Positions 1 through 64,000 of a stretch of 64,000 nt of DNA are shown here, piece by piece. Under the pieces are notes generated by a model that made no database searches, was not told the DNA's origin, and saw only the letters and a program-made list of their open reading frames with translations. Position numbers and translations under genes: made by a program. The stretch is from the IMG/VR virus record IMGVR_UViG_3300020220_000041. The stretch is one strand, 5' to 3'. How positions within the stretch are numbered: the stretch's first letter is position 1; each line of letters begins with the position of its first letter. The DNA comes from a virus.

Positions 1-275
1 GTTCTCATCCTCGGCCCACAGCTTGACGAGGGATGCCTTCATGTCGTCAGGCAGCCCGAGGGAGTCGAGGAACACGGTGAACATCGCTTCGTAGTCGCCG
101 AGTTCCGCCATGTCGGGGCCGTGTAGGTCATGGATCTCGTCGTGCTTCGAGTCCATCCACTGACCCTTCGCCAGCCACAGGTGGTTGGGGTCTTCGTCGA
201 GGCACCAGCCTCGACGAAGGATGGTCCGGCTGTGCTCGGGGAGGTCGTTGAGGGAGAGGTTGAGAGTCGTGTGAG
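1..275 (-). CDS. Hypothetical protein, partial (C-terminus lies beyond the window start)
   Basis: Open minus-strand frame from a GTG at 273-275 to the window edge. The translation (VAHTTLNLSLNDLPEHSRTILRRGWCLDEDPNHLWLAKGQWMDSKHDEIHDLHGPDMAELGDYEAMF...) is protein-like. A GCGTAGAGGAG -10-like motif lies just upstream. Confidence 0.5.
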
Positions 276-311
276 CCACCGTGGGTCTCCGTGACTCTCC
301 TCTACGCGGTT

Positions 312-352
312 TGAAGGGTGGAGCCGCCGGTGGGAATCGAACCCACGACCTA
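312..352 (-). pseudogene. 3' fragment of a tRNA (T-arm, acceptor 3' strand and CCA) with no matching 5' half
   Basis: Minus strand reads GGTCGTGGGTTCGATTCCCACCGGCGGCTCCA (T-stem GTGGG/CCCAC, TTCGATT loop, CCA encoded). No complementary GCCGCCG acceptor 5' strand or D-arm lies within 120 nt upstream. The stop codon of the adjacent HNH gene falls inside the fragment. Confidence 0.45.
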
Positions 353-865
353 GTAGGACTTCCCTTCGGCGTACCGCTCCCGACGTGCATGCCTGCCCTT
401 ACCCCTGTTTTTCGCCTTGTAGGTGGGCGTAAGCGCGTGGCAGTTAGCGCACAGCAACTTGAGGTTTTCCTCGGCGTTGTTCTCCGAGTTACCGTCGACG
501 TGCTCGGTCTCCAGAGGGATCGGATGTCCCTCCCACTCCGTGCGCGAACAGCCCTGACAAACGTGCCCGCGAGTCCGGAGGAGGTATCTTCTGAGAGTCT
601 GTGGGTCTTTGGTATGCTCTGGAGCCGTGATTCGGTGTAGGCTTTTGCCCATTGCAATGCAGTCAGCACAGAACTTGTTGGCCCTGACGCAGTTGGAAAC
701 CCCACACGCGGCGCAAAGGCGTCGGGGTCGTGTGAGATCCCTGGTATTGCGTTGACCGAAGGGTGAGCATTGCAGACAGAATTTGCGGTTGCCCACGTTT
801 CTTTGCTTTCCCCCAACCACCACGAGGTTGGGGAACCCCGTCAGACATTTTCGGCAAGTTGGCAC
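350..865 (-). CDS. HNH homing endonuclease
   Basis: 171-aa ORF carrying HVDGNSENNAEENLKLLCANCHA (HNH motif) and a Cys-rich N-terminus. It is paralogous to ORF 1189-1713 (both start MPTC.KC and share NRKFCLQCSPFG). Confidence 0.8.
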   Translation of the reverse strand: MPTCRKCLTGFPNLVVVGGKQRNVGNRKFCLQCSPFGQRNTRDLTRPRRLCAACGVSNCVRANKFCADCIAMGKSLHRITAPEHTKDPQTLRRYLLRTRGHVCQGCSRTEWEGHPIPLETEHVDGNSENNAEENLKLLCANCHALTPTYKAKNRGKGRHARRERYAEGKSY

Positions 866-934
866 AGCTTCACCTCGGTGGTTTGCTAAGATGCTGGGCG
901 CATAGCCAAACCATCGAGGTCGAAGTCTTAGCTA

Positions 935-1006
935 AGCTCCTCCAGGGAATCGAACCCTGCTCTGCGGCTTACAAAACCGCTGCATCGCCGACAATGCTTG
1001 AGGAGC
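935..1006 (-). tRNA. tRNA-Thr (anticodon TGT)
   Basis: Manual cloverleaf: acceptor GCTCCTC/GAGGAGC, D-arm GCAT..ATGC, anticodon stem GCGGT/GCCGC with loop TTTGTAA, T-arm CAGGG-TTCGATT-CCCTG. No CCA encoded. Confidence 0.7.
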
Positions 1007-1010
1007 AAAC

Positions 1011-1084
1011 TGGAGCTACCGGTGGGATTTGAACCCACGACCCCACCTTACCAAGGTGGTGCTCTACCACTGAGCCACGGCAGC
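1011..1084 (-). tRNA. tRNA-Thr (anticodon GGT)
   Basis: Acceptor GCTGCCG/CGGTAGC, D-arm GCTC-AGTGGTA-GAGC, anticodon stem CCACC/GGTGG with loop TTGGTAA, T-arm GTGGG-TTCAAAT-CCCAC. CCA encoded. Confidence 0.7.
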
Positions 1085-1089
1085 GTTGA

Positions 1090-1164
1090 TGGAGCCCACG
1101 GTCGGACTTGAACCGACGACCTGCGCGTTACGAGTGCGCTGCACTACCCCTGTGCTACGTGGGC
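1090..1164 (-). tRNA. tRNA-Thr (anticodon CGT)
   Basis: Acceptor GCCCACG/CGTGGGC, D-arm GCAC-AGGGGTA-GTGC, anticodon loop CTCGTAA (one A:C mismatch at the base of the stem), T-arm GTCGG-TTCAAGT-CCGAC. CCA encoded. Confidence 0.65.
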
Positions 1165-1169
1165 GTGGA

Positions 1170-1245
1170 TGGGGCTGGTGGTGGGATTTCAACCCACAGC
1201 CGCTTGGGTACGAACCAAGTGCTCCGGCAGTTGAGCTACACCAGC
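1170..1245 (-). tRNA. tRNA with anticodon CGT (a second Thr-CGT-like gene)
   Basis: Acceptor GCTGGTG/CACCAGC, D-arm GCTC..GAGC, anticodon stem CTTGG/CCAAG with loop TTCGTAC, T-arm GTGGG-TTGAAAT-CCCAC. CCA encoded. Its 3' 57 nt overlap the tail of HNH ORF 1189-1713. Confidence 0.6.
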
Positions 1246-1713
1246 ATGAAGTTCGCGATGACAGCACGCACACAGCAAAACACACTTGTCGATTTCAGCA
1301 CGAATGACGTCCCAAGAACGAGTTCTGGCGATGGCTTGGGAGACGTTGAAGGATTTGTCTCGTAGATGATGGAAGTCAAACGCCATCGCACAGCGTTGGT
1401 ATCCGCAGATCACACAACAACCTCCAGCGTAGGCCACAGCTTTCGCACCCAGAGCTATGCGTCTGGCTTTTGTCGTGCATGAGCTACAACGTCCTCCAGC
1501 CAAAACGGTGCGCCGCTGCGGCTTGGAGGTCCACAATCGCCCGCACTCTACACAGGGGGTCTTGTTACCTGGCGGGATGTGAAGTGGTTTCCGGTTGTTG
1601 ACTCCGAACGGCGAGCATTCGAGGCAATACTTCCGCGCGCTCAAGCAACGTTTCTTCCCGGCTACAGTGACCCATCCAGGAAACACCGCTGAACACTTTA
1701 CACAGGTCGGCAT
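1189..1713 (-). CDS. HNH homing endonuclease (paralog of 350-865)
   Basis: 174-aa ORF ending in CVLLCACCHRELHAG (HNH). It sits between tRNA genes. Confidence 0.75.
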   Translation of the reverse strand: MPTCVKCSAVFPGWVTVAGKKRCLSARKYCLECSPFGVNNRKPLHIPPGNKTPCVECGRLWTSKPQRRTVLAGGRCSSCTTKARRIALGAKAVAYAGGCCVICGYQRCAMAFDFHHLRDKSFNVSQAIARTRSWDVIRAEIDKCVLLCACCHRELHAGVAQLPEHLVRTQAAVG

Positions 1714-1760
1714 GCTATCTCCATGTCGCCTTCTACACTACAGCATTTTCAAAGAACTGA

Positions 1761-1836
1761 TGGTGGGGTCGGCGAGGTTCGAACTCGCGTCTCACGACTT
1801 AAAAGGACGGTGCTCTGCCACTTGAGCTACGACCCC
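1761..1836 (-). tRNA. tRNA-Lys-like (anticodon TTT), with an atypically weak anticodon stem
   Basis: Acceptor GGGGTCG/CGACCCC, D-arm GCTC-AAGTGGCA-GAGC, T-arm GCGAG-TTCGAAC-CTCGC, CCA encoded. The anticodon loop is CTTTTAA, but the flanking stem CCGTC/GTCGT pairs at only 3 of 5 positions. Confidence 0.5.
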
Positions 1837-1860
1837 GAGGTATGGGGCCGCAGGTCGGGT

Positions 1861-1935
1861 TGGTTGGGCGGAGAGGACTCGAACCTCTACTGCTGGGGTC
1901 AAAACCCAGTGTCCTGCCGATTAGACGACCACCCA
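1861..1935 (-). tRNA. tRNA-Gln (anticodon TTG)
   Basis: U1:A72 acceptor TGGGTGG/CCGCCCA (typical of bacterial tRNA-Gln), D-arm GTCT..GGAC, anticodon stem CTGGG/CCCAG with loop TTTTGAC, T-arm AGAGG-TTCGAGT-CCTCT. CCA encoded. Confidence 0.65.
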
Positions 1936-1941
1936 GTACGG

Positions 1942-1977
1942 TGATCTCGAGCCTCCCCGAGGGAAGGAGTCGAGATC
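1942..1977. terminator. Long GC-rich hairpin (8+4 bp stem) between the SLOG gene and the tRNA cluster
   Basis: GATCTCGAGCCTCC...GGAGTCGAGATC forms a perfect inverted repeat. There is no U-tract (an I-shaped, high-GC style). Confidence 0.35.
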
Positions 1978-2095
1978 AGCTACGTTGGGTGGTCCCCGAC
2001 GTTCGGGTCAACAGGCACACGAGACCACGCCCCGCAACCGACGTGCGGCGGGATGTGGTTGTGCGTTTGAGCAGTGCCTGTGACATGTTGAGAAC

Positions 2096-2848
2096 CTACT
2101 CCGGGTCGTCGGACGTGTCAAGAAGGGTGGTCATCATCGCCTGGTTCATCGCCTCACCGATGGAGGCGAGTTCGTGGGCATACACGTCGGCGAACAGGTC
2201 GAGAGCGGAGCCTTCTTCGACCTCGACCCCTTCCGCTGTGAGCCGCTTCTTGATGGCAACACCGTAGGGCGTCCCAAACGAGGTGCCTTTGGCCTGATCC
2301 CGGAGCGACTCGGAGGGCTTCTCGATGCGGAGGTCCCCCGTGCGGGGGTCGATGACGAGCACCTTCCGCCCACGTCGAAGGATCTCCTTCACAGCGGCCC
2401 AGGTGCCTCCAGCTTGCCGCCCGTCCCACACGGCGATGGCAGCCCCCTCGGTCGAGTGGTCGATCATCCAGCGGTTGCGTGCGTGGAAGCGGGCTCCAAT
2501 GTGGGTGGTGGCGTACAGGGGGTCCAGCCACACCCCCACGGTCATGTTCGCGCGATCGAGGGCCTGCTGGTAGCGATCCCTCGCTTCACGAGGCCAGGGC
2601 TCCTGCTGGTTTTCCGTCGGGATGGCCGCCACCAGAGGACAGCCGAGTTCCAGAGCGACTTCGGCGAACTCGATGTCTGTCCCGATGGCCATCCCGCTGA
2701 TGGCGACCACGCCCTCTGGGTTGCGCTCCTTCATCTTGGTCAGGATGCGCTCGAGGGTGCCGCGAACCACGTCAGCCCGTTGCCCACGGACATCGCGATG
2801 GCCCGTGACCATCACCCGAAATCCAGTAGGCCAGCCTTCCTGCGACAT
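2096..2848 (-). CDS. SLOG/DprA-LOG-like Rossmann protein (DUF2493-like)
   Basis: 250 aa. Motifs RVMVTGHRD, ISGMAIGTD and AAIPTENQQEPW are typical of phage SLOG-family proteins. Confidence 0.5.
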   Translation of the reverse strand: MSQEGWPTGFRVMVTGHRDVRGQRADVVRGTLERILTKMKERNPEGVVAISGMAIGTDIEFAEVALELGCPLVAAIPTENQQEPWPREARDRYQQALDRANMTVGVWLDPLYATTHIGARFHARNRWMIDHSTEGAAIAVWDGRQAGGTWAAVKEILRRGRKVLVIDPRTGDLRIEKPSESLRDQAKGTSFGTPYGVAIKKRLTAEGVEVEEGSALDLFADVYAHELASIGEAMNQAMMTTLLDTSDDPE

Positions 2849-2856
2849 GCTGCCTA

Positions 2857-3057
2857 CTACGCGTCTTCGGACTCCTCGAACTCGTCATCCTCATCTTCGT
2901 CCTCGTCGATGTCGATTTCAGAGGACAACTCGTCGAGTAGATCGGCAGCGCGGTCGAGTTCGTTGTCGTCGAGTTCTTCCCACAGATCCCGATCTCCATC
3001 CATCATGGCGTGTAGGGCCGCGTGGAGGATTCGGGCATCGAGCTTGGTCAACTTCAT
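2857..3057 (-). CDS. Small acidic protein
   Basis: 66 aa with a D/E-rich tail. Its stop sits in GCGTAGTAG immediately before the next start. Confidence 0.5.
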   Translation of the reverse strand: MKLTKLDARILHAALHAMMDGDRDLWEELDDNELDRAADLLDELSSEIDIDEDEDEDDEFEESEDA

Positions 3058-3081
3058 CTGGGCCTCCTGGCTCTGCGGATG

Positions 3082-4089
3082 CTACCCGCCAGAGCTAAAA
3101 CCCCGCTTCTGCACGTAACGGTGAACCTTGGCGGGATCGCCTCCCGTCTCCTCCCACATGTCGATGAACCGGTTCATCGACTCGAACCACTCGCCGTGCC
3201 GCTCGGGGTTGGGGCGGGTCGTGACGATGCGCTCGACGTTGTAGGTGTGCCGTCGCAGGTGGCCCCGGGTGCCGTAGTAGTAGCGGTTGTTGAGAACCTG
3301 GCGTTCGATGTAGGGCTTGTCGGCCTTGACGAGGAAGGGAGCCGAGGACGCCCGGTACAGGTCGCGGAGGAAGTCCTCGATGTCGCCGAGGCCGGTGAGC
3401 TTCCGGGCCTCGGTGGGGCCGACGGGGGTCTCCACGTAGCGGTCCTCGTAGACGGTGACGTACTGGTGCAGGTTCCCGTCGTACTTCTGGGCGGGGACGC
3501 GCTCCTGCCAGACGGGCCAGGTCACGGTCTTGTGGCTCATGGAGCGGGTGAGGAGGCGGTGTCCCCAGCCGGTCTCCACGATCTCCCGCAGGAGCCGGAC
3601 CCGACGAGCGTGGCGACGCTCCCGCACGGCCTTCTCCTCGGCCTTCTTCTCCTCGGGGGTGAGGGCGGGCCGGAGACGGAAGCCGTAGCGGAACTCGTCG
3701 GTGCGGAACTCCTCGTAGACCCGAAGGTGGGTGAGGGCGTGCTCCCCGATGAGCCCCTTGGGGAGGATCGACCGCATGTACGACAGGCGGGTCGAGGGGT
3801 CCTCGATGTCCTTGGTGATCTCGACCGCCCACTTCTCGAAGTGCCCGAGCTTGTCGGCCGCCCGACGCTCCGACACGATGTAGCTGATCTTCTCGTCGGG
3901 GTAGTAGAAGAGGTCGACGTCGTCGTCCGCCTCGAACTCCTCGTCGCGGAGCACCTTCCGCAATGCCTGCCGGATCTGGTGCCGGTTCCGCTGCTTGACC
4001 TCGCGAAGCTCGTACCGGGCGGACTTCCGCCGCGTCGAGGGAAGGATGGAACGAGCCATCTCCCGTCGCTTCTCATCACCGTAAAACAT
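3082..4089 (-). CDS. Hypothetical protein
   Basis: 335-aa ORF with protein-like composition (KR/DE-rich, aromatic residues). No recognisable motif. Confidence 0.55.
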   Translation of the reverse strand: MFYGDEKRREMARSILPSTRRKSARYELREVKQRNRHQIRQALRKVLRDEEFEADDDVDLFYYPDEKISYIVSERRAADKLGHFEKWAVEITKDIEDPSTRLSYMRSILPKGLIGEHALTHLRVYEEFRTDEFRYGFRLRPALTPEEKKAEEKAVRERRHARRVRLLREIVETGWGHRLLTRSMSHKTVTWPVWQERVPAQKYDGNLHQYVTVYEDRYVETPVGPTEARKLTGLGDIEDFLRDLYRASSAPFLVKADKPYIERQVLNNRYYYGTRGHLRRHTYNVERIVTTRPNPERHGEWFESMNRFIDMWEETGGDPAKVHRYVQKRGFSSGG

Positions 4090-4240
4090 GACCAGTCCTC
4101 TCGGTGAGGCCGAGAGGTCGGAGGGGAATTCCTCCGGTCTTACCTCACCTAGTGCGTGGTCCAGGCGACCACTAAACTATGGTGGTCGCGACGCCTGGCG
4201 GTGAGGTTGCGGGTCATGGAGAACTCCTGTTGAGGGAACT

Positions 4241-4627
4241 CTACTCGGAATCGGGGACTTGTGCAGCCCCCTCTGGCGGCTTCCAGGTGAGGTCGCTGAC
4301 CCAGGGGTGCATGGTGCCGGGGTAGCCTCGACACCAATGCGAGTCCGAGGGGGACCACTTCGGGCGTTCGGCACCCCGCTTGCCCCGCTTCAGGGCTCGC
4401 TCGGCCTTCAGGGCCTCGGACTGGTTGGCGTAGGGACCGAACACGGCACGAAGCTGCCACGGGCGATGCTTCGCTGTGTACCGGCCTCCGCCGACAATCT
4501 CGCCGTTGTGCTGACGCAGGCGACGGGGGACGAGGGTGGTGCATCCGACGTAGTAGAAGCCAGGAAGGGGGCGACCCCGCTTCCCGAACCTCGGCTCGAG
4601 CGACTGGATGACGTAGACCCACCACAT
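4241..4627 (-). CDS. GIY-YIG nuclease family protein
   Basis: WWVYVIQS...GFYYVGCT...RRLRQHNG matches the GIY-YIG core. The likely start is the ATG at 4627 (the track ORF extends to 4657). Confidence 0.6.
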   Translation of the reverse strand: MWWVYVIQSLEPRFGKRGRPLPGFYYVGCTTLVPRRLRQHNGEIVGGGRYTAKHRPWQLRAVFGPYANQSEALKAERALKRGKRGAERPKWSPSDSHWCRGYPGTMHPWVSDLTWKPPEGAAQVPDSE

Positions 4628-4663
4628 GATGACAGTGTACCCGCCGCCCTGAGACAACTCGGG

Positions 4664-4688
4664 CCGGGATGGTGATGTCCCATCCCGG
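4664..4688. terminator. Hairpin CCGGGATGG-N7-CCATCCCGG downstream of gene 4713-5201
   Basis: Perfect 9-bp stem, 25 nt past the stop codon. Confidence 0.4.
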
Positions 4689-4712
4689 CCCGAGTTTCAA
4701 GTCAACGAGGGA

Positions 4713-5201
4713 CTACGCGAGGGTGCAGCCGTCGTTCTGCGCGACGCGCCAACGGAGGGCCGTACCGTTGTAGACGGCGACAAGCTGGATGCTGTCGTTC
4801 ACGTCGTTGAGGGTGATGACCGTGTTGCCGGCCTGGTTGATCGCCTGAGCGACCGTCACCACGCAGTCCCCGCCGTCCGTCTGGAAGTAGAGGGTGACCA
4901 TCTGGTTGATGAAGGTCGGGATGGCCAGGGTGCGGGTCTGGGCCCCGGTGGTCACCAGCGCACAGGTGCCCGAGCGGGTCACGACGATGGCCCCCGCGTT
5001 CCCCGGGTCGGTGATGATGTTGTCGGGGCGGACGATGCCCAACTCGGCGAGAACCGCCTCGACGGTGGTTCCCGAGAAGTAGCCGGCAGAGTCGACCACG
5101 CCCACGAGGGCCGCTCCGAAGGAAGCGGTCGTGGACGCAAGCTGCGCCTGGAAGTTCGAGACAAGCTGCGAGACCTGACGTGCGGTGAACCGGATGGACA
5201 T
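4713..5201 (-). CDS. Beta-rich structural-type protein, tandem paralog A
   Basis: 162 aa. Its C-terminal ~100 aa are nearly identical to ORF 5231-6022 (GDCVVTVAQAINQAGNTVITLNDVNDSIQLVAVYNGTALRWRVAQNDGCTLA). A good RBS (AGAGGT) precedes the ATG. Confidence 0.6.
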   Translation of the reverse strand: MSIRFTARQVSQLVSNFQAQLASTTASFGAALVGVVDSAGYFSGTTVEAVLAELGIVRPDNIITDPGNAGAIVVTRSGTCALVTTGAQTRTLAIPTFINQMVTLYFQTDGGDCVVTVAQAINQAGNTVITLNDVNDSIQLVAVYNGTALRWRVAQNDGCTLA

Positions 5202-5230
5202 CGTGAACCTCTAGCGAAAAGGTGGGTAGA

Positions 5231-5662
5231 TCAGGAGAGAGCGCAGCCGTCGTTCTCAGCGAGACGCCAACGGAGAGCGGACCCGTTGTAGACCCCGACG
5301 AGTTGGACGCTGTCGTTCACATCGTTGAGGGTGACGATCGTGTTGCCGGCCACGTTGAAGGCGTTCGCCACGGTCACGACGCAATCCCCACCGTCCGTCT
5401 GGAAGTAGAGGACGATGCGCTGGTTCACGAAGGTGGGAGCCGCCAGGGTTCGGGTCTGGGCACCCGAGGTCACGATGGCGCAAGTCCCCGACCGAGTGAC
5501 CGGGATGGCCCCCCCGTTCCCCGGGTCGGTGATGATCGTCCCGACCATCGCGAGACCCAACTCGGCGAGAGCCGCCTCAACGGTGGTTCCCGTGAGGTAG
5601 GCCGCGGTGTCCGCAACACCCACGAGAGCCGCACCGCTGTGGGTGTGGACGAGGCCATACAC
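5231..5662 (-). CDS. Tandem paralog B of 4713-5201 (start uncertain)
   Basis: The homologous region starts near HSGAALVGVADTAAYLTG. The upstream part of track ORF 5231-6022 is a P/S/R-rich read-through. A GTG at 5662 or a TTG at 5761 are candidate starts. Confidence 0.45.
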   Translation of the reverse strand: MYGLVHTHSGAALVGVADTAAYLTGTTVEAALAELGLAMVGTIITDPGNGGAIPVTRSGTCAIVTSGAQTRTLAAPTFVNQRIVLYFQTDGGDCVVTVANAFNVAGNTIVTLNDVNDSVQLVGVYNGSALRWRLAENDGCALS

Positions 5663-5818
5663 GGGCTCGTCGTCTGGACAGCCCCCGTGGGTTGGCGCGT
5701 TCGTGTCGGGGCCGACTTCTGGGTTGATCGCGAGAAGGGAGTGCTCGGCCGTGCAACCCAAGGGCCGTGGGTCGAGGGACAGGGTGCCGAGGTGCTGACG
5801 GGCTACGGCTTCTAGGGC

Positions 5819-6002
5819 ACTACGAGAGCGACACGGACTCGCTCGATACCAACTGCCAGCGGAAGTTGGCTCCGACAAGCACCCCTTGAAGTAGGGCGAA
5901 GTCTCGAAGCCCGTTGAACGTGAGGGTGGTGTTGTTGGCCTTGTTGACGCCACTGGCGAACACGAACTGCCGTGTGCCGCCGAGGGTTGCTGAGCTGCTC
6001 GC
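5819..6002 (-). CDS. C-terminal segment of a gene split by the 6003-6476 insertion
   Basis: Directly left of the TIR, the minus strand reads ASSSATLGGTRQFVFASGVNKANNTTLTFNGLRDFALLQGVLVGANFRWQLVSSESVSLS followed by a stop. It is in frame with ORF 6474-6737 if 6003-6476 is removed exactly. Confidence 0.45.
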
Positions 6003-6476
6003 TGAAACCTACCTAAACCCACCCCAAAGTTAGGCGAACCTCAGGGACAGAAGCGATTCGCCTACAGGGCCCTTGCCAGGGCGTTGTCGGCGAAGGCTCC
6101 TGTCGAGGTCGTGAATCCAGCCTACACTTCGCAGGAATGCCCTTCCTGTGGTCATGTCTCCCGTGGGAATCGCACGGGAACGAAGTTCCAATGCCGTTCA
6201 TGCGGCAGGAAAGCTCACGCCGATTGGGTGGGAGCGTCCGGTGTTCTCAGACGTTCTGGGGATAACGACATCGGACGTGATGATCATCCACGGACCGTGA
6301 AAGCGACGTTGCGAAGGCGATGCCTGCTCCGCAGGCTCAGTCCCGCAAGGTCGTCATGCGAGCCCTCACCGTTGGGCCGGAGTCTTACTACCGAGGTACT
6401 CGTTCAGTCGGGGCTCGGCACAGGCTCGAACTTGGTGCCTGCTCACCTCCCTCTGGGTAGGTTTAGGTAGGTTTCA
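6003..6476. mobile_element. Miniature TIR-bounded element carrying a TnpB (IS605 OrfB) C-terminal remnant
   Basis: Perfect 17-bp terminal inverted repeats: TGAAACCTACCTAAACC at 6003-6019 and GGTTTAGGTAGGTTTCA at 6460-6476. The internal ORF has the TnpB zinc-finger/RuvC-III region. No obvious target-site duplication. Confidence 0.6.
6084..6470 (+). pseudogene. TnpB C-terminal fragment (truncated, lacks RuvC-I/II)
   Basis: NPAYTSQECPSCGHV...TKFQCRSCGRKAHADWVGASGVLRR matches the TnpB zinc ribbon plus RuvC-III. It is only 128 aa and has no N-terminal domains. Confidence 0.65.
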
Positions 6477-6737
6477 AGGAACGGTTGAGCCCACCACGAG
6501 AGAGAGCATCTGACCCGAGTAGATGGGGTTGGCGACCGTGGTGACCTCGGTTGGCCCCGCCGACCCAATCTCGATCGAGATGGCGGTGTTCACCGTCAGA
6601 GCGATGGAGTTGATGCCCGGATCGGGCATGTCTGCGGTGACGAGCGTCGTTCCGTAGATGCTCTCGAGGTAGGAGAGCCTCGAGAGGATCTGAAGGTAGC
6701 CGTGGCGGGGGATGGTCACGAACTCTGGACGCGGCAT
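6474..6737 (-). CDS. N-terminal segment of the gene split by the 6003-6476 element
   Basis: 87-aa ORF (MPRPEFVTIPRHGYLQ...LSLVVGSTVP) whose TGA stop lies inside the right TIR. The ATG is at 6737. Confidence 0.5.
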   Translation of the reverse strand: MPRPEFVTIPRHGYLQILSRLSYLESIYGTTLVTADMPDPGINSIALTVNTAISIEIGSAGPTEVTTVANPIYSGQMLSLVVGSTVP

Positions 6738-6774
6738 TCCGAAGTCCTCTCACCCGAGAGCCGCTATAAGCGGC

Positions 6775-8394
6775 TCAGGGAACGAGCCCGAACGTTTCGG
6801 CGACGGTGCGTCCGTCCGGCAGCCAGGCTTCCTTCAGGGCATCTCGAAGCTGGTCGAGAGCCTTCGTGGCCTGGTCCTGGTACTCGAAGTTGGCCCCGTG
6901 TGCGTACTTCCGCAGTTCCAGCAGGTACACGGCATCCCGAAGGCCCGCCTGGCCCCGCATCCGCACCCGGGTTCCGAGGGGGAGTGCGAGTCCCGCCTGC
7001 ATGAGGTTCCGGTCCGCCATGAACCGGTCGAACACCGCTGTGGAGCGGGCGAGCAGTTCGGGGACCTTGGCCTTCCCGATGTCGGACATGGGCTGGTAGT
7101 GGGAGTCGATCTGGATAGGGCCCGGCTCCGCCGTCAGGTGCTGTGCTCGGACCACCTGGAGGTGCCACGGGTAGGCCGTCCGCTGACGGTGCCAGTCTCG
7201 GGCCACGGCGAGCGAACACCGGAACGTGATGTTGACCTGAGCCAGCGTGTTGGCGAGGGGGTCGAGGTAGGTTTTCTCCCGAGGGCGAGAGAAGGACTGG
7301 ACATCCGACAACCCGCCCGATGCGGCCATCGTAATCTCCGCGTCAGGGCCGTCAGGAGCCGACGAGAACATCGTGGCGAGGTGCCCGGGGATCTGGGAGT
7401 CCGCCCCGTAGACAGCCTCGCGAAGGCCCATGCCCGCGAGTCCTGGGAGGGCTTGCTTGTAGGCTTCGGCGATGTCCTTCCAGACGGCTTCGACGGAGGC
7501 GGCTTTGGATTCCTGCGCTAGCAGGCTGCCGTCCCGGAGAACACGAGCGCGGTCCCGGAGGTGGGAGGTGTGGCCGCACCCGGTGGCGATGGTGCCCGGC
7601 AACGCCCAGCGAGCCCGGTCGAGGGCGGGTCGGAAGGGCTCCTTGTCTCCGATGCCGAGGGCCTTGCGGTTCTCCTCGCTGGAGAGGTGCTCCTTCCACC
7701 AGGCGACCTCGGCCTCGAAGACCTCGAACCAGTCGTTGTGGAGTTCGACGAGGTCGGGGTGTGGCTCGGACTTGTTCGGAATCACGGGGCCTGTGGCTTC
7801 GTCTCCGTCCCCGATCATCCGAAGCTGCGTGCCCGTGGAGGGGAGGTTGCACTCCCGAGCCATCGGCCAGTCGGCGTGCTGAACGGCCCGGGTCGAGAAC
7901 TCCTGACCCGTACAGAGCGGGGAGTCGAACAGGAGCCACGCGGTCAGCCAGGAGATGCCTTCGGCGAAGATTGTGGGGGAACCAGTCAACTCCATCACGG
8001 AACTGTGCCCGTAACGACCTACGAACTCGTCGAAGAACTTTTGGAATCGGGGATGAAGGGGGTACTCGCAGAGCCGATCCTCGGCGATTTGCCGAGCGTC
8101 GTACAGATGTCTCTCGTGGATTTCCTGAAGGACCTTGTCTTCGTACTGCAATGCCAGGGCGTCTTTCCAGGACAGTCCATGGATGTCCTTGTTCCCCGAG
8201 GCGACCCGATCGGTCAGCGGCCCATCCCAGTTGGCCTCGGCGATGGCATCCACGACCTGTCCGTATCGAACGCGGATCCCCCCGACAGGGGCTCTGGACG
8301 ACTGCGCGCATAGACAGGCGCGCACTTCTGGTGTAAGTTTGTGGTCGAGCCAGAAACAACCCGGGCCGACAGGGTGAAGGTACTTGAACACCAT
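6775..8394 (-). CDS. Tandem ThyX-like (flavin-dependent thymidylate synthase family) protein
   Basis: The C-terminal half has ThyX signatures: FRCSLAVARDWHRQRTAYPW (an RHR-like RQR) and LALPLGTRVRMRGQAGLRDAVYLLELRKYAHGANFEYQ (compare LPL..T..NARSL.NFL.LR..HAQWEIQ). The N-terminal half looks like a degenerate second ThyX domain. The start is uncertain (the track ORF extends to 8439). Confidence 0.5.
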   Translation of the reverse strand: MVFKYLHPVGPGCFWLDHKLTPEVRACLCAQSSRAPVGGIRVRYGQVVDAIAEANWDGPLTDRVASGNKDIHGLSWKDALALQYEDKVLQEIHERHLYDARQIAEDRLCEYPLHPRFQKFFDEFVGRYGHSSVMELTGSPTIFAEGISWLTAWLLFDSPLCTGQEFSTRAVQHADWPMARECNLPSTGTQLRMIGDGDEATGPVIPNKSEPHPDLVELHNDWFEVFEAEVAWWKEHLSSEENRKALGIGDKEPFRPALDRARWALPGTIATGCGHTSHLRDRARVLRDGSLLAQESKAASVEAVWKDIAEAYKQALPGLAGMGLREAVYGADSQIPGHLATMFSSAPDGPDAEITMAASGGLSDVQSFSRPREKTYLDPLANTLAQVNITFRCSLAVARDWHRQRTAYPWHLQVVRAQHLTAEPGPIQIDSHYQPMSDIGKAKVPELLARSTAVFDRFMADRNLMQAGLALPLGTRVRMRGQAGLRDAVYLLELRKYAHGANFEYQDQATKALDQLRDALKEAWLPDGRTVAETFGLVP

Positions 8395-9748
8395 GAAGAA
8401 CTCCTGGTCACTGCAAGAGGATGAGATCGTGAAGACCATCTACCCATACCGAGGTTCGGTTGGAGCGGCAGAGGCTCTCCGAGAGGCTGGGTTTCTTCGC
8501 ACACGCAAAGCAACCGGCTTCAGAGCGGGTGTGTTGGGCGTCCAGTTGCTTCCTGAAGGCCGTGCCCTTCTCAATACTCAACAAGCGGACCGTGCTCGTC
8601 AAACCGCCTCTGCGATGTGGGCCGCCATGTCAGATGAGGAGCGACGCCGTAGGTCGGATCTCACTCAGGAAACAAGCACTGCCTACTGGTCACGAGAAGG
8701 ATCCCGAGAGCAACACTCCGATAAGATGCGTGAAGTCCTGACTCAGCGGTGGGCCGCAATGACACCCGATGAACGTGAAGCCCACAGTCAGAAAATGAGG
8801 AGGGTGTGGGAGCTAAAGACACCAGAACAAAAGGAAGCACACGGCAAGCACACTTCGGAGAAAAACATCCGATTCTGGGCGTCCCTCTCTGACGTTGAGC
8901 GAGAACACCTCAAAATAGCCATTGGGGCTGGACAACAACGGCAGTGGGCGAATCTTTCCGAGGAGGAGAGACAACAGGCCCGCGAAAGACATCGGGTCGT
9001 CATGTTGGCGGTGTGGGCTTCCCTATCCGATATTGAGCGGGAGGCGTGGGCGGCCACAGGTACAAAGAACCTCAAGCGGGTTGACTGGGCCTCCTTGTCC
9101 GAGGAGGAAAGCCTTGCCCGTCGCCAAGTTCATGGAGAGCGGACAAAGGCAATGTGGGCATGTTTCACGGATGATGAGCGTGATCGCCTATGCCGTATTT
9201 GGAGTGAACAACTCAAGAAACGCTGGGCGGAAGGCTCTCCGGAGGATGTGGCCAAGATGCTCGCGACAGCACACCAGAACTCCCAACAGGCCATGCGAAA
9301 GAATAACCTAAAGAGCCCGAATAAAGCAGAGACCTCTGTTCGGGATTTTGCCATTCCAGGGCTGGAGATGACGTTGAGTGACCCCGAAGCTAGGGTGCTT
9401 CTGCGTCATCCTGATGGACGGAAGTGGCGGAAGAATCCGGACTTCGCTTTTGAGTGGCGCGGTGCCCGCTCAGATGGGAGCCCACGACTTGTTGTGGAGG
9501 TGATGGGTTTTGGGAAGTGGCACTCCAAAGACGAAGTACAGCATCTTGTCGATGAGTACGCCGTCAAAGGAACAGTGTGTCTCGTGGTAGATGCACGGGA
9601 TCTACAGAAGCATCCTGCCGAGGTGCGGACACGCATCGAAGCAGCTATTGCCGCTCTGGGTCCGGTTCAGCCGCGTCCTGTTCCGGGGTTGTGCAGCGGA
9701 ATGGTCCAGTCATGGATCCAGTCCGAAAAGCGGATCAACCCCAACTGA
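8393..9748 (+). CDS. Homing-endonuclease-like protein: Myb/SANT-like N-terminus, tandem W..LS.EER repeats and a C-terminal Vsr/DUF559 PD-(D/E)xK nuclease
   Basis: WSLQEDEIVKTIYPY (SANT-like). At least six repeats follow (MWAAMSDEERRRR, RWAAMTPDEREAH, RFWASLSDVEREHL and others). The C-terminus DFAFEWRGARSDGSPRLVVEVMGFGKWHSKDE matches the DUF559/Vsr fold. It lies on the plus strand inside a minus-strand block. Confidence 0.5.
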   Translation: MKNSWSLQEDEIVKTIYPYRGSVGAAEALREAGFLRTRKATGFRAGVLGVQLLPEGRALLNTQQADRARQTASAMWAAMSDEERRRRSDLTQETSTAYWSREGSREQHSDKMREVLTQRWAAMTPDEREAHSQKMRRVWELKTPEQKEAHGKHTSEKNIRFWASLSDVEREHLKIAIGAGQQRQWANLSEEERQQARERHRVVMLAVWASLSDIEREAWAATGTKNLKRVDWASLSEEESLARRQVHGERTKAMWACFTDDERDRLCRIWSEQLKKRWAEGSPEDVAKMLATAHQNSQQAMRKNNLKSPNKAETSVRDFAIPGLEMTLSDPEARVLLRHPDGRKWRKNPDFAFEWRGARSDGSPRLVVEVMGFGKWHSKDEVQHLVDEYAVKGTVCLVVDARDLQKHPAEVRTRIEAAIAALGPVQPRPVPGLCSGMVQSWIQSEKRINPN

Positions 9749-9805
9749 TACGCGATTTCGGACAGCGGGTGACCCACCAGGTTGTGAGCGGTCCACTGGA
9801 AGCGT

Positions 9806-10141
9806 TCAGGGAGTCGTGCGAACAGGGGGTTGCCGGTCATGCCCGACCCTACCCGTGATGAGTGCGTCGTGGAGAAGTCGGTGGACTCCATCAGAAGGGT
9901 GTGGCTCGGGGCTCACGTCGGTGTTCCACCCCGTCGGGAGTTCCAGGACGTACACGGCTGCCTTGAAGGGTAGGGCATTGTGCTGGATGAACGCCAGCGC
10001 GTCCTCGGCTGTGCGCCAGACCCATCCCCCCTCATAGGGTGGGTCATCCTCGGGGCGGACACCCAACTTGGTGACGGGGTCAGACTCGGCGAGGGCTCTG
10101 TCGTAGCTCGACTGGCTCCCGATGGTGAAGGCTTGGCTCAC
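9806..10141 (-). CDS. Hypothetical protein
   Basis: Protein-like C-terminal part of ORF 9806-10345. Its GTG start overlaps the upstream stop as GTGA. Confidence 0.45.
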   Translation of the reverse strand: MSQAFTIGSQSSYDRALAESDPVTKLGVRPEDDPPYEGGWVWRTAEDALAFIQHNALPFKAAVYVLELPTGWNTDVSPEPHPSDGVHRLLHDALITGRVGHDRQPPVRTTP

Positions 10142-10464
10142 TCGGGCCACACTGGGGGCATGAAGTTCAGCGGTTCGCCCTCGACCTTCTTCCAGGCCAC
10201 GACGCGCTCGAAGTCGTAGTGGATGGGCGTGGAGACGTGGTCCACCCAGCCGTCGAAGTCGACCCGAGCCCAACCGAACACCGTCTTGCGACCATCCTTG
10301 GCCGTGTACGGGCGGAGGCGCTCGAGGCGGCACTGGGTGGGCCACCGCTTGTCCACCACGACACAGAGGTAGACCTCCACCGAGTCCTTCACGTCCTTCT
10401 CGCGGGCGTTCGGGACGGTGCAGGACTCCTTCGGAAATTTCTCGGTCTCGAAGTCGTTGAACAT
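10138..10464 (-). CDS. Hypothetical protein
   Basis: The real part of ORF 10138-10800 begins MFNDFETEKFPKESCTVPN. It is preceded by the conserved promoter-like motif. Confidence 0.55.
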   Translation of the reverse strand: MFNDFETEKFPKESCTVPNAREKDVKDSVEVYLCVVVDKRWPTQCRLERLRPYTAKDGRKTVFGWARVDFDGWVDHVSTPIHYDFERVVAWKKVEGEPLNFMPPVWPE

Positions 10465-10474
10465 GGGGCCTCCA

Positions 10475-10510
10475 CCCTCTCTACGCGGACGGGCTACTCC
10501 TCTGAACCTT
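10475..10510 (-). promoter_or_regulatory. Conserved promoter-like motif: AGGTTCAGA-N14-GCGTAGAGAGG
   Basis: One copy of the recurrent motif, about 20 nt upstream of the ATG at 10464. Confidence 0.5.
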
Positions 10511-11243
10511 CGCCCTTGTCCCCAGTGACGTTGGCCGTGACATCGGGGTCCTGGTCGTAGATCGGCAGGGCACCTTGAGGAAGCGGTTCGACCAGGAACG
10601 CCTTTCGACCCACGGCCCCGTACTCCCGGGACATCAACTCGGGCTGCGGGAGGGACTGCGACTCCAGCATGTCGAACCGGCGGATCTGAAGGCTCGCCAG
10701 GGGCATTGGCTTGAACTCGTGGGTCGCCGGAGGGCGCTCCGGCCAGGGCGGGTGCTCGATGAAGGTGGGCTGGCTGGCCCAGCGGTCGGACAGGCTCCAC
10801 GGGCCGAGAACTTCCCCTGTGGTGGCATCCCTCTCGACCTCGACGTACACTCGCCCAGCGGCCGGGCCGCCCTGCATCGTCCAGTACTCGTAGCGGTACG
10901 TGCGGCCGTCTCGGTGTACGATGCCTTGTTCGTGCTGGTTGTCTGGGCGCTCCATGTCGAACAGCGGGGCCAGCACCCGACGGGCCAGCACCTTGCCCTC
11001 GGCCTTGGCCGCCTCCGCCGCCTTCCGCTCCTGTTCGAGCAGAGTTTCGACAGAAACGTCCGATGTTCCAACCCAGTCGTGTTTGGTGCGTTCCGGGACG
11101 GATTTCAGGGCAATCGTGATGAACTTGAAGCAGTCCGGGCAGTACGTGTCGCTGTTGTACTCCTGGAAGGTCCAGTAGCCGGACATCTGGTAGGAGTACC
11201 GGACGTGGCAGTGGTTGCAGCGGAGTTCGCGAAAGGTGGACAT
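10494..11243 (-). CDS. Hypothetical Zn-ribbon protein
   Basis: The real start is probably the ATG at 11243 (MSTFRELRCNHCHVRYSYQ...). It has a CxxC...CxxC motif. Confidence 0.5.
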   Translation of the reverse strand: MSTFRELRCNHCHVRYSYQMSGYWTFQEYNSDTYCPDCFKFITIALKSVPERTKHDWVGTSDVSVETLLEQERKAAEAAKAEGKVLARRVLAPLFDMERPDNQHEQGIVHRDGRTYRYEYWTMQGGPAAGRVYVEVERDATTGEVLGPWSLSDRWASQPTFIEHPPWPERPPATHEFKPMPLASLQIRRFDMLESQSLPQPELMSREYGAVGRKAFLVEPLPQGALPIYDQDPDVTANVTGDKGEGSEE

Positions 11244-11248
11244 GAGGG

Positions 11249-11461
11249 CTACGAGTCTTGGGGGTTGCGTTTGGAGGAGCGGCACGTTCTGCACCACGCC
11301 TGATCTGCGATCACGTCGACGCCGTTCCTGCCTGCCCCAATCTTCCGCCGCAATCCGAAGTCGTTGATCTCCTTGAGATCGCCGCAACAGGGGCATTTCT
11401 TGTAGGGCTTGCCGTCTCGAAGTTCGTCGATGTGGATGTTGATGGTGTCTCGCACCCCCAC
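11249..11461 (-). CDS. Small Zn-ribbon protein
   Basis: 70 aa with KKCPCCGDL...CRTCRSSKRN. Confidence 0.5.
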   Translation of the reverse strand: MGVRDTINIHIDELRDGKPYKKCPCCGDLKEINDFGLRRKIGAGRNGVDVIADQAWCRTCRSSKRNPQDS

Positions 11462-11498
11462 CTCCAGTGCCTACTCCCCCTACGCAAAAGAGGGGGCG

Positions 11499-12038
11499 TC
11501 ACACCGTGCGGTGGACGCTTTTCTCAGAGGAGAACCCCTCTGGATACCGGGCCTTGAGCTTGGCCGTGTTGCGGTCACACACCAACTGAAGGCTTACGCC
11601 GGCCATTTCAGCGAGGCTGTCCGCCGAACGCAGAACCAGGCCCAGTCCGGAACGAATCCGTTCCACGTCGGCCGGGTGATTGTGCCCGACCACCTTCTTC
11701 AGGTAGTCCGTCACCTTGCCGGCGTTGACGGACAACTCGGTGGCGTGCCCCAGGAAATCGTCCTGTTCCATGGGGACAGCCTCCTTGGGGGGCATCTCGA
11801 TGCTCTCGAGGGAGATGCCCACGACAGAGGCGGTCTCGGCGATGTACCACATGCAGTCGCCGATCTCCTTGATAAGCACGTCCCGCTCGAAGGGTTGCGC
11901 GGCGTTGTGGTGGTACACGAGGTCAAGCACCTCGGCGGCCTCACCCGCCAGCCCCATCCCCGCGACGGCCAGGCGGAGGGTCTTGTCCGCCGTGTGGTTT
12001 GCGGTTCGCAGCGCGTTCGCCTGGTAGTCGTTCAGCAT
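11499..12038 (-). CDS. MazG-like nucleotide pyrophosphohydrolase
   Basis: ANALRTAN...LAVAGMGLAGEAAEVLDLV...EIGDCMWYIA is typical of phage MazG (the EExxE region). Confidence 0.65.
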   Translation of the reverse strand: MLNDYQANALRTANHTADKTLRLAVAGMGLAGEAAEVLDLVYHHNAAQPFERDVLIKEIGDCMWYIAETASVVGISLESIEMPPKEAVPMEQDDFLGHATELSVNAGKVTDYLKKVVGHNHPADVERIRSGLGLVLRSADSLAEMAGVSLQLVCDRNTAKLKARYPEGFSSEKSVHRTV

Positions 12039-12097
12039 GTAGCGTCCTCGAAGTCGATGACTTCTCTATACCGAGGGGGGGTGAGAGGTCTGACCCC

Positions 12098-13342
12098 ATG
12101 TCTGATGCGGCCCTTCGGCACCACCTCATCCGTCTGGCACACGCACATCCCGAAATGCGGCCCGCACTGCTTCCTTTGCTGAGGAGTGCGCGGGAGTTCC
12201 CGAACGAGGAAGCTCGGAAGAAGTACCTCGAGGACCATCCGAACGCGGACCCCGCCAACCACACCGTGGCGAAGCCGGACGACAAGGGCGATGAGGGTGG
12301 GGGCAAGGCCGCCCCGAAGAAGCCCAAGAAGCTGTTCTCGGACGATGAGATGAGCCTCCCCTCGGTGGCTCGTCAGTCTGTGAGCGACCCCGCCAAGCTG
12401 ATGGAGCAGGCCACGGAGGCGCATGAGCAGCAACTCAACTGGCTCAACCACGGCAAGGGTCTCGACAAGGCCGTGGGCGGCAAGGTGATTCGGTGCGATG
12501 AGATCGACTGCACCAAGGCTGGAGCGGTCGACTACGACCAGGAGGGTCCGATCATCGTCATCGGTCCCGTGAAGAAGAAGCACCGGGTCGAGGAGAAGGT
12601 GGAGAAGGACTACGACGGAGACTGGTCTCGCGTCGGCGATCTGGTGCGCTCCACGGTGGCCTTGGACTCGATGGACCAGGTTGAGGAGGTCATGGACAAG
12701 CTGCGGGCCTCTGGGCTCAAGCTCGCCCGTCCTCCCAAGGACCGTTTCGCGAACCCGACGGACGCGGGCTACCGCGACCTGATGATGAACGTGGTGTACC
12801 CCAATGGGCACATAGGGGAGCTTCAGATCCACCTGAAGCCGATTCTGAAGGCCAAGGAAGAAGCTCACGGAGCCTACGAAGAAGTCAGCGCGATCGGAGC
12901 CAAGGCCAAGAAGGAAGGGCGCACCGACTTGACCGACGAAGAAGCCGCCAAGGTGGACGAGGCGATGCAGAAGATGCGCGACATCTACGAAGCCGCGTGG
13001 AAGAAGTCGACCGCCGCGAAGGGTGGCAAGACCGCAGCCGGAGGGCTCAAGCGCATGGCAGCCAAGGTGCAGTACTTCGACCTCGACGGGATGCCCGCAC
13101 TGTGGGAAGCCAAGAAGTTCCCGGTTCGCCTCTCACCGAAAGGCAAGGAGGTCGTGATCTACGAGTTGGACGAGTTCTTCAACCAGGCCACGCCCATCTC
13201 GAAGGACGCCTATGACAAGCTCGTGAAGGAGAACGCCCCGAAGGAGAAGAAACAGAAGGAAGGTTCCCTTCGGCTGGCGACTATCCGTCTGGCACAGACG
13301 AACTCACAGCTTCGCCCACACCTCCTCGCCCTGCTGAAGTAG
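12098..13342 (+). CDS. RelA/SpoT-fold (RSH-like) nucleotidyltransferase with RLAHAHPE terminal motifs
   Basis: GYRDLMMNVVYPNGHIGELQIHLKPI matches the RSH synthetase motif GYxSxHxxV...EIQIRT. Upstream, KHRVEEKVEKDYDGDWSRVGDLVRSTV matches the G-loop/ITDLxGxR region. N-terminus MSDAALRHHLIRLAHAHPEMRPALLPLL and C-terminus LRLATIRLAQTNSQLRPHLLALLK. The ATG is at 12098 with a GAGG RBS. Confidence 0.5.
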   Translation: MSDAALRHHLIRLAHAHPEMRPALLPLLRSAREFPNEEARKKYLEDHPNADPANHTVAKPDDKGDEGGGKAAPKKPKKLFSDDEMSLPSVARQSVSDPAKLMEQATEAHEQQLNWLNHGKGLDKAVGGKVIRCDEIDCTKAGAVDYDQEGPIIVIGPVKKKHRVEEKVEKDYDGDWSRVGDLVRSTVALDSMDQVEEVMDKLRASGLKLARPPKDRFANPTDAGYRDLMMNVVYPNGHIGELQIHLKPILKAKEEAHGAYEEVSAIGAKAKKEGRTDLTDEEAAKVDEAMQKMRDIYEAAWKKSTAAKGGKTAAGGLKRMAAKVQYFDLDGMPALWEAKKFPVRLSPKGKEVVIYELDEFFNQATPISKDAYDKLVKENAPKEKKQKEGSLRLATIRLAQTNSQLRPHLLALLK

Positions 13343-14458
13343 GTGCCCATGTTCGACGCACATCGAGTCGCATTCCGCTACCTGGCCTCCCGAGATGTCG
13401 AGGCGGCGGGCACCGAAGCGGACATCACCCGGAACCTTCCCACGTTCCTTCAGGCCATGGGCAACCTCTCTGCCGCCATCATGGACAACCAGGCGAAGGG
13501 CAAAGCGGGCGACTCGTTGAGTGCTCGCTACGACGCCAACGGGCCTTGGGTGGCGTTGATTCGGGCGGGGGGTCCGTTGGTGGACGGCATTCTGTCCACC
13601 CGGAGCATCCCGGCTCGTGACGCCAAGGGGATGGAGATGGCGTACCGGCTGATGCACAACAGCCGCCGGATGCCCCAGGATGTCTACAAGTGGTGGGACG
13701 CCAACCTCAAGCGGCTCGACCTGATCACACAGGCAGCGAGGACGTGGGCTCCCAAGCAAGAGGGTTCGGACGAACTGTTCACCCTCGGGTCCTTCAAGGT
13801 CCACAACACGGTGGGGGCCAAGGGGGCCGAACTCGACTCCCTCAAGAACGCCATCGAGCGTGTCGAGAACCTGAGCCGGGCGAACCCCATCCCCGGGTTC
13901 TCTCGGGTCGTGTACGGGGACATCCACGTCGTCGCCCGCATCACGAAGGCCCACCACGCTGCCTGGTACTTCCCCGGAGATGACAGCCTCTACCTACGTC
14001 GGTCCGCGACCACAGGAATCGACGAGGTTCACGCGATGATCCACGAGTTGGGCCATCGTTTCTGGCACAGGTTCGCTCCCGAGGACGCGAAGAAGGAATG
14101 GCAGCGGCACCATTGGCAGGTCGAGGGCAGGCCCGTCGAGGTGGACCTCCCCCAGGTCGGCGACCCAATCCCGGTGAAGATCCCCAAGATCAAGGAGTAC
14201 CCGACCATCACCCGGATCGAGGGCGGTCGGTACTACTACGAGGTCGACATCGGTGGCGGAGAGATGTGGAGGAACTCGCTCTCCGCCATGAAGGTGCGGG
14301 AGTTCTTCACCACGCAACAGAGGGCGGCGAAGAACTTCCCGACCGCCTACTCGGCCCAGAGCGCCGAGGAGCACTTCTGTGACGCCCTGGCGTTGTTGGC
14401 GATGGGGAATCTCACGGCACAGCACGAGATTCCCTTCAACGCCATCTGGAAGCGGTGA
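13343..14458 (+). CDS. Putative HExxH zinc metallopeptidase
   Basis: 371 aa containing VHAMIHELGHRFWH. Confidence 0.45.
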   Translation: MPMFDAHRVAFRYLASRDVEAAGTEADITRNLPTFLQAMGNLSAAIMDNQAKGKAGDSLSARYDANGPWVALIRAGGPLVDGILSTRSIPARDAKGMEMAYRLMHNSRRMPQDVYKWWDANLKRLDLITQAARTWAPKQEGSDELFTLGSFKVHNTVGAKGAELDSLKNAIERVENLSRANPIPGFSRVVYGDIHVVARITKAHHAAWYFPGDDSLYLRRSATTGIDEVHAMIHELGHRFWHRFAPEDAKKEWQRHHWQVEGRPVEVDLPQVGDPIPVKIPKIKEYPTITRIEGGRYYYEVDIGGGEMWRNSLSAMKVREFFTTQQRAAKNFPTAYSAQSAEEHFCDALALLAMGNLTAQHEIPFNAIWKR

Positions 14459-14461
14459 ACC

Positions 14462-15538
14462 TCAGTCGATGCCGCACACCGTCTTGAGGATGCGGGCGGT
14501 CACGACGTAGGGGTCGACGTTCGCACAGGGGCGGCGGTCCTCGAGGTACCCGGAGCCCTTCTCCTTCACGGAGCGGGGGATGCGGATGCTCGCCCCCCGG
14601 TTCGCGATGCCCCAGCGGAACTCCTTGTACGAGCAGGTCTCGTGCTTCCCGGTGAGTCGAGCCTCGATGCCATCCCCGTAGCAGGCGATGTGCTCCGCGT
14701 GCTTCTCCCCGAGCTTCTCGCAGGCGGACTTGATGGCGTAGATGCCGAACTTCTGCTGGGACTCCCGATTGGCCTTCTCGTCCGTGCCGCCGAAAGAGGC
14801 GGGGTCAAGCCGCATCGCCGCCGTCGAGAAGTTGGTGTGGGCACCGGCACCGTTCCAGTCACCACGGGCGGGCTTCGGGTCGAGGGAGGCGTTGATCTCG
14901 TGGTCCTCTCCGAGCCGGTAGAGGAGCCAGCGGGCCAGCCACAGGTGGTCCGCCACCGTGAGCGGGTCCGAGGTCCCGATCTGGAACTCCCACTGGCCGG
15001 GCATGACCTCGGCGTTGGTCCCGTAGAGCAGGAGCCCGGCGTCGAGGCACGCCTTCGTGTGGGCCTCGATCAGAGGGCGACCAACCACCTCGTCGGCTCC
15101 GACGCCGCAGTAGTAGGGGCCCTGGGGAGCCGGGTAGCCGTTGTCCGGGAAGCCGAGCGGACGGGAGCCCTTGAACAGGGTGTACTCCTGCTCGATGCCG
15201 AACCAGGGCTCTTCGACAGCGGCACCCGCGTCGAGGACACGACGAAGCTCGGCCCGGGTGTTCGACTTGTGCGGGGTGACCTCGTCGCCGTTGAGGACTT
15301 CGCACAGGACGAGGTAGTTCGGGACGCCTCGAATCGGGTCCGTGACGACGCGAACGGGCTTCAGAGCGCAGTCAGAGTCGTGACCTTCGGCCTGGTACGT
15401 GGACGAGCCGTCGAAGCCCCACACGGGGAACTTGTCCGGGGTCGGCTCCCCCTCGATCTCCACAATCCGGGTCTTGGAACGTAGCTTCTGGGTGGGCGCG
15501 GCTCCGTCCATCCAGATGTACTCTGCCTGTGAACGCAT
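14462..15538 (-). CDS. glnII: Glutamine synthetase type II
   Basis: YIWMDG...LRSKTR, GIEQEYTLF, GPYYCGVGA, AEVMPGQWEFQIG, GAHTNFST and ASIRIPR. The length of 358 aa is typical of GSII. Confidence 0.8.
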   Translation of the reverse strand: MRSQAEYIWMDGAAPTQKLRSKTRIVEIEGEPTPDKFPVWGFDGSSTYQAEGHDSDCALKPVRVVTDPIRGVPNYLVLCEVLNGDEVTPHKSNTRAELRRVLDAGAAVEEPWFGIEQEYTLFKGSRPLGFPDNGYPAPQGPYYCGVGADEVVGRPLIEAHTKACLDAGLLLYGTNAEVMPGQWEFQIGTSDPLTVADHLWLARWLLYRLGEDHEINASLDPKPARGDWNGAGAHTNFSTAAMRLDPASFGGTDEKANRESQQKFGIYAIKSACEKLGEKHAEHIACYGDGIEARLTGKHETCSYKEFRWGIANRGASIRIPRSVKEKGSGYLEDRRPCANVDPYVVTARILKTVCGID

Positions 15539-15582
15539 GGGTGTCCTCCGATGAGCGAGGGCACCCTACCGAGCGGTCAGGT

Positions 15583-16008
15583 TTAATCTCCACCACCTCC
15601 GCCCCCGCCACCATCACAACCGCCGCCCGAGTCGCTGCTGCCCGAGTCGTAGCCGCCTCCGCAGTCCGAGGAGTGGGAGGAGTCCGAGGAGTGTCCGTGG
15701 GAGGAGCCCCAGTCCGAGGAGTGGATGTGGCGAGCCGGAGGGTCGTCGTAGAACGGGATGGCCGGCACGTACACGGGGGTGTCGTCCGTTGGGTTCGGTG
15801 TGCTGGGCGACGGCTTCCGGTCCCGAGTCTGTGCGGGTTGGGGCCGGTGGAGCGACGGCTTTTCCGGTCGATGCGGAGGAGGTGGGGGGAAGGCCCTGTA
15901 GATGTCCTCGTCCTCGATCGCGACATCTCTCCGGGAACGCCAGAGCATCACGCAGGCTCCGAGAACGAACCCGAGGGACAGCACGCCTAAGATGATGAGG
16001 ATCTCCAC
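15583..16008 (-). CDS. Membrane protein with Pro-rich and Ser/Gly-rich tail
   Basis: N-terminal TM helix MEILIILGVLSLGFVLGACVMLW, then PPPPPHRP, then a poly-Gly/Ser C-terminus. Confidence 0.45.
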   Translation of the reverse strand: MEILIILGVLSLGFVLGACVMLWRSRRDVAIEDEDIYRAFPPPPPHRPEKPSLHRPQPAQTRDRKPSPSTPNPTDDTPVYVPAIPFYDDPPARHIHSSDWGSSHGHSSDSSHSSDCGGGYDSGSSDSGGGCDGGGGGGGGD

Positions 16009-16034
16009 GGGTTCTCCTTACGGGGCCTGTTGCG

Positions 16035-16361
16035 TCAGTGGTACATACCGACCAACATGAGTTCGAGCTTCCGCCCCCGTTCTGTCGGGTAGGGGACGAC
16101 TTCACCCCCATCCTTCTCGATGGACTTCCAGCCTTCGGTGCCCATCCGTAGGGCGGCACAGACGAGCGGCGGCCACTTGAACTGCTCGGGTCGGAGGACG
16201 GCGAAGAGAACCATCTCGTCGGGGGCCTCGTCGTCGTGGTAGTGCTTGCCCTTCTCGAAGACGACGCGGACGACTTCGCGGACGCCATTGCGGTTGGTGA
16301 TCGTCCACCATCGGGGCGACCCGGCGAGGGGCATCTCGACTTTGTTCTCTCGAATGGCCAT
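16035..16361 (-). CDS. Hypothetical protein
   Basis: The real part begins MAIRENKVEMPLAGSPRWW. Its ATG overlaps the upstream stop as ATGA. Confidence 0.5.
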   Translation of the reverse strand: MAIRENKVEMPLAGSPRWWTITNRNGVREVVRVVFEKGKHYHDDEAPDEMVLFAVLRPEQFKWPPLVCAALRMGTEGWKSIEKDGGEVVPYPTERGRKLELMLVGMYH

Positions 16362-16681
16362 CACGCCCCCAGCATGGGTTGGACGGTGAAAAACACATGG
16401 TTCTGGGAGGTCCGCAGCCATTCCCGCATGTCCGTGTCGCTGGGGGCCTGGCTGAAGCTGTTGGCGCTGTTGCGGCTGAAGCAGTACTCCTTCGGGGTCT
16501 GGAGCCCTTGCTGGGCGACCACACAGGTGCGACCCCGGGTCGCCTCCTCGTCCACCCATCGGGCGGCGTCCCTCAGATCCATGAACACGGCGACGATGCT
16601 CCCCCCGTGCATCACGACGAACTCGTGCGGCATCGGCTGCACCAGGGAGCCGTCTCGGACGGTCGCGTTCCAGTACACCAC
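16361..16681 (-). CDS. Hypothetical protein
   Basis: GTG start 1 nt after the upstream TGA. The sequence ...VYWNATVRDGSLVQPMPHEFVVMHGG... is protein-like. Confidence 0.4.
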   Translation of the reverse strand: MVYWNATVRDGSLVQPMPHEFVVMHGGSIVAVFMDLRDAARWVDEEATRGRTCVVAQQGLQTPKEYCFSRNSANSFSQAPSDTDMREWLRTSQNHVFFTVQPMLGA

Positions 16682-16682
16682 C

Positions 16683-16910
16683 TCAATCCCCGGAGGAATG
16701 ATGTGGTACTCGTAGAGGGGGGTAGCTGAGGGCCTCTTTCCCGAAGTGCGAGGCGTTGTACGCCTGGACCCGCAAGAGGTCGTGCTCCTTCTCCATCTGC
16801 TCGAAGCGAGCCGCGTCCGCACCTTCGGCAAAGACGGCTCGGGCCCTCCAATGACGGAGAGCCACGGAGCGGCAGAGGAACAGGTGGCGGGTCGAAAGGT
16901 CCAGGAGCAT
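16683..16910 (-). CDS. Hypothetical protein
   Basis: MLLDLSTRHLFLCRSVALRHW..., with a GGTAGAGG RBS and a GCGTACAAAGGGG -10-like element. Confidence 0.4.
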   Translation of the reverse strand: MLLDLSTRHLFLCRSVALRHWRARAVFAEGADAARFEQMEKEHDLLRVQAYNASHFGKEALSYPPLRVPHHSSGD

Positions 16911-16983
16911 GTCAACCTCTACCCCTTTGTACGCGGCTGAAAGCGGATGGGGGAGTGAGGATGTCCCCCACTCCCCCAAGTCT

Positions 16984-17628
16984 TTACGGAACCTCGATGA
17001 AACGCAGGGTTTCCGCGTTGTTGTAGAAGCGGATGCCCATCTCCTCGACATCGCGACCGCTCTGCTCGTGGATGTGTCCGAACAGGTGCGCCACGATGCG
17101 GTGGGGGCGGTAGGAGAGCGCCCGGGTCAGCGGGCGGTTCCCGCAGCCGTGACCCCCACCGTTGTCGTCGTCGAGGATGCCCGCCGCCGGAGCGTGGGTC
17201 ACGAGGATGGTGGGGTCCGCCTCGAACACCCGATCGACCATCGGGCTGAGGTCGTGCTCCTCACCGTTCCACTCACCCGCAATCCAGGGGATCTCCCGCA
17301 TTCCGGCGATACGGTGACCGTCGATCTCGACCGCTTCCACGGTCGCGTCGAAAGCCGCCTCATAGCCGTTCTCCCGGAGAAGCTCGGCGAGGTTCACGTA
17401 GTCGTGGTTGCCGCCCACCCACACCACCGGCTTGCCGCCGAAGCGCGCGATGAGGCTGCCCACAACCTGCTTGAACCAGGCCGCCTGGAAGGCGGGCTCG
17501 ATCTCGCGGTCACCACGAGTCGCATTGGGGAAGAAGTCCCCGCTGCACACCCACACATCGGGAAGCTCGCTCGAGCCGAGGAGCTTGCTGACGTTGCCGT
17601 GAAGGTCGCTGAAGTGCCCGATACGCAT
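16984..17628 (-). CDS. Calcineurin-like metallophosphoesterase
   Basis: MRIGHFSDLHG, GDFF, VGGNHDY and FGHIH motifs. ATG at 17628 with a GGAGAGG RBS. Confidence 0.7.
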   Translation of the reverse strand: MRIGHFSDLHGNVSKLLGSSELPDVWVCSGDFFPNATRGDREIEPAFQAAWFKQVVGSLIARFGGKPVVWVGGNHDYVNLAELLRENGYEAAFDATVEAVEIDGHRIAGMREIPWIAGEWNGEEHDLSPMVDRVFEADPTILVTHAPAAGILDDDNGGGHGCGNRPLTRALSYRPHRIVAHLFGHIHEQSGRDVEEMGIRFYNNAETLRFIEVP

Positions 17629-17644
17629 GGTGTCCTCTCCGAAC

Positions 17645-17681
17645 ACCTATACTACGCAGCACCCCCGACGACCTGAACCTT
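17645..17681 (-). promoter_or_regulatory. Conserved promoter-like motif: AGGTTCAGG-N14-GCGTAGTATAGG
   Basis: Full copy, 17 nt upstream of the metallophosphatase start. Confidence 0.5.
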
Positions 17682-17682
17682 C

Positions 17683-18498
17683 CTAGAAGTCGTCGTCGGA
17701 GGTCTCGTCCTCGGGCTCCTCGCGGCCGTAGAAGTCGGAGAACTTCGCGGCACCCCCGGCCCGAAGGCCGAAGATGTCGAGGTCGAACACGGCCTGGTAG
17801 CGGTTGGTGCTCGGATACCGGCCTCCGATCTCCTCGCACTTCGCCACCATCCGGCGGTAGTCCTCCACCGTCGGCATCCAGACGAACTGGATGCACTGGT
17901 CGCGACCCGGCTCCGCGTTGTAGCTCGGAATCCGGTTGACCTCGCCCGGCTTCTGCCACCGGTCCTCGGCCTCGAGCCGGATGTCGTCCCGCTTCCGCAG
18001 GATCTCGAGCGCCTTGTCCAGACGGTAGACGGTGTTGTCGAACCGGCCGTCGATGTAGGAGAACCGCATCGCCACGGGGAGCGGGCGCTTGTCCACGTCG
18101 AACAACTGGTGGCTCGAGCCCTGGAAGAACACGATGTCCTGGGCGGTCGCCGACCCCTCCATGAACCGGGTGTAGGGGGTCTTGGAGAGGATCTCGCACT
18201 CCTTGTAGAACTGGTCCGAGCCCCAGCCATACTCACGAGCCAGGGTGAGGAACGCGGGGGTGGCCAGAAGGGCTCCCCACTCCTTCGTGTACGAGGGCAT
18301 GTCCGCAGCCCCCTTCTGGTAAGCCAGGAGTGCCGCCTTCGAGGTGATGCCCTCGGTGACGGTGACGTGCGGCTTCCGACGACCGGACTTCGTGCTCATG
18401 GTGACGCGAAAGACGATCACGTCCTCGTAAACCGCGAGGTACTCGACCACCTTCTCGGTGGTCACGACGGTCTTGGAAGTCATGGTCTGCGGGGTCAT
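17683..18498 (-). CDS. Hypothetical protein
   Basis: 271-aa protein-like ORF with an acidic C-terminus. It is preceded by an AGGTTCAGG -35-like element plus a variant -10 at 18510-18549. Confidence 0.55.
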   Translation of the reverse strand: MTPQTMTSKTVVTTEKVVEYLAVYEDVIVFRVTMSTKSGRRKPHVTVTEGITSKAALLAYQKGAADMPSYTKEWGALLATPAFLTLAREYGWGSDQFYKECEILSKTPYTRFMEGSATAQDIVFFQGSSHQLFDVDKRPLPVAMRFSYIDGRFDNTVYRLDKALEILRKRDDIRLEAEDRWQKPGEVNRIPSYNAEPGRDQCIQFVWMPTVEDYRRMVAKCEEIGGRYPSTNRYQAVFDLDIFGLRAGGAAKFSDFYGREEPEDETSDDDF

Positions 18499-18509
18499 GT
18501 TGTCTCCCT

Positions 18510-18549
18510 ACATCCCTTGTTGCGCCCGGCGATCCGAAACCTGAACCTT
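18510..18549 (-). promoter_or_regulatory. Variant promoter-like motif: AGGTTCAGG-N14-GCGCAACAAGGGATG
   Basis: The -35-like half is identical. The -10 half is the GCGCAACAAGG variant. Confidence 0.4.
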
Positions 18550-18588
18550 GCGGTGACGGTTCTATAGCTGGGACGGATTGGAGGAGGG

Positions 18589-19596
18589 TTGATGCCCTCA
18601 CACGGCATTTGTCTCCGGCTCACGCACACAGGCGTTGTTCCGTCCAACCTGTTCGTGGCCGATGTCCACGACGGCGTGGACGTAAACGGGCGTCGTGCGA
18701 ACGCGAAGCCTGGCCCCCTCTACGTCCCCTTCGGTACCAGCATCGACCTCGTATACACCACACAGGTGGCTCAGTCGTTCGAGACAGGGAACATCCGAGT
18801 CTGGGTGGACATGGGCTACCTGACGGCGGAGTTCTTCTTTGGCACCGAGTTCACGGCTGAAGTAGCAGCCGAATCGGCCATAGAGGTGCAAGACGAGAGC
18901 ATCACCGTCGAAGACATTGCCCACACTTTGAACTTCGTTGGGACGGGGGTAGATGCCACTTCACCATCAGCGGGGGTGGTCGAAGTAGCCATCCCTGGTC
19001 TGTTGGTTCAAGACGATGGTGCAGATGTTGAGGAGCCCACCACTACGCTGAACTTTCTGGGGCCACTCCATGCGACATCGCCCTCGGCGGGTGTAGTCAA
19101 TGTCTCCGTCGCAGGAGTAGGTGGGGCCGTCGTTGTCGAGCAGGACAACGCTGTGGTGCAGGCGACCACGACGGTTCTCAACTTCATCGGTCCGGGACTC
19201 GAAGCCACGGATGCGGGCGGGGGTCAGGTTGATGTAGTAGCAACGGGCACCCTCGGGACGCTGACGTTCGAACTTGGACCTATCCAAGACATCGACGCGG
19301 TGACGGACCAGTTCCTCCCAACGACGACGGCTCATCGGTTCACCGTCACTGGCGGGAACTACACGCTCACCTCGACCCCGACCATCAACTGGCCCGGTGC
19401 GGTGGCTGGTCAGATCGTCGTGTTGATGAACGTCAATCCCAGTGGCTCGAATCACGTCATCTTGAATCGGGGTGTCGCCGAAGGGCTTCGGTTGAGCAAC
19501 GCCAGCAGGAAGCTCGACCCTGGCGGCTCGATGACGCTCATGTACATCGGCTCGGTGTGGGTGGAACTCACCCACACCGAAAGCACAACGACCTAG
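18589..19596 (+). CDS. Repeat-containing fibre-like structural protein
   Basis: Three ~40-aa repeats: TLNFVGTGVDATSPSAGVVEVAIPG, TLNFLGPLHATSPSAGVVNVSVAG and VLNFIGPGLEATDAGGGQVDVVATG. Confidence 0.5.
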   Translation: MMPSHGICLRLTHTGVVPSNLFVADVHDGVDVNGRRANAKPGPLYVPFGTSIDLVYTTQVAQSFETGNIRVWVDMGYLTAEFFFGTEFTAEVAAESAIEVQDESITVEDIAHTLNFVGTGVDATSPSAGVVEVAIPGLLVQDDGADVEEPTTTLNFLGPLHATSPSAGVVNVSVAGVGGAVVVEQDNAVVQATTTVLNFIGPGLEATDAGGGQVDVVATGTLGTLTFELGPIQDIDAVTDQFLPTTTAHRFTVTGGNYTLTSTPTINWPGAVAGQIVVLMNVNPSGSNHVILNRGVAEGLRLSNASRKLDPGGSMTLMYIGSVWVELTHTESTTT

Positions 19597-19599
19597 CGC

Positions 19600-20178
19600 C
19601 TATTCGTCTACGATGTTCGCCCAGGCGGCTTCCCAGCGAGCCTTGGCTTCAGCCGCTTCCTTCTCGTCCTTGGGGCACTGCATCTCGTAGCCCCCGTGGT
19701 GAACGAGGGGCTGCTTGCACTCCTGACAGGGGACATCGCGGTACTCGCGTGCCCACAGGTGCTCGACCCCGGAGAAGTCGGAGTTGGCTTCGACCCACCG
19801 CCGCTCCTCCACAGAGAGTGCGCGGGCCTCCATCACCTCGAACTCGCAGTCCTCTCCGCTCCCGATCATCCGTCCGTGGAGGACGTAGAGGCCGTCAGGC
19901 TCCTTTTCCATGGCGTAGGCGAGGGTCTGGAGAGCCGCACCCGAGTCTCCGCTCACCTCCCAGTCCCAACTGGCTCCCATGGAGGCGAGGACTTCGACGT
20001 GGCCGCTTCGTCCGCCCGACAGGCTCCCTTTCTCCGGAGGAGGGCCGCCCATGTAGACGATGAGGATGCGGGACCACACCTTTCCTACGTCATGGGAAGG
20101 CTCGTAGTGCCCGCTCTTGTACAGTTCGAGGCTGACGATGTTGCTGGGCGCGTCGAGGTCGAGGCGGTCGTTGGACAT
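19600..20178 (-). CDS. Hypothetical protein with C-terminal Zn-binding motif
   Basis: The real part begins MSNDRLDLDAPSNIV (ATG at 20178). It has PCQECK...CPKDE. The track ORF's N-terminal extension is R/H/G-rich read-through. Confidence 0.5.
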   Translation of the reverse strand: MSNDRLDLDAPSNIVSLELYKSGHYEPSHDVGKVWSRILIVYMGGPPPEKGSLSGGRSGHVEVLASMGASWDWEVSGDSGAALQTLAYAMEKEPDGLYVLHGRMIGSGEDCEFEVMEARALSVEERRWVEANSDFSGVEHLWAREYRDVPCQECKQPLVHHGGYEMQCPKDEKEAAEAKARWEAAWANIVDE

Positions 20179-20180
20179 CG

Positions 20181-20906
20181 TTATGCCCCCCGAACGAAGC
20201 CGTAGGATTCGGAGATGTTCACGTCCACCTTGACCCCCTGCTCGGCGAGCGTGGTGTCCGGGGTCGTACCGTAGAAGGTGTTGTTCCCGGCCTTGACGCC
20301 GACGACCTTGTATCCGGCCTTGTAGCCGATGTAGAAGCCGTGATCGACGTTGGTGACGGGGACGCCGTTCGCGTCGGGCATCATCAACGTGGACGTGTGG
20401 AACGCCCGCATGGCGGTGAGGGCGTTGAACATGATGTCCCCGAGGGTGCGCCCGTAGGCCAACCGCGAGAGCCGGTTCGTGGACCGGGTGATCCGACGCA
20501 TCCGCTCCACGAGGGTGATGCCGGAGCCGTAGCCCTCCTCGGTGCAGTCGGACATGGAAGCGAGGAACAGCCACAGGGCTTCCCGACGCCACGCACCGGA
20601 GATGTCCTCGAACGGACCCTTGAAGTCGAGGGGGAGCCCCTGACCCTCGAGCAGGATGCCAGGACCGCGCCAATGTGCGGATTGAATCGCCTCCATTCCA
20701 GAGGCTTCGGTGAGATTGAGCGAAGCACAAATCTCTTTGAACTCATCCGGACAGATGAGGGCGAGGAGAAGTGGATCGGGTCCTTGCACCAAGACCCGGT
20801 TCAGGACCGTGCAGTCTTGAACCGCTGCCGGATCCTCCGAGAAGGTGAGATCCATCAAGAATGGAAGAAGGGCACTGCGAACACGATCTTGGTCTTTATG
20901 TGCCAT
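20181..20906 (-). CDS. Hypothetical protein
   Basis: 241-aa ORF with protein-like composition. Confidence 0.5.
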   Translation of the reverse strand: MAHKDQDRVRSALLPFLMDLTFSEDPAAVQDCTVLNRVLVQGPDPLLLALICPDEFKEICASLNLTEASGMEAIQSAHWRGPGILLEGQGLPLDFKGPFEDISGAWRREALWLFLASMSDCTEEGYGSGITLVERMRRITRSTNRLSRLAYGRTLGDIMFNALTAMRAFHTSTLMMPDANGVPVTNVDHGFYIGYKAGYKVVGVKAGNNTFYGTTPDTTLAEQGVKVDVNISESYGFVRGA

Positions 20907-20948
20907 CGAGAAGCCTCACCGATAATCCATCTATAGTCTACTCGATGT

Positions 20949-21566
20949 ATGCGACAAGCACACACCCTTGCAGAGATTACGTCTGACTTGACCCTTCTGA
21001 ACCTCGGGGGCTGGAACGACCCCATTTTGGTGAGTTGTACTCGATGTGGGGAGACCTGCCCGAAGAAGAAGCACCACATTCGACAAGCAATCAAGGCGAA
21101 ACAAGTGGGGCTGTTCTGCTCGAAATGTCGTGTTGCTTCCTACCGTCGCGAGCAAACACTCGTGGAGCAAGACGGAGAGCAAGGTCGGGTTTGCATCAAG
21201 TGTGGTGTGTGGAAACCGCTCAGAAAGTTCTCTTCGGGTTCTATGTCTCGCACCTGCGCCTACTGTTGGGGTCAGCGTCCGAACATCCGGTTCCACGAGT
21301 ATGAACGCAGGGCCGCGTCAAGGGGGTACCCGTTCTCCCTCACCTTCGAGGAGTTCATGGGGTTCTGGGGGAAACCTTGTTCCTACTGTACAGGGCAAAT
21401 TTCTGGAATCGGCCTCGACCGCATCGACAACGAGAAAGGCTACGCCTTGGACAACGTGACACCCTGTTGTGAGACGTGTAACCGCATGAAACTCCAGATG
21501 GATCGGGCGGAGTTCATACAACATTGCCGTAAGATCGCATCGTCTCACCCCAATGTCGTGGCCTGA
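20949..21566 (+). CDS. HNH endonuclease (AP2-HNH type)
   Basis: GLDRIDNEKGYALDNVTPCCETCNRMK plus an N-terminal Zn-ribbon. Confidence 0.7.
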   Translation: MRQAHTLAEITSDLTLLNLGGWNDPILVSCTRCGETCPKKKHHIRQAIKAKQVGLFCSKCRVASYRREQTLVEQDGEQGRVCIKCGVWKPLRKFSSGSMSRTCAYCWGQRPNIRFHEYERRAASRGYPFSLTFEEFMGFWGKPCSYCTGQISGIGLDRIDNEKGYALDNVTPCCETCNRMKLQMDRAEFIQHCRKIASSHPNVVA

Positions 21567-22108
21567 ACCTGTCGGGCGACAAGAAGTTCCTCGAGCCACT
21601 CGCGGTGGGTCCCAAGCATCCGCACCGGGGCGTACTGGCCCTCGGTCGGGTCGGGGGCGATCTCTTCGCTGGGCCTCCGGGTGTCGGGCTCTGCCACGAG
21701 GAGCTTCGGGTACAGCGTTTCGTACCGGATGAGGAGGGGCACCACCTCGTGCCACCCGCTGATCTGGTAGGGGAGCCACCACTTGTAGCGAGGCCACAGG
21801 ATGCCCCGGTTGGCCTCCATCAAGTAGAAGCGACTCCCGATGAGGCGACCCGTCAGGGTGCCCCGGTCGAAGGGCACATCGACCTTCTGGTGGAGCACGT
21901 CCCGCAGCCCGTCGAGCAGGATGGCGATGGTCTTGGAGTCGCGGGGCATCCACGGCACCTTGTCCGCCCGCACGAGGGTTTCGGTCCTGGAGCCGGGGTT
22001 GTAGAACACGAGGTTGGTGGGGCACACCCGAGAGCGAGTGCGTTGGGCACCCACACAGATGTTGCCGTCCTTGTCGCGGGCTCCGATCACAGCCGGGAAG
22101 TCGAGCAT
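21545..22108 (-). CDS. Hypothetical protein
   Basis: 187-aa protein-like ORF. Confidence 0.5.
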   Translation of the reverse strand: MLDFPAVIGARDKDGNICVGAQRTRSRVCPTNLVFYNPGSRTETLVRADKVPWMPRDSKTIAILLDGLRDVLHQKVDVPFDRGTLTGRLIGSRFYLMEANRGILWPRYKWWLPYQISGWHEVVPLLIRYETLYPKLLVAEPDTRRPSEEIAPDPTEGQYAPVRMLGTHREWLEELLVARQVQATTLG

Positions 22109-22111
22109 GGG

Positions 22112-22342
22112 TCACGCGGCGGGGACGTGGAACAGGCGGCGACCATTGACGGAGATGAGCACCTGCAACCCCTGGGCGTTCACGAACTCGAACCAGCCCT
22201 CGCGGTGGAGCAACACGGGGGTCCAACCCTCGAGGTCGGAGTCCGGGTGGAACGCTTTGGCGGTCCAGAGCGCAGCCAGGGCGTAGGTGTTGACCCGCGT
22301 GCCCGCTGCGATGGGGATGGGAGAAAGTTGAGCGGTCATCAT
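22112..22342 (-). CDS. Hypothetical protein
   Basis: 76-aa ORF. Confidence 0.4.
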   Translation of the reverse strand: MMTAQLSPIPIAAGTRVNTYALAALWTAKAFHPDSDLEGWTPVLLHREGWFEFVNAQGLQVLISVNGRRLFHVPAA

Positions 22343-22394
22343 TGCGACCTCCTCACCTCCCTACGCACCTGGGCCTGAAAGCTGAACCCGCCAG

Positions 22395-22595
22395 CTACGG
22401 GCGGGCACGGACCTCGTCAGCACACCGGGTCCAAGCAGCCTCGGAGGGATCGTCGCCCGTGCATTCGAGGGTGGCGAGCAAGAACTCGTTGTGCGGGCGG
22501 ACCCACGCGAAGTACCAGATGCCGCAAGCGGCGAGGAAGAGGCCCACGATGGCGGCCATTCCACGGATTTCGTTACGCAGTTCGGAGGGGGACAT
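22395..22595 (-). CDS. Small membrane protein
   Basis: 66 aa with the hydrophobic segment AAIVGLFLAACGIWYFAWV. Confidence 0.4.
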   Translation of the reverse strand: MSPSELRNEIRGMAAIVGLFLAACGIWYFAWVRPHNEFLLATLECTGDDPSEAAWTRCADEVRARP

Positions 22596-22620
22596 GGGGA
22601 CTCCTGGGGATTCCTGGGGG

Positions 22621-22896
22621 TTACTTGGAGAAGTACCAGCCGTAGCTGTAGGTCTTGCCGTCTTCGGCGAAGGTCTTGGTCAGGTGGTACACCGTGACCG
22701 GCTCCTCGGACCAGGGAACTCGAACCTCGGCGGTCTTGCTGAAGGTCTGTTCCCCGATGACCGTGCGGACCGTCCCGGAAGCCTCGACCACGTTGCGAAG
22801 CACGCGGTCGTAGGACTTCTGGTGCCAGGGGTCAGCGCCCTGGCAACCACAGTTACAGGGCTCGATCCGCTTCGTGATGGTGGTCTTGGTGCTCAT
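22621..22896 (-). CDS. Hypothetical protein
   Basis: 91 aa. A full promoter-like motif ends 1 nt before its ATG. Confidence 0.5.
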   Translation of the reverse strand: MSTKTTITKRIEPCNCGCQGADPWHQKSYDRVLRNVVEASGTVRTVIGEQTFSKTAEVRVPWSEEPVTVYHLTKTFAEDGKTYSYGWYFSK

Positions 22897-22933
22897 GCCT
22901 CTACTACGCAGAGACGTGCCAGACCTGAACCTC
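22897..22933 (-). promoter_or_regulatory. Conserved promoter-like motif: AGGTTCAGG-N14-GCGTAGTAGAGGC
   Basis: The GAGG of the motif doubles as the RBS. The ATG follows directly. Confidence 0.5.
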
Positions 22934-22946
22934 TACTGCTCCGAAA

Positions 22947-23513
22947 TCAGATCATGCTGTTGAGGATTTCGTCGGCCTTCGCGATCTGCTCGGGGCTCAT
23001 GTAGGGCTTCATCTTGCTCGGGCCGCACTTGTAGGTGCGCCAGGGCTGCCCCTCGGGGCTCACGATGAACGACCGCTTGACCTGGGCGACGACCACGTAG
23101 TTCTTGCCGTAGATACGGCACTTGTCGCCCGGCTTGAAGCTCTTGGACTGCGTACCCTTGCGGGTCTCGGCCACCTCGCGAACCCGCTTCCGCCAGGCCA
23201 CCGCGTAGTCCTCGGTGGGCTCGGTGGTCATGTCGAGGAGTTCGACCGGGCAGTCGATCTCGACCGGCCCCATGAACTCGTCGATCTCTTTCACCGCGTA
23301 GCCGTAGTCCCCGCCCGTGCGGCTGCCCGAGATCAGGTAGAGGATTACGAACTTGAGCTTCGGCGTCTGAATCGCCACCCACAGGTGACGGCCGTAGGAA
23401 GTGCTGCGATGAGCCAACACCACCTGGCCTACGTCAGGGCGGTTGAGGTCGCGGAGAGTTTCCTCGCGCACCGTTGAAGGGGAAGTCCAGTTTGGGGAAG
23501 AAGTCCAGCCCAT
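22947..23513 (-). CDS. Hypothetical protein
   Basis: 188-aa protein-like ORF. Confidence 0.5.
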   Translation of the reverse strand: MGWTSSPNWTSPSTVREETLRDLNRPDVGQVVLAHRSTSYGRHLWVAIQTPKLKFVILYLISGSRTGGDYGYAVKEIDEFMGPVEIDCPVELLDMTTEPTEDYAVAWRKRVREVAETRKGTQSKSFKPGDKCRIYGKNYVVVAQVKRSFIVSPEGQPWRTYKCGPSKMKPYMSPEQIAKADEILNSMI

Positions 23514-23530
23514 CGTCGTAGTCTCCTTAC

Positions 23531-23567
23531 ACCATTACTACGCAGAGGCCCGGCCAAACTGAACCTC
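23531..23567 (-). promoter_or_regulatory. Conserved promoter-like motif: AGGTTCAGT-N14-GCGTAGTAATGG
   Basis: Full copy upstream of 22947-23513. Confidence 0.5.
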
Positions 23568-23626
23568 AATTCGTCGTTGGCGAGCCTATACACGGAGAGC
23601 GATGAGAACTCTCCGTGGAGATCCCT

Positions 23627-24958
23627 ATGTCTGACCGTCTCCTGCGTGCTGGTCTGATCCGGCTGGCCCATGCCCACCCCGAGTTTCGGGCCGACATTCT
23701 GCCGCTGGTGACGGCCACCTACGAGCAGGACGTGGCGCAAGACGCGGACCCGAACTCCAAGGATCAGTCGAAGGCCGACTACTGGAACGGCCTCGCCCCC
23801 CAGAAGCCTGCGATCGACGAGCCCGCCCTCCCTCCCAAGACGGCAGCGGGGGCCATTGGGCCAAGCCTCGCCAAGATGAAGAACGACACCAATTTGTCGT
23901 TCTCCGATGGTGCAAACACGGTGTTTGCCCATGTCTGGTTCGACACCGGGGTGGCGCAGTACGACCGGGGTGGGGTTGCGCCTGACAGCGGTGAGTGGGA
24001 CGTCATGGTCAGCACCAGTCCCGACCGGTTGAACCTCAACCCTCGCGGAAAGGAGTTGGGCCGTCAGACTTTCCGTTACGCAGAGGCGCGTTCCCGCCCC
24101 ATCGTTCTTGACGCCGCCGAGAAGTACATCGTCACGATGCTTGCGCGGCACCGCTCCAAGACGGCGAAGCTCATGTCCCGTCAGGAGACCCTTCTCCAGA
24201 AGTACATGGAGACGGCGGCTCGGAGCGGGGGACGGGCGGCCACGGGCTGGGACGAGTTGCCCGATTCCGTCCGCAAGGCCCTCCGTGCGGTGAAGGATCA
24301 GGAGACGTTGTGGATGGACGTGGACCGCTGGTTCATGGACAACGCTCCTCCAGGTGGACTCCGTTGGGCCTCGGGCGAGGGTCAGTCGGCGGACGACTAC
24401 TGGAATGGGCTCGAGCCGAAGAAGCCCGCCATCGACGAGCCTGCTCTCCCGCCGAAGCAGGCCGCGTCCAAGACGGCGTTTGAAATCAAGATTGAGTACA
24501 AGGTTCGAGGCGGCCCGTGGCAGACCAAGCAGTTCAGGAATGGCCGTGAGTTCGAGGCTTGGTCCGACAAGATGCAGAAGGTACCCGGCTTCGAGATCAA
24601 CCCCGATTCTGTCGATGGTCACTCCGAGGAGTATCTCCGCAGCCTCCTCGCCAAGAACCAGTCGAAGGCCGCCGCGTGGGAGAACCTCCCGCCGGGATGG
24701 ACGCAGGAGTCGGTTCAGAGCTTCTGGGACAGCCTCACGGGCGACGTGAAGCACAAGGTCACCAAGTGCATGAAGGAGATGGAGGGCAAGGTGGACAACA
24801 CCGGAGCCTTCTGTGGCTCCCTCGGTGCCGCCGTGGGCTACCGGGCGGCCTCGTCTGGGAAGAACGCCTCTCTGTTTCGGAAGGCGGCCATCCGGGTTGC
24901 TCACGAGAACCCCGAGCATCGGGCGGCCATCCTCCCCTCCCTCTCGAAGAAGGCTTGA
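23627..24958 (+). CDS. RLAHAHPE-motif protein with internal DYWNGL...PAIDEPALPPK repeats
   Basis: N-terminus MSDRLLRAGLIRLAHAHPEFRADILPLV and C-terminus AAIRVAHENPEHRAAILPSLSKKA. A ~35-aa internal repeat occurs twice. Confidence 0.55.
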   Translation: MSDRLLRAGLIRLAHAHPEFRADILPLVTATYEQDVAQDADPNSKDQSKADYWNGLAPQKPAIDEPALPPKTAAGAIGPSLAKMKNDTNLSFSDGANTVFAHVWFDTGVAQYDRGGVAPDSGEWDVMVSTSPDRLNLNPRGKELGRQTFRYAEARSRPIVLDAAEKYIVTMLARHRSKTAKLMSRQETLLQKYMETAARSGGRAATGWDELPDSVRKALRAVKDQETLWMDVDRWFMDNAPPGGLRWASGEGQSADDYWNGLEPKKPAIDEPALPPKQAASKTAFEIKIEYKVRGGPWQTKQFRNGREFEAWSDKMQKVPGFEINPDSVDGHSEEYLRSLLAKNQSKAAAWENLPPGWTQESVQSFWDSLTGDVKHKVTKCMKEMEGKVDNTGAFCGSLGAAVGYRAASSGKNASLFRKAAIRVAHENPEHRAAILPSLSKKA

Positions 24959-25025
24959 GGCCCATCCTCATCCCCGGTCGGGGACGAACGTGAACACCTT
25001 GTTGACCCTTTCAGGAGACCACCCC

Positions 25026-25748
25026 ATGTCTGACGCCGCTCTTCGCAAGCAACTGATTCGCCTCGCCCATGCGAACCCCGAGATGCGCCCTCACATCCTC
25101 CCCCTGCTCCGCGAGGCTGGGACGGTGAAGAAGGCACACGGGCCGGTCGCCATCCAGGGGCCGCAGGTGATGCTGTACGCCATCGACGCCGAGAAGAACC
25201 AGTCGAAGTTCTACGAGATGACGGTGGTTCCGTTCGGCACCACCGTGGACCGGGCTCGTCCGACCGTGAAGAAGGACAAGGACTTCCGCCGGATGGGCAT
25301 GGGCGGCTACACGCTCGCGAAGCGGTGGGGCCGTCTCACGGACACGGGCGGCATCTCCGGCCGGTTCGACGGCATGGACGAGTTCTACGACAGCGAGGCG
25401 GCGGCTCTCGGTGCGATGCGGGCCACCAAGGCCGACAAGATGCGTGGGTCGGGTTCGGCCGCGTACAAGGATGTGTCGGACACCCGGGAGTACCCGATCG
25501 GCCTCGGGGCCGCAGGGTTCGGTTGGGGCGGCCAGGCGGCCTGTGCCTACATCCCCGAACTGGCGGAACTCCACACGGCGATCGAAGCCAACCTCAAGAA
25601 CGTCACGCGCCTCAAGGCATACGTGGCGGCCATCGCTCGACGGGACTCGTCGATGGGTAAGAAGCTCGACCTGATGCTCGAGCCGCTCATCGAGCAGATG
25701 TCGTCCATCGACACCTACCTCGAGATGCAACTCTCCGAGTGCCGGTAA
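25026..25748 (+). CDS. WGR-domain protein with N-terminal RLAHANPE motif
   Basis: N-terminus MSDAALRKQLIRLAHANPEMRPHILPLL. SKFYEMTVV...YTLAKRWGRLTDTGG matches the WGR domain. Confidence 0.5.
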   Translation: MSDAALRKQLIRLAHANPEMRPHILPLLREAGTVKKAHGPVAIQGPQVMLYAIDAEKNQSKFYEMTVVPFGTTVDRARPTVKKDKDFRRMGMGGYTLAKRWGRLTDTGGISGRFDGMDEFYDSEAAALGAMRATKADKMRGSGSAAYKDVSDTREYPIGLGAAGFGWGGQAACAYIPELAELHTAIEANLKNVTRLKAYVAAIARRDSSMGKKLDLMLEPLIEQMSSIDTYLEMQLSECR

Positions 25749-25773
25749 GCCGGAACCTCAAGGAACGAACACC

Positions 25774-28700
25774 ATGAAGTCGTCGACCAATCGAGTTGCC
25801 AGTCGGTGGATGCAAGCCGAGAACACGGACGAGCCGTCCGAGTCTGTCGGTGACGTGTCCCCCGGTGCCTTCGTGGACCTCATGGCGTTCTTCCAGGCGG
25901 TCGCGGCCTACCGTGCGCTGAAAGGAGACGAGGACCCCCAGACGCGGCGTGCGGCTCCCCTGGTTCGTCGTTTCCAGAGCGATCTGGTGGCGGGAGCGAA
26001 CCGGTACTTCGCACCCCTGACCGACGACACGGCCTTCGCCGGGTTGCGGAATGAGGTTCGGACGCTGACTCGGGGGACTCGTGGTCTCGACCACGCCTCC
26101 GAGCAAGCGGCGGCTCTCCGGAAGATTCTGTGGACCCTGCATCCGAAGCCGCAGGTGGTCCGCGAGGTGTTCTCGGACTCGCGTTCCTACACGGCGGTGA
26201 TGCGTCTGGCGGCCTTGGCCGCCACCGACTCTGCGGGAAGCCTGCTGAACAGCGTGGCGTCCCTCACCCCGGCCTCCCGGCTTCAACTGACCCGGAAGTG
26301 GATCCGTGACGCGGCGGAGGCGGCCAACGTGGCCCCCTCCAAGGTGGAGACGGTGCTGTCGGATGCGGAGAACGCTCGCCACCTGGGTGAGGATCTCCAC
26401 ACGGTCGAAGTCCAGTTGGCGACTGCGGACCCGGTGTCCCAGCGTGCCGCCGACCTCCAGGTCGAGAAGCAAGCCATCATCGACCAGATCGAGAAGGTGG
26501 TCGCGGACAGCCCCTCTCCGGCGGTGGTGTTGTCGGCGGCGGCCTCGGCTACGACACAGCCCCAGGACTACGCCACGGCCACGGCGAAGCGGTCCAGGCT
26601 CTCGCCAGACCAAGAGCGGGCGATGATGGCCCGTGGGAAGGCGATCATCGCGGCGGGTGCGGGTTCTGGAAAGACCGCAACCCTGGCCTCGAAGGTGGCC
26701 TACCACGTCAACGAACTTGGCGTCCCTCCTGGAGCGGTCATCGCGACCTCGTTCTCCCGGAAGTCGGCCGCTGAGCTTCGGCGGCGGATTGCCAAGTACG
26801 GGGCCGACATCCCGGACTCGGCGAGCACAGGGTTCGGCACCACTCACTCGGTCGCGGGCAAGCTCCTCCGGGAGTATGGCGGCGGTGGCCGGAATGGGAT
26901 GAAGAGCTACCAGCAGACCGACCTGGTTCGGTTGGCGATGGAGCAGGTCCAGATGGTCGGACCTGGTGTCGCGCCTCCGCCTCCCACGAGTCTGTTCGAC
27001 GTGTCCTCGGACGCCCCGGTCGGCATCAAGTTCCGCGATGCCATCCAGATGGCCTTCGATCGCCGCCACAAGCTCGACCCCTGGTCGAAGGGGTTCATCG
27101 AGTCGTTCTACAACCCGAGCGACCAGTGGTACGCCCGGACGATGCGGGCCACGGGGAACCTGACGAATCCGCATGGGCTGTCCGACAAGCAGCGTGAGAT
27201 CGTCAAGAAGGTCTTCGGGCGGTTGGGCATCAACTACTCGCCGACCACGGACCCCGGCCTGGCTCCCGCGCAGACCCAGCCCGCTCCTCGAGTGGCGGCC
27301 AAGGACAAGAACAAGGGGCTCCGCGAGAAGTACAAGTTCTTCTCCCAGCCCGCGAACGAGTGGTTCAACCTCGGCCTCGAACTGGTCGAGGAGGACGGTC
27401 AGGGCAACAAAAAGCCCATCCCGACCGGGTTCTTCAAGAACGCCATCTCCAAGTTCAAGGGTCGGGCGGTGTCGCCCTCCGAGGCTTGGGCGCTCTCCAA
27501 CGGGTCCCCCGAGGCGGCGGTGTACGCGGCCTATGAGTGGCTGAAGGGGTCGAAGGGCGAGACGGACTTCCAGGGTCTCGGCGACTTCGACGACGTGCTC
27601 CTCGACGTGTCGAAGATGCTCCTGTCGTCTCCTCGGGTGAGGCAGCAGGTCCAGTCGCGGTTCAAGGTGGCCCTCGTGGACGAGGCCCAGGATCTCAACC
27701 GGGCACAGCACCTCATGTTCGGCCTCATCACCGGGTTCGTGGACCCGGCGAAGGTGCCCAACATCGCCACCGCGAAAAAGATGGGCGAACTCGCCAAGGA
27801 TGACGGCTCGATGACGGCCGACACCTACTGCTTCATCGGCGACGACAAGCAGTGCGTGGAAGCCAATTCCTTGGTTGAGACTCAGAATGGGCCTCGACGT
27901 GTCGGAGACCTCGCTCCTGGCGATGAGGTACTTGCCTACCGCAATGGGAAGGTGCTTCTGCAGGCTGTACGCCATGTCGTCCCCTCGTCCTGGACATGGG
28001 GCTACAAAGTCACGATGGAGTCTGGGCAAACGCTGACGATGAGCCCCAACCACAAGCTCTGGGCAACCGAGCCTCAGACCGAAGATGGTCAGGTGGCCGT
28101 GTACCTGATGTATCGAAAGGACATGGGGTTCCGCGTTGGGATCACCAACAAGGGCAAGGTGGGCTCCGAGGAGGACTACCTGAACTCTTACGGGGGTCGA
28201 GTCTTCCTGGAGAAGGCCGAACGTCTGTGGGTTCTGGACATCTGCTCTAGCCGGGAGGAGGCTCTGCTGACAGAGACGGATCTCTCCCTGACCTACGGTA
28301 TCCCCACCACAGTGTTCAACGGGGAACACCGTGATCTCAATCAGGATCGGATCAACACCATCTTCCAGAAGCATGGGAAGAATGGAGGCCGCCTGTTGGA
28401 GGAGCGAAACCTCTCTTTTGATCTGCCCCATTGGATGAGCCAGAGCTACACAAAGCATGGCCGGGACCGGCACACTCTTCAGTTCTTGGCCCACAGCACG
28501 AAGGGCTCTCAGGTCGCGATGGAGTGGGTGGGTGACAAGTTCGACAAGGTGTTGCAGGATGTGAGCTTCAACATCACGGGTGAGCGCCGTCGGCTACGGC
28601 GGTGGTTCGGAAACTACCGTGAGGGCCTCGCTCATGCCGAGGAGGTGGCTCGTCGCACGGGTGCCAATCTGTCCTACCGGATGGCTACCCCCGAAGGAAC

Positions 28701-30306
28701 ATTGCGGGAAACGACCGCATCCGGGTTGTTCGTCGGAATGTCCATTCCCGTGCTCGATCAAGAGAACGAAACGATCGCTCTCGATCGAGTTGCCTGCATT
28801 GAACGGGTGGACGGCAGCTTCATCGATCTCGATGTGTTGGATGCCAGCAACTTCTTCGCCAACGGCATCCTGACTTCCAACAGCATCTACGAGTTCCGTG
28901 CGGCGGACCCCGAGGCGTTCATCGACATGAGCGAACTCGTGGCGGGTGGGGCCGGGTTCAAGACCGAGGTGCTGAAGACCAACTACCGGTCGGGGCAGTT
29001 GATCGTGGAGGCGGCCAACCGGCTCATCTCCTACAACACCAAGCAGATCCCGATGACCTGTGCCGCGAACCCACAGCGCGTGGACCGGGGTGGCATCGAG
29101 GCGGTCAACTTCGCTCCGGTCGAAGGTCGGGACATGAGTGCCCCGGCCGAGTGGCTCGCCACCTCCATCGCCGAGACGATGGAGGAAGGACGTGCGGGGG
29201 CCAAGGGCTACGACGCCTTCGGGGTGGGGCTGCGGTCCAACGCCGAGGCATACACCTACGGCATCGAGCTTCTGAAGAAGGGCATCCCGTTCCGCTCCAA
29301 GGCCAACTTCTTCGGCGACCCGACCACCAAGGCGCTGTTGCACTGGCTCACCATCGCCGATGAGGGTGTTGGTGGGAGTGTGGACCGGGTCAACGAGGCG
29401 GTACTGGGTGCCCGCAAGGCTCCAGCGTCGAAGCTCGGGGACAAGTTCGAGGAGATCCTGACCCAGCGGGCCACCGGGAACTACCTGACCTGGCTTCAGG
29501 ACAACTGGACCGAGGTGTACGGCTCTCGGGGCGACTGGGCGATGCTGGTTCGGTCCTTCGTGGACAACCTGCTGGCGGTCGCCGGGATGAAGGGCGGAGC
29601 CTCCGAACAGGTGCTCGAGACGATCCTCGACCTCACGGGGCACGACGGTCGGTCGGTCCGCCAGGTGCTCGTCGACCGGGTGTCCGAGGATGAGGAGGCC
29701 ATCGCCGAGCTTCGGGCCGAGTCCCCCACGGGCACAGTCACGGACGAGGAGATCGAGTCGATGGCGTTCGCGCCCATCGCTCCTCTGAAGGGTCTGTTGG
29801 GTGCTCGGGCGGACCTCAGCGAGGCGATGAAGTACGTCCGGCAGCTTCAGTCCGCGAACGAGAAGCTGGCTGCGGACGACGACCCCGACAACAAGAAGGC
29901 TCGTGAGCCCGCCGTCACGCTGGGCACGATGCACTCCTGGAAGGGCCTCGAAGTCGAGAACATGTACATCCCCTTCGTCGGCGGCCGGTTCCCCCGGTTC
30001 GATGCGGACGAGGAGGATCTGGCCTCCGAGCGTCGTCTCGCCTACGTGGCGGTGACTCGCGGTGAGAACCGGGTCGTGGTGATGAACATCCCGACGGTGC
30101 GTCGGACGAAGCAGGGAGCCGTCACCCAGACGAGCCAGTTCGTCGGCGAACTGTGCATCCCTCCGGCGGTGGACAGTCCATTCAGCGCGGGAGATGAGGA
30201 CGCCGAGCAGGAAGTGCTGCGGCTCGAGGAGCGGATGAACCGAACCGCGTCCTACCTCTCGGACGAAGCCATCTCGGCCTACCTCTCGGGCCAAAAGGGG
30301 CGGTGA
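25774..30306 (+). CDS. UvrD/PcrA-like superfamily 1 helicase with ~280-aa N-terminal extension, interrupted by an intein
   Basis: Motif I AIIAAGAGSGKTATL, motif II ALVDEAQDLN, and motif III split as GDDKQ|C...N|SIYEFRAAD. Total 1510 aa. Confidence 0.7.
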   Translation: MKSSTNRVASRWMQAENTDEPSESVGDVSPGAFVDLMAFFQAVAAYRALKGDEDPQTRRAAPLVRRFQSDLVAGANRYFAPLTDDTAFAGLRNEVRTLTRGTRGLDHASEQAAALRKILWTLHPKPQVVREVFSDSRSYTAVMRLAALAATDSAGSLLNSVASLTPASRLQLTRKWIRDAAEAANVAPSKVETVLSDAENARHLGEDLHTVEVQLATADPVSQRAADLQVEKQAIIDQIEKVVADSPSPAVVLSAAASATTQPQDYATATAKRSRLSPDQERAMMARGKAIIAAGAGSGKTATLASKVAYHVNELGVPPGAVIATSFSRKSAAELRRRIAKYGADIPDSASTGFGTTHSVAGKLLREYGGGGRNGMKSYQQTDLVRLAMEQVQMVGPGVAPPPPTSLFDVSSDAPVGIKFRDAIQMAFDRRHKLDPWSKGFIESFYNPSDQWYARTMRATGNLTNPHGLSDKQREIVKKVFGRLGINYSPTTDPGLAPAQTQPAPRVAAKDKNKGLREKYKFFSQPANEWFNLGLELVEEDGQGNKKPIPTGFFKNAISKFKGRAVSPSEAWALSNGSPEAAVYAAYEWLKGSKGETDFQGLGDFDDVLLDVSKMLLSSPRVRQQVQSRFKVALVDEAQDLNRAQHLMFGLITGFVDPAKVPNIATAKKMGELAKDDGSMTADTYCFIGDDKQCVEANSLVETQNGPRRVGDLAPGDEVLAYRNGKVLLQAVRHVVPSSWTWGYKVTMESGQTLTMSPNHKLWATEPQTEDGQVAVYLMYRKDMGFRVGITNKGKVGSEEDYLNSYGGRVFLEKAERLWVLDICSSREEALLTETDLSLTYGIPTTVFNGEHRDLNQDRINTIFQKHGKNGGRLLEERNLSFDLPHWMSQSYTKHGRDRHTLQFLAHSTKGSQVAMEWVGDKFDKVLQDVSFNITGERRRLRRWFGNYREGLAHAEEVARRTGANLSYRMATPEGTLRETTASGLFVGMSIPVLDQENETIALDRVACIERVDGSFIDLDVLDASNFFANGILTSNSIYEFRAADPEAFIDMSELVAGGAGFKTEVLKTNYRSGQLIVEAANRLISYNTKQIPMTCAANPQRVDRGGIEAVNFAPVEGRDMSAPAEWLATSIAETMEEGRAGAKGYDAFGVGLRSNAEAYTYGIELLKKGIPFRSKANFFGDPTTKALLHWLTIADEGVGGSVDRVNEAVLGARKAPASKLGDKFEEILTQRATGNYLTWLQDNWTEVYGSRGDWAMLVRSFVDNLLAVAGMKGGASEQVLETILDLTGHDGRSVRQVLVDRVSEDEEAIAELRAESPTGTVTDEEIESMAFAPIAPLKGLLGARADLSEAMKYVRQLQSANEKLAADDDPDNKKAREPAVTLGTMHSWKGLEVENMYIPFVGGRFPRFDADEEDLASERRLAYVAVTRGENRVVVMNIPTVRRTKQGAVTQTSQFVGELCIPPAVDSPFSAGDEDAEQEVLRLEERMNRTASYLSDEAISAYLSGQKGR
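27853..28881 (+). other. Intein (343 aa: Cys1 ... terminal Asn, +1 Ser) inside UvrD motif III
   Basis: The host motif GDDxQSIYxFRGA is broken between Q and S. The insert starts CVEANS and ends ANGILTSN. Its size allows an endonuclease domain. Confidence 0.6.
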
Positions 30307-31130
30307 TGCCAACCTACGTTCAACTCACCCGCGAAGAGTTCGAGGACTGGCTCAACGGCCTGGCCCATCGTTGGCGGCTGAAGCCGGGCACGGTGGGCAT
30401 CTACGAAGTCCCGATGTCGGAGACGGTGTCGGTCGAAATCTCGTCCTCGATGACGGGACGCGATGACGTGATGAACCGTGCTCAAGCGTCGATGGGCTGT
30501 CGGCTCGTCAGCATGATCACGGGGTTCACGCTCAACAAGAAGGCGCAGGAACAGTCCCACGTCAAGCGGACGATCAACTGGCGGGACAACCTGAAGAAGG
30601 TCTACCAGCGGATGGTGGACGCCTACGAGAAGTCCTCGGCCTTCTACGACGCTCTCGCCGAGATCCGCGACCGTGACGCCTACAAGCGGGATTGGATGGA
30701 GCGCATCGAGGAGGTCCCGGGTTGGCAGTCCAACACGTTCCTCTCCGACATGCACTCGCGGCTGGCCGACAACGGCATCATGACTCTCCGTCAGCGAGAT
30801 GCGGTGGAGAGGGCTTTGAGCCGCCCCCAGGCTGCCCCCGCACCCGCCCCGGCTCCCACACCTCCGTCGTCGGGAGTAGACTCGGTGCTTCTGGCCCAAG
30901 TCCGCGCCCTGTACGTGGTGGCGAAGGGCCGTGGGAATCAGTGGGCGATGGACTTCGCGAAGTCCGTCGGCGAGTTGATCAAGGCGGGCCGGAGCCTCTC
31001 GAGCAAGCAGCGGGACGTGCTCGACCGCCTGCTGAACGAGAACCGTGGGGAAGTGGAACGGTACGTGGACACCCACCCGCAGGTCGCACGGATCGCCTCT
31101 CGTCACCTGGCGCAGTTGGGAGTTCTGTGA
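30303..31130 (+). CDS. Hypothetical protein
   Basis: 275-aa ORF. Its stop overlaps the next start as TGATG. Confidence 0.5.
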   Translation: MMPTYVQLTREEFEDWLNGLAHRWRLKPGTVGIYEVPMSETVSVEISSSMTGRDDVMNRAQASMGCRLVSMITGFTLNKKAQEQSHVKRTINWRDNLKKVYQRMVDAYEKSSAFYDALAEIRDRDAYKRDWMERIEEVPGWQSNTFLSDMHSRLADNGIMTLRQRDAVERALSRPQAAPAPAPAPTPPSSGVDSVLLAQVRALYVVAKGRGNQWAMDFAKSVGELIKAGRSLSSKQRDVLDRLLNENRGEVERYVDTHPQVARIASRHLAQLGVL

Positions 31131-34100
31131 TGACGACCTCCGCTTCACGAAATCGCATGGTTCGGCGGATCGCTGACACCTACCTGGGTTCCATCCGGGT
31201 CGCTGAGGAGGAGGCTCCATTCGAGGACGACTCGGCCGACGAGCCGCTCCCTACTCGACCCATGTTCTCGTCGAGTGCCCGCCAGAAGTTGTTCCGAGCC
31301 TTTGGTCCCAGAGGCATCGCGTTCTTCGATCTCTACGACGCCCTCCGCCAGGTCGCCGTAGGGGGTCTGCCTCCGGAGAGTGGCTTCGTCCATGAGTTCC
31401 GGGCGTTGTCTCGCATCGTGGCTCGGTTCCTCACAACGGAGCCGACCAAGGGCAAGCTCGCGGATATCGCCTCCAGGCTACGCCCGTTGTTCGACCGCAT
31501 CGACAGCGGAAGGGCCAGTCGCGCCGTGTTCCGCACAGCGGCAGGTCTGTACGCGACTCTCGTACAGGAGGTGGCTTCCGACCGCGACGTCCACCTCGCA
31601 CCGATGTCCGGCGGTGCTCCGGGCTGGGTGGCGTTCAAGCTCATGTCCGCCCGCGAGGAGAAACTCGACGAGTTGATGCGGAACGACCCCGAGGCGTTCA
31701 ACGTCATCCAGCGGTCGAGGTCGATCGTCCGACAGATCGATCGGTCCATCGAGAAGGAAATCTCCGATGGCGGCCTCATCCCCAGCAAGAAGGAGATCCT
31801 CGGCCGTCCTGTGCAGACGGGGAAGGATCCTGTATCGGGCGACGAGTACGTGTTCGACACCGACGGAGAGATGCTCTCCATCCCCTCCTTCATCGAGAAG
31901 CGTCGCAAGGCTCTCGAATCCCAGGAAGCGGCCCGCCGAGTATTCCCCCGCAACGTGGCGGACTTGAGGTCGCTGAACGACGAGGAACTGGACGCCTTCA
32001 CGGTGGGGAGCATGGAGTACGTCGCTCTCACCGACGACAAGGCCAAGTCAGGTGGGCTCACGCGCATCTACCCGGCGAAGCGCACCGTGGACGGCGACCT
32101 GGTGGTTGTCGATGGTCGGTTCAAGGGCATCTACATCGACGACCTCGTGAACCGTGCGGGTCGGATGATCGAAGGTGTGGCCTTCGACGTCGATCCGAAG
32201 AACGGCGTGCCTGTCCCGATGGAGACACGAAACCCGGATGGCACCCCCAACGTTCGCTCGAGCCGCGAGCCTTACGTCACGGTCGGCACCAAGGGGTCGC
32301 TCTACCTTCGCATCCCAAGCGGACACGGGTTCACGGCGGCCCGCAACGCCCTGACGGCTCTTTCCAAGAGCATCCCGTCCCTTCAATACGTGGAGGGGTC
32401 GCGGAAGTCGGCCTTCACGTTTGAGCCGAAGGACTTCGCCACGGTTCGCGAGGCTCTGGGTGGGCTTGCGCTCTCCACGGCAGCCACGAAGCTGCTCCGG
32501 GACTTCTTCTCGGGCCTCGCCAAGCACGAACTCGCCATCTCCAGCGAGAACCTGCAACTCTTCGACACCGACCGTATCGGCGGCTTCAAGCCGGGGCGTC
32601 GCCTCTACAACAAGCAGAAGGAGGCGATGGCCTGGCTTGAGTCCCGTGGGCACTCGGGCGTCGTCGCCCTTGACACCGGCCTGGGCAAGACCGCGACCAC
32701 CATCGCCTCGATGCAGAAGATCATCCGGGATGGGCTCATCGAGGAGAACCAGCAGTTCCTCTACGTGTGCCCCAAGGCGTTGAAGGGGAATCTCCCGAAG
32801 GAAATCGTCGCGTTCGTCGAGGATCCCGAGACGCTCCTCTCGCGCGTGAAGGTGATGACCTACCAGGAGTTCACTCGAGCCGTCAAAGACGACCCGAACT
32901 TCGCGGACCGCTACGCGGCTGTGTTCTTCGACGAGGCCCAGGCGCTCAAGAACTCGAAGTCCGGTCCAGGTCGGGCTGCGATGGCCCTCCGACACCCGAA
33001 GAAGGTGCTGTTCACGGCGAGCCCCATGGAGAAGTCTCCCATGGAGGTCTTCAACCTCGTCGCCATCACCAACAACATCGACCTGAACACGCGCGAGGGT
33101 GCAGCACAGGCTCGAGCCTTCCGTCGGCGGTTCGCCGAAGAGGTGGGTGGGAAGATCATCGGGATCAAGAACGACCCCGTCACGGCTCGGGATTTCCGCG
33201 TCTGGGTGAAGCGGAACCTCTACTTCGCCGACAAGCGGGACGTGGAGGAGGTCGTTCTCCCGCAACTCCGGTCCCAGACCGTGGCCATCACGATGGACCC
33301 CGAAGTCGAGGCTCGCTACCGCGAGGTGGCCAAGAGCGTCGAAGGGGTGCTCGCTGGGATGGTGGCGAAGTACCGCGACCGTGACCCATCCGCGAAGGAT
33401 CCAGCCATCGAAGCGGCTCGGGTGCGTCTGCGGAAGGAGTTCGGAATCCTGTTTGAACTGGCCAATGCCCCGCAGAAGGCCGTCCCAGGGGCCTCGAACC
33501 CGAAGATGACCCACCTCGTTGACATCCTCGACGAGCGGGTGGGCGCGAATAGACGGACCCTGGTATTCACGGACAGTCCGGACCTTGCGGGCGAAACCGC
33601 AGAGATCCTCTCGACCCGATTCCCCGGGCATAGCGTGGCCGAGTGTCTCGCGCAGTCCATCCGGGAATGGAAGGGCGGCCGGGTGGTCCAGGTCTACAGG
33701 GAGGCCAAGTACACGGATGGCAAGCGGACCTGGCCCAAGAGCGACTGGAAGGTCTACGTCCTCGACCGGATCGTGAGCCCCGATCCCGACTACATCGCCT
33801 GTGTCCTCACATCGACATACGCCGTGGGTCAGAACCTCCAGCAGTTCGACACGGTCGTCCACCTCGACCGCGATGCGTGGAACAACGAGGTGATGAAGCA
33901 GCGCACGGCCCGAGCGTGGCGGAGCGGGCAGCAGCACTCAGTCGAGGAGTACGTGCTCGACGCCGTGTACTCTGACCCGGCCAATGACCGGGACGAGACG
34001 CTCGACCAGATCGTCGCCCACCTCCAGCGGCTCGAGTCCGAGTTGTTCGACCAGGTCATCATCGAGAGCCAGTCGGAAGCCCTCGGGAAGGAGTGGTTCG

Positions 34101-34222
34101 GGATGAAGCGACTCCACTCCTCCTTCGTCGAGTTGAGTCGGCGAATGCTCGAACTCTCGATGTCCCCTTACGCGCAACGTCTTGGGCTCCATGAGGTTCA
34201 GGAAATGGCCCAGAAAGCGTAG
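31130..34222 (+). CDS. SNF2/RAD54-family helicase with long N-terminal region
   Basis: ALDTGLGKTATTIA (motif I), FFDEAQALKN (DEAH box) and YAVGQNLQQFDTVVHLDRDAWNNEVMKQRTARAWRSGQ (motif VI). Confidence 0.7.
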   Translation: MTTSASRNRMVRRIADTYLGSIRVAEEEAPFEDDSADEPLPTRPMFSSSARQKLFRAFGPRGIAFFDLYDALRQVAVGGLPPESGFVHEFRALSRIVARFLTTEPTKGKLADIASRLRPLFDRIDSGRASRAVFRTAAGLYATLVQEVASDRDVHLAPMSGGAPGWVAFKLMSAREEKLDELMRNDPEAFNVIQRSRSIVRQIDRSIEKEISDGGLIPSKKEILGRPVQTGKDPVSGDEYVFDTDGEMLSIPSFIEKRRKALESQEAARRVFPRNVADLRSLNDEELDAFTVGSMEYVALTDDKAKSGGLTRIYPAKRTVDGDLVVVDGRFKGIYIDDLVNRAGRMIEGVAFDVDPKNGVPVPMETRNPDGTPNVRSSREPYVTVGTKGSLYLRIPSGHGFTAARNALTALSKSIPSLQYVEGSRKSAFTFEPKDFATVREALGGLALSTAATKLLRDFFSGLAKHELAISSENLQLFDTDRIGGFKPGRRLYNKQKEAMAWLESRGHSGVVALDTGLGKTATTIASMQKIIRDGLIEENQQFLYVCPKALKGNLPKEIVAFVEDPETLLSRVKVMTYQEFTRAVKDDPNFADRYAAVFFDEAQALKNSKSGPGRAAMALRHPKKVLFTASPMEKSPMEVFNLVAITNNIDLNTREGAAQARAFRRRFAEEVGGKIIGIKNDPVTARDFRVWVKRNLYFADKRDVEEVVLPQLRSQTVAITMDPEVEARYREVAKSVEGVLAGMVAKYRDRDPSAKDPAIEAARVRLRKEFGILFELANAPQKAVPGASNPKMTHLVDILDERVGANRRTLVFTDSPDLAGETAEILSTRFPGHSVAECLAQSIREWKGGRVVQVYREAKYTDGKRTWPKSDWKVYVLDRIVSPDPDYIACVLTSTYAVGQNLQQFDTVVHLDRDAWNNEVMKQRTARAWRSGQQHSVEEYVLDAVYSDPANDRDETLDQIVAHLQRLESELFDQVIIESQSEALGKEWFGMKRLHSSFVELSRRMLELSMSPYAQRLGLHEVQEMAQKA

Positions 34223-34241
34223 TATAGGTGAGGAGTAGACC

Positions 34242-34538
34242 ATGGACACTGCATCACCTGAAGGACCGAAGACACTCACCGAGTGGCGAACCTACGTGGC
34301 TGGGCTTGGCGGCCCAGACCTCATGTCGAAAGCGAGGGCCGCGAACAGCATCGCGTTCGTCCGTGCCCTGGAAGCAGACGGGCTGTCACCCGATGACATC
34401 ACCGACGTGCTCCTGGCTTTCGCCCAACGGCTCGTCGAAGACGGACAAGAGCCCCCGACGAGGCACGCGGGCTTCTACATCGACTACCAGCGGTTGCTCA
34501 ATCCCCGCCGGATCGTCGCCGAGATCGTGCCGGACTAA
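34242..34538 (+). CDS. Hypothetical protein
   Basis: 98-aa ORF. Confidence 0.45.
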   Translation: MDTASPEGPKTLTEWRTYVAGLGGPDLMSKARAANSIAFVRALEADGLSPDDITDVLLAFAQRLVEDGQEPPTRHAGFYIDYQRLLNPRRIVAEIVPD

Positions 34539-34855
34539 CGAGCCACGAAGGGCCGCTTGATGCCCTTCGTGAACCACTCCGAGTCCGTGGGCCACGCCTC
34601 GATGCCGAGGGCTTCGCGAAGCATCACGGCAACGCACGAGGCGTCGATCTCGTTGAGGCCCATCTTCTCCATCACGTAGGAGAAGTGGAGCCCGCCGTCG
34701 AGGGACACGACCATCGCCCGGAGCTTGTCCGAGAAGGGTCCGACCACGATGAACCCTCCCCCACTGGAACCGAAGATGGGGGTCTCGACCCTGGTGACCA
34801 GGAGTTCGTAGCGGGTTCCGTTCCCGGGTTCCCAGAGCAGACGAGTGGATTCCAT
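34535..34855 (-). CDS. Hypothetical protein
   Basis: 106 aa. Preceded by the promoter-like motif. Confidence 0.5.
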   Translation of the reverse strand: MESTRLLWEPGNGTRYELLVTRVETPIFGSSGGGFIVVGPFSDKLRAMVVSLDGGLHFSYVMEKMGLNEIDASCVAVMLREALGIEAWPTDSEWFTKGIKRPFVAR

Positions 34856-34871
34856 GTGGGGGTCCTCCTGT

Positions 34872-34906
34872 TCTGACTACGCCGACGCCAGGGGATTCTG
34901 AACCTC
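34872..34906 (-). promoter_or_regulatory. Conserved promoter-like motif: AGGTTCAGA-N14-GCGTAGTCAGAACAGGAGG
   Basis: Full copy. Confidence 0.5.
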
Positions 34907-35695
34907 TGCGTCGATGACGGCCTGGTAGATTTCGGCCCCCATACACCCGCTGTACTTGGACATCCAGTCCCGAGCCTTCTCGGCGGTGATGCCGACCTTG
35001 GCGGCGTAGGCGAGGCAGGCTTCCTTGGCGATGGCCGGAGGGACCAGCCAGTAGGTCCGCCAGTCGTCGTGGCTGTTGGCGTCTTCACGGTAGATGGTGA
35101 CGCCGTTGTAGGTGAACTCCGAGAGGGTCAGCTTGTACGAGCCCGAGTTGTCGCGAGCGACCTCCCGCACCCGAACGAGCTTCGACGGGTCGGCCATTTC
35201 GCAGGACACCGACACCATCCCATCAGCAACGGCTCGGGCGGCCTTGTAGGCAGCGGCCTCGGCCTCATCGGCAGCCTTCTTCTCGGCGGCCTTCACCTTG
35301 GCTTCCTCGGCGGCCTTCTGGCGAGCCACCTTGGCCTCTTCCTTGTTGGCCTTGCATCGGGCGTGGTCGAGGCAGTAGACGTGCCACCCGCCGTGGTCGT
35401 GGTGCTTCATGCACCCGGAGTCCTCGACGCAGTAGACCAGTTCGCCCTGGCCCACCTTGAGGTAGTCCCCGCACGAGTCGCAGTACCCGGCCTTCTGGTT
35501 CGTCTTCTGGCCCTTGCCCCGGTTGGCGGCACCGGTGCCGCCCGCCACGAGCCCGACGAGCGGCTGCTGGGCCGTGGGGCAGGAGGCGTGCTCGGTGACA
35601 CCGCCGCCCCACATGATCTCCGTGCCCGCCGCGAACTTGGAGCCGCACTTGCGGCAGGTACCCGGGTAACGCGCCGTCATCTTCTTCATAGACAT
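34877..35695 (-). CDS. Hypothetical Cys-rich protein with K/A/E-rich central region
   Basis: The start is probably the ATG at 35695 (MSMKKMTARYPGTCRKCG), with a GGGAGGG RBS. Confidence 0.5.
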   Translation of the reverse strand: MSMKKMTARYPGTCRKCGSKFAAGTEIMWGGGVTEHASCPTAQQPLVGLVAGGTGAANRGKGQKTNQKAGYCDSCGDYLKVGQGELVYCVEDSGCMKHHDHGGWHVYCLDHARCKANKEEAKVARQKAAEEAKVKAAEKKAADEAEAAAYKAARAVADGMVSVSCEMADPSKLVRVREVARDNSGSYKLTLSEFTYNGVTIYREDANSHDDWRTYWLVPPAIAKEACLAYAAKVGITAEKARDWMSKYSGCMGAEIYQAVIDAEVQNPLASA

Positions 35696-35717
35696 TGCTG
35701 TGCCCTCCCACTGGGTG

Positions 35718-35754
35718 TTCTGACTACGCAAGTGGGTGGCAGGGCTGAACCTTC
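35718..35754 (-). promoter_or_regulatory. Conserved promoter-like motif: AGGTTCAGC-N14-GCGTAGTCAGAAC
   Basis: Full copy. Confidence 0.5.
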
Positions 35755-35781
35755 AGTTCAAACGATCTTGAAAGCCCAGGT

Positions 35782-35997
35782 TCAAGGCTTCTTCGATTTG
35801 AACAGATCCCGAATGCGAGGCCCTTCGGGTGTACGGATGGGGATGTTCTGGAGGTTGGGACCCCGCCCATACAGAGCCCCGAAGTTGATCGCTCGAGCGG
35901 CTTCACGCTGCTCGGGGGTCACCTGGTCCTCGGGCACGCCGAACATCTCGGCAGCGGTCTTGCGGTGGATGTCCTGGCTCATGTTCTCGTCTCCCAC
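35782..35997 (-). pseudogene. Scrambled DNA polymerase I (family A) fragment
   Basis: [36 protein letters not shown] (motif B / O-helix region) is followed directly by [18 protein letters not shown], which normally lies upstream of motif A. The ORF is only 71 aa. Confidence 0.55.
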
Positions 35998-36500
35998 AGG
36001 GCGGATAACCTACGCAGTTCCGCTGAAATCAGCCGATCTTGGCTTGCGTACTGTGCCTCGAACCCGCTCGCCTTTTCGTCGTCTTCCCGCCACCAGCGAG
36101 GCGCTGGCGAGAACCCGTGCTCATCCGCAATCCACTGCTCCTGACGTTCGGTCGGAGTGGGCCACTCCGTTGCAAGGAGGATGGGTTCCGAGCGTTGGTT
36201 GTCGAGGTTGAGCCAGGGGACAGACTTCAGGATGCCCTCGCCTTTGAAGGGTCGGCGTTTCCCGACTCGGAGGGCCATCCACTTGAGGACCGCATGTTCC
36301 CAGTCGTGGGGGCTGTTGAACCCGAGTTGGAGGGGGCCGTGTCCGTACTTGATGCCCCCTTGCTGAACGAGCCCCTGGAAACGGGGCCGAAGTCCCGTCG
36401 CCAGCACTTCGGACCCATCCCTGAGATGCTTCTCGGCGAAGGCCACCATCTCCCCGAGAGCCGCTTCAGAGCGGCAGGTGAAGGAGAAGCTGTAGCCCAT
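35979..36500 (-). CDS. Hypothetical protein
   Basis: The real part begins [26 protein letters not shown]. Its ATG overlaps the asnS stop as TGATG. Confidence 0.5.
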
Positions 36501-37840
36501 CAGATGCTCCCCGGAGTCCTGGGGTACGGAAGCACGTCGCGGATGTTCGGGACGCCCAGGAGCCACATCAGGATGCGTTCGAGGCCGAGCCCGAACCCAC
36601 CGTGAGGCACCGTGCCGTACCGGCGGAGGTCGATGTAGTGCCGGTAGTCGGACGGGTCGAGCTTGCACCGCTCGATCTGTGCGAGGAGCTTGTCGAGGCG
36701 CTCTTCACGCTGGGAGCCCCCGATGATCTCGCCCACACCGGGCACGAGCAGGTCGAAGCACGCGACCGTCTGACGACCAGGGACACATCCGTCGTTGAGC
36801 CGCATGTAGAACGACTTGTGCTGCGCGGGGTAGTCGGTGACGAACACCGGCCCCTGAAACACGACCTCGGCGATGTACCGCTCGTGCTCCGTCTGGAGGG
36901 GGTGCTCCCACCCAACGGGGTGCTCGAACTTCCGGCCGCTCTCCTCGAGGATTTCGAGGGCGTGCGCGTAGGTGATCCGAGCGAACGGGTCGAAGGAGAG
37001 GGCCACCTTGGCGGACTCCTGGATGGCTCCGGTCACCGAGAGAGCATGGGCACAGGCACGCACCAGTCCCTCGGCCAGGTCCATCACGTCGCCCACGTCC
37101 GCGAAGGCCACCTCGGGCTCGATCATCCAGAACTCGGCCGCATGGCGGGCCGTGTTGCTGTTCTCGGCCCGGAAGGTCGGCCCGAACGTGTAGACCTTCG
37201 AGAAGGCACAGGCGAACGGCTCCACGTCCAACTGGCCGGAGACAGTCAGGTACGCGGGCTGTCCGAAGAACGGCTCATCGTCCGTCTCCTTCTCGTGGAC
37301 GACCCCGAACATCTCACCCGCCCCCTCGCAGTCGGAGGCCGTGAGGATGGGCGTGTGTACCCACATGAACCCCCGCGTGCGGAAGAACTCGTGGATGGCA
37401 GTGGACACGGTGTTCCGAGCGATGAAAACGCGCTGGAACTCCTGCGTGCGGACGCGAAGATGGGGGATCGTCCGGTAGAACTCCGGAGACGCCTCCTTCT
37501 TCTGAACCGGGAAGTCCGAGGCGTCGCAGTCGCCCACGACGGTCACGCCCTCGAGGGTGGCCTTGATCTCGTGGGGCTGCTCGGGGCCTGGAGAGGCCGC
37601 GAACACGCCCGTCACGTCGAGGGCCGCCCCCACACCCAGGCGAGCCCGTAGGGCGTCGTCAGCGGGCGGGGAGAGGACGATCTGGACGGTCTTCTCGGTC
37701 GAGCCGTCGTACAGGTGGATGAACGTGACCTTCTTGGCGAAGCGAGACGTGCGGATCCAGCCCTGGACGCGGACGTGGGCACCTTCGGGAGTGATCCCCG
37801 TGAGCAGGCGGCGCACGGAGATGGGGTCAACGGGAACCAT
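36500..37840 (-). CDS. asnS: Asparaginyl-tRNA synthetase (class II)
   Basis: FRAENSNTARHAAEFWMIEPE, GGSQREER and YGTVPHGGFGLGLERILMWLLGVPNIRDVLPYPR. The N-terminal OB domain starts VRVQGWIRTSR. Confidence 0.8.
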   Translation of the reverse strand: MVPVDPISVRRLLTGITPEGAHVRVQGWIRTSRFAKKVTFIHLYDGSTEKTVQIVLSPPADDALRARLGVGAALDVTGVFAASPGPEQPHEIKATLEGVTVVGDCDASDFPVQKKEASPEFYRTIPHLRVRTQEFQRVFIARNTVSTAIHEFFRTRGFMWVHTPILTASDCEGAGEMFGVVHEKETDDEPFFGQPAYLTVSGQLDVEPFACAFSKVYTFGPTFRAENSNTARHAAEFWMIEPEVAFADVGDVMDLAEGLVRACAHALSVTGAIQESAKVALSFDPFARITYAHALEILEESGRKFEHPVGWEHPLQTEHERYIAEVVFQGPVFVTDYPAQHKSFYMRLNDGCVPGRQTVACFDLLVPGVGEIIGGSQREERLDKLLAQIERCKLDPSDYRHYIDLRRYGTVPHGGFGLGLERILMWLLGVPNIRDVLPYPRTPGSI

Positions 37841-37858
37841 GAAACACCTCAACGCCCA

Positions 37859-38095
37859 CTACGCGGAAGCGGCCATCCGGATGAAGGGACCCTGGGTGTC
37901 GAAGGTGATGCGGGTGCCCACCTGGGCCGCCCAGCCGTCACCCGCAGGGGGGACAGGGACACCCGTGATGGTGCCGAACCCACGACCCTTCCAGTTCGGG
38001 TCCATCCCCTCGAACCGCACGGGCACCCACACGGGCACGTCCGCCAGCGAGTTCCGCCAGTCCAGTTCGATCGCACAGCCAGGGGTCAGGTCCAT
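37859..38095 (-). CDS. Hypothetical protein
   Basis: MDLTPGCAIELDWRNS... with a GAGGAG RBS. Confidence 0.45.
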   Translation of the reverse strand: MDLTPGCAIELDWRNSLADVPVWVPVRFEGMDPNWKGRGFGTITGVPVPPAGDGWAAQVGTRITFDTQGPFIRMAASA

Positions 38096-38110
38096 GGTGA
38101 ATCTCCTCGC

Positions 38111-38146
38111 TTTGTTATACGCGGCCGGAGAGTCAAGCTGAACCTC
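38111..38146 (-). promoter_or_regulatory. Conserved promoter-like motif: AGGTTCAGC-N14-GCGTATAACAAAGCGAGGAG
   Basis: Full copy. Confidence 0.45.
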
Positions 38147-38585
38147 ACTTGTAGTCGATCTTGGGGATCTCTCCGCCGTCAGAAGGCTCAAAACGACGCT
38201 TGAGCTTCTCATAGAGGAAACGTGCGTAGTTGTCCGAAAGGCTCTTGAAGCGACCTCGAAGTTTCACGGCCATGTCCACGCGGTTGTCCACCTCGTTTCC
38301 ACGAAGGAGATGCTCGGGGTTGGCACAGGAGGGGTTGTCGCAGAGGTGGAGGATGGTGTCCGCTGGAGTGAGCTTCACCCCGTAAACCACCTCATAGACG
38401 ACGCGATGGACATAGAAAGTGCCTTCGGCGAGTCCGATCACGCCTTGCCCGCCCCTAGATTTTGACTTTGCGCCTTTCCAAACCCAACAGTCCCCTTCGG
38501 GCACATCCCAATTCAGTCCGAGCCAGAGCTTCACCTCCAACGGCACCCCGCGTTCCTTGTTCGGCAGCAGTTCCTTGTCCGGCAT
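38145..38585 (-). CDS. HNH endonuclease
   Basis: HLCDNPSCANPEHLLRGNEVDN (HNH_3). Confidence 0.65.
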   Translation of the reverse strand: MPDKELLPNKERGVPLEVKLWLGLNWDVPEGDCWVWKGAKSKSRGGQGVIGLAEGTFYVHRVVYEVVYGVKLTPADTILHLCDNPSCANPEHLLRGNEVDNRVDMAVKLRGRFKSLSDNYARFLYEKLKRRFEPSDGGEIPKIDYK

Positions 38586-38728
38586 GAACCCTCCCCACAA
38601 GAAACTTTATCAATCTGATAACGAACCTTGTGGTGTGTTACCCCTGCTCCCGCGAAAACGGGCGTTTTCCCGTTCTCGGACGCAGGCACGGAAGATGCTT
38701 TGAGGGGAGGCAAGGAGGTCTACAGACC

Positions 38729-38974
38729 ATGATCGTTCGGTTCGAGTGCGGGTGTGTGGGGCTGGTGGGCGTCCAGGGCGTTGAGGAGGGTCGGCACCTC
38801 CTCCTGCAAGCCTGCGACGCGGACGACAACTCCCTCGGCCTGTTCCCACGGGACATGAGCGGGAAAGCCCACGAGCCCGTCTCAGAGGAGAAGGCTCGAG
38901 GGCTCATAGAGGAAATGTCCCGGCTGATGATGGAGGGGTACAGGCTCCGGACCATCCGGAGCCTGCTCCAGTGA
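38729..38974 (+). CDS. Hypothetical small protein
   Basis: ATG with an AGGAGG RBS. 81 aa. Confidence 0.45.
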   Translation: MIVRFECGCVGLVGVQGVEEGRHLLLQACDADDNSLGLFPRDMSGKAHEPVSEEKARGLIEEMSRLMMEGYRLRTIRSLLQ

Positions 38975-38977
38975 TCC

Positions 38978-39472
38978 TCATTTTGGTTTGCGGGGTTTGT
39001 ACACGCTGTCGTCATCTAAGAAGGTGGGAACCATCTCGGGAAACTGATGGGGACACTTCCCATAGAGTCCCTTTGAAATGTTGCAGTTGTGACAAAGCAC
39101 CTGGAAAACCGGTGGGTAGTTGTTGGAGATGATCCACGTCATGAGTGGGCCCCCGTGCCCCACTTCACGGCGATGTTCGGAGCCGCCCCCATCAACATGG
39201 TCCAGTGCGAGGAAAGGCAACCTGTCCTCCCCACAACATGTACACACACCCCCGTACTTCTGAATCACCGCAGCACGTCGCCGTCGATGCGACATGGCAC
39301 TTCGCCGTCTGTTGACGTTGGGGTCGACGGTTCGACGAATTCGACACGCCTCACAAGACTTCTTTCCGGGTGTAACTGGGGCTTTCCAGCAGTTCGAGCA
39401 GAGACCTTTACTTTGGGCCTCCGCCCGTTTCTGTTTGCCGTAAGTGCTGTTGTACTGGGTTCGGTCTGGCAT
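38978..39472 (-). CDS. HNH endonuclease
   Basis: FLALDHVDGGGSEHR...LCHNCN. The internal ATG at 39472 is the likely start. Confidence 0.6.
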   Translation of the reverse strand: MPDRTQYNSTYGKQKRAEAQSKGLCSNCWKAPVTPGKKSCEACRIRRTVDPNVNRRRSAMSHRRRRAAVIQKYGGVCTCCGEDRLPFLALDHVDGGGSEHRREVGHGGPLMTWIISNNYPPVFQVLCHNCNISKGLYGKCPHQFPEMVPTFLDDDSVYKPRKPK

Positions 39473-39518
39473 ATGCGTTGAATCCCCATTCAACGCATAG
39501 CACAGCCTCGGGTTGGGT

Positions 39519-40418
39519 TCAAGCGGCTTCGGCGTTCTGCTCCTCTTCTTCGTCTTCCGCACCCGCGTTCAGGATGAGGTCAACTGCCTGCTGTGCCGCC
39601 CGAGCGGCCCCAAACACTGCATACTTGTCCCCTCGAAGCACCTTCAACCAGTGGGCCAGGTAGTTCGGGTGTTGCAGATCACCCTCAACTCCGAGATGAG
39701 CACACAGGAAGGCCGCGCCGATTTCGGCCACCAGTTCCTCCATCGCGTAGGCATCCGAGCCGAACCTGTTCTTGAGGTCTCGGTTCAACCTGCCTTCGGC
39801 TCCAGTCCAGTGGAGCGTTTCGTGCGCCCGGGTCGCCAAGTAGTTCTCGATCGTGTGGAACTGCTCGACGTTGGGGAGGCGAATGCAGTCCTCGGCCGGG
39901 GAATAGCAGGCGTGATCACCACCGTGACGGACATCAGCCCCCACAGCTTCGAGTACCGTCATCGCTTCCGTGTGGGTGCCCGCCAGGTGGATCGAAGGGG
40001 CGACTTCCCCCACATCAGCAGGCAGACCTTCTACTTGTTCCCGGTTAAAGACAGTAAAGACGCGGAGGAGCGGGATCTTCTTGCCCGTCTCGACGCCCTC
40101 GACCTTTTCGGGGATGAACTGCCAGTAGACGATCTTCGTGCCCTTCTCGCCCTTGCGGACGTTCGCACCGAGATCCTTGGCCTGGTTGAAGGTGTACCAG
40201 CGGGCGTCGCTGTAGCCCGCGATGGCGAGCAACCAGATGTTGAGGCCGTTGTAGTGCCGACCCGACTTGCCGTTGCGGGGCATGCCGTTGATGCCCATGG
40301 ACTTCCAGGGCTTCGACCACTCCCCGGGGCCGGCTTCGAGGGCCGCGACGATGCGGTCGGTCACGTCCTGGTACCAGTCGTTCTTGGGGGCGGTGGTGGT
40401 CTTGGTGCTGCGGGCCAT
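39519..40418 (-). CDS. ardC: ArdC-like antirestriction protein
   Basis: N-terminal ssDNA-binding region (KPW...NGxxYxGxN...) plus a C-terminal zincin HExxH (ATRAHETLHWTGA). Confidence 0.7.
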   Translation of the reverse strand: MARSTKTTTAPKNDWYQDVTDRIVAALEAGPGEWSKPWKSMGINGMPRNGKSGRHYNGLNIWLLAIAGYSDARWYTFNQAKDLGANVRKGEKGTKIVYWQFIPEKVEGVETGKKIPLLRVFTVFNREQVEGLPADVGEVAPSIHLAGTHTEAMTVLEAVGADVRHGGDHACYSPAEDCIRLPNVEQFHTIENYLATRAHETLHWTGAEGRLNRDLKNRFGSDAYAMEELVAEIGAAFLCAHLGVEGDLQHPNYLAHWLKVLRGDKYAVFGAARAAQQAVDLILNAGAEDEEEEQNAEAA

Positions 40419-40435
40419 TGTGGTGTCCTCCTGAC

Positions 40436-40472
40436 ACCCGTACTACGCGGGGCACCCGACGACCTGAACCTT
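40436..40472 (-). promoter_or_regulatory. Conserved promoter-like motif: AGGTTCAGG-N14-GCGTAGTACGGG
   Basis: Full copy upstream of ardC. Confidence 0.5.
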
Positions 40473-40644
40473 ATCCGTGAAGTCCTGCATCACATTTCTC
40501 ATCTTCAGTGGCCCCGCAGATTGGGCACCGGATGTCTCTGGAGTCCACATCGGCCACATGGGCGAGGAAGGGCTCCCAGTCGTTGGTGAGCCACATCCAC
40601 CACGCCCGCCACCACGGGATGTCCACCTGTTGAATGACAGCCAT
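40471..40644 (-). CDS. Small Trp-rich Zn-ribbon protein (57 aa, not in the ORF track)
   Basis: ATG with a GGAGAGG RBS. MAVIQQVDIPWWRAWWMWLTNDWEPF...CPICG. Confidence 0.4.
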   Translation of the reverse strand: MAVIQQVDIPWWRAWWMWLTNDWEPFLAHVADVDSRDIRCPICGATEDEKCDAGLHG

Positions 40645-40718
40645 GAAGAACCTCTCCGTCCTCCCTACGCGGTAGGGAGGACTCGCTGAGCCCCGCGTAG
40701 GGTGGGTAGGAGATTCTG

Positions 40719-41525
40719 ATGAGCCACCCGCTTCAGCGTGCCAGTGAGTCCCGCGACCTCGAGGAGTTCCTCAACCTTGCGTTCCCGTCCGACTGGGGCG
40801 GCATCGCAGCCCGCATCGTCGAGACAGGGGCGGAGATGTCCGTCGAGAAGTGCGGTTGGGCACCCCGGTGGTCGAAGATTCCGCCCACCGTTCGTAAAGG
40901 GTCCGCCTCGATCGAGACGGCGGCCAAGTCCGTGATCTTCCGGGTTCACGACTGCCTGCACCAGTTGTGGGGGCTCCCCCACCCGGGCTCGTTCAGCGAG
41001 GACGACTTCTACTACTACAAGCGTGCCCAGATGTGCGGTGAGGTGGCCGTTCTCACGCTCACCGAGTTCGTCTACTGCGACTACCTGCGGCGGCAGTATC
41101 CCGAGCTTGCTCCTCTGATCTGGAGCCGCAACGCCATCCCCCTTCTGGAGGGTCCGATGGCGGGCAAGAGTACGGAGCAAGTCGCGATGAGGCTCGACGA
41201 CCTACTCCACAAGAAAAGCCGTCCGAAGTGGGTTCGAGAGAACCCCATCGCCCTCGCGTTCGTCGAGGACTACGTGCCCATGTTGGAGCGAGATCGCGAG
41301 CAGATCGACCTGAACTGGGCGGCCATGAAGGCGGCGAACTGGCTTCCCGAGGGGGCACCCAAGGCCAAGTTCGGTCCGAGTCTGGATGGGCTCGAACTCA
41401 CCGTGTGGATGATCCGCGACTTCGAGCACCTGATCTCGTCGTCGCCCGACATCGATCGTGCTTTGGCGGCCTTCAACCGGGAAAGGCGTGCCCGTCTCGT
41501 CCTTCCGCCTGGATGGGCCAGTTGA
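40719..41525 (+). CDS. Hypothetical protein
   Basis: 268-aa ORF preceded by GCGTAGGGTGGGTAGGAG. Confidence 0.5.
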   Translation: MSHPLQRASESRDLEEFLNLAFPSDWGGIAARIVETGAEMSVEKCGWAPRWSKIPPTVRKGSASIETAAKSVIFRVHDCLHQLWGLPHPGSFSEDDFYYYKRAQMCGEVAVLTLTEFVYCDYLRRQYPELAPLIWSRNAIPLLEGPMAGKSTEQVAMRLDDLLHKKSRPKWVRENPIALAFVEDYVPMLERDREQIDLNWAAMKAANWLPEGAPKAKFGPSLDGLELTVWMIRDFEHLISSSPDIDRALAAFNRERRARLVLPPGWAS

Positions 41526-41528
41526 GGG

Positions 41529-41756
41529 TCAGCCTTCGGGACGGCGTAGCGGGAAGGGGCTGACGCAGGAGAGGTGGACGGGGCGTTGGGGGACAGCCGC
41601 CCCGCTCCGCCCATCAATGGGAGTCCCTGTCTGAACCGTCTCGATGGCCCACGAGACGAGGAGGAACCAGGAGCCCTTCTCCACAGCCTTCCCACACACG
41701 GGGCACAGAAGAGGGCCCGGCTCACCAACAGACGGCACTTGTGCGTTTGTGCTCAC
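41529..41756 (-). CDS. Small Zn-ribbon protein
   Basis: 75 aa with CPVCGK. Confidence 0.4.
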   Translation of the reverse strand: MSTNAQVPSVGEPGPLLCPVCGKAVEKGSWFLLVSWAIETVQTGTPIDGRSGAAVPQRPVHLSCVSPFPLRRPEG

Positions 41757-41785
41757 GGGTTCACCTCGGTCGACATCGTCCTCTC

Positions 41786-42244
41786 CTACAGTTGACTCGC
41801 CCGGTACTCGTCCCAGCGTTCCTGCCAGTCCTCGACGTACTCATCGGAACAGCGAGGGCATAGGAGACGCGGACGATTGGGGTCTTCTCCCTGTTGGTCC
41901 CAACTGTAGGCGGTCATGGCTGCCGTGGGCCTCAGCACGAGGCCGTCGGGGCACTCTTGCCGATGACCTTCGCATCGGGGAAGGGCCAGCTTGAGTTGCC
42001 GAGCGACATCCTCGAGGGCGGTCTCGTGCTGGGAGAGCCATTGCACGAGCCGGTCGACGGACTGTGCCGCTTTGGGCGGGGTAACAGCGGCGACCGCATG
42101 GCGTTCGGGGAAGCGACAGGTGGGGCCGGCGTGGACCACGCCGCAGTAGTCGCATCTCCCCTGTGACCGGAGGTCCCTCCGGCGTTCGAGTTCGCCGAGG
42201 AGTTCCGCTTCGGTGATCTCGTCGAGGTCGCGGGGGTAGCTCAT
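41786..42244 (-). CDS. Hypothetical Cys-rich protein
   Basis: The real part begins MSYPRDLDEITEAELL and contains several CxxC pairs. Confidence 0.45.
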   Translation of the reverse strand: MSYPRDLDEITEAELLGELERRRDLRSQGRCDYCGVVHAGPTCRFPERHAVAAVTPPKAAQSVDRLVQWLSQHETALEDVARQLKLALPRCEGHRQECPDGLVLRPTAAMTAYSWDQQGEDPNRPRLLCPRCSDEYVEDWQERWDEYRASQL

Positions 42245-42543
42245 CGCCGGGTCACCGTGAGGCCCGTGAAGCCCGTGGCATCGCACCGGGACACGAAGCC
42301 CGAGGCCACCTCACACCGGACGTATTTGGACCCTCGGAGCAGCACTGCCTCACCCGTGAAGGGTGACCAACACCCCACGACTTCTCCTACGGAAAGGTCG
42401 CACGAAAACACCCGCCCATCGGAGCGTTCGACTGGGGCCGTGCCGGTGAACGACGTGGCCCGGCATGTTTGCACCTGGCCCACGGAGATGTCGCACTCGC
42501 GGTAGAGGGGTCCGGCTGCGAGCGCGAGACCCAACCAGATCAC
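42241..42543 (-). CDS. Small secreted/membrane protein
   Basis: Its GTG overlaps the upstream stop as GTGA. The N-terminus VIWLGLALAAGPLY is hydrophobic and several cysteines follow. Confidence 0.4.
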   Translation of the reverse strand: MIWLGLALAAGPLYRECDISVGQVQTCRATSFTGTAPVERSDGRVFSCDLSVGEVVGCWSPFTGEAVLLRGSKYVRCEVASGFVSRCDATGFTGLTVTRR

Positions 42544-42989
42544 TTGAACAAGTCCTCGAACTCCGCGTCCGAGAACTCCTTCGCGATGGGGACGGGAGGG
42601 GGTTCCGTCTGCGGCGAGAAGTCCTTGAAGATGTCGTCGATGGCGGGGTCGTCGATGATCTCCCGCTTGACCTTGCCCGTCAACGCTTCGGGGGTGCGGA
42701 CTTCCGACTTGGTCGAGCAGTACGTCCCAAGTTCGGGGTGGTCCTCGATCAGCCGCAGGCCGATGTACCGCCGGTAGGCGTTGGGGATGGCGAAGTCCTT
42801 CTTCTTGAACCGGATGCTCGCGTCCCAGCGCACGACTTCGGTGAGGGCGTACACCGAGAAGTGCTCGCCCCGAGCGACCTTCTCCTGTGCCAGTTCCTCG
42901 AACCGGGCATAGGCTTCGGGGTTGTCCCGAATCCAGTCTTGTGTTTCGTCGTACAGGTCGAGCCGACGACGCTCCTTCGCGACATCCAT
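42540..42989 (-). CDS. Hypothetical acidic protein
   Basis: 149-aa ORF. Confidence 0.5.
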   Translation of the reverse strand: MDVAKERRRLDLYDETQDWIRDNPEAYARFEELAQEKVARGEHFSVYALTEVVRWDASIRFKKKDFAIPNAYRRYIGLRLIEDHPELGTYCSTKSEVRTPEALTGKVKREIIDDPAIDDIFKDFSPQTEPPPVPIAKEFSDAEFEDLFK

Positions 42990-43060
42990 ACGAGTAGCCC
43001 TCTACACCCACTACCCGGATTCGGTGGTCTGCCTATCCCCTACTTCAGGAGAGGGAATCC

Positions 43061-43558
43061 ATGCCGAACCAACCTTTGAGTACACGCCCAGACTACGGAA
43101 AGGGTGACGCCGCACTCCCTCGGGGTGCGGATTCTTCCAAGCCGTCGGCGGCTCGTGTCGCCGAGAGGTTCAGGTCGGCCGCTGTGGCGCGTAGTCTCCC
43201 CAAGGAGGCTGCCATGAGCGCACTCGATGGGATGTCCAAGCGCAAGGCGAAGGATGTGGTCAATCGGCTGATGGATCCCCACACCAAGGGGATGTTCCGC
43301 GACAAGTACTGGACTCCGATCAACGCCATCTGGAAGGCGCTCGAGACGCAGAACATCTCGTTTGCCCGCACGGACTCGAAATACGAGTACGACGACCCCC
43401 GGAGCAATGGCCCGTCCCGTAAGGTGTGGTGGTTCGTGGTCGACTTCCGCAATGATCGGGGCCACGAGGACACGTTGTATGGGCGAATCACGGCGGCGGG
43501 CGCGGGACCGGTCCACGATCTCCTCGAAGTCTACGACGTGACTGCCTACGTCTCCTGA
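43061..43558 (+). CDS. Hypothetical protein
   Basis: 165 aa. This is the first gene of the long plus-strand block. Confidence 0.5.
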   Translation: MPNQPLSTRPDYGKGDAALPRGADSSKPSAARVAERFRSAAVARSLPKEAAMSALDGMSKRKAKDVVNRLMDPHTKGMFRDKYWTPINAIWKALETQNISFARTDSKYEYDDPRSNGPSRKVWWFVVDFRNDRGHEDTLYGRITAAGAGPVHDLLEVYDVTAYVS

Positions 43559-43806
43559 GGAGCCCTCTGATGGCACGGACATCGGACAGGCTGACCTCGC
43601 CACCCTCTACTCGAGCAAGGACGAGGCGTTGAAGGCCGTGCTCCTCCACGCGAACGAGGCCCTGACGAAGTGGAAGCTGCCCGACGAGGAGGCGGACATT
43701 CCCGAGGAGTCTCTCTGGACCCGGTGGTTCGGCCGCAAGGCCGACTTGTCTGAGTAGACAGATCGCGCTTGTCTCGGCAGACAAGCCACATTTTCTTTCG
43801 CCCGAC

Positions 43807-43842
43807 AGGTTCAGGAACCCCCCTCTCTTGCGTAGTAGAGGT
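43807..43842 (+). promoter_or_regulatory. Conserved promoter-like motif: AGGTTCAGG-N14-GCGTAGTAGAGG
   Basis: Plus-strand copy, 15 nt before an AGGAGG RBS and the ATG at 43857. Confidence 0.5.
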
Positions 43843-43856
43843 GTAAGGAGGTTCCG

Positions 43857-44444
43857 ATGTCGCTTCGCAACGTGATGTACTGGTTCAACCAGGTTCCCCT
43901 CGTCCCCCGCTTCGTGGGTCGGGGGAAGTCCCGGCGCGAAGTCGAGTACAACGGGCCGACCCAGGCGGCCATCCTCGTCCGGGACGGCTCCCTCGTCCAC
44001 ATCGACTTCAAGGTGCCGACGGACCGTGCCCGAGCCGCTGCGACCTGGGAGCAGTACGTGGGTCACGTCATCCTCGTCCCGGCCTCGGGCCAGTGGAGCG
44101 GCGAGGGTCCGCATCCGATCCAGCCCTCGTGGACGGTTCGGGTGAGCGGCTTCAACACGCCGGAGGAGGCCGCCTCGGCTCTCCGCCGCGACATCGCCAA
44201 GGCGAAGGCGGACGAAGAGGCCATCCAGGGGGACCCGGCGGCTCACCTCGAGCGGGAACTGGCGGGGCATGACTGGACGGCAGCCTACAGCGACTCCCCC
44301 GGGGTGAGTTCCGCAGCGGACCGCCACTGGAGCATCATCCAGGCGCTTCGGGCCAAGGTCGCCCCCGAGGTCTACGAAGCCCTCCTGGTGAAGTACAACC
44401 CGTGGCTCAACGGACAGGTTCAGGAGACGCCCTCTCCCGCGTAG
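43857..44444 (+). CDS. Hypothetical protein
   Basis: 195-aa ORF. Confidence 0.5.
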   Translation: MSLRNVMYWFNQVPLVPRFVGRGKSRREVEYNGPTQAAILVRDGSLVHIDFKVPTDRARAAATWEQYVGHVILVPASGQWSGEGPHPIQPSWTVRVSGFNTPEEAASALRRDIAKAKADEEAIQGDPAAHLERELAGHDWTAAYSDSPGVSSAADRHWSIIQALRAKVAPEVYEALLVKYNPWLNGQVQETPSPA

Positions 44445-44456
44445 TCGCTATAGAGG
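44415..44456 (+). promoter_or_regulatory. Conserved promoter-like motif: AGGTTCAGG-N14-GCGTAGTCGCTATAGAGG
   Basis: Embedded in the 3' end of the upstream gene. The TAG stop lies inside the GCGTAG. Confidence 0.5.
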
Positions 44457-44463
44457 TGCAAAC

Positions 44464-44655
44464 ATGAAGCGTCATCTGGAAGCTCGCGTTCATCGGACCC
44501 GGGGAGGTCATGCCGCCAACCTGGTCCTGGCCCGCATCGAGGAGATGTCGGAGGCAGAGGCGGAGCAGTGGTTCCGCCTCTTTCAGAACGTGGAGGAGGA
44601 CGCGAAGCGAGATGGAGAGCGGAAGGGCGCTCGGGAGCCCTGGCGTCGTTGGTGA
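44464..44655 (+). CDS. Small hypothetical protein
   Basis: 63 aa. Confidence 0.4.
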   Translation: MKRHLEARVHRTRGGHAANLVLARIEEMSEAEAEQWFRLFQNVEEDAKRDGERKGAREPWRRW

Positions 44656-44712
44656 TCTGCCTCTAGTTCGGTAGGGTGAGAAGTAGAACCCACCCATAGC
44701 AGGATTCCGGTC

Positions 44713-44931
44713 TTGGCTTCCGACGATCTGATCGAGGTAGAGGGCGTCGTCACCGAGGTATTTCCGAGCGGCAAGTTCATGGTGACGCTAGACGGAGAAC
44801 GCACCGTGATCGCCCACCTGGGCGGGAAGCTCCGGCAATTTCGCATCCGGGTGGTGCTCGGGGACAAGGTGACGGTAGGGTTGTCCCCCTACGATCTGAC
44901 GCGAGGTCGGATCACGTACCGCCACAAGTGA
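44713..44931 (+). CDS. infA: Translation initiation factor IF-1
   Basis: LIEVEGVVTEVFPSGKFMVTLDGERTVIAHLGGKLRQFRIRVVLGDKVTVGLSPYDLTRGRITYRHK aligns along its full length with the bacterial IF-1 S1-like fold. TTG start with an AGGA RBS. Confidence 0.75.
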   Translation: MASDDLIEVEGVVTEVFPSGKFMVTLDGERTVIAHLGGKLRQFRIRVVLGDKVTVGLSPYDLTRGRITYRHK

Positions 44932-44938
44932 GGTCGCC

Positions 44939-45133
44939 GTGAACGCCTGGACCATCGTGCCGAAGGGGGAGGGGGACTTGTCCTTCCGCGTGGGTTTGAA
45001 GCCCGGGGAGAAGCAAGCCATCGAGATGACCTTGTTCACACACCCCGAGCACGCCAAGGCCGCCTGGAAGAAGCTCCCGAAGGCCCAGCAGGTGCTCTCC
45101 GAGGTCATCCAGGTCGAGGTCTCGGTACGGTGA
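44939..45133 (+). CDS. Small hypothetical protein
   Basis: GTG start. 64 aa. Confidence 0.4.
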   Translation: MNAWTIVPKGEGDLSFRVGLKPGEKQAIEMTLFTHPEHAKAAWKKLPKAQQVLSEVIQVEVSVR

Positions 45134-45181
45134 AGGGACCCGTGGGGGTTCAGGAATTCGGCCCTTCGGCGTAAGGGGGGC

Positions 45182-45946
45182 ATGAAGAACGACTCCCTGG
45201 GCGACCGCATGAAGCGGTACGAGTTGGCTGGACGACAGCTTCTTGTGCCTCGAACCCCGGTCATCGCGCGCATCGACGGTAGGGCCTTCCACACCTTCAC
45301 GAAGGGGTGTGCTCGTCCCTACGACGAGGATCTGCACGCCTGTATGTGGGAAGCAGCCAAGGCGGTTGCGGCCGACATCGCGGGTTGCCGGCTGGCCTAC
45401 GTCCAGTCGGACGAGATCAGCCTGCTCCTGGTGGACTACGAGTCGAACGCCTCCCAGGCGCACTTCGACTACGAGGTGCCGAAGCTGACCTCGACGGCGG
45501 CGGCCACGGCGTCCGTGACGTTCCTCGTCGAGTTCCTCAACCGGTTCCCGGACCGTCGGGACCGGCTCATGTCGAAGCGGGGGCTCCCGACGTTCGACGC
45601 GAGGTTCTACAACGTTCCTCGAGAGGATGTGGACAACTACTTCCTGTGGCGACAGCGGGACGCGGAGCGGAACTCGCTGACGATGCAGGCCCAGGCGCAC
45701 TACTCCCACAAGGAACTTCACGGGAAGTCTCGTGCGGAGAGGCACGACCTCTTGCACGCCAAGGGCATCAACTGGAACGACCTCCCCACTCCTCGGAAGC
45801 GGGGGGTGTGCGTGGTCCGCGAGACCTATCAGAAGGGGGAGGGCCTGCGCTCTCGGTGGACTGTGGATGAGGACATCCCGATCTTCTCGACCCCCGAAGG
45901 CCGTCAGTACCTCGAACGCTTCGTGAATCCCCCTGCTTCTTCGTGA
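45182..45946 (+). CDS. Thg1-like protein (tRNA-His guanylyltransferase family, 3'-5' nucleotide addition)
   Basis: VIARIDGRAFHTFTKGCARPYDEDL and AYVQSDEISLLL match the Thg1 catalytic carboxylate motifs. Confidence 0.65.
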   Translation: MKNDSLGDRMKRYELAGRQLLVPRTPVIARIDGRAFHTFTKGCARPYDEDLHACMWEAAKAVAADIAGCRLAYVQSDEISLLLVDYESNASQAHFDYEVPKLTSTAAATASVTFLVEFLNRFPDRRDRLMSKRGLPTFDARFYNVPREDVDNYFLWRQRDAERNSLTMQAQAHYSHKELHGKSRAERHDLLHAKGINWNDLPTPRKRGVCVVRETYQKGEGLRSRWTVDEDIPIFSTPEGRQYLERFVNPPASS

Positions 45947-46386
45947 ATGGAGGTCTCGTGCAAGCCCACCTTGATGTGCCAGAGGAGTTCTGGCAGGCCC
46001 TGTACAAAGGCACCGTCCTCTGGGACGACCGGTCTGGGGCTTCCATCTGTCGATACGCGCTCCACGAACTCTACGTGGACCTGTTCGTCGACACGACGGG
46101 CCTTCAGCCGCCCGCCGAAGGTCCGCCCAAGGGCACACGCCACCTTCAGGTCAAGGCACAGTCTCCCGAGGAGGAGAGGCGGTGGGAGGCGTTGATTGCC
46201 CGCTACGGCTCGGGGTCGAAAGCCCTTGGAGTCGCGGTGCGGCATCTTCACGACTCCCTCTACTACGTCGATCCCTCACAAGAGCCGGAGCCGGAGCCCG
46301 CGAAGGTGACCTCGAAGGAAGTCTCCCAGTGGCGGAAGAAGCGGGCTGTGTCGAAGAAGGTTCAGACCGGCAGGGGTCGAGCGTAG
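45943..46386 (+). CDS. Hypothetical protein
   Basis: GTGA overlap with the Thg1-like stop. 147 aa. Confidence 0.45.
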   Translation: MNGGLVQAHLDVPEEFWQALYKGTVLWDDRSGASICRYALHELYVDLFVDTTGLQPPAEGPPKGTRHLQVKAQSPEEERRWEALIARYGSGSKALGVAVRHLHDSLYYVDPSQEPEPEPAKVTSKEVSQWRKKRAVSKKVQTGRGRA

Positions 46387-46399
46387 GGGGTGTAGGAGG
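46357..46399 (+). promoter_or_regulatory. Conserved promoter-like motif: AGGTTCAGA-N14-GCGTAGGGGGTGTAGGAGG
   Basis: Full copy ending in the RBS of the 46404 gene. Confidence 0.5.
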
Positions 46400-46403
46400 A
46401 GCG

Positions 46404-46769
46404 ATGCCCACCACAACCCCCACGACGATCGAGACGGACGGCAGGCTCCTGAAGGACATCTGTGCGGACATCCGTGCTGTCCTTCAGGCCGAGGATCTTC
46501 TCGACGACAGCTTCGGGCTGGCCCCGCTCATCGGCATGGACAGCGCGCAGTACAACAGCCGTCGTTGGCCGACCCGCTATCAGTGGGTGTCGGTGTTCGT
46601 CGTCACGGGCGGCTCGGAGGGGCACTACCTCCACGTCGAGATCATCACCCCGCCCACGAACCCGCGAGAGCAGGGTCCTCGTGAGATGGTGTTCCTCGCC
46701 AAGACCTTCATGGGTTGGGACTACGCCTGGCGTCAGGCCAAGCGCGTAGCCGAGCTTTTGGGGGCGTGA
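46404..46769 (+). CDS. Hypothetical protein
   Basis: MPTTTPTTIETDGRLLKD..., with an AGGAGGA RBS. Confidence 0.5.
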   Translation: MPTTTPTTIETDGRLLKDICADIRAVLQAEDLLDDSFGLAPLIGMDSAQYNSRRWPTRYQWVSVFVVTGGSEGHYLHVEIITPPTNPREQGPREMVFLAKTFMGWDYAWRQAKRVAELLGA

Positions 46770-47155
46770 TGCGCGGAACCCGCAAGGACTACGTGAGGCC
46801 CACCCGGGTCGAGGTGATGAACCTCATCCAGGCGTTCTTCGACGCCCCTCAACGGGAGTCGAAGCGCGGTGGGTTCGCCGAGGTGCTGGAGGGCGACAAG
46901 GACGAACTCGACGCCCTCATCCTCGCTCTCGTGAAGTACCGATACGAGCCAGACTCCGACGGGGACCGCCCGATCCGGTGGTCCCTGTGTGACTGGACCC
47001 GCGAGGAGCCCGGACACTACGTCAACCTCCCCAGGCTCGAGGACGACTGCTCGAACGGAAGCAAGGTGCTCGACCGGGCCCTCCTCAACCTCGCCCACGC
47101 GAACGAGGCCGTGCAGCAGGTCCACCGGATGATGAAGTTCCGGGAGGAGGGATGA
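46766..47155 (+). CDS. Hypothetical protein
   Basis: GTGA overlap. 129 aa. Confidence 0.45.
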   Translation: MMRGTRKDYVRPTRVEVMNLIQAFFDAPQRESKRGGFAEVLEGDKDELDALILALVKYRYEPDSDGDRPIRWSLCDWTREEPGHYVNLPRLEDDCSNGSKVLDRALLNLAHANEAVQQVHRMMKFREEG

Positions 47156-47397
47156 CTCCGTTCTACGTCTACTTCTACCGTGGGGGCCGGGATGCCTCGG
47201 AGCAGTTGGTCATCGTCCCCGAGGAGACGTTCAAGGCGCTCTGGCCGCATCGGGACGCTCTCGACAGCACCTACAATGTGCCGCCCGACGTGATGAACAT
47301 GGCCGAGGGCTTGCTCAAGCTCCCGCACGTCGATCTTCGGGAGTCCGAGTACGAAGACATCCCCGACGATCACTTCATCCGCGTCACCCTGTACTAG
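47152..47397 (+). CDS. Hypothetical protein
   Basis: ATGA overlap. 81 aa. Confidence 0.45.
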   Translation: MTPFYVYFYRGGRDASEQLVIVPEETFKALWPHRDALDSTYNVPPDVMNMAEGLLKLPHVDLRESEYEDIPDDHFIRVTLY

Positions 47398-47406
47398 AGG
47401 CCGGTC

Positions 47407-48021
47407 ATGTCCTTGTTTCTCACCAATCTCCGAGAGGCTCTTCGCAACGCAACGGTGGACGAGATCGTGGAGGCGTTGGCCTCGGCGGAGGAGCATCGTC
47501 CCGGGCTCGCCTACGAGGTGGGGATTCGCCTGTGGGAGCGGGATGTCTCGAAGGAGTTCCCCGGCCCGAACCCGTTCGACCACAACCCGAAGTCGGCGGA
47601 CAGGGGCGCGGTGCTCGCTGTGGCCTATGACCCGGCTCGTCGAGAGGAAGCCATCACGGGCTACCGCATCCTCTGCAACAACCCGATCCCCAGCTACGAT
47701 GAGAACGACCCGAAGTGGTTGAAGGCCCCGAAGGCGGAGCGTCGAGCCGCCAAGAGGGCTGTGGAGGAGTGGGCCCTGCCGAACCGCGACCGGGCACCCG
47801 TGTTCATCGCAACCCTCGACCAGGCGATGTCGGACACCAACATCCACCACAGGATCCGGGTTCACACCTACACCGATGCCCCAAGGAGCCGTGCCGAGGC
47901 CGAAGCTCTCCAGGCGAAGTGGGCCATGTACGGCGTCGTGACCATCATCGAAGGGTTCGAGGAGCCGGACAGGAGCCATCGACGGTCGATGCGGGACCTC
48001 TCTGCGGGCCCTGTCGGGTAG
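47407..48021 (+). CDS. Hypothetical protein
   Basis: 204 aa. Confidence 0.5.
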   Translation: MSLFLTNLREALRNATVDEIVEALASAEEHRPGLAYEVGIRLWERDVSKEFPGPNPFDHNPKSADRGAVLAVAYDPARREEAITGYRILCNNPIPSYDENDPKWLKAPKAERRAAKRAVEEWALPNRDRAPVFIATLDQAMSDTNIHHRIRVHTYTDAPRSRAEAEALQAKWAMYGVVTIIEGFEEPDRSHRRSMRDLSAGPVG

Positions 48022-48029
48022 GGGTCACC

Positions 48030-48647
48030 ATGAACAAGAATCTCAAGGTCGCCGAGCAGATGCTAGGCGAGGTCAGCGCGAACTGGTCGTGTCGGAGCAA
48101 GGAAGACTTCTTGGCGGCTGTCCGAGCCGCCTCGATGCTCTTGGACGGGTACGAACCCGTGGCCCTTCCCACAGACCCCTGGCTTCGAGCCATGGCTCCG
48201 AAGCCGGAAGAGGCGCGAAGGGTGCTCCAAGAGCCCCTCTCCCGGAATCCGGACGACCTCTACAAGTCCAACCTCATGGAGGTGGTCGGTCGTGCCCTGG
48301 GCTTCTTGCGGGGGTACGAACTGCCCAAGAACGTGCTTTCCAAGTACAAGTGCTCCTTCTGCGGGGCTTCCCACGTCAAGCTCTGGCGGGGCATCGGCTC
48401 AGCCCAGGAAGCCTGGTGCTCGAAGTGCGCGATGGCTCAAGCGGGTTTCCACGACACCATCGACGACGAGGGGATGCACATCGCGGAGTTCTCTGGACGG
48501 GCGGATGGGCGTTCGGACCAGATTTACAACTCCAAGAAGGGTCAGAACCTGCTTCCGTGGGTGCCCGCTCCCGATGGGGAGACGTGGGGCTACACCTCGG
48601 TGCCGCCCGAGGGTTGTGAGTGGTGGCGGGCCGTTCCGACTCGGTAG
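48030..48647 (+). CDS. Hypothetical Cys-containing protein
   Basis: Internal ATG of the track ORF. MNKNLKVAEQMLGEV...CSFCGASH...CSKCAM. Confidence 0.5.
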   Translation: MNKNLKVAEQMLGEVSANWSCRSKEDFLAAVRAASMLLDGYEPVALPTDPWLRAMAPKPEEARRVLQEPLSRNPDDLYKSNLMEVVGRALGFLRGYELPKNVLSKYKCSFCGASHVKLWRGIGSAQEAWCSKCAMAQAGFHDTIDDEGMHIAEFSGRADGRSDQIYNSKKGQNLLPWVPAPDGETWGYTSVPPEGCEWWRAVPTR

Positions 48648-48651
48648 TCGA

Positions 48652-49326
48652 TCAGGAGAACGCCCGGAACGTCACCGAGATCCGCCGCTTCTTGAACCGT
48701 GCAAAGTGGGGGACCTCGTGTGTCACCGCCAGGTTGGTCTCCCACGGCAGTATGACCACGTCTCCGTGCCCCACCTCCAAATCGAAGCACCCTCCAGGAG
48801 CCCGGAACGGCCGTAGCCGGAACACTCGCTCTCCTCCAAGGGACATCGTGACGATCGGGGAGCCGGGGATCAGTCCGATCGTGGAGTCCCGGTGTTTCCC
48901 GATGTAGTGCTCGAGTCCCGGGTCGTACCAGTTCAACAGGGGCGCATCCAACCTCGGATGAAGTCCCTGTGCCCACTCCACGAACGGCCCCAAGGCCGCC
49001 GGAGTCGGCAACGCCTGGTTCCGCTGTCCCGAGAACACGTAGTCGCGGTGGTACGCCTGCTGCCACCTCGGAAGGTTGGTCGGCGTGCTGTACATCATGA
49101 TCGACGGGAAGTGGTCGGGATGAAGGTCCCACAACTCGTCGAAGTCGCACCCAGCCAACTCGTCGGGGATCCGACCCACCCACACCTTGTGGCCGTTCTG
49201 CACCTGGACGGCCCGGAAGTCTTTGTTGGTCCGCGCGACAGGCCAGGGCCGTTCGCCCCCAGGTTCGGGTGGCCTCAACCCAGCAAGCTGCTCCAGAAAG
49301 TCGTCTTCCACAACACTCTCCTCCAA
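48652..49326 (-). CDS. AlkB-like 2OG-Fe(II) dioxygenase
   Basis: YDPGLEHYIGKHRDSTIGLIPGSPIVTMSLGGERVFRL ... GDVVILPWETNLAVTHEV (HxD...H and the RxS context). Confidence 0.6.
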   Translation of the reverse strand: MEESVVEDDFLEQLAGLRPPEPGGERPWPVARTNKDFRAVQVQNGHKVWVGRIPDELAGCDFDELWDLHPDHFPSIMMYSTPTNLPRWQQAYHRDYVFSGQRNQALPTPAALGPFVEWAQGLHPRLDAPLLNWYDPGLEHYIGKHRDSTIGLIPGSPIVTMSLGGERVFRLRPFRAPGGCFDLEVGHGDVVILPWETNLAVTHEVPHFARFKKRRISVTFRAFS

Positions 49327-49354
49327 CCTCGGCCCACACCCTTCCTACACGTTG

Positions 49355-49392
49355 ACGGTTCAGGTTTCTCCCCCCTGCGCGTAGGTGGGGGA
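49355..49392 (+). promoter_or_regulatory. Conserved promoter-like motif: CGGTTCAGG-N14-GCGCGTAGGTGGGGGAGG
   Basis: Full copy upstream of the macro-domain gene. Confidence 0.5.
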
Positions 49393-49405
49393 GGAAGGAG
49401 CAGTC

Positions 49406-50002
49406 ATGCGTGTCACTGTCGTTCGAGGCGACATCACCCAGCAGTCCGACGTGGACTGCATCGTCAACGCGGCTCACCCGAGCCTGGAAGGTGGAGGTGG
49501 GGTCGACGGGGCCATCCACCGTGCGGCCGGACAGCGGCTGCTCGAGGAGTGCATCACCTTCCCCGAAGTGCCAGGCGACAAGGTGGGTCCGAGCACCCGG
49601 TTCGTCCTGACCCGTGACGCCCCCTGGCGTACCCGCAAGATCCGGTGCGAGGTCGGGGACGCGGTGATCACGGGGGCCTATGCCCTGTCTCCCATCCAGC
49701 ACATCGTCCACACGGTCGGGCCGCTCTACGACCCGTCGCAGCCGGTGGAGATGGCGAACCTCCTGGCCACGGCCTTCGCGAACTCCTTGAAGCTCGCCCA
49801 GGAGAATGGCTGCAAGCGGGTGGCGTTGCCCGCCATCTCGTGCGGCGTGTTCCGGTTCCCCCTGGACGAAGCCGCCAAGATCGCGATGATGGTGGCCCGC
49901 CGTCCCGAGTGGACGTTCGACGAGATCCGGTTCGTTCTGTTCGAGGAGCCGGTCTACACGACGTTCTCCGAGGCTCTGAGTTCTGTGGAAGGTGCGTCGT
50001 GA
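49406..50002 (+). CDS. Macro-domain protein (ADP-ribose binding/hydrolase)
   Basis: IVNAAHPSLEGGGGVDGAIHRAAG. Confidence 0.7.
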   Translation: MRVTVVRGDITQQSDVDCIVNAAHPSLEGGGGVDGAIHRAAGQRLLEECITFPEVPGDKVGPSTRFVLTRDAPWRTRKIRCEVGDAVITGAYALSPIQHIVHTVGPLYDPSQPVEMANLLATAFANSLKLAQENGCKRVALPAISCGVFRFPLDEAAKIAMMVARRPEWTFDEIRFVLFEEPVYTTFSEALSSVEGAS

Positions 50003-50322
50003 CCTTGAACTACCGGGACCTGGAAGGCCGGACGAGGACGGCAACGTGGGCCGAGGTGTTCGAGTCCGCCAAGCGGATCCAGGACTTCTTCACGGCGGTG
50101 CGGCACAGGTTCGTCGAGCGGGACGAGCAAGAGGTGTGTGTCTTGTGGGCTGAGGAATCGGGCTGCTCCGGTGGCCCCCGGAACGATGTTCGGAAAGTGG
50201 GTGGCTCTCTCGGAAGGTCCACCTTCAGCGAACGGTCGGCAACTCCTCTGTCGATGTGCGTGTGGGACCGAGAAGCTCGTGGGCCTGAAGGCTTTGGAGA
50301 GTGGCAAGAGTGGCAAGTGTGA
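49999..50322 (+). CDS. Hypothetical protein (extent uncertain; overlaps the next HNH gene)
   Basis: GTGA overlap with the macro stop. The first ~60 aa are protein-like and the remainder may be read-through. Confidence 0.3.
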   Translation: MTLNYRDLEGRTRTATWAEVFESAKRIQDFFTAVRHRFVERDEQEVCVLWAEESGCSGGPRNDVRKVGGSLGRSTFSERSATPLSMCVWDREARGPEGFGEWQEWQV

Positions 50323-50689
50323 GGCTTGCCGTGCTCATTTTCGAGATTGCGGGGTTCACTCCACCACCTGGAGCCGAATCGTCTCGAACGCCAAACGTAG
50401 GGGACTACCTGTCACCCTCACCCCCAACGAAGTCTGGGACCTGCTGGTTCAACAGGAGTTCCGATGCAGGTTGTCGGGCTTGCCTATCCAGGAGCGCGAA
50501 AACGCCTCACTGGATCGTATCGACAACACCAAGGGCTACGTCGCCGGCAATGTGCAGTGGGTCCACAAGGACATCAACAGGATGAAGAACACGCACACGC
50601 AGGCATACTTCACGGACCTGTGTAGGGCCGTGGCAGAGGTTTCCCATGCGACAGATGTTGGACAGGTTGCTGCTCGGCGCACAGCCTGA
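50186..50689 (+). CDS. HNH endonuclease (AP2-HNH type)
   Basis: SLDRIDNTKGYVAGNVQWVHKDINRMK. Confidence 0.65.
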   Translation: MFGKWVALSEGPPSANGRQLLCRCACGTEKLVGLKALESGKSGKCEACRAHFRDCGVHSTTWSRIVSNAKRRGLPVTLTPNEVWDLLVQQEFRCRLSGLPIQERENASLDRIDNTKGYVAGNVQWVHKDINRMKNTHTQAYFTDLCRAVAEVSHATDVGQVAARRTA

Positions 50690-51941
50690 CCTGAAAGAAC
50701 TCACGAATGTCTTTGGGGATGCCGTCCCCGCCCTTCACCGGCTGGACGCGACTCCGCAGGATCCGGAATGGCATGGGGAAGGTTCGGTCGGAACGCACAC
50801 CCAGATGGTGCTCGACGAACTCTATCGGGCTTTCGATACGGATATCGGAAAGTCGATATCCCCCGTCGTCCGGCGGGAGTTGATCCTCGGGGTCTTGTTC
50901 CACGACGTGGCGAAGCCCTGGACGACCCGACGGATGGAGATCCGGGGAGTCGAGCGAGTCGTGGCTCCCCGCCATGAGTCCCAGGGGCGGTCCATCATCG
51001 CTCCGGCCCTCGTGGACGCGGGGCTGCCCTGGGAGAGTCTGTGGCACGTCATGGGCATCGTGGGGAGCCACCAGGAACCGAAGCTCCTGGTCGTCAAGGA
51101 CAAGCCTCCGGGCGAGTACAAGCGGCTCTCCCGCAAGGTGGACCCGTTCCGCGTCACGTTCATGGAGCAAGCCGACATGCGGGGGCGCATCTGCCCCGAT
51201 CTCCCGAAGCAGTTGGAGCACCTCGAGATGTTCCTTCTGGGGGCGGAGGAGTACGCTCCGACTGGGTGGCTGGAGGAGTGGCGGGCGCACTTCGCCGAAC
51301 TGACGGTAGGCCGTCCCACTGCGTTCCGGGACCGGGTGTTCGGCGAGGCTATTCGAGCCGTGGAGGAGGGCAAGATCACGACCCTCGAGGAGGGTGGGTT
51401 CCTCGTGTTCCAGGAGAACCCAACGCCTCCCGAACTCGTCGTGCTCTGCGGCCCGAGCGGCAGCGGGAAGTCCACGTTCATCCAGAAGCACCTCCCCGAC
51501 TACGAGGTGGTGTCCCTCGACAACCTCCGGGAGGAGATGTCGGGCGACCGGGCGGACCAGACGATGAACGGCCAGGTGCGGCAGGAGGCGCAGTTCCAGT
51601 TGAAGGCGGCCCTCCGGCCAGGTCGGAAGGTCGTGTGGGACGCGACGAACCTCCGCAAGGACTTCCGGTCGATGGTGTGTGCCACGGGGTTCGACTACCG
51701 GGCGCTTGTCACCCTGGTCGTCATCCACCTGAAGCCCGAGGATTATGCCGCTCGCAACCTGAAGCGAACCCAGGCGGTGCCATCCAAGGTGCTATCCTCG
51801 CAACTTGAGGGCTGGGAGTACCCAGACGTGGACGAGGCTCACCGGATGCTCGTACTCGACGGCACGGGTCATGTTCGCGGGGCGTTCGGGTTCACCGAGG
51901 GCTTGCCGTGGGGACTTCAGGCTGCCGGGGGGCGAACATGA
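50646..51941 (+). CDS. HD-domain phosphohydrolase fused to P-loop kinase (polynucleotide kinase/phosphatase-like RNA/DNA end-healing enzyme)
   Basis: HGEGSVGTHT...LGVLFHDVAKP (HD), then VVLCGPSGSGKSTF...VVWDATNL (Walker A and AAA_33-type kinase). Confidence 0.6.
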   Translation: MRQMLDRLLLGAQPDLKELTNVFGDAVPALHRLDATPQDPEWHGEGSVGTHTQMVLDELYRAFDTDIGKSISPVVRRELILGVLFHDVAKPWTTRRMEIRGVERVVAPRHESQGRSIIAPALVDAGLPWESLWHVMGIVGSHQEPKLLVVKDKPPGEYKRLSRKVDPFRVTFMEQADMRGRICPDLPKQLEHLEMFLLGAEEYAPTGWLEEWRAHFAELTVGRPTAFRDRVFGEAIRAVEEGKITTLEEGGFLVFQENPTPPELVVLCGPSGSGKSTFIQKHLPDYEVVSLDNLREEMSGDRADQTMNGQVRQEAQFQLKAALRPGRKVVWDATNLRKDFRSMVCATGFDYRALVTLVVIHLKPEDYAARNLKRTQAVPSKVLSSQLEGWEYPDVDEAHRMLVLDGTGHVRGAFGFTEGLPWGLQAAGGRT

Positions 51942-52261
51942 CTCGAATCGAAGGAGTAGGCCCCCTCCTCGACATCCTGAAGGTGTCCGACGCGGAGGTT
52001 CACAGCGCGTTCCGGGTCGGGTCGTGGGTGTACGGGTGTGCCACGGAGTCCTCGGACGAGGACTTCCTGGTGGTGCTGCATCAGGGAAAGAGGGACCTCG
52101 TGTTCCGGCCCGGCATCAACATCACTGTCCACACGGTCGAGTCGTTCGAGGCGTCGTTGGCGGGGCACTCGATGTTCGCGCTGGAGTGTCTGTTCGCCCC
52201 AAAGGAGGCTCAGATGCAGGTATCCGAGGTTCATCTGCTCCAAAGAACGGTCTGGGCCTGA
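51938..52261 (+). CDS. Minimal nucleotidyltransferase (Pol-beta-like NTase fold)
   Basis: GSWVYGCATESSDEDFLVV (GS...DxD). ATGA overlap. Confidence 0.55.
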   Translation: MTRIEGVGPLLDILKVSDAEVHSAFRVGSWVYGCATESSDEDFLVVLHQGKRDLVFRPGINITVHTVESFEASLAGHSMFALECLFAPKEAQMQVSEVHLLQRTVWA

Positions 52262-52472
52262 CGCTTAAAGTATCAGGCCGGGCCGTGTTTCCAGCCTTGC
52301 ACCAGTTTCTATATGACGGGGCTACGGTGTGGATGCCTCGTAAACGTGCCCTCGTTGAGCGTGCGGTTCTTCAAGAGCCGAACCACGTTCAGACGAGTGA
52401 CCACTGGATGCACTCGGCCATTGTCCCCAATCGGCTTCGTGGGTAGCGTCGCACCTCCAATGGAGGTGCGAC

Positions 52473-52706
52473 ATGCCTGCTGACCCTTACGTTGAGCTAC
52501 GAGCCTTTTGGGACAAATGGGCCTCCCTTCAAGCCGAGCATGCCTGGCGTATATACCGTTCGGGAGAACTCACACCCAAGGTCGAAAAGGTAGTTATGAA
52601 CGCAGCAACAGGTGTGTTCGAGGTGACCTTTGCAGGAGGTGACGTGTATGTCGTGGAGCCGTCGGGGATGGGGCGGGTGCATCACCGACCGCCTCATTCC
52701 GCGTAG
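52473..52706 (+). CDS. Small hypothetical protein
   Basis: 77 aa. Confidence 0.4.
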   Translation: MPADPYVELRAFWDKWASLQAEHAWRIYRSGELTPKVEKVVMNAATGVFEVTFAGGDVYVVEPSGMGRVHHRPPHSA

Positions 52707-52730
52707 AGACCTCCACGGAGGACACCCACT

Positions 52731-53291
52731 GTGTCGAAGGATGACATCTACATCAGCGTGGACATCGAGTCGGACGGTCCGATTCCAGGTCCCAATTCCA
52801 TGCTCTCTCTGGGCGCGGCAGCGTTCCGTGCCGGGAGTCGAGAGCCCCTCGCTACGTTCGAGGTGAACCTCACGCCGCTGTCGGGGGCCACCCCGGACCC
52901 CGAGACGATGGCGTGGTGGAGCAAGCAAGACCCCGAGGTATGGAAGCACGTCACCAGCAATCCGCTTGAGCCCCGGTCTGCGATGACGGCATTCGCGGAC
53001 TGGGTTCGGGGGCTCGGGGGCGACCCCGTGATGGTGGTGTACCCGACGTGGGACTCAGTCTGGATGCACTGGTACCTGGTTCGATTTTTGGGGAAGTCTC
53101 CCTTCGGACTGGGTGCGTTGGATGTCAAGACCCTGGCCTTCTCGAAGCTGGGAGGCCGAGATTTCAAAGGAACATCAAAGCGCAAGATGCCGAGTCAGTG
53201 GTTTGAGGGCTGCCCGCCCCACACCCACAAGGGGCTTGACGACGCCATCGGGCAGGGGATCTTGTTCATCAACATCTTGGAACAGAAGTAG
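52731..53291 (+). CDS. DEDDh 3'-5' exonuclease (DnaQ/RNase T-like)
   Basis: YISVDIESDGP ... HKGLDDAIGQG. Confidence 0.6.
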   Translation: MSKDDIYISVDIESDGPIPGPNSMLSLGAAAFRAGSREPLATFEVNLTPLSGATPDPETMAWWSKQDPEVWKHVTSNPLEPRSAMTAFADWVRGLGGDPVMVVYPTWDSVWMHWYLVRFLGKSPFGLGALDVKTLAFSKLGGRDFKGTSKRKMPSQWFEGCPPHTHKGLDDAIGQGILFINILEQK

Positions 53292-53323
53292 ACACCAGCG
53301 CACCCACGGGGTACACTGGTGTC

Positions 53324-53947
53324 ATGCCTTGTCCGAAATGCGGTGCGGATCGACCTCACTTTGCCAAGGGTCTGTGCAAAAGCTGCTACAACGGCGAGCA
53401 CAAGATCGCGGTGCCGCAGTCGTTGTCAGATCCCGCCTTGGCACAAAGATTTTGGTCGAAAGTCCAACACGGTTCCACGGACGCCTGCTGGCCGTGGCTG
53501 CACTCAACCACCAAGAAAGGGTACGGGAAGTTCAACTTCAACGGGAAAGGGTGGATGGCCCACCGGCTGGCGTGGGCCATCCACCACCAACGCGAACCCC
53601 TGCCCGACGAAGCCGTGTGTCATCAGTGCGACACCCCCGCTTGCTGCAACCCGACCCACTTGTGGGTCGGGTCTCGTAAGGACAACCTTCGCGACATGGT
53701 GGCGAAAGGCAGGCACGGAGCCACCAGACCCCGCGCCCTTCTCTTGCGGCTTATGGGCTTCGTTGATTCCAGGGGTTTAACAATCCCCGAACCCCTCCGT
53801 ACCGACCTTCAAACCTACTTGAAGGACTCCGCCCGGTGGCAGAACATCAAGGCTTCTTCGGCAACCCCTGTAGGAGCGGATTCCGAGGCTCCGATTCCGA
53901 CGGAGTCGGGGGCGGAGGAGGGGGTGGGGGAAACTGCGTCCGGCTGA
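53324..53947 (+). CDS. HNH endonuclease
   Basis: CHQCDTPACCNPTHLWVGSRKDN, with an N-terminal CPKCG...CKSC. Confidence 0.65.
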   Translation: MPCPKCGADRPHFAKGLCKSCYNGEHKIAVPQSLSDPALAQRFWSKVQHGSTDACWPWLHSTTKKGYGKFNFNGKGWMAHRLAWAIHHQREPLPDEAVCHQCDTPACCNPTHLWVGSRKDNLRDMVAKGRHGATRPRALLLRLMGFVDSRGLTIPEPLRTDLQTYLKDSARWQNIKASSATPVGADSEAPIPTESGAEEGVGETASG

Positions 53948-54075
53948 CCCTTGGGGACGGCTTCGCGGGTTTGGTCTTGATGGGTGCCTTTCGACAGTTA
54001 CAGCCCACGACGAGTGGCCTCCAGGTTCAGAGTAGCCCACATCGGGCGTAGATGAGGTGGAGTACAAGCTCAGCC

Positions 54076-54627
54076 ATGACACCGAAGAACTACGTCGAGA
54101 CCCACCAGCGTGAGGCGCTGCTGGGATACCAGATGACCGAGATCACGCCCCTAAACTCACCGGTGAGGGCGTTCCGACTCGACGCTCCAGCGGACGAGCC
54201 GCAGATGTCGGTGCTGATCACGTTCACGCCCGAGGGGCTCATCCTCCAGGGGCCGATGGGACCGAGGGGGACTGAAGGGAATGGAGTGGTGGCGGCCAAG
54301 GGATGCGACCTCAACTGGTTCTGTCGGGTGGAGTCACAGGAAGAGCTTCTGAAGGCGTTCTTCGCCCTCAAGGTCTACCAGGTAGAGGCGGCCTACCGCG
54401 ACCTCGTGAAGATGGCTGCAGGGTCGCCTCTCGACAACAGGATTCGCACGTTGTCCGAGGACTCCAAGGCCCTCCTGGACCAGGGCGTCATGATGCGTCG
54501 GCTGCTGGACCTGGGCTTCTCGATGGACGTGGCTTCGGAGGTAGGAGTGGACTACCCGCTCGATGATGCGGGGTGGATTTGCGCCATCCACGACAAGTTC
54601 GTCGAGCTTCGCCTTCAGGTGATGTGA
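54076..54627 (+). CDS. Hypothetical protein
   Basis: Internal ATG (MTPKNYVETHQ). Confidence 0.45.
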   Translation: MTPKNYVETHQREALLGYQMTEITPLNSPVRAFRLDAPADEPQMSVLITFTPEGLILQGPMGPRGTEGNGVVAAKGCDLNWFCRVESQEELLKAFFALKVYQVEAAYRDLVKMAAGSPLDNRIRTLSEDSKALLDQGVMMRRLLDLGFSMDVASEVGVDYPLDDAGWICAIHDKFVELRLQVM

Positions 54628-55025
54628 TGGGTCGTCCGCACTACAACCCCTTCGAGTTCGACATCCGCCCCCAACGGCGGCTGGAGTGCTCGTGGGAGGA
54701 AGTAGACGAGGAAAACCCTCGGGTTGCGCTCAAGGTGCTGTCCCGGTTTCGGCGAGAGAACCCAAAGCTGGGTGAGATTGCCGCCGAGAGGTTGTTGTGG
54801 GGCTACATCTGGACGGAAGGGGCGGGCCCGCTCGACCTGAGCCTCTCCGTCTCTGAACGGGCCGCGAAACGGGAAAACGCCGTGCAGACCGTGGTTCTGT
54901 TCTGTCAGCACGGGGATGTGACTGCGTTCAGCCAGAGTCTCATCTGGCCTCCCGATCTCGTGTGTGACGCCATCCTTGCGGAAGAAGAGGGGCGTCCCTC
55001 TATGAGCACTGTCCGAAACGGGTAG
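54627..55025 (+). CDS. Hypothetical protein
   Basis: TGATG overlap. MGRPHYNPFEFD... Confidence 0.45.
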   Translation: MGRPHYNPFEFDIRPQRRLECSWEEVDEENPRVALKVLSRFRRENPKLGEIAAERLLWGYIWTEGAGPLDLSLSVSERAAKRENAVQTVVLFCQHGDVTAFSQSLIWPPDLVCDAILAEEEGRPSMSTVRNG

Positions 55026-55045
55026 GGTCCGTCCACGAGGTCACC

Positions 55046-55528
55046 GTGGACGAACACGAAGCACTGAAGGCTGCGACGACGGCGGCCCGGATGTCCCCCT
55101 GTGCCAAGTCCAAACGGGGCGTGGTCGTATGGAGCCCCAAGCATGGGGTGTTCGCCGCATGCAATAACGGGCCCCCGCCAGGCTTCTCGTGCGACGGGTC
55201 CACAACGTGTCGGGCCTCCTGTGGCAAGGTAGCCGTCCACGCAGAACAAGCCGCCATCCTCGACTGCCACCGGTGGGGCAAGCCTGTCGCCCGGATGGAG
55301 ATGCTCCACGTCAAGGTTGAGAAGCGAGACGGGGAGTGGGTCGCAGTCACAAGCGGTGGCCCGTCGTGCCCCGACTGCTCGAAGCTCATCCTCGAATGCG
55401 GGATTGCGGGCATGTGGCTCTACGAGGAAGGGCCCGATGGCCCACGGTTGGTACGGTACACCGCCCACCAGTTCCACGACCTCACTCTGCGAAACTGCGG
55501 CCTCCACCCCTACAAGAAGGTTCCATGA
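55046..55528 (+). CDS. Cytidine/dCMP deaminase-fold protein
   Basis: VHAEQAAI ... PSCPDCSKLI (HAE / PCxxC zinc-binding). Confidence 0.65.
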   Translation: MDEHEALKAATTAARMSPCAKSKRGVVVWSPKHGVFAACNNGPPPGFSCDGSTTCRASCGKVAVHAEQAAILDCHRWGKPVARMEMLHVKVEKRDGEWVAVTSGGPSCPDCSKLILECGIAGMWLYEEGPDGPRLVRYTAHQFHDLTLRNCGLHPYKKVP

Positions 55529-56140
55529 TCATCGGCGATCCGCTTCTCGAACCACTTTCCGACACGACTCGATGAACTCTTCCACGCTTTGCGTGCCTTT
55601 CATCTTGTTGCAGATAAAACAAGCTGAAACACAGTTGTCCTCGAAGTAATCCTTGGAGCTATCTACCCGATCGAGCCCCAGAGTCTCATTTGGGCCGCCA
55701 CAGTAAAAACACGGCTTACCCACTACAAGTCTTTCCCAAACATCTTCGGGGAGGGCCGTTCGACCAGTGGTGCGGGTAGACCCCACATACGTCAAATAAC
55801 GGCCGTGTTGGGTTTTCCGGGAAAGACTCGAAGCCCGGTTCATACAAGCACGACACCACGAGTGTCGTCCATCCAATGATGAGGACAACACAGGGAAATC
55901 CGTCATTAGTTGCTCGACCGCACAACTACGGCACGTCTTCCTCCCTGTTTGAAGCCTTGTGTGCGCTGCTTCTCGCTGAGCCGTTTCAAGAAGCGCAGCT
56001 TTCGGGGGGCGGGTCTCCCGTTTGTATGCCGCAACGCAGCTTTTGCACCAGTAGTGGAGGGGCCGACCTCGCGACCCCTTGCAAAAGTCGGAGGCGGGTA
56101 GGGTCTGGCGACAACGATGGCATTCGACTTGTTCAGACAT
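55529..56140 (-). CDS. HNH endonuclease (AP2-HNH type)
   Basis: LGLDRVDSSKDYFEDNCVSACFICNKMKG. It lies on the minus strand inside the plus-strand block. Confidence 0.65.
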   Translation of the reverse strand: MSEQVECHRCRQTLPASDFCKGSRGRPLHYWCKSCVAAYKRETRPPKAALLETAQREAAHTRLQTGRKTCRSCAVEQLMTDFPVLSSSLDGRHSWCRACMNRASSLSRKTQHGRYLTYVGSTRTTGRTALPEDVWERLVVGKPCFYCGGPNETLGLDRVDSSKDYFEDNCVSACFICNKMKGTQSVEEFIESCRKVVREADRR

Positions 56141-56154
56141 GCTGGAGTATAGCC

Positions 56155-56766
56155 GTGACCGAACGAAGCGTAAAGATTTTTGCGATCAGCGGGAAGAAGC
56201 GTCACGGCAAGGATTCTGTGGCTCGCGTCCTCAACGAGTGGGGCGTTCACCGCCTGGCTTTCGCGGACCACCTGAAGTGGCTGGCGATGAAGACGTGGGA
56301 CCTGTCGTTCGAGCAGGTGTACGGGGATGACCTGAAGGAAGTGGTGGACGAGCGTTGGGGGCTCACGCCTCGGTTCATGCTTCAGCAACTCGGCACCCAG
56401 GTTGGCCGCAACATCCACGAGATGACGTGGGTGCGGAAGGCGCTCGACACCATCGAGAAGGCCGCGAGGGGTGAGCCAGTCATCCTGCCGAACCTCGAGA
56501 CGCGGAAGTTCGAGGAGACCGAGTTCGCCGAAGGGTGGGCAGACCGGTGGTGCATCCCCGACTGCCGTTTCCCTGGGGAGGCGGATGCGGTCAAGGCGAG
56601 GGGGGGCATCGTCATCAAGGTGGTGCGGCCGTCCCTCGTGTCGAACGACACGCACGCCAGCGAGACCGAGGTGGACAACGTGAAGGAGGACTACCTCGTC
56701 ATGAACGACGGGTCGATCGCCGACCTTCACGCAGGGATTCAAGCCATCATCGACCGGGTGCTGTGA
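56155..56766 (+). CDS. Deoxynucleoside monophosphate kinase (T4 gp1-like)
   Basis: IFAISGKKRHGKDSVA (P-loop). GTG start. Confidence 0.6.
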   Translation: MTERSVKIFAISGKKRHGKDSVARVLNEWGVHRLAFADHLKWLAMKTWDLSFEQVYGDDLKEVVDERWGLTPRFMLQQLGTQVGRNIHEMTWVRKALDTIEKAARGEPVILPNLETRKFEETEFAEGWADRWCIPDCRFPGEADAVKARGGIVIKVVRPSLVSNDTHASETEVDNVKEDYLVMNDGSIADLHAGIQAIIDRVL

Positions 56767-57323
56767 TGCGGCGGGTCATCCTCGACGTGGACGGGGTGTC
56801 GGCGGACTTCGTGACGCACACCCTCCGGACGCTGGCCGCTCTGGGCGGCCCTCAGATGCAGCACGACGACATCGGCACCTGGGACATCTTCGGCTCGGTG
56901 CCGAGGGAGTGGGAGGACCGCGTGGTGGCGGAGTGGCATCGCCCCGGCTGGTGTGCGGGGATTCCGCTCTACGACGGGGCGCGTGAAGCCATCATGGCCT
57001 TGCGCGAGGTCGCGGAGGTTGTGTTCGTCACGACCGCGATGGAGGACGCTCCTCACTGGATGTGGGAGCGAGATCGGTGGCTCCGGCACCGGCTCAACGC
57101 GGGTGCTCGGGACATCATCTTCGCTGCCTCGAAGAAGCACATCGCTGCAGACCTGTTCATCGACGACAAGGCCAGCAACGTCAGCGAGTGGCACCGGGCT
57201 CACCCGGAGTCGGTTGCCATCCTGTGGGATCAGCCGTACAACAGGCAAGAACGCTTGCCCGACGGCGTGATTCGCTCACGTTCTTGGGAGCAGATTGTCC
57301 AGTTGGCGTCACGTACCGTGTAG
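56766..57323 (+). CDS. HAD-superfamily 5'(3')-deoxyribonucleotidase
   Basis: ILDVDGVSADF (DxDGV), with DD near the C-terminus. ATG overlaps the upstream TGA. Confidence 0.6.
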   Translation: MRRVILDVDGVSADFVTHTLRTLAALGGPQMQHDDIGTWDIFGSVPREWEDRVVAEWHRPGWCAGIPLYDGAREAIMALREVAEVVFVTTAMEDAPHWMWERDRWLRHRLNAGARDIIFAASKKHIAADLFIDDKASNVSEWHRAHPESVAILWDQPYNRQERLPDGVIRSRSWEQIVQLASRTV

Positions 57324-57341
57324 GGAACGGCGGGAGGAGCG

Positions 57342-57536
57342 GTGTTCAACAACAGCATTCAACTCGCCGACGGGTCGGTGGTCGAGGAGTTCAAGATCGA
57401 CGGAGAGTCCGTGTCGGGGACGCGCATCCTTCCGACGGGCCAGCGGGTCCGGTTCTGGACCAGCAGGGCCAACTGGGACGAGATTTGCCGGGAAAACGCC
57501 CGTCGTTCCCAGTCTCCCCAAGCGCCCAACCCGTAG
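57342..57536 (+). CDS. Small hypothetical protein
   Basis: 64 aa. Confidence 0.35.
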   Translation: MFNNSIQLADGSVVEEFKIDGESVSGTRILPTGQRVRFWTSRANWDEICRENARRSQSPQAPNP

Positions 57537-57579
57537 TCCGGTCGGAACCCTATACCTCTCGGAGAGTGGAGGAACGCCA

Positions 57580-57963
57580 GTGAGGCCATCATCCACCCGA
57601 GTCGCGTTCCGGCACCTCATCGCCGCCAAGCCGGGCTCACCCGAAGACCTCCTCCGGATCTGGTTGGGTGAGGTCGGGAACTTCGTGGCGCAGATGGTGG
57701 GTGGTTCCTCGAGGCTGGAGTTCAAGAAGGGCCACATCGTCGTCGTGGATGTCCGGAACCCCGAGATGGTGGAGCGCATCGGCATCCGGTTCGAGGGCTA
57801 CAAGATGGTCCTGTCCCTCCATCACCAACTCGGCGCGGACGTGGGTGAGGTGGACTCCCTCGACTTCCCCATCTTCATGAAGATGCCGCCCCGTGAAGCC
57901 GCGACTTGGGCGGTAGAGAACACTCACGGGAGGGCACAGGTGGCCCTCTTCAAGAGGGGATGA
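57580..57963 (+). CDS. Hypothetical protein
   Basis: GTG with a GGAGAGTGGAGGA RBS. Confidence 0.45.
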   Translation: MRPSSTRVAFRHLIAAKPGSPEDLLRIWLGEVGNFVAQMVGGSSRLEFKKGHIVVVDVRNPEMVERIGIRFEGYKMVLSLHHQLGADVGEVDSLDFPIFMKMPPREAATWAVENTHGRAQVALFKRG

Positions 57964-58217
57964 TGCGGCGTCGAACCTTCCTGGTGCAAGACCTCACCAC
58001 CCTGACCCTCCAACTGGTCGAGGCAGACGGCACTCTGCTGTGCAGCATCTCCTTCAGTTGGGCGGATGCGGGCGTGGTAGTGGTGTTGCCACCGGGGAGC
58101 TTGAGGCACATGGGGTCGTTCCAGGATGTGTTCAACCTGCTCATCCGGTACCCGGAATCGACCAGAGATCAAGTCGTTGCTTCGCTTCCCCGCTACGGGT
58201 ACACGTCCGCGCAATAG
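57960..58217 (+). CDS. Hypothetical protein
   Basis: ATGA overlap. 85 aa. Confidence 0.4.
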   Translation: MMRRRTFLVQDLTTLTLQLVEADGTLLCSISFSWADAGVVVVLPPGSLRHMGSFQDVFNLLIRYPESTRDQVVASLPRYGYTSAQ

Positions 58218-58307
58218 GGTTCTCGACTTCGCCGTACTTCTGGTCCGTGTCCGGGGGGTCGGTTTCCCCTCCTCCCCGTGTAAAGACGGGCAGGAGGCTG
58301 AACAGCG

Positions 58308-58949
58308 ATGCTCGAGTGGATCCAGGGCTGGTACAATTGGCCGTTTCTCCTATCGCTTTTCGTCGGGCTCGGGCTCGCAACGCTCTCGGTGCTCGGCTTC
58401 TCCAAGGACGGCGGTGTAGACCTGGACGGAGACGGAGTCCCGGACATCGGGGCTCCAGGCAGGCATGAGCCTGGTCACCTCTCGATGGAGGGGTTCGGCT
58501 GGCTCGGCTTGGGCAAGGCTCCGCTGTCGGTGCTCCTCCAGACGCTCACCCTGACGTTCGGCCTCGTGGGCTTGTTGGTCAACGCCTTCGCCCATGATGT
58601 TGTCGGCGACTGGGACGTTCTGGCGTTCCCGCTGTCGTTCGGGGTGGCCGCCGTCGGTTCAATGGCTGCCACCCGGGGCGTCGCCTCTCTGTTCTTCCGG
58701 TTCATGCCGCCCGAGCGGGCCACGGGCGCACAGCCCGGTGAGTTCGTCGGCAAGAGCGGCAAGGCCGCATCCGGCATCACCCTTTCGTTTGGGCAAGTGC
58801 AGGTCGAGGAGGAGAACAGCAACGCTCTCCTCAACGCTTGTGTTGCCCCTGGAGCCTCCGAAATCGAACGCGGCACGGAGGTTCTGTTGGTTGGCTACGA
58901 CAAAGAACGCCGCATTTACCTCGCAATCTCCATCCCTTCGGAGACGTGA
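58308..58949 (+). CDS. NfeD-like membrane protein
   Basis: Three TM segments, then a soluble beta-rich C-terminus (GEFVGKSGKAASGITLSFGQVQVEEENSNALLNA...). It sits immediately upstream of the flotillin gene. Confidence 0.5.
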   Translation: MLEWIQGWYNWPFLLSLFVGLGLATLSVLGFSKDGGVDLDGDGVPDIGAPGRHEPGHLSMEGFGWLGLGKAPLSVLLQTLTLTFGLVGLLVNAFAHDVVGDWDVLAFPLSFGVAAVGSMAATRGVASLFFRFMPPERATGAQPGEFVGKSGKAASGITLSFGQVQVEEENSNALLNACVAPGASEIERGTEVLLVGYDKERRIYLAISIPSET

Positions 58950-58955
58950 AGCATC

Positions 58956-61031
58956 ATGGACGCAATGCCTACCACCCTGATCATGCTGGCTGTCGCAGCC
59001 GTTGCCGTGATCGTGTTCATCGTGAGCACGATGGCTGCCATCAAGGCGTTCTACAAGGTCCCCAACGCGGACGAAGCCCTCGTCAAGACGGGCGGCAAAG
59101 AGCCCGTGGTGAGCACGGGCGGTGGCCTGTGGGTCATCCCGATGTTCCACAAGGTCACGAAGGTCAGCCTCCGTGCCGTGAAGATCCCCATCAACCGCAC
59201 GGGTGATGACGCCCTCCCGACGGCGAACAAGATCCCCGCCGAGATCATCGGTGAGTTGATCGTCCGCGTGGACTCGTCGAACACCGCGCACATCATCCTC
59301 GCGGCCCAGGCGTTGGGCTCCGAGTCCGAGTCCACGGGCCACATCGAAGGCCGGATGAGCCAGATCATCCAGCAGCAGGTGGACAGCCTCGTCACCGACG
59401 CTCTCCGTACCGCCGCCTTCAAGAAGGCGTTCGAGAAGCTCAACTCCGAGAAGAAGGAGTTCGCCGACGAGGTGACCCAGCTTCTCGGTGAAGACCTCGC
59501 GAAGCTCGGCCTCGTGCTCGTGGCCGTGACCATCCCGAGCATCAAGCAGGGTGCCTTCACGAAGGACGCTGGTGACGTGTTCGCGGCCGAAGGTCAGCGC
59601 AACGTCGCCGAGACGGTCGCCAAGAACAAGCAGGAGACCAACCTCATCAACCGCGAGGCCGAGGTCAAGATCCAGGAGCAGGACGTGGCGGCCCGGAAGC
59701 GCCAGCTTGCGTTGGACCTCGAGCGGAAGCAACTCGAAGCCGACCAGACCCGCCAGGTGTCCGAGTACGAGGCCACCCAGGCGACCGAGACGAAGAAGGC
59801 CGTGTTGGCCCAGGAACAGGCACAGGCCGTGGCATCGGCCACCCAGGCCGAGCAGGTCGCCAAGGCGGAGATCGCTCGCGACCAGTCCGTGAAGGCGGCC
59901 GAGATCGCCCGTGACCAGACCTTGGCCACCCAGCAGGCCAAGGCCGCTGCGGAACAGAAGAAGGCCGAGGAGGAGGCCGCCCGGATCAAGTCCGAGGCCG
60001 AGATCGCCCGTCAGAAGGCGGTCGAGGCGGCGGCCATCGAGAAGGACCAGACCATCAAGGTCGCCGACCAGAAGCGTCAGCAAGCGGTGTCCGAGGCCGA
60101 GATCGCCCGTGAGGTCGCCGTCGCACAGCGGAAGGCCGAGGAGGCACAGGCTCGGGCGACCCAGGCGACTGCGGAAGCCGAGAAGCAGAAGGCCGAACAG
60201 GCCATCGTGACGGTCGAGGCCGAGGCGAAGGCCGACCGTGAGAAGCGCGTCGTCACCATCAAGGCCGAGGAGGAGGCCACCAAGGCCAAGGTCGCTGCCG
60301 ACCGGGACGCCTACGTCCAGACGAAGAAGGCGGAAGCCGATCGCGACGCGGCCCAGAAGCGGGCCGAGGCGGCCAAGGTCGAGGCCGAAGGAAAGGCCCA
60401 GGCGGTCACCGCCGAAGCGGATGGTCGGGCTCGGGCGTTGAAGGCGGACGCCACCGGTAAGGCCGAAGCGGCCAAGTCCGAGGCGGAGGGTCGTGCCGAG
60501 GCCCTGAAGCTCCAGGCGCAGGCCGAAGCGGAGGCCCGTACCATCAAGGCGAACGCGGAGTCCGAGGCGGCCGACAAGGAAGCCAAGGCGAAGATCGCCC
60601 TGGCGGGGGCCATCCTCGAGGAAGGCAAGGCCCGTGCGGAGGCCGAGCGCCTGCTCACCGAGGCCAAGAACGCCGTCTCGAAGGAGACGATGATCCGCGA
60701 CGTGTCGCTGAAGCTCGTCGAACAGGCTCCGGCCATCGTCCGCGAGTTCATGGCTCCGATCACGAAGGTCTCCGACGTGAAGGTGCTCCAGATCAACGGG
60801 CTCGGTGGCGGCGACGGGGATGGGTCGAACCTCCCGGCGACCATCATGGGTGCGGGGCTGGCTGCCTCCGGGGCTCTCCCGCTCGTGAAGGAGGCCATGA
60901 AGGGGCTCGTCCAGAACCCCGAGGTGCAGGAGATCACCAGCATCCTCGGGAACGTCGCCAAGGACACCCTCCGTGGTGCGGCCTCGGCGGTGCGCGAGGG
61001 TGCGGGTCACTCTCCCGACAACGGAGCTTGA
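58956..61031 (+). CDS. Flotillin-like SPFH/band-7 protein with long Ala/Glu/Lys coiled coil
   Basis: N-terminal TM, then an SPFH core (ALVKTGGKEPVVSTGGGLWVIPMFHKVTKVSLRAVKIPI), then ~400 aa of AEAK-type heptads. Confidence 0.7.
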   Translation: MDAMPTTLIMLAVAAVAVIVFIVSTMAAIKAFYKVPNADEALVKTGGKEPVVSTGGGLWVIPMFHKVTKVSLRAVKIPINRTGDDALPTANKIPAEIIGELIVRVDSSNTAHIILAAQALGSESESTGHIEGRMSQIIQQQVDSLVTDALRTAAFKKAFEKLNSEKKEFADEVTQLLGEDLAKLGLVLVAVTIPSIKQGAFTKDAGDVFAAEGQRNVAETVAKNKQETNLINREAEVKIQEQDVAARKRQLALDLERKQLEADQTRQVSEYEATQATETKKAVLAQEQAQAVASATQAEQVAKAEIARDQSVKAAEIARDQTLATQQAKAAAEQKKAEEEAARIKSEAEIARQKAVEAAAIEKDQTIKVADQKRQQAVSEAEIAREVAVAQRKAEEAQARATQATAEAEKQKAEQAIVTVEAEAKADREKRVVTIKAEEEATKAKVAADRDAYVQTKKAEADRDAAQKRAEAAKVEAEGKAQAVTAEADGRARALKADATGKAEAAKSEAEGRAEALKLQAQAEAEARTIKANAESEAADKEAKAKIALAGAILEEGKARAEAERLLTEAKNAVSKETMIRDVSLKLVEQAPAIVREFMAPITKVSDVKVLQINGLGGGDGDGSNLPATIMGAGLAASGALPLVKEAMKGLVQNPEVQEITSILGNVAKDTLRGAASAVREGAGHSPDNGA

Positions 61032-61032
61032 G

Positions 61033-61797
61033 ATGACGGTGGGGACGCCGCACGCAACCCAGGAGAGCCAGAAGGGGTGGCCCCTTCTGGCTCCGCTCAC
61101 TCCCTCCGAGGTGGCCTCGATCCTGGAGGAGCTTGCGGACGCCCTGGAGAGGCGTCCCCACCTTCAGAACGACCCTGCGTTCATGGGCTCGATGCGGCTG
61201 GCTCTGACGGCCGCATCGGCCTCCAGGGTCCACGTCGAGAGGGTGTACGAGAGTGCTCCGCCTGTTGAGGTGGTTCGCGAAGTGGTCCGCGAGGTGCCCG
61301 TCTTCGACGCCACGAGCCTGACCACGCTCAACCTCGAAGTAGAGCGGCTCAAGCTGGCTCTGACCTCCGCCCGTTCTGAGTTGGAGGAAGCCAACATGGA
61401 ACGGGTGGGCGCACAGGTTCGGCTCGAGGAGGTCGCGACCAAGCTGAAAGACGCTCGGGCCAAGATCGCCAAGGTCATCCAAGAACACACCGACCGCGTC
61501 GAGCAGCTTCAGGCGGAAGCTGTGGCCCAGTGTACGGACAGGGACACCCGGCTGGCGACGACACGAGAACAGGTGGCCAAGCTGGAGTCCAACCGCGACC
61601 AGGTGGTCAAGCTCCTTCAAGCCGCCCAGTTCTCGGGCCAAAGCGCGAAGTACCAGTTCCAGAAGACCCGCAAACCCATCCCGTGTTGTCCTATCTGTGG
61701 CGGGCTCACCACGGATGCGGGTCTGACCGCCGATAAAGATGTCGGCCATCGAAAGAACTGCTGGATTAGCGGGGCGTTGCTTGCACTGACCCGGTAG
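61033..61797 (+). CDS. Coiled-coil protein with C-terminal CCPICG motif
   Basis: 254 aa. The stop of the flotillin gene abuts its ATG. Confidence 0.5.
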   Translation: MTVGTPHATQESQKGWPLLAPLTPSEVASILEELADALERRPHLQNDPAFMGSMRLALTAASASRVHVERVYESAPPVEVVREVVREVPVFDATSLTTLNLEVERLKLALTSARSELEEANMERVGAQVRLEEVATKLKDARAKIAKVIQEHTDRVEQLQAEAVAQCTDRDTRLATTREQVAKLESNRDQVVKLLQAAQFSGQSAKYQFQKTRKPIPCCPICGGLTTDAGLTADKDVGHRKNCWISGALLALTR

Positions 61798-61832
61798 ACC
61801 TTTGATGTCCTCTGTTTGTAGAGGAGGCGCAC

Positions 61833-62090
61833 ATGGTCATCGACATGAACCACCCTCTGGCCCCGTACTGCGTTGTGCTGCGGAAAGGGAAGCCAGTCGG
61901 GTTCGTGACCCGGATCGACACCCACACCATGACCTTGTGGCGTACCGGTCCCGAGTTGACTGGTGACACCCCCGGTTCGCAGGCGGTGTACGCGGAGAAG
62001 TTCGACGAGGTTCGGTACAGCCCGGACCTTCCGACGTACCTAAGGGTGCTTCTCCCGAAGGGCTGGAAGCCGGTCACCATCATCAACTGA
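61833..62090 (+). CDS. Hypothetical protein
   Basis: GAGGAGG RBS. 85 aa. Confidence 0.5.
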   Translation: MVIDMNHPLAPYCVVLRKGKPVGFVTRIDTHTMTLWRTGPELTGDTPGSQAVYAEKFDEVRYSPDLPTYLRVLLPKGWKPVTIIN

Positions 62091-62126
62091 CCTCGTTCGG
62101 GTAAAGCGTGTCCAGGAGGGCGCGCG

Positions 62127-63164
62127 ATGTCCGAAGTCGATGTCAGTCGTGTGCGTGCGGTGGTGTACGGCCAGGCGATCGGGGACGCCCTCGGGTTGCC
62201 GGTCGAGTTCCAGTCGGCGAAGGCCATCCAAGGCCGGCTCGAGGTGTGGAACGACGAGTGGCCGAAGGTGTACCGGGACACGAACCGGTCCACCTCCAAG
62301 TGGAAAGCCGGCGAATGGAGTGACGATACCGAGCAAGCCATCTGCCTTCTCGATGCCTACCTGGAGGGGGTCGAGACGGGCCGGGCTCCCTCGGACAGCA
62401 TCGACGTGAGGCTCGTGTCGAAGCACTTCCTCAACTGGGGGACGACGAACGGGCGGGGCATGGGGAATCACACGGGGAAGGTGTTCGAGCACTTCCTGTT
62501 CCCACTCGAACCGCTCACGGCGTCGCTGGACATCTGGGAGCAGTCGGGCCGACAGGCAGCTCCCAACGGGGCGGTGATGAGGACGGCCTACATCGGCATC
62601 GTCCGACCCTGGGACCTCGACTGGACCTCCGAGGTAGCGGCCGAGTGTGCGGCCGTGACTCACGCGGATCCCCGCTGCAAGGCGTCCGCTGTGGCCGTGA
62701 GCGTCGCCATCGCGGAGATGGTGATGGGGGCTCCCGTGTCGGAGGCCATCGCCCATGCGGCGGAACGGGCATCCAAGCACGACCCCACCGTCCACGCCTG
62801 GATGCTCGACAAGGACATCGCCGAGTTCAACCTCGACGAGGGCCTCGACACCTACAAGAAAGGCAACCCTTTCCCGCCCATCGGCTTCACCTACAAGTGC
62901 CTCGGGGCCGCGTTCTGGGCTCTCCGCCAGGCGCAACTGTTGACCCCGCTTCGGATGTCTTCCCGGGAACGCTTCCGCAGGGCTCTCGAGGGGGTCATCT
63001 TGGCGGGCGGGGACACCGACACCAACGGGGCGGTCGCAGGAGCCTTGCTGGGAGCCTACCTGGGGATGGACGGGTTGCCTCCGGTGCTCGCTGAAGGGCT
63101 TCAACCACGCATCACCCTGGACACCAGGTTGATGAAGCTGCTGGCGGTCCACAAGCGTCGGTAG
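62127..63164 (+). CDS. ADP-ribosylglycohydrolase (ARH/DraG family)
   Basis: VVYGQAIGDALGLPVEF is the N-terminal signature. 345 aa. Confidence 0.7.
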   Translation: MSEVDVSRVRAVVYGQAIGDALGLPVEFQSAKAIQGRLEVWNDEWPKVYRDTNRSTSKWKAGEWSDDTEQAICLLDAYLEGVETGRAPSDSIDVRLVSKHFLNWGTTNGRGMGNHTGKVFEHFLFPLEPLTASLDIWEQSGRQAAPNGAVMRTAYIGIVRPWDLDWTSEVAAECAAVTHADPRCKASAVAVSVAIAEMVMGAPVSEAIAHAAERASKHDPTVHAWMLDKDIAEFNLDEGLDTYKKGNPFPPIGFTYKCLGAAFWALRQAQLLTPLRMSSRERFRRALEGVILAGGDTDTNGAVAGALLGAYLGMDGLPPVLAEGLQPRITLDTRLMKLLAVHKRR

Positions 63165-63182
63165 GGTGACCCAATTCCCGAG

Positions 63183-63935
63183 GTGCCTGTGTCACCCCAC
63201 GTCTGTCCAGTCTGCAATGGTCGTCAGCGGGTTGCCCGCTCCTTCTACGAAGAGGTGTCCGGTCCGGATGAGGAGGTCCCCTGTCGCTCGTGCCATGGGA
63301 CAGGGGTGGTCTGGCCGGTGTCCTCGGAACAGCGAGCGGACCTCGACCTGGTGGTGGGCTTCGCGTCCACCGTCACGGCGACCGACCCCGACCTGTGGTG
63401 CGGGGCTGACCCCGTCTCGTTCGAGATCACGCCCGATTTCAACGCGGGCATCTCATTGGGCACGGTGGACATGCAGCCGTCCACGAACGTGCTGATCTAC
63501 CACGCGACAGAAGGCCACGAGTTCAGCCTCCGGGACTGCCGCATCGAGGTCGGAGACGCGGGAGGAGGCATCGTCGTCCTCGGGAACCTGGGCGTGACCA
63601 CCATCGAGGGCAACTACGTCGAGCGGGTCGACGGCCTGCAGGGGATTCGGATCCACCCACGAGTGCCGGAGGTACACCCCGAGCGGAAGCGGGTGCTCGA
63701 CCTCCTGGCGACGTTGCCCGAGGACATGCCCCTGTTGGTTCTGACCCCCAGGTCGGTCGTGGAGATCGACACCGCCAAGGACTACCGGGGGCAGATGCAG
63801 AGGGGCAGCGTTCAGCAGCGGGGCGTTGAGGCCCTGGTCAACCGCATGAACGACTACCAGGGAAGCCGTGGCAAGTACCCGGTCGAGGTGTCCCCGCGTC
63901 TCGCGGGGCTTCCCGTCTCGGAAGGAGATGAGTGA
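63183..63935 (+). CDS. Hypothetical protein with N-terminal Zn-ribbon
   Basis: CPVCNG...CRSCHGTG. Confidence 0.5.
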   Translation: MPVSPHVCPVCNGRQRVARSFYEEVSGPDEEVPCRSCHGTGVVWPVSSEQRADLDLVVGFASTVTATDPDLWCGADPVSFEITPDFNAGISLGTVDMQPSTNVLIYHATEGHEFSLRDCRIEVGDAGGGIVVLGNLGVTTIEGNYVERVDGLQGIRIHPRVPEVHPERKRVLDLLATLPEDMPLLVLTPRSVVEIDTAKDYRGQMQRGSVQQRGVEALVNRMNDYQGSRGKYPVEVSPRLAGLPVSEGDE

Positions 63936-64000
63936 TGTCGATCCCGCCCCCCGATGTCCCCTACGACCTCCCGCAGCCCGTGACTGCCCTCAACGTCCGC
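63935..64000 (+). CDS. Hypothetical protein, partial
   Basis: ATG overlapping the upstream TGA. The ORF runs off the window. Confidence 0.35.
   Translation, partial: MSIPPPDVPYDLPQPVTALNVR

What the first reader, a model, noticed from the sequence alone, without database searches (positions are those of the whole stretch)
27853..28881. Intein inserted in motif III of a 1510-aa UvrD-like helicase
The helicase motif GDDxQ-SIYxFRGA is interrupted by a 343-aa insert that begins with Cys and ends with Asn, followed by Ser. These are canonical intein junctions. The insert is large enough for a homing endonuclease but lacks an obvious LAGLIDADG pair, so it may carry an HNH or other endonuclease type. 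The host helicase also has an unexplained ~280-aa N-terminal extension.
Basis: seen in the sequence. Interest (0 to 1): 0.55.

Follow-up and report, generated by a model that had tools for sequence, protein, structure and literature searches.

The report
Mobile intein splitting a phage helicase
The 343-residue insert is a real self-splicing intein sitting in motif III of a UvrD-type helicase from a probable large phage; it belongs to a widespread phage intein family already annotated in SPO1 and phi92-like phages, and its conserved middle domain, presumably the homing nuclease, is of no recognised intein-nuclease type.

Summary
ORF 25774-30306 (+) encodes a 1510-aa UvrD/PcrA-like helicase. Residues 694-1036 (nt 27853-28881) run Cys...Ser-Asn|Ser and split GDDKQ|SIYEFRAA.

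The insert is an intein:
- A family profile hits solved inteins (gp41-1, 7e-16) at both ends only.
- A relative whose flanking helicase sequence is 92-97% identical lacks exactly these 1029 nt. It reads GDDKQ|AIYEFRAA, with Ala at +1.

Among the window and 9 related metagenome loci, 3 carry the intein and 7 do not. The intein has lower GC than the host gene (58% vs 66%) and is more conserved between hosts than the helicase is. This pattern fits a mobile element.

It is not new in kind. Homologous inteins at the same site are annotated in SPO1 gp34.33 and in phi92-like coliphages. The family has 906 cluster representatives.

The open question is the central domain (intein aa 74-294). It is not LAGLIDADG or HNH, has no Pfam hit and no confident structural match. 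Weak but consistent signals point to a divergent GIY-YIG fold, which is unproven. Intein-derived, non-splicing, free-standing copies lie directly downstream of intact UvrD genes.

The parts
25774..30306 (+). Precursor gene: 1510-aa intein-containing UvrD/PcrA-like SF1 helicase (stop codon included)
   Evidence: ORF list. Pfam UvrD-helicase 3.7e-33 and UvrD_C 2.2e-20. PHROG 1967 'DNA helicase' 9.8e-61. The same 1510-aa gene is called on JGI contig Ga0194122_10000445.
25774..26598 (+). N-terminal extension of the helicase (aa 1-275); no known domain
   Evidence: No Pfam hit at E<=1. Conserved at E 1e-12 to 1e-141 in about 40 orthologous helicases.
26599..27852 (+). N-extein helicase core (aa 276-693). 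It ends with the first half of motif III, GDDKQ (nt 27838-27852)
   Evidence: Pfam UvrD-helicase match at aa 277-693. Junction sequence.
27853..28881 (+). Intein, 343 aa, class 1 (Cys1 ... Ser342-Asn343)
27853..28071 (+). Hint N-terminal lobe (intein aa 1-73). It holds block A Cys1 (27853-27855) and block B S64-P-N-H67 (28042-28053)
   Evidence: Alignment to the gp41-1 intein and other solved inteins over profile positions 4-78. Cys1 and His67 are invariant in 78/78 members.
28072..28734 (+). Central inserted domain (intein aa 74-294): the putative homing endonuclease plus DNA-binding module, of unrecognised type
28084..28332 (+). Central subdomain 1 (aa 78-160), beta-beta-alpha-beta-alpha. 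It carries the near-invariant Y84, M86, R94, G96, R116, E120, W126 and E141. Possibly a divergent GIY-YIG fold
28465..28722 (+). Central subdomain 2 (aa 205-290), a two-layer alpha/beta module. It is absent from the short (275-296 aa) family members. A DNA-binding role is inferred
28735..28881 (+). Hint C-terminal lobe (aa 295-343). It holds block F Asp325 (28825-28827) and block G ...NFFANGILTS-N343 (Asn codon 28879-28881). The penultimate residue is Ser, not His
   Evidence: Alignment to solved inteins over profile positions 276-338. Asn343 is present in 78/78 members, Asp325 in 71/78. The penultimate residue is His in 100 and Ser in 14 of 114 junctions.
28882..30306 (+). C-extein (aa 1037-1510). 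It starts with the +1 nucleophile Ser (AGC, 28882-28884) and the second half of motif III, SIYEFRAA
   Evidence: Pfam UvrD_C at aa 1066-1436. Intein-free alleles carry GCC (Ala) at this codon.

Best explanation
Nucleotides 27853-28881 encode a class 1 intein inserted in frame in motif III (GDDKQ|SIYEFRAA) of a UvrD/PcrA-like helicase. The genome is probably that of a large phage.

Inferred splicing mechanism, from the standard class 1 pathway:
1. Cys1 forms a thioester with Gln693.
2. The +1 Ser1037 hydroxyl attacks that thioester.
3. Asn343 cyclises and releases the intein.
4. An O-to-N shift rejoins the helicase as a 1167-aa protein with motif III restored.

The Hint fold is split by a 221-aa central module. 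I infer that this module is the homing endonuclease. It would cut intein-free alleles at ...GGCGACGACAAGCAG^GCCATCTACGAGTTC..., and repair from the intein-bearing copy would then spread the intein together with the Ala-to-Ser change at +1.

What is shown:
- The boundaries, the Hint fold and the catalytic residues.
- The natural empty site.
- Patchy distribution among relatives, a composition different from the host gene, and higher conservation than the host.

What is inferred:
- Actual splicing.
- Nuclease activity.
- The type of nuclease, possibly a divergent GIY-YIG fold.
For: Junctions and host:
- Junction residues are as described.
- Pfam places the helicase N- and C-domains on either side of the insert.

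Hint fold:
- The AF2 model has pLDDT 94.6 and pTM 0.90.
- The family profile hits gp41-1 at 7e-16, and also the DnaB, Cdc21, VMA, RadA and RecA inteins. All hits fall on profile positions 4-78 and 276-338 only.

Catalytic residues: Cys1, His67 and Asn343 are present in 78/78 family members, and Asp325 in 71/78.

Empty site:
- L021, from a 166-kb contig, is 97% identical over the last ~190 residues of the N-extein and 94.5% over the first 200 of the C-extein (92% over the whole C-extein). It lacks exactly the 1029 nt.
- Its DNA is identical for 30 nt upstream of the junction.
- In the 30 nt downstream it differs only at the +1 codon (GCC Ala versus AGC Ser) and at one synonymous site.

Mobility:
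- Of the window plus 9 related loci, 3 carry the intein and 7 do not. All 7 empty alleles have Ala at +1 and all 3 occupied alleles have Ser.
- Intein GC is 58% and GC3 72%, against 66% and 86-87% in the exteins.
- The intein is 57-68% identical between hosts whose helicase cores are only 34-62% identical. For example, P0010 shows 68% against 36-38%.

Family size: 906 cluster representatives at E<=1e-3. Most sit at the same site, GDxxQ|C...[HS]N|[SC]IYxFRG.

The central module is a separate functional unit:
- Mini-intein derivatives lack it (P0105, P0111, P0122 and others).
- One member (P0104) has lost Y84, M86, R94, G96, R116, E120 and E141 together while keeping its splicing residues.
- Free-standing ~330-aa derivatives have lost Cys1, the block B His and the terminal His-Asn, but keep the central-domain residues.
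- Three of these (P0076, P0084, P0088) each lie 12-49 nt downstream of an intact 483-499-aa UvrD gene. Where read (L017), that gene has an uninterrupted motif III.
Against: - No experiment shows splicing or DNA cleavage.
- Intein HMM hits for the single sequence are below the curated cut-offs. Pfam Intein_splicing scores 25.3 against 35.8. TIGR01445 scores 18.5 against 24.5.
- The penultimate His, which normally helps Asn cyclisation, is Ser here.
- The central domain could therefore be a DNA-binding or regulatory module, or an inactive nuclease.
- hhalign against phage GIY-YIG homing endonucleases gives prob <1%.
Confidence: 0.9

Rival explanations
1. The intein is real, but its central domain is a degenerate or non-catalytic remnant. 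It might only bind DNA or act as a structural or regulatory insert. The element would then be inherited vertically and no longer home.
For: - No nuclease family is detected by Pfam, PHROGs or NCBIfam.
- Two positions equivalent to canonical GIY-YIG residues are substituted: the YIG Tyr is Arg, and the His/Tyr is Glu. The Asn equivalent is not conserved.
Against: - Y84, M86, R94, G96, R116 and E141 are kept in 77/78 members, E120 in 75/78 and W126 in 78/78, across inteins only 30-90% identical. This indicates purifying selection on a specific site.
- These residues persist in free-standing copies that have lost all splicing residues.
- The intein is distributed patchily among close relatives, including a relative 92-97% identical in the flanking helicase sequence that lacks it.
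- It has a different GC content and is more conserved than its hosts. All of this points to recent movement.
Confidence: 0.25
2. The insert is a splicing-defective Hint-type insertion, because the penultimate His is replaced by Ser. The helicase would then be a pseudogene or a permanently interrupted protein.
For: - The terminus is Ser342-Asn343 instead of His-Asn.
- Single-sequence intein HMM scores are below the gathering thresholds.
Against: - The xSN|S ending recurs in 14 of 114 family junctions. This includes relatives 47-89% identical, such as P0006, P0014, P0016 and P0001, whose ORFs are intact. The variant is therefore maintained, not a one-off lesion.
- All other catalytic residues are intact.
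- The 1510-aa frame is open, and the helicase motifs on both sides are conserved.
- From my own knowledge, unchecked here: natural inteins lacking the penultimate His are known to splice.
Confidence: 0.08
3. The homing nuclease is encoded in another frame or on the antisense strand of the intein DNA, as reported for some actinophage inteins. The in-frame central domain would then be only a spacer.
For: - Long antisense ORFs overlap the intein: 25687..28494 (-) of 935 aa and 28594..30312 (-) of 572 aa.
- Such architectures are described in bioRxiv 10.1101/2025.01.02.630785.
Against: - Neither antisense ORF has any Pfam hit at E<=0.1.
- Both extend far beyond the intein, as expected of shadow ORFs in 64% GC DNA.
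- Other same-strand frames hold only 53-97-aa ORFs.
- The in-frame central domain is strongly conserved at the protein level between GC-rich and AT-rich hosts, including coliphages, SPO1 and Streptococcus phages. That is incompatible with a spacer role.
Confidence: 0.02

Closest known systems
Intein of the UvrD/Rep helicase of phi92-like coliphages (Justusliebigvirus/Phapecoctavirus; e.g. Escherichia phage JohannJBalmer bas62_0080, annotated 'intein-containing UvrD / Rep family helicase precursor')
   Same: - Same insertion site: GDEFQ|C...SHN|CIYQFRG.
- Same length (346 against 343 aa) and the same three-part architecture.
- 38-40% identity over the full length, at E 1e-67 to 4e-73.

   Different: - The host helicase is much smaller (924 aa) and lacks the N-terminal extension.
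- The penultimate residue is His and the +1 residue is Cys.
- The host genome is AT-rich.
- As far as I found, it is annotated only, with no biochemical study.
Bacillus phage SPO1 gp34.33 intein (and the CampHawk homologue), annotated in the genome records
   Same: - Same site: GDDDQ|C...THN|SMYSFRGA, with +1 Ser.
- Same central subdomain 1 motifs: VYLM..FRVG..R..W.L..E.

   Different: - It is a short form of 275 aa lacking central subdomain 2.
- It has a 'CQPAG' N-terminus.
- It is only about 26% identical.
gp41-1 split intein (PDB 6qaz/6riz): the closest solved splicing domain
   Same: - Profile E-value 7e-16.
   Different: - gp41-1 is a naturally split mini-intein with no inserted domain.
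- Its host is a DnaB-like helicase, not a UvrD-type helicase.
GIY-YIG nuclease domain (UvrC N-terminal domain, PDB 1ycz/1yd6; I-TevI catalytic domain)
   Same: - Same beta-beta-alpha-beta-alpha order of elements.
- Y84-x9-R94-x-G96 has the spacing of GIY...YIG.
- R116-x3-E120 has the spacing of R39-x3-Y43.
- 'REEALLTE(141)..L...Y..P' parallels UvrC 'EREAFILE(76)..L...Y.P'.
- Foldseek prob is up to 0.63, with 23% identity. hhalign gives P 3.3e-4, and 0 of 200 shuffles reach that score.

   Different: - The YIG Tyr is an invariant Arg. The His/Tyr is Glu. The Asn is not conserved.
- An insertion of about 12 residues lies between beta2 and alpha1.
- No Pfam GIY-YIG hit: only 1 of 22 members, at E 3.1.
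- hhalign against phage homing GIY-YIG domains gives prob <1%.
- Reviews state that GIY-YIG domains are not known inside inteins (PMC1564403, PMC2677866).
Yeast HO endonuclease, a free-standing nuclease derived from an intein (mentioned in PMC3384342)
   Same: The free-standing ~330-aa relatives (P0076, P0084, P0088) keep the Hint scaffold and the central domain. They have lost the splicing residues.
   Different: - HO carries a LAGLIDADG nuclease and is a domesticated eukaryotic gene.
- The copies found here are viral or metagenomic and sit next to their presumed target gene.
- This comparison concerns relatives, not the window's own intein.

Membership tests
Class 1 intein (Hint superfamily) | Hint (Hedgehog/intein) fold formed by the N- and C-terminal parts of the insert | tested here: met
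   [not shown]
Class 1 intein (Hint superfamily) | Block A: Cys, Ser or Thr as the first residue | tested here: met
   Cys1 is codon TGC at 27853-27855. It is present in 78/78 family members.
Class 1 intein (Hint superfamily) | Block B: T-x-x-H | tested here: met
   The motif is S64-P-N-H67. His is present in 78/78 members. Position 64 is Ser in 59 and Thr in 19.
Class 1 intein (Hint superfamily) | Blocks F and G: conserved Asp, terminal Asn, preceded by His | tested here: inconclusive
   Asp325 (71/78) and Asn343 (78/78) are present. The penultimate residue is Ser, not His. Ser occurs in 14 of 114 family junctions. The penultimate His is usual but not obligatory (my own knowledge, unchecked here).
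Class 1 intein (Hint superfamily) | A Ser, Thr or Cys nucleophile at the first C-extein position | tested here: met
   Ser1037 is codon AGC at 28882-28884. Intein-free alleles have Ala at this position.
Class 1 intein (Hint superfamily) | In-frame insertion whose precise removal restores a conserved host motif, with intein-free alleles existing | tested here: met
   L021 reads GDDKQ|AIYEFRAA with no insert. Six further related loci and 18 helicases with inteins elsewhere also have an uninterrupted motif III.
Class 1 intein (Hint superfamily) | Protein splicing actually occurs | not testable with these tools
   This needs expression of the precursor and detection of the ~128-kDa ligated helicase and the ~38-kDa intein.
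UvrD/Rep/PcrA SF1A helicase (host protein) | UvrD N-terminal and C-terminal helicase domains scoring above the curated thresholds | tested here: met
   PF00580 scores 115.8 bits (cut-off 23) and PF13361 scores 73.8 bits (cut-off 25.6). The protein is far below the NCBIfam equivalog cut-offs for PcrA, Rep and UvrD. It is therefore a family member, not an orthologue of those enzymes.
LAGLIDADG homing endonuclease | One or two LAGLIDADG helices forming an alpha-beta-beta-alpha-beta-beta-alpha core | tested here: not met
   [not shown]
HNH homing endonuclease | Beta-beta-alpha-metal motif with His, Asn and His | tested here: not met
   No Pfam HNH hit. No specific fold match.
GIY-YIG nuclease superfamily | Three-stranded sheet with flanking helices (beta-beta-alpha-beta-alpha) | tested here: inconclusive
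   [not shown]
GIY-YIG nuclease superfamily | Catalytic set: Tyr (GIY), Tyr (YIG), Arg, His/Tyr, Glu and Asn | tested here: inconclusive
   Y84, G96, R116 and E141 are conserved at the expected spacing. However, the YIG Tyr is Arg94, the His/Tyr is Glu120, and the Asn equivalent is not conserved. The R116/E120 correspondence is inferred from spacing and the predicted helix, not from the hhalign alignment.
GIY-YIG nuclease superfamily | Significant sequence or profile similarity to family members | tested here: inconclusive
   The Pfam GIY-YIG model hits 1 of 22 members, at E 3.1. hhalign against 10 phage homing GIY-YIG domains gives prob 0.8%. Against 3 UvrC domains it gives prob 38% and P 3.3e-4. 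Its score is 24.8, against a shuffled mean of 10.3 (sd 2.4, max 23.1, 0 of 200 reaching it).

The most novel reading that the evidence does not exclude
The conserved central module of this intein family could be a previously unrecognised class of intein-borne homing endonuclease. The family has at least 906 cluster representatives in phage UvrD helicases, plus members in a DNA methyltransferase and in at least one other, unidentified host protein.

The most likely form is a divergent GIY-YIG-fold nuclease with an altered catalytic set (Tyr, Arg, Arg, Glu, Glu). It would be fused in frame inside a Hint domain and able to escape as a free-standing, non-splicing gene beside its target gene. That would be the first in-frame GIY-YIG-type nuclease in inteins.
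Probability: 0.4. Interest if true: 0.65.

Novelty: new member of a known kind. Interest (0 to 1): 0.42.

Why it matters
As an intein in a helicase ATPase motif, this is ordinary. Inteins favour exactly such sites, and this family is already annotated at this site in SPO1 and phi92-like phages.

Three things give it some value:

1. The data contain an occupied allele and an empty allele whose flanking helicase sequence is 92-97% identical, differing at the junction only by the intein and the +1 Ala/Ser codon. That defines the homing site to the nucleotide and provides a ready substrate for a cleavage assay.

2. The family's middle domain is strongly conserved but matches none of the nuclease types known in inteins. 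If it is a nuclease, possibly GIY-YIG-derived, it would add a new intein-associated endonuclease class and a new long-target DNA-cutting scaffold.

3. Related inteins occupy four different sites of the same helicase, occur two to four per gene, decay to mini-inteins, and give rise to free-standing copies next to UvrD genes. That is a compact natural series for studying the intein life cycle in phages.

Tried and rejected
- **Near-identical DNA in phages.** A megablast search of the phage collection found nothing.
- **Word-indexed protein search.** It was almost blind to this family, returning 1 hit for the intein and 3 for the 7-sequence profile. For I-TevI it returned only close fragments. 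The exhaustive HMMER search was what revealed the family.
- **Structure prediction with phage-collection sequences.** Trimmed hits from the representative search were accepted.
- **afdb50 fold library.** It was unavailable.
- **Central domain against sequence libraries.** Pfam, PHROGs and NCBIfam gave nothing. A profile search against PDB sequences gave nothing.
- **LAGLIDADG and HNH.** Both were rejected.
- **Out-of-frame or antisense nuclease.** Rejected.
- **Second copy of the intein in the window.** None found.
- **Viral-contig scan for close helicase relatives.** It found none. The metagenome scan did.
- **GIY-YIG membership.** It could be neither established nor excluded.
Full report
**1. 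The observation**

ORF 25774..30306 (+) encodes 1510 aa. Nucleotides 27853-28881 translate to 343 aa, starting CVEANSLVETQNG and ending NFFANGILTSN. The N-terminal flank is ...TYCFIGDDKQ and the C-terminal flank is SIYEFRAADPEAF....

Pfam places a UvrD N-terminal helicase domain at aa 277-693 (3.7e-33). It places the UvrD C-terminal domain at aa 1066-1436 (2.2e-20). Both are above the curated cut-offs. GDxxQ-SIYxFRGA is motif III of UvrD/Rep/PcrA helicases (established knowledge). The description, the coordinates and the 1167-aa predicted product are all correct.

**2. It is an intein**

The single sequence gives only sub-threshold matches to the Hint and intein models, at both ends of the insert. 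It also gives a weak two-part match to the gp41-1 intein.

An exhaustive HMMER search of 1.84 billion representatives found 906 relatives at E<=1e-3. Of these, 441 are at <=1e-10 and 120 at <=1e-30.

A 22-member alignment of full-length relatives (A2) was used as a profile against PDB sequences. It hits gp41-1 at 7e-16 and about 40 further intein, Hedgehog and BIL chains. These include the DnaB, Cdc21, VMA, RadA, RecA and DnaX inteins. All hits fall on profile positions 4-78 and 276-338 only.

The splicing residues are in place:
- Cys1;
- block B, S64-P-N-H67;
- block F, Asp325;
- the terminal Asn343;
- +1 Ser.

Across 78 aligned family members, Cys1, His67 and Asn343 are invariant and Asp325 is present in 71.

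The one departure from the canon is the penultimate residue, which is Ser342 instead of His. Across 114 family junctions the endings are HN|S 73, HN|C 25, SN|S 13, HN|T 2 and SN|C 1. The Ser variant is kept in relatives 47-89% identical whose reading frames are intact, for example P0006, P0014, P0016 and the fragment P0001. I therefore regard it as a tolerated variant and not a lesion.

**3. A natural empty site fixes the boundaries**

A scan of metagenome contigs with the C-extein found nine related loci. In L021, from a 165,875-bp contig, the N-extein (last ~190 residues) is 97% identical. The first 200 C-extein residues are 94.5% identical, and the whole C-extein 92%. The two parts abut directly, and the 1029 nt are simply absent.

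At the DNA level, the 30 nt upstream of the junction are identical. In the 30 nt downstream, the only differences are the +1 codon (GCC Ala in L021, AGC Ser in the window) and one synonymous change.

Six further loci (L023, L025-L029) also lack the intein and read DDKQAIYEFRG. Two loci (L022, L024) carry a 60-64% identical intein and read HN|SIYEFRG. Every empty allele has Ala at +1 and every occupied allele has Ser. The nucleophile codon therefore travels with, or is selected with, the intein.

Eighteen more helicases that carry related inteins at other sites have an uninterrupted motif III.

**4. Signs of mobility**

- The intein is present in 3 of 10 related alleles, counting the window.
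- Its GC content is 58.0% and its GC3 72%. The flanking extein parts have 65.8-65.9% and 86-87%.
- It is more conserved between hosts than the hosts are. Intein identity to 15 orthologues other than the near-identical P0006 is 47-68%. The helicase cores are 34-62% identical and the N-terminal extension 24-35%. For example, P0010 shows 68% against 36-38%, and P0005 shows 66% against 39-42%.

Together these are the expected marks of an element that spreads horizontally by homing. The mechanism itself is inferred.

**5. The family and what is already known**

tblastn against the phage collection found full-length homologues, 38-40% identical at E down to 4e-73. They lie in the UvrD helicase of phi92-like coliphages and relatives.

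In Escherichia phage JohannJBalmer the feature is annotated 'intein-containing UvrD / Rep family helicase precursor'. It sits at the same site, GDEFQ|C...SHN|CIYQFRG. Bacillus phage SPO1 gp34.33, annotated 'apparent intein', and phage CampHawk carry a shorter relative at the same site.

Other relatives sit elsewhere:
- In Vibrio phage RYC the insertion point is shifted by three residues.
- Streptococcus phage Javan558 carries one in an adenine methyltransferase.
- P0002 carries one in another, unidentified host protein.

A survey lists UvrD among bacterial intein hosts (PMC4760082).

Within this helicase clade, related inteins occupy four sites:
- VDE|C..HN|CQDLN;
- DEAQDLNK|C..HN|CQHxMFG;
- the motif III site;
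- AANRLIxHN|C..HN|SKQIPM.

Some proteins hold two to four copies. The 485-kb uncultured phage LR745208 encodes an orthologue of the window's helicase, including the N-terminal extension. Its intein is at the second of these sites, and its motif III is intact.

The element in the window is therefore a new member of a known, annotated family that, as far as I could find, has not been studied biochemically.

**6. The central domain**

Intein residues 74-294 interrupt the Hint fold. The model shows three parts:
- Subdomain 1 is beta-beta-alpha-beta-alpha (E81-88, E92-98, H113-119, E124-131, H134-148).
- A long helix follows (H164-184).
- Subdomain 2 is a two-layer alpha/beta module (E208-288).

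The short family members (SPO1, RYC, Javan558) lack subdomain 2.

Sequence libraries give nothing:
- No Pfam, PHROG or NCBIfam family matches.
- A profile of the domain hits no PDB sequence.

Structure searches give nothing confident either:
- No Foldseek match reaches E<=1e-3.

LAGLIDADG and HNH can be set aside.

The domain is nevertheless under strong constraint. Y84, M86, R94, G96, R116 and E141 are each kept in 77/78 members, E120 in 75/78 and W126 in 78/78.

The single exception is one intein (P0104). It has lost all of Y84, M86, R94, G96, R116, E120 and E141 together while keeping Cys1, His67 and His-Asn. Eight relatives are mini-inteins with the whole domain deleted.

Conversely, free-standing proteins of about 330 aa (P0076, P0079, P0084, P0088, P0097) have lost Cys1, the block B His and the terminal His-Asn. 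They keep the central-domain residues. In all three cases with enough context (P0076, P0084, P0088), the gene lies 12-49 nt downstream of an intact 483-499-aa UvrD helicase gene on the same strand. Where read (L017), that helicase has an uninterrupted motif III, GDCNQAIYSFRGA.

This pattern shows a module that is dispensable for splicing, selected on its own, and associated with UvrD genes even when free-standing. That is what one expects of a homing endonuclease. It is still an inference.

**7. Is subdomain 1 a GIY-YIG fold?**

Evidence for:
- The order of secondary-structure elements fits.
- Y84-x9-R94-x-G96 has the GIY...YIG spacing.
- R116-x3-E120 has the R...H/Y spacing.
- 'REEALLTE141..L...Y..P' parallels UvrC 'EREAFILE76..L...Y.P'. 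The UvrC sequences were taken from PDB alignments.
- The Foldseek hits with the highest probability for this subdomain are the T. maritima UvrC GIY-YIG domain entries (prob 0.47-0.63, 22-23% identity over 79 columns, E 0.26-0.42).
- hhalign of a 78-sequence subdomain profile against three UvrC domains gives prob 38%, P 3.3e-4 and 68-72 aligned columns. The score is 24.8. For 200 column shuffles the mean is 10.3, the sd 2.4 and the maximum 23.1, and none reaches the real score.

Evidence against:
- hhalign against ten phage homing GIY-YIG domains gives prob 0.8%.
- The Pfam GIY-YIG model touches only 1 of 22 members, at E 3.1.
- Two canonical catalytic positions are substituted and the Asn is not conserved.
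- The R116/E120 correspondence rests on spacing and the predicted helix. The hhalign alignment does not pair them that way.

My estimate is about 50-55% that subdomain 1 is a divergent GIY-YIG fold. Membership is not established.

Reviews state that GIY-YIG domains were not known inside inteins (PMC1564403 and PMC2677866). A 2025 survey of actinophage inteins describes LAGLIDADG, HNH, Vsr-like and endonuclease VII-like nucleases only.

**8. Other readings checked**

Long antisense ORFs overlap the intein, but they have no Pfam hit and extend far beyond it, as expected in 64% GC DNA. Other frames hold only short ORFs. The window holds no second copy of the intein.

**9. Host and context**

The N-terminal ~275 aa and the large insert at aa 371-610 have no Pfam match. 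Both are conserved in about 40 orthologues, so they are features of this helicase clade.

The window matches JGI metagenome 3300021092, contig Ga0194122_10000445. Its neighbours include an SNF2 helicase, a class II aminoacyl-tRNA synthetase, an HNH protein and many ORFans.

A large phage is a reasonable but unproven source. The pointers are:
- the PHROG helicase hit;
- the orthologue in a 485-kb uncultured phage;
- the 166-kb related contig.

**10. Verdict**

The finding is real and correctly interpreted. It is a new member of a known phage intein family. The added value lies in three things: the exact empty-site allele, the evidence of ongoing mobility, and the uncharacterised, possibly GIY-YIG-like, central domain shared by the whole family.

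Noticed in passing
P0076/L017 1943-2929; P0088/L030 3340-4392; P0084/L032 4001-5002 and L033 2087-3088: These are free-standing proteins of about 330 aa, homologous to the whole intein. They lack Cys1, the block B His and the terminal His-Asn, but keep the central-domain residues. Each lies 12-49 nt downstream of an intact 483-499-aa UvrD helicase gene. They look like intein-derived free-standing homing genes, analogous to yeast HO.
   Followed up: partly
P0004, P0005, P0007, P0008, P0009; L003 (LR745208) 1619-6844: Helicases of this clade carry two to four related inteins at different conserved sites: VDE|CQD, DEAQDLNK|CQH, motif III, and AANRLIxHN|SKQ. The orthologue in the 485-kb phage has the related intein at motif II and an intact motif III.
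   Followed up: partly
P0105, P0111, P0122, P0124, P0126, P0127, P0135, P0137; P0104: Eight relatives are mini-inteins in which only the two Hint ends remain. One full-length intein (P0104) has lost all the near-invariant central-domain residues together. These are stages of nuclease decay.
   Followed up: partly
L002 (Klebsiella phage KP13-16) 1240-4836: This 1198-aa helicase has the motif III intein. It also has an upstream stretch with a LAGLIDADG-like motif (...LLRGLMDTDGS... near aa 243), suggesting a second intein of a different type in the same gene.
   Followed up: no
L004 (Vibrio phage RYC), L006 (Streptococcus phage Javan558), P0002: These are short 'CQPAG...' relatives of the intein. 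In RYC the insertion point is shifted by three residues (GDKYQQLY|CFRGS). Javan558 carries one in an adenine methyltransferase, and P0002 in another unidentified protein. This is evidence of site switching and host-gene switching.
   Followed up: no
window 23615-24958 (+) and 24813-25748 (+): The two ORFs upstream of the helicase share a repeated motif: LIRLAHAHPEFRADILPLV, AIRVAHENPEHRAAILPSL and LIRLAHANPEMRPHILPLL. The first ORF also repeats DYWNGL.P.KPAIDEPALPPK twice. Neither ORF has a Pfam family apart from a sub-threshold WGR hit in the second.
   Followed up: no
window 36500-37852 (-), 30692-34222 (+), 58956-61031 (+), 50646-51941 (+), 39519-40418 (-): Other notable genes in the window are a class II aminoacyl-tRNA synthetase (tRNA-synt_2), an SNF2-family helicase two genes downstream of the UvrD gene, a flotillin/SPFH protein, an AAA_33 kinase-like protein and an ArdC-N/MPTase-PolyVal protein. 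Most other ORFs have no family.
   Followed up: no
window 28882-28884 versus L021 4001-4003: The +1 codon is AGC (Ser) in all three intein-bearing alleles and GCC (Ala) in all seven empty alleles. The splicing nucleophile is therefore not pre-existing in the target and must be co-converted or selected together with the intein.
   Followed up: partly

Follow-up and report, generated by a model that had tools for sequence, protein, structure and literature searches.

Analysis of a small gene in the window (the whole 64 kb stretch of viral DNA under study) revealed a homologue of bacterial DNA polymerase I (Pol I) of only 66 amino acids, in which two segments of the polymerase domain are joined in the reverse of their usual order. 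To judge from its sequence and conservation, this is a real and intact gene of 66 codons, translationally coupled to the gene upstream, and its product (the ‘miniprotein’) is one of a family of selected, non-catalytic, Pol I-derived small phage proteins found in very large phages. The part of the miniprotein that runs from DIH to motif B is here called the N module, and the part around PNLQNIP the C module.

The permuted order that the preliminary description had read from the sequence was borne out by profile, pairwise and structure-database comparisons. Pfam family PF00476 matched the miniprotein with an E-value of 2.6e-19 and 69.9 bits (cut-off 34.3) in two stretches. Profile positions 183–222 corresponded to miniprotein residues 2–41 (DIH to motif B), and the C-terminal segment corresponded to approximately positions 115–149, as was seen directly for the relatives P0016 and P0009. 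The NCBIfam models of cellular Pol I likewise placed the N module at about 691–729 and the C module at about 625–657 of 889. Using the Taq and Escherichia coli Pol I sequences in tblastn, the DIH–motif B part was found with E-values of 5e-11 to 7e-11 and the PNLQNIP part with E-values of 3e-5 to 3e-4, and phmmer comparison with the PDB gave two domains, on Klenow 407–467 and 342–369. In all 84 full-length PolA sequences on which the two modules were placed, the C module fitted best at a distance of about 58 residues upstream from the N module, with raw BLOSUM62 scores of 60–96. A colinear reading, in which the E. coli Pol I aligns in one piece over residues 3–61, was rejected on the same scale, as the part following motif B scored only 11–29 when set against the 60 residues that come after motif B in these 84 sequences.

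A Pol I lineage in which the permuted order is native would contradict this interpretation and was therefore sought by running a profile exhaustively against 1.84 billion representative proteins. Among the matches listed, the ordinary polymerases (at least 500 aa) all aligned in two stretches, and the few inspected matches that covered the full profile in a single stretch were all small proteins (P0016, P0025, P0035 and P0037). Neither the 84 PolA sequences nor the profile search contained a lineage with this segment order in a full polymerase.

Motif B was present in the miniprotein as R-x3-K-x3-F-x3-YG, with an Arg at the position equivalent to Lys758. Motif A with its catalytic Asp (DYSQIELR; PF00476 positions about 150–182) was missing both from the protein and from the 64 kb window, and motif C (HDE), which carries the second catalytic Asp, had no match anywhere in the window. 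As motifs A and C are missing, the family is predicted to be unable to polymerize. By its sequence features the miniprotein is a family-A polymerase homologue, yet one that fails three hallmarks of the enzyme, namely motif A, motif C and the motif order.

The ORF list confirmed a 71-aa ORF with a GTG start at 35782–35997 on the minus strand, as initially reported together with an RBS of its own. The RBS-like sequence stood up to inspection (Table 1), but the true start is most likely the ATG at 35982, giving a product of 66 aa, for three reasons: the homologues all begin at M-(S/G)-(Q)-D-[IV]-H, matching this ATG; the ATG overlaps the TGA stop of the upstream ORF as ATGA; and a public protein collection holds a 66-aa protein (P0001) that is 100% identical to the window product and begins at the same ATG. 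The GC contents at the three codon positions of the 66-codon frame (0.66, 0.44 and 0.76) showed the typical coding pattern of this DNA (window 63% GC). The sequence ‘GDEN’ was considered as an additional Pol I remnant and discarded, as it lies upstream of the true start, is not conserved, and in relatives the C-terminus of an asparaginyl-tRNA synthetase (AsnRS) is found at that position.

Table 1. Features at and around the miniprotein gene in the window, followed by C modules found in other phage contexts.
Feature	Position	Strand	Description
Miniprotein gene	35782..35982	-	66 codons and TGA stop; product MSQDIHRK...KSKKP, most likely from the ATG at 35982
Shine-Dalgarno-like GGGAG	35991..35995	-	8 nt ahead of the ATG at 35982, within the 3' end of the upstream gene; read from sequence
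N module, residues 3-39	35866..35976	-	Pol I helices N and O, DIH to motif B (R-x3-K-x3-F-x3-YG); Klenow D732-G767
C module, residues 40-61	35800..35865	-	Pol I segment just ahead of motif A; Klenow about P674-F693
Basic tail KSKKP	35785..35799	-	Of non-Pol I origin; closest relatives likewise end K/R-rich in alignments
Promoter-like motif, genuine copy	35723..35751	-	Just past the miniprotein stop; serves the next gene (272 aa, 34877-35695)
Upstream gene, 173 aa	35979..36500	-	Stop overlaps the miniprotein start
AsnRS-like gene	36500..37852	-	Pfam tRNA-synt_2, E 3.4e-70
P0009			C module at the C-terminus
L009/L010			66-aa ORF with C module, adjoining a TnpB-like gene
L011			Short C-module ORF adjoining a divergent phage PolA
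L012			C module mid-way in a 210-aa protein adjoining a divergent phage PolA

The permuted family was defined as small proteins that start with M-x-(x)-D-[IV]-H, have the N module ahead of the C module and match the family profile over its full length in one stretch. These features were found in P0001, which is the window product, and in P0002–P0008, P0158, P0016, P0025, P0035 and P0037. The close relatives P0002–P0005 (64–66 aa, 83–88% identical) showed an unchanged architecture. In P0006, P0007 and P0158 (120–122 aa) a linker of about 55 aa with the pattern CxxC...H...H...C separates the two modules, and the P0008 cluster (81–90 aa) carries a degraded C module, which is degenerate as well in P0035. 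The four distant members P0016 (164 aa), P0025 (118 aa), P0035 (161 aa) and P0037 (143 aa) all begin with M-x-x-D-[IV]-H and continue with the N module, a linker and then TGRxxxxxPxLQNIPxRTxEGxxIRxAF; P0035 runs on into a motif-A-like DFDYAAIERRLVWL. The isoelectric point within the family spans 4.7 to 10, and a basic charge is thus not a family-wide property.

A last profile search built from all members retrieved, beyond those already known, only ordinary colinear Pol I fragments, indicating that the family is rare. Scanning the genomes of 185,579 representative bacterial and archaeal species by sequence pattern yielded only ordinary Pol I and no permuted gene. Family members have so far been found only on metagenomic contigs with large-phage features, measuring up to 166, 288, 350 and 648 kb. 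P0002 is encoded on the 166 kb contig and P0007 on that of 648 kb, and the 288 kb carrier is an IMG/VR viral genome (IMGVR_UViG_3300028177_000001). The contigs of the relatives encode RF-1, IF1-like, Thg1 and tRNA-binding genes.

Because the family is rare, selection was estimated from no more than seven short sequences, those of the window gene and of six relatives, compared by the Nei–Gojobori method. Pairwise dN/dS over the whole gene was 0.09–0.33 at dS values of 0.4–1.6. Taken separately, the N module gave 0.08–0.35 in 8 of 8 pairs and the C module 0.06–0.20 in 7 of 8, the remaining pair being the window gene and P0007 with 0.52. Fisher tests for the individual modules returned p-values between 7e-7 and 0.03 in 15 of 16 comparisons, with the C module of the same pair as the exception (p 0.27). 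For comparison, the neighbouring AsnRS gene gave 0.10–0.20 and other neighbours 0.12–0.40. Synonymous sites were near saturation among the relatives and the protein was kept. By these estimates purifying selection acts on both modules as strongly as on the adjacent AsnRS, which rules out both a decaying fragment and a role at the DNA level alone. The marks of a pseudogene were lacking, as selection was not relaxed and the start and frame were kept in 13 proteins.

In the related contexts L001, L018 and L020 the miniprotein gene directly follows the AsnRS gene, with stop and start overlapping or abutting. A gene of about 172 aa sits between the two in the window and in L019, and in L007, where the gene order is different, a homologue of the 173-aa gene lies two genes downstream of the gene for P0006; on this ground the 173-aa protein may be a partner of the miniprotein. 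It matched no family in Pfam, PHROGs, PADLOC, NCBIfam or the PDB profiles. Across the related contexts, flanking genes on both sides come and go and the miniprotein gene stays. The proposal that an ancestral polA was fractured at this place did not hold, since relatives such as L001, L018 and L020 bear the same small permuted gene at the locus instead of a polA, and the gene is intact and selected. Nor was a reciprocal junction present in the window: no other PolA similarity was detected in the 64 kb or within 10 kb on either side of the permuted gene in the related contexts that were fetched. An apparent tblastn extension of the similarity into the 68-aa gene that follows the miniprotein gene in L001 crosses a stop codon with almost no identities and was regarded as spurious.

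By its content, the window appears to derive from a phage with a very large genome. It contains six tRNA genes and encodes, besides AsnRS, UvrD-like and SNF2-like helicases, ArdC-like and Thg1-like proteins, glutamine synthetase, a dNMP kinase, flotillin, an ADP-ribosylglycohydrolase and two HNH endonucleases. Only one intein was detected; it lies within the UvrD-like gene, at a distance of 6 kb from the miniprotein gene. No viral hallmark gene was found within the window. Megablast of positions 34000–39000 detected no cultured phage similar at the DNA level, and the SNF2-like protein had no tblastn match in 50,697 phage records.

A phage promoter-like motif, GGTTCAG-N15-GCGTAGT, was found at 18 sites with an exact 15 nt spacer, 17 of them outside the miniprotein locus, and at the 17 sites where a start could be read it ends about 10–25 nt ahead of the RBS and start. 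The stretch 36005–36040, previously taken for a degenerate copy of this motif, turned out to be coding sequence of the upstream gene: TTTCAG and GCGTAGG are spaced there by 7 nt, compared with the invariant 15 nt, and the stretch encodes LI..EL.RLSALWE.R, the conserved C-terminus of the homologues of the 173-aa gene. No sigma-70-like promoter and no terminator were detected around the miniprotein gene, and the nearest minus-strand copy of the motif upstream of it is at 40470–40442. The miniprotein gene is probably transcribed from farther upstream, together with the upstream gene.

AF2 modelling predicted helices at residues 5–14 and 23–37 that form a hairpin (pLDDT of about 80), and this hairpin could be superimposed on helices N and O in the Klenow, Klentaq and Bst structures with an rmsd of 0.7–1.2 Å over 35–39 residues. 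Foldseek returned only Pol I hairpin matches. The C module was modelled with low confidence in both the short and the long forms and was never placed against the hairpin; it is probably disordered when alone, and the models suggest a flexible segment that would become ordered only on a partner. In the long form, the Cys/His-rich linker was predicted to form a small alpha/beta unit (pLDDT of about 70–78). No Hint domain was found in the miniprotein or in the linkered relatives, and with no group I or II intron family matching at the locus either, the gene does not look like an exon fragment left by an intein or intron.

Conservation among the 13 members was assigned to Klenow-equivalent positions by counting along the E. 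coli sequence, which agrees with the well-known Klenow residues. In the N module, D4 (D732 in Klenow) was kept in 13 of 13 members, H6 (H734) in 12, R26 (R754) in 11, and a basic residue at position 30 (R/K30, equivalent to K758) in 11. At the end of the hairpin, F34 (F762) was kept in 12 members and Y38 and G39 (Y766 and G767) in all 13. In the tail, P42-N43, likewise conserved across the family, correspond to P674-N675, and Q45-N46 (Q677-N678), P48 (P680) and R50 (R682) were conserved in 11 and 12, 12, and 10 of the 13 members, respectively. The best-conserved positions thus coincide with residues that line the substrate cleft of Pol I, where H734, R754, K758, F762 and Y766 of Klenow contact the dNTP triphosphate and base, and N675, Q677, N678 and R682 the primer strand.

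The two modules also occur singly. ORFs with only the N module were found in 15 Acinetobacter phage records, exemplified by the 55-aa ORF of Aci01-1 (MSYDIHRK...; Aci011_143), and in Pectobacterium phage CX5, where a 60-aa ORF (MN270887, 34080–34262; QFP93595.1) lies amid small unannotated genes; a homologous ORF is situated about 2 kb from the left end of the genome of phage PPWS2. The Aci01-1 ORF, too, has small unannotated genes around it. The Aci01-1 and CX5 ORFs correspond to phrog_38792, annotated as ‘unknown function’. Like the miniprotein, these are small phage proteins that run from DIH to motif B, sometimes with an M-S-x-D-I-H start; unlike it, they lack the PNLQNIP module and are unpermuted, and the phages that carry them infect Proteobacteria and have much smaller genomes. 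C modules, either alone or embedded in other proteins, were found in four other phage contexts (Table 1). In cultured phages, tblastn with the C module retrieved only apparent full polymerases or unannotated short records, and a match to a ‘hypothetical protein’ of Staphylococcus phage MR003, considered as a possible split gene, proved to be a full-length polymerase.

Since the best model matches of the modules were the equivalogs of cellular Pol I (NCBIfam TIGR00593/NF004397), and since the divergent phage-type PolA of L011 and L012 has a different motif of its own (TGR..GRLIQxQNxPR), the modules resemble the cellular, host-type Pol I more closely than the phage-type PolA. The sequence ‘IRTPEG’, common to the C-module ORFs, was considered as a sign of shared descent and set aside, as 13% of bacterial Pol I have this variant and the ORFs had been picked with the pattern QNIPIRTP, so that its sharing is subject to ascertainment bias.

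As substrate-contacting residues are kept that would have no structural job in a free hairpin, we propose, with moderate confidence, that the family was domesticated from Pol I and acts as a non-catalytic mimic of the substrate-binding surface of host Pol I, serving as a competitor or decoy. The miniprotein would present this surface without catalysis. As a competitor, it could keep primer termini or nucleotides from host Pol I; as a decoy, it could instead draw away a factor that docks on the substrate surface of Pol I; either activity might play a role in host take-over or counter-defence. Some observations speak against mimicry. The R754-equivalent position is Leu in the close relatives P0003 and P0005, the K758-equivalent position is Gln in P0007 and P0158, the C module has decayed in two lineages, and AF2 gave no sign that the modules rebuild a Pol I-like pocket. 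PADLOC matched neither the miniprotein nor its relatives or neighbours.

A functional small protein whose job is unrelated to its Pol I ancestry, the hairpin having been exapted as a scaffold (for instance to serve in regulation, in assembly or in partnership with the 173-aa protein), appears rather unlikely. Purifying selection shows that there is a function and not which one, linkers and tails vary widely among the subfamilies, P0008 and P0035 have a degenerate C module, and a neighbour of 173 or 192 aa is found near the miniprotein gene in three contexts with differing orders. However, that neighbour is missing from most contexts, and the residues kept are the substrate contacts of Pol I, located on the solvent face of the hairpin and in the tail, which a generic scaffold would be free to change.

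Returning to phage replication itself, the miniprotein might be a trans-acting piece of a split and rearranged phage polymerase that supplies the O-helix and the primer-contact loop, which we consider improbable. Splits of PolA are known in some phages, such as the exo/pol split of the family-A polymerase in T7-like cyanophages (PMC10201439), PHROG profiles of PolA pieces exist that begin at DIH (phrog_6982) or at PNLQNIP (phrog_12116), and inteins and free-standing HNH genes occur in the genome. As in these split enzymes, polymerase sequence is spread over separate small phage genes, but their pieces are colinear, adjacent and jointly complete, whereas the miniprotein is permuted, and neither the window nor the 10 kb flanks of the gene in the contexts fetched yielded complementary PolA pieces. 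Furthermore, the N-only genes of Pectobacterium phages are located close to the left genome end and far from any DNA polymerase gene, the closest models are those of cellular Pol I and not of phage replicases, and the two-residue YG-RG-P junction would be hard to fit to the native geometry.

It is very improbable that the constraint is borrowed, that is, imposed on a fragment without a function of its own by repeated gene conversion from an intact resident polA. The conservation pattern does mirror that of Pol I itself, but the ATG right before DIH, the junction, the linkers and the tail could not be supplied by a colinear polA, a pattern scan of IMG/VR found a single matching locus in the 288 kb relative, and third codon positions differ freely among the relatives. 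We find it scarcely credible that the gene is a decaying relic of a polA broken by duplication and deletion or by recombination, a pseudogene with a frame left open by chance: although a permuted junction is the expected product of a deletion in a tandem duplication and the region is rich in mobile elements, dN/dS is as low as in AsnRS at saturating dS in both modules (0.06–0.35, the C module of the window–P0007 pair apart), the start, frame and length are kept in at least 13 proteins, whose identity falls to about 55%, and the relatives carry the gene at the same locus with no other polA remnant nearby. A DNA- or RNA-level element with an incidental ORF (a homing-site decoy, a patch for recombination with host polA, or an antisense or regulatory RNA) can practically be dismissed, since the protein stays conserved at near-saturated synonymous divergence and Rfam at E ≤ 1 over 35000–36800 gave no intron or other family but only two chance-level matches, with neither terminator nor sigma-70 promoter present, even though the window contains both homing endonucleases and inteins, elements that are directed at conserved polymerase motifs.

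Compared with bacterial Pol I (PF00476, TIGR00593/NF004397), the miniprotein retains two homologous segments and the residues contacting dNTP and primer. It differs in its length (66 aa compared with about 900 aa), in the reversed order of the segments, and in the absence of motif A (Asp705), motif C (Asp882/Glu883), the thumb and the exonuclease domains. In the literature searched, Pol I miniproteins that are permuted or reduced to motifs were not described, and the 2023 reclassification of PolA left out sequences shorter than 350 aa. The motifs of Pol I are among the best-studied sequences, and a selected, permuted miniprotein consisting of only the dNTP- and primer-contact motifs is undescribed. 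Annotation labels ORFs of this kind ‘DNA polymerase’ or ‘pseudogene’, neither of which is correct.

If mimicry of host Pol I is true, it would point to an unknown interaction at the active-site surface of Pol I that is exploited by phages, and the N-only relatives in cultured Acinetobacter and Pectobacterium phages make the idea directly testable. More tentatively, and with doubt prevailing, the N and C modules in general could be portable mimics of the host Pol I active site, used singly, permuted or embedded, and directed against a host factor or against the access of Pol I. Their target would in that case be a defence or repair factor recognizing Pol I or primer termini, or Pol I itself would be kept off the phage DNA, and the modules would represent an undescribed class of phage ‘enzyme-surface mimic’ take-over proteins.

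With regard to origin, the permutation predates the divergence of the family and has no bearing on a polA at this locus. The preliminary description attributed the junction to a deletion within a tandem duplication, which is plausible as an ancient event but is only one of two routes. In the first, an ancient internal tandem duplication of the Pol I segment from TGR to motif B (about 100 codons) would have been trimmed at both ends; in the second, two separately captured modules, corresponding to the N-only and C-only genes, would have been fused, a route that is equally viable since stand-alone versions of both modules exist. By either route, a Pol I fragment would have been domesticated after the duplication or fusion. 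Circular permutants arise by duplication and trimming, as in the permuted motif orders of DNA methyltransferases. Classical circular permutants keep the whole fold and activity, unlike the miniprotein, which keeps two motifs and no catalysis. The likeness lies in P0025, where the motif B ‘YG’ is joined straight to ‘VTGR...PALQNIP’, the junction that duplication plus trimming predicts and which makes the duplication route plausible. Under that route the linkered forms would represent insertions, and the form found in the window a deletion down to YG-RG-PNLQ.

Segments of Pol I also stand by themselves in other phages. A host-type 19-residue peptide of the C module (the PNLQNIP segment, which precedes motif A in Pol I) was found in other phage contigs either alone or inside unrelated proteins, adjoining a divergent phage PolA in two cases (L011 and L012) and a TnpB-like gene in one (the ORF shared by L009 and L010). 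In cultured phages of Pectobacterium (T7-like) and of Acinetobacter (Saclayvirus), the N module, the hairpin from DIH to motif B, makes up the whole of 55-60-aa proteins; their annotation is 'DNA polymerase' in PPWS2 and hypothetical otherwise.

A 173-aa protein recurs beside the miniprotein gene in three contexts with varying gene order, and its identity between these contexts is only 26-57%. It had no match in Pfam, PHROGs, PADLOC, NCBIfam or PDB, and may be a functional partner of the miniprotein.

Coordinates of the features in the window and in other phage sequences
Feature	Sequence	Position	Strand
C-module peptide, host-type	L011	about 8100-8240	
C-module peptide, host-type	L012	2746-3378	
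C-module peptide, host-type	L010 (same ORF in L009)	9974-10174	
C-module peptide, host-type	L016	404-760	
N-module-only gene, Pectobacterium phage	MN270887.1	34080-34262 (L103 2947-3129)	
N-module-only gene, Acinetobacter phage	MH800198.1	93259-93426 (L102 3016-3183)	
173-aa protein gene	window	35979-36500	-
173-aa protein homologue	L019	556-1074	
173-aa protein homologue	L007	10603-11181	
HNH endonuclease gene, free-standing	window	38145-38600	-
HNH endonuclease gene, free-standing	window	38978-39562	-
UvrD-like helicase gene (intein, residues 694-1035)	window	25774-30306	+
Promoter-like motif, examples	window	17679-17651, 23565-23537, 35751-35723	-
Promoter-like motif, examples	window	34195-34223, 43808-43836	+
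tRNA cluster, six genes	window	935-1935	-
Tandem paralogous genes	window	4719-5018 / 5237-5536	
Glutamine synthetase gene	window	14462-15538	-
Thg1-like 3'-5' nucleotidyltransferase gene	window	45182-45946	+
Flotillin/SPFH protein gene	window	58956-61031	+
ADP-ribosylglycohydrolase gene	window	62127-63164	+

Both HNH genes of the window fall in the interval that separates AsnRS from the ArdC-like gene; the corresponding interval of the related contig L001 holds only a single 81-aa gene. A 342-aa intein interrupts the UvrD-like helicase at GDDKQ|(A/S)IYEFR, with weak yet supporting matches to Hint and Intein_splicing. The L001 orthologue of the helicase (1166 aa, 87-92% identical) has none; the intein is thus a presence/absence polymorphism between the window and L001.

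The promoter-like motif GGTTCAG-N15-GCGTAGT occurs at 18 sites in the window with an invariant 15-nt spacer, and at the 17 sites with a readable start it ends about 10-25 nt before an RBS and start codon. It differs from the sigma-70 consensus and is probably read by a phage-specific or host-specific factor.

The tandem paralogues (80% identity across 300 nt) and the genes at 12093, 23622 and 25021, all three of which share the conserved N-terminus MSDAALR..LIRLAHA.PE.., constitute families D1 and D3 of the window. The tRNA cluster comprises four tRNA-Thr (TGT, GGT, CGT, CGT), one tRNA-Lys (TTT) and one tRNA-Gln (TTG). The glutamine synthetase, Thg1-like, flotillin/SPFH and ADP-ribosylglycohydrolase genes are cargo unusual in phage.

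Follow-up and report, generated by a model that had tools for sequence, protein, structure and literature searches.

A three-gene flotillin operon was found in what is very probably a huge-phage-like genome, this judgment covering the identity of the flotillin and its carriage by a phage jointly. The operon lies in the 64,000-nt stretch of DNA analyzed here (the window; GC 63%) and consists of a yqiJ-like gene, a flotillin gene and a third gene, all in the same direction and separated by spacers of 6 and 1 nt. The first two open reading frames, described previously in a sequence-only reading, were recovered exactly at 58308-58949 and 58956-61031, both on the plus strand and starting with ATG. 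The distance of 7 nt given there between them was also confirmed, as the flotillin ATG is placed 7 nt past the yqiJ-like stop, with six bases (58950-58955) between. The features of the module are the following:

58292..58297, plus strand: AGGAGG Shine-Dalgarno, 10 nt upstream of the yqiJ-like ATG, read from the sequence
58308..58949, plus strand: yqiJ-like gene, NfeD2-type flotillin partner (213 aa); Pfam YqiJ_N (PF21001), E 3.3e-9
58329..58703, plus strand: membrane domain with three TM helices, aa 8-28, 73-99 and 103-132 (AF2 model, hydropathy, alignment)
58755..58931, plus strand: C-terminal five-stranded beta (OB-fold) domain, aa 150-208 (predicted structure)
58956..61031, plus strand: flotillin gene of the YqiK/FloT type, SPFH2 (691 aa); Pfam Band_7 and Flot, alignment with the Acinetobacter flotillin
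58968..59054, plus strand: N-terminal hydrophobic membrane anchor, about aa 5-33 (the only hydrophobic segment, Kyte-Doolittle maximum 2.86)
59064..59627, plus strand: SPFH/Band_7 domain, aa 37-224 (PF01145, E 1.3e-16, 61.6 bits against a cut-off of 23.6)
59631..60725, plus strand: Ala/Glu/Lys/Gln-rich helical (coiled-coil) region, aa 226-590 (composition, Pro/Gly map)
60567..60902, plus strand: flotillin C-terminal domain, aa 538-649 (PF15975, E 7.1e-18, 65.3 bits against a cut-off of 27)
61033..61797, plus strand: third gene of the module, orphan protein (254 aa), starting 1 nt past the flotillin stop
61687..61761, plus strand: C219-x2-C222 ... H239-x3-C243, putative zinc knuckle (the sole invariant columns in 36 family members)

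A gap of 90 nt separates the preceding gene from the module and is followed by the Shine-Dalgarno sequence; hence, the module probably starts there. No sigma-70-like promoter was detected in 56500-64000, nor did the surroundings of the module hold more terminator-like sites than expected from shuffled sequence. The codon-position GC was that of real genes, with GC3 values of 0.79 (yqiJ-like) and 0.89 (flotillin) versus GC2 values of 0.46 and 0.43. An antisense ORF of 813 aa (58659-61100) was passed over by the codon-position gene caller and was read as the reverse-strand shadow of the GC-rich, Ala-rich flotillin gene.

The first protein matched YqiJ_N, to which the flotillin partner of E. coli belongs and which corresponds to the NfeD2/YqiJ class of Hinderhofer et al. 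(2009; PMC2636767). This was the sole family reported in the Pfam scan at E≤0.01, in which the Pfam NfeD family (PF01957) did not appear; the homologue encoded on a related 391-kb contig gave a weak PF01957 match. The term "NfeD-like" used in the sequence-only reading was therefore appropriate in the NfeD2/YqiJ sense, given the YqiJ_N match and the OB fold. The three TM segments proposed there were observed both by hydropathy (11-32, 71-95 and 104-122) and as the AF2 helices listed above, and the acidic loop of this membrane domain carries D38-x-D40-x-D42-G43. The protein thus has three N-terminal hydrophobic helices and then a soluble all-beta OB-fold domain, whose predicted structure superposes best on the solved NfeD OB domains 3wwv, 3cp0, 2k14 and 2exd. 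A sequence search of the PDB gave no match for this protein, the fold comparison alone being informative. Furthermore, no protease family match was obtained in its 213 aa for the ClpP-type domain of the long NfeD1b forms; as in YuaF and YqiJ, this is the short form of NfeD that has no protease. In each of the 45 related loci examined, the flotillin gene was immediately preceded by a homologous ORF.

The identification of the second protein as an SPFH/flotillin held in the kind of profile search that the sequence-only reading had asked for, in which Band_7 and Flot both scored above the Pfam cut-offs. The PF15975 match covered profile positions 1-120 of 124, and the C-terminal domain includes a Gly-rich NGLGGGDGDG motif. 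An end-to-end alignment was obtained with the Acinetobacter flotillin (27% identity), and the homologues at 45-95% identity were all annotated with PF01145 and PF15975. The FloT equivalog NF058507 (NCBIfam) reached 43.8 bits, below its cut-off of 700. By these sequence comparisons, the protein is a flotillin, not an orthologue of B. subtilis FloT.

The long "AEAK" coiled coil noted earlier is real, but its length is about 365 aa (226-590) instead of about 400. Its composition is 27% Ala, 15% Glu, 11% Lys and 9% Gln; neither Pro nor Gly occurs between aa 214 and 478, and Gly is then spaced every 11 residues (479, 490, 501 and 512). In a sequence search of solved structures, this region aligned to the coiled coil of human flotillin-1. 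Compared with the Acinetobacter YqiK, the coil is about 120 aa longer, the surplus being scattered as gaps along its length. Such a low-complexity helical composition is the sole point in favor of a tape-measure, a scaffold or another virion structural protein, an identity that the sequence-only reading had named among the outcomes that would overturn its proposal. This identity was already refuted by the profile searches and has practically no probability left: the helix is flanked by the Band_7 and Flot domains and preceded by an N-terminal TM anchor, the NfeD-type partner is obligatory, the flotillin did not match any PHROG structural family, and the full-length alignment with cellular YqiK-type flotillins ruled it out.

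The third gene (61033-61797) had not been included in the sequence-only reading. Its product has an N-terminal helical hairpin, a single helix of about 105 residues and a small C-terminal domain, and the gene is, as read from the sequence, translationally coupled to the flotillin gene. A word-indexed homologue search with this protein returned only the self-match, and the family was recovered by an exhaustive HMMER search. Of the 16 distinct phage-like loci, 12 had the gene directly after the flotillin, as against 0 of the 10 cellular loci; this coiled-coil CCHC protein was found next to phage-borne flotillins only. Since four phage-like loci (L005, L093, L094 and L176) lack it, the third gene is not obligatory.

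The viral origin of the window was supported by its gene content. Phage-typical replication, nucleotide and host-takeover genes were found in it, among them a dNMP kinase (phrog_139, 6e-47), an endonuclease VII (phrog_1035), an HNH protein (phrog_1872), Thg1 (phrog_4717, 8e-88), MazG and an ArdC-like protein (phrog_7245, 9e-83) with 45% identity to the version of phiCbK-type jumbo phages. Further PHROG matches were phrog_229 and phrog_1967. Homing HNH/EndoVII genes are multiple, and a six-tRNA array is present, the Rfam scan of the window detecting tRNAs and nothing else. The best phage match of the 1510-aa helicase was a 485-kb uncultured phage. This gene content is typical of a jumbo phage. 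Moreover, the yqiJ-flotillin pair was found on syntenic contigs of 104, 244, 281, 310, 377, 391 and 640 kb. Among them are ERZ13692958 NODE_112 (244 kb), Ga0491458_000088 (281 kb), SRR28285715_445 (377 kb), Ga0114933_10000002 (391 kb) and ERZ13693046 NODE_17 (640,569 bp). These contigs are gene-dense, most of their genes having no family, and carry T4 rIIB, gp30.3, RNA ligase, aaRS, RF-1 and homing endonucleases. A T4-type rIIB precedes the module by three to five genes in one further phage lineage with good support (L091 and L092).

The earlier description of the genome as phage-like was upheld indirectly by these genes and relatives, but no structural gene was found in the window. Capsid, portal, terminase and tail genes were absent among about 60 window ORFs compared with PHROGs and about 20 with Pfam, and no virion gene appeared in the precomputed Pfam lists of the related loci (flanks of about 20 kb) or was identified by tblastn of two orphan 447-aa ORFs of the window. 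Viral identity consequently rests on gene content and synteny, and the structural module may lie outside the window and flanks. The absence of virion structural genes over 64 kb is also what could be expected if the window came from a cellular chromosome, a megaplasmid or another large extrachromosomal element and the flotillin operon were an ordinary cellular one. Some related contigs (L010 and L017) were binned into bacterial MAGs, and the IMG/VR scans gave no relative. Nevertheless, such a non-viral source is improbable. The homing genes, the dNMP kinase, Thg1, the tRNA array, the ArdC-like protein closest to jumbo-phage versions and the helicase argue against it, as do the T4 rIIB and gp30.3 families encoded by the relatives. 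In addition, about 70-80% of the neighboring genes are without a Pfam family, short and co-directional, and truly cellular loci differ in this respect.

One IMG/VR pattern scan started from the single protein and the other from an alignment of 38 sequences; both require exact back-translated peptide patterns, so that absence there is no proof. Given their empty result, the group may be missing from virus catalogues, or else may not be viral. PHROGs held no family for the flotillin or the YqiJ-like protein. The tblastn search of the flotillin against 50,697 GenBank phage records gave three weak, partial SPFH-domain matches and nothing comparable; these three were discounted as phage flotillins, being weak, SPFH-only, and in short or unannotated records. 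The statement that such pairs are very rarely phage-borne is hence valid for sequenced isolates and PHROGs, but not within this group of uncultivated huge phages, in which the pair is conserved. PADLOC gave no match for the YqiJ-like protein or the flotillin and only coiled-coil noise for the third protein (E≥4e-4); therefore, no link to known defense systems was obtained.

The selection acting on the module was estimated against L095, the closest relative and the sole comparison used, since dN/dS against distant relatives is unreliable when synonymous sites are near saturation. The dN/dS of the flotillin was 0.10, the lowest of nine neighboring genes, followed by values of 0.14 for the yqiJ-like gene and 0.47 for the third gene. 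The flotillin and yqiJ-like genes are kept by strong purifying selection in the phage.

The nearest cellular homologues of the flotillin (about 50% identity) belong to Myxococcota. In the tree, the phage-like sequences and the Myxococcota/deltaproteobacterial sequences at about 50% identity formed one clade (100% bootstrap), within which phage groups and cell groups were sisters with strong support (100% and 97%); eight phage-like contigs made up the clade of the window itself, with 100% support. This interleaving implies repeated exchange, in which, to judge from these sequences, the yqiJ-like and flotillin genes passed together between huge phages and cells resembling Myxococcota. The interleaved clades, as well as the occurrence of the closest cellular homologues in the same yqiJ-flotillin order and in ordinary Myxococcota chromosomal contexts, could also be accounted for if the phage had lately picked up a host operon that it carries as a passenger ("moron"), without a role in its life cycle. 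That explanation is already disfavored and highly improbable: the pair was kept across phage lineages at 45-70% flotillin identity and GC contents from 42% to 64%, the flotillin is the most constrained of the neighboring genes, its codon-position GC is the same as in the rest of the window, and a phage-specific third gene was acquired.

Strong constraint on the whole operon and a third component of its own in a virus imply a benefit within a single infection cycle. The best explanation, which together with the identity and phage carriage of the operon we consider moderately likely and which draws on the known SPFH complexes, is that over a long infection flotillin cages made by the phage stabilize the inner membrane of the host or partition it. 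The phage would express its own flotillin in the infected host, and the protein would oligomerize through its long helix and C-terminal domain, as in the solved SPFH complexes, into a cage or dome that covers the inner membrane from its cytoplasmic side, with the YqiJ partner located in the membrane patch under it. The microdomains so enclosed would keep the host membrane and its proteins functional while a very large phage completes its long replication cycle. They could do so by holding membrane proteins folded, buffering fluidity or aiding repair, or by withstanding an early collapse of the membrane under stress, superinfection or abortive-infection effectors that target it. The third protein, which evolves fast, might be a phage-specific adaptor or regulator binding the flotillin coil. 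A membrane-protective or membrane-partitioning role, taken by itself and by analogy with those systems, is plausible but somewhat short of likely.

The tight coupling of a phage-only third gene to the flotillin can be read differently, with the cages scaffolding phage-specific membrane-bound machinery instead of giving general membrane protection, and with the CCHC coiled-coil protein as the client adaptor. The machinery could be a replication or assembly-site anchor, a DNA-entry gate (superinfection exclusion) or a lysis timer acting through holin/spanin sequestration. The functions suggested in the sequence-only reading (membrane remodeling, exclusion, lysis timing) are speculative, and no result obtained here spoke against them. 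The fast evolution of the third gene is as expected when a lineage-specific partner is recognized, SPFH cages are known to house particular clients, FtsH inside HflK/C being an example (PMC11260169), and the rIIB near which the module lies in one other lineage is a lysis-inhibition and exclusion-related locus in T4. This scaffolding of machinery is nonetheless rather unlikely, as no conserved candidate client gene adjoins the module, the neighbors varying by lineage except for the third gene, which is itself missing at four phage-like loci; holin, spanin and exclusion families were not detected nearby with Pfam and PHROGs.

The stabilizing or partitioning of the host membrane can be extended to a more specific and doubtful proposal, in which a large group of huge phages, uncultivated and with Myxococcota as their probable hosts, would have its own flotillin system comprising an NfeD-type membrane partner, a long-coil flotillin and a CCHC coiled-coil adaptor particular to phages, with virus-made cages that partition or armor the host inner membrane. 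As armor, the cages would counter membrane collapse, for example from membrane-disrupting abortive-infection effectors or in lysis inhibition. If true, this would represent a viral take-over of bacterial "lipid-raft" organization, and repeated flotillin gene flow between phages and hosts would make phages a vehicle for SPFH evolution. Bacterial flotillins and NfeD partners are common, yet their function is poorly understood, and a benefit within a single infection cycle would offer a much sharper assay than cellular knock-outs. The organization of membrane microdomains would join the host functions borne by huge phages (translation factors, tRNAs and chaperonins). Additionally, flotillins gain a concrete new candidate interactor in the orphan CCHC coiled-coil protein, and the interleaving of phages and Myxococcota in the tree provides a host hypothesis for the phage-like contigs of 100-640 kb.

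Among cultured phages, SPFH-domain proteins were annotated in Xanthomonas phage X1 (PMC13384950) and Gibbsiella phage GIB1, where the reason for the gene was called unclear (PMC13239085). As described, these are SPFH-domain proteins (a lipoprotein in GIB1), with no mention of a flotillin C-terminal domain or an NfeD partner. The order of partner and then flotillin in the window is the same as in yqiJ-yqiK of E. coli and yuaF-floT (yuaG) of B. subtilis (PMC2636767). The partners are alike in their three hydrophobic helices and soluble all-beta OB domain, and the flotillins in their membrane anchor, Band_7, coiled coil and Flot domain. Unlike these systems, the window operon is located in a phage-like genome, has a third phage-specific gene and has its relatives in a Myxococcota-associated subfamily; gammaproteobacterial YqiK shows only 26-28% identity to its flotillin, the coil of which is about 120 aa longer. 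The E. coli yqiK mutants had no clear growth phenotype (unpublished data cited in PMC2636767), which counts against the role proposed here, the part played in cells by this subfamily being itself poorly defined. Closer pairs are those on Myxococcota/deltaproteobacterial chromosomes (CBDCGT010000001.1, 6.87 Mb; SBGP01000095.1), with flotillins of 47-50% identity over the full length, YqiJ proteins of 33-40% identity, the same adjacency and the same 100%-supported clade. These pairs differ from the window in their ordinary cellular neighbors (dehydrogenases, Ser/Thr kinases and P450) and in lacking the third CCHC coiled-coil gene.

The only solved structures detectable by sequence from the window flotillin were the human flotillin-1 cages (9bq2 and 9l3g; E 2e-5). 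The eukaryotic flotillin-1/2 cage shares with it the layout of SPFH domain, coiled coil and C-terminal oligomerization region, and this right-handed helical barrel on the membrane served here as the architectural model (Fu and MacKinnon, 2024; PMC11260169). Human flotillins are heteromers without a TM helix or an NfeD partner, whereas the phage flotillin carries a TM anchor and its helix is far longer. SPFH proteins in general form membrane-attached cages (PMC11260169; PMC12624060). In B. subtilis, the SPFH protein YdjI recruits the membrane-repair protein PspA, and pspA-ydjGHI, like the window module, is a multi-gene SPFH set with membrane partners, dedicated there to the membrane-stress response (PMC8581546). 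For a protective role it offers an analogy of function rather than a demonstrated homology; the window has no PspA gene, and its third protein is soluble and unrelated. No direct sequence match was detected between the window proteins and FloA-NfeD of S. aureus or QmcA-YbbJ of E. coli, which are cellular and of the stomatin/FloA type (SPFH1/5 with NfeD1), not of the flotillin/YqiJ subfamily (PMC11222466; Tan et al., 2024, as cited in PMC12624060). Both combine an SPFH protein with an operon-encoded NfeD, as in the window. FloA-NfeD was described to stabilize unfolded proteins without ATP and to be important in ATP-depleted cells (PMC11222466), and these pairs serve as a functional precedent for the ATP-independent stabilization of membrane proteins under stress.

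The module comprised three genes, all on the same strand:

58308-58949, + strand, yqiJ-like gene (213 aa)
58956-61031, + strand, flotillin gene (691 aa)
61033-61797, + strand, third gene, a 254-aa ORF with its ATG one base past the flotillin stop

The first two ORFs, proposed in the sequence-only reading as an NfeD-flotillin operon on a phage-like genome, were found exactly at these positions, and 6 nt separated the TGA of the first from the ATG of the second. An AGGAGG was present 10 nt 5' of the yqiJ-like ATG, and the intergenic gap preceding this gene was 90 nt. The codon-position GC (GC3/GC2) was 0.79/0.46 for the yqiJ-like ORF and 0.89/0.43 for the flotillin ORF in a window of 63% GC, and such an excess of GC3 over GC2 is the pattern of real genes. 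An antisense ORF of 813 aa (58659-61100) was not chosen by the codon-position gene caller and was taken as a shadow ORF lying opposite a coding strand rich in GC and Ala.

The SPFH assignment of the second protein held in the profile search: residues 37-224 matched Band_7 (E 1.3e-16) and residues 538-649 the flotillin C-terminal domain PF15975 (E 7e-18), both well over the curated Pfam cut-offs. Its only hydrophobic segment was located at about residues 5-33. At 27% identity, the alignment with an Acinetobacter "flotillin family protein" covered the protein from one end to the other, and its ~120 extra residues were scattered through the coil. The only solved structures found with its sequence were the human flotillin-1 cages 9bq2 and 9l3g. 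The FloT equivalog model of NCBIfam scored far under its threshold, and hence the protein is a flotillin and not a FloT orthologue. The alternative of a structural protein, with the coil belonging to a tape-measure or scaffold protein, was excluded by Band_7, PF15975 and the end-to-end flotillin alignment, and the objection foreseen in the sequence-only reading does not apply. Residues 226-590 of this flotillin contained 27% Ala, 15% Glu, 11% Lys and 9% Gln, and neither Pro nor Gly occurred between residues 214 and 478. Glycines were then found at 479, 490, 501 and 512, an exact 11-residue period (window 60390-60491), in four AEGKA/ADGRA-like repeats of a helix otherwise free of Gly; this hendecad-like periodicity may mark a switch of coil geometry.

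The 213-aa partner matched YqiJ_N (Pfam, E 3.3e-9). In E. coli, YqiJ is the partner encoded in one operon with the flotillin YqiK. In its fold and architecture the window protein was NfeD-like, as described earlier, whereas no match to the Pfam NfeD sequence model (PF01957) was reported. In the AlphaFold2 model (14 homologues, mean pLDDT 77.5), helices were predicted at residues 8-28, 73-99 and 103-132, followed by a beta domain of five strands (150-208). Residues 34-46 (window 58407-58445) of the acidic loop that joins TM1 to TM2 contained D38-L-D40-G-D42-G43 (D38-x-D40-x-D42-G43), which we take to resemble the DxDxDG calcium-binding loop. This motif was kept in most of the phage-borne YqiJ-like homologues aligned, and it may be a putative Ca2+-binding site. 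YuaF and YqiJ have been placed among the NfeD homologues of weak conservation (NfeD2), in which a soluble all-beta domain comes after three hydrophobic stretches (Hinderhofer et al., 2009; PMC2636767).

The third protein matched no Pfam or PHROG family apart from coiled-coil noise. When 1.84 billion representatives were searched exhaustively with HMMER, only 41 clusters of relatives were obtained at E<=1e-3, of 126-329 aa and with a full-length match in most. In the family alignment the N-terminal region was conserved, the coil varied in length, and the only invariant columns were C219, C222, H239 and C243. The AlphaFold2 model (pLDDT 87.8) predicted a helical hairpin, a single helix of ~105 residues and a small beta-plus-helix domain, where the CCHC residues would be located.

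The order of the first two genes was conserved throughout, with a YqiJ-like ORF directly 5' of flotillin in 45/45 loci from genomes and metagenomes. The third gene was specific to phage-like loci: with copies of one contig merged, it lay directly 3' of flotillin in 12 of 16 distinct phage-like loci (missing in L005, L093, L094 and L176) and in none of the 10 loci classed as cellular, six of them by plainly cellular neighbours and four (L018-L021) by record titles and contig sizes only. The cellular neighbours included dehydrogenases, Ser/Thr kinases, P450, anthranilate synthase and thrombospondin-repeat proteins. No comparable module was found in 50,697 GenBank phage records, in PHROGs or, by a pattern scan, in IMG/VR. 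The exact window protein was also present in one JGI freshwater metagenome and two SRA assemblies. Public MAG bins seemed to contain phage-like contigs, such as L010 (CANNIZ010000024.1), labelled "Proteobacteria bacterium". Two flotillin contigs, L017 (phage-like) and L014 (cellular and Myxococcota-like), were in a single bin named "uncultured Enterobacteriaceae" (CAYYHT01 contigs), which suggests mis-binning or mislabelling, and possibly a co-varying phage-host pair.

No capsid, portal, terminase or tail genes were detected in the 64-kb window, and a non-viral element was considered as an unlikely alternative carrier. SPFH genes appear to be common on other mobile elements, since 317 records of a plasmid collection (228 from Escherichia, 261 predicted conjugative) gave distant partial matches to the SPFH region of the flotillin, at <=32% identity. 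The gene content of the window was nevertheless typical of a jumbo phage in its tRNA array and its glutamine-synthetase-like, helicase, aminoacyl-tRNA synthetase, endonuclease, ArdC-like and Thg1 genes, which are listed here together with other ORFs noted:

935-1935, - strand, array of six tRNAs (Thr-TGT, Thr-GGT, two Thr-CGT, Lys-TTT, Gln-TTG)
6775-8439, - strand, 554-aa ORF, C-terminal ~135 residues matching ThyX (PF02511, E 4.5e-7)
14462-15538, - strand, glutamine-synthetase-like protein (Gln-synt_N and Gln-synt_C)
25774-30306, + strand, UvrD-like helicase of 1510 aa, best phage match the 485-kb uncultured phage LR745208.1
36500-37852, - strand, class II aminoacyl-tRNA synthetase, Asp/Asn/Lys type (PF00152, E 3e-70; phrog_19509)
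38145-38600 (-), 53324-53947 (+), 55529-56140 (-), 20949-21566 (+), four HNH/endonuclease-VII-like (homing-type) genes, two of each
39519-40418, - strand, ArdC-like anti-restriction protein (phrog_7245, 9e-83)
45182-45946, + strand, tRNA-His guanylyltransferase Thg1 (phrog_4717, E 8e-88)
48652-49326, - strand, 2OG-Fe(II) oxygenase
49385-50002, + strand, Macro-domain protein
62127-63164, + strand, ADP-ribosylglycohydrolase (ARH; E 2e-63)

A dNMP kinase (phrog_139, 6e-47) and MazG were also encoded. The ArdC-like protein shared 45% identity with its counterparts in Caulobacter phiCbK-type jumbo phages, and the only megablast match to the last 24 kb of the window was the Burkholderia jumbo phage BcepSaruman (79% over 114 nt, within Thg1). 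Contigs with the same gene pair measured 104, 244, 281, 310, 377, 391 and 640 kb and contained dense, short, co-directional genes, the majority without a Pfam family; T4 rIIB, the gp30.3 family, RNA ligase, aaRS, RF-1, Cpn10 and homing endonucleases were encoded in them. The 640-kb contig was syntenic with the window (DNMK - NT5C - ... - YqiJ - flotillin - third gene - ... - ADP-ribosylglycohydrolase). The window genome is thus very probably that of a phage.

Several of these genes showed features of their own. The four Thr tRNAs were consecutive, with CGT duplicated, which is an unusual arrangement, and the aaRS and glutamine-synthetase-like genes were of the translation and metabolism kind known from huge phages. 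The endonuclease genes at 38145-38600, 53324-53947 and 55529-56140 had a local GC of 0.59-0.61 against about 0.64. In the helicase, the UvrD N-domain match spread 250 profile positions across about 417 residues, and a stretch of about 370 residues separating the N and C domains was left without assignment; its homologues in Bacillus phages carry an intein annotation, and an intein or other insertions may be present. The ThyX match was limited to the C-terminal part of its ORF, the N-terminal 400 aa having no assignment. At 8400-9900 (GC 0.58), codon-position statistics supported no long gene, a mechanical 454-aa ORF (8384-9748) had no PHROG match, and Rfam gave no RNA family. The ARH, Macro-domain and oxygenase genes, all near the module, may serve in ADP-ribosylation counter-defence; an ARH gene was also found a few genes 3' of flotillin in the related loci L005, L007 and L095. 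Additionally, L005 (2898-4619; 64% GC) and L176 (15799-17346; 42% GC), huge-phage contigs that carry flotillin and are divergent from each other, both encoded a fusion of DFP (PF04127) and class II aldolase (PF00596) of about 515-573 aa, which suggests a common gene pool.

That the operon is a passenger is an unlikely alternative. In the comparison with L095, the closest relative (dS 0.3-0.7, unsaturated), the dN/dS of flotillin was 0.10, the lowest among nine neighbouring genes (95% amino acid identity); the values were 0.14 for the yqiJ-like gene (85%) and 0.47 for the third gene (58%). In a bootstrapped NJ tree, all the phage-like flotillins and the Myxococcota/deltaproteobacterial ones of ~50% identity formed one clade (100%), whose sister was a second Myxococcales group; gammaproteobacterial YqiK was far from both (26-28% identity). 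The window's own clade consisted of eight phage-like contigs (100% support). Phage and cellular groups were sisters elsewhere in the tree (100% and 97% support). By this tree the operon has been exchanged several times between huge phages and Myxococcota-like cells, and this exchange points to Myxococcota as the most likely hosts.

As to function, we infer that the phage would produce a flotillin cage system of its own at the inner membrane of the host. This system would keep the membrane and its proteins functional, or partition off a section of the membrane, while a very large phage goes through its long infection, and a phage-specific adaptor or regulator is the role proposed for the third protein. 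In one other phage lineage (L091, L092) the module was located near rIIB, which is consistent, by guilt by association only, with a part in keeping the membrane intact, in lysis inhibition or in exclusion. A client-specific scaffold is a less likely alternative to this role. In known systems, SPFH proteins, including flotillin-1/2, use their coiled-coil and C-terminal regions to assemble into membrane-attached cages that delimit a microdomain (PMC11260169; PMC12624060), FloA-NfeD of S. aureus stabilizes unfolded proteins without ATP, an activity crucial to the survival of ATP-depleted bacteria (PMC11222466), and YdjI, an SPFH protein of B. subtilis, recruits the membrane-repair protein PspA (PMC8581546).

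The flotillin and its partner fall into families already known, SPFH2 flotillin and NfeD2/YqiJ, respectively. A few cultured phages were earlier found to encode SPFH-domain proteins (PMC13384950; PMC13239085), the reason for their presence being called unclear in the GIB1 paper (PMC13239085), whereas a complete flotillin-NfeD operon in a phage was not described in the literature searched. What is new here is the carriage and conservation of the whole operon within a wide group of huge-phage-like genomes, the additional orphan CCHC coiled-coil gene of the phage versions, and the evidence for repeated exchange of the operon between phage and host.
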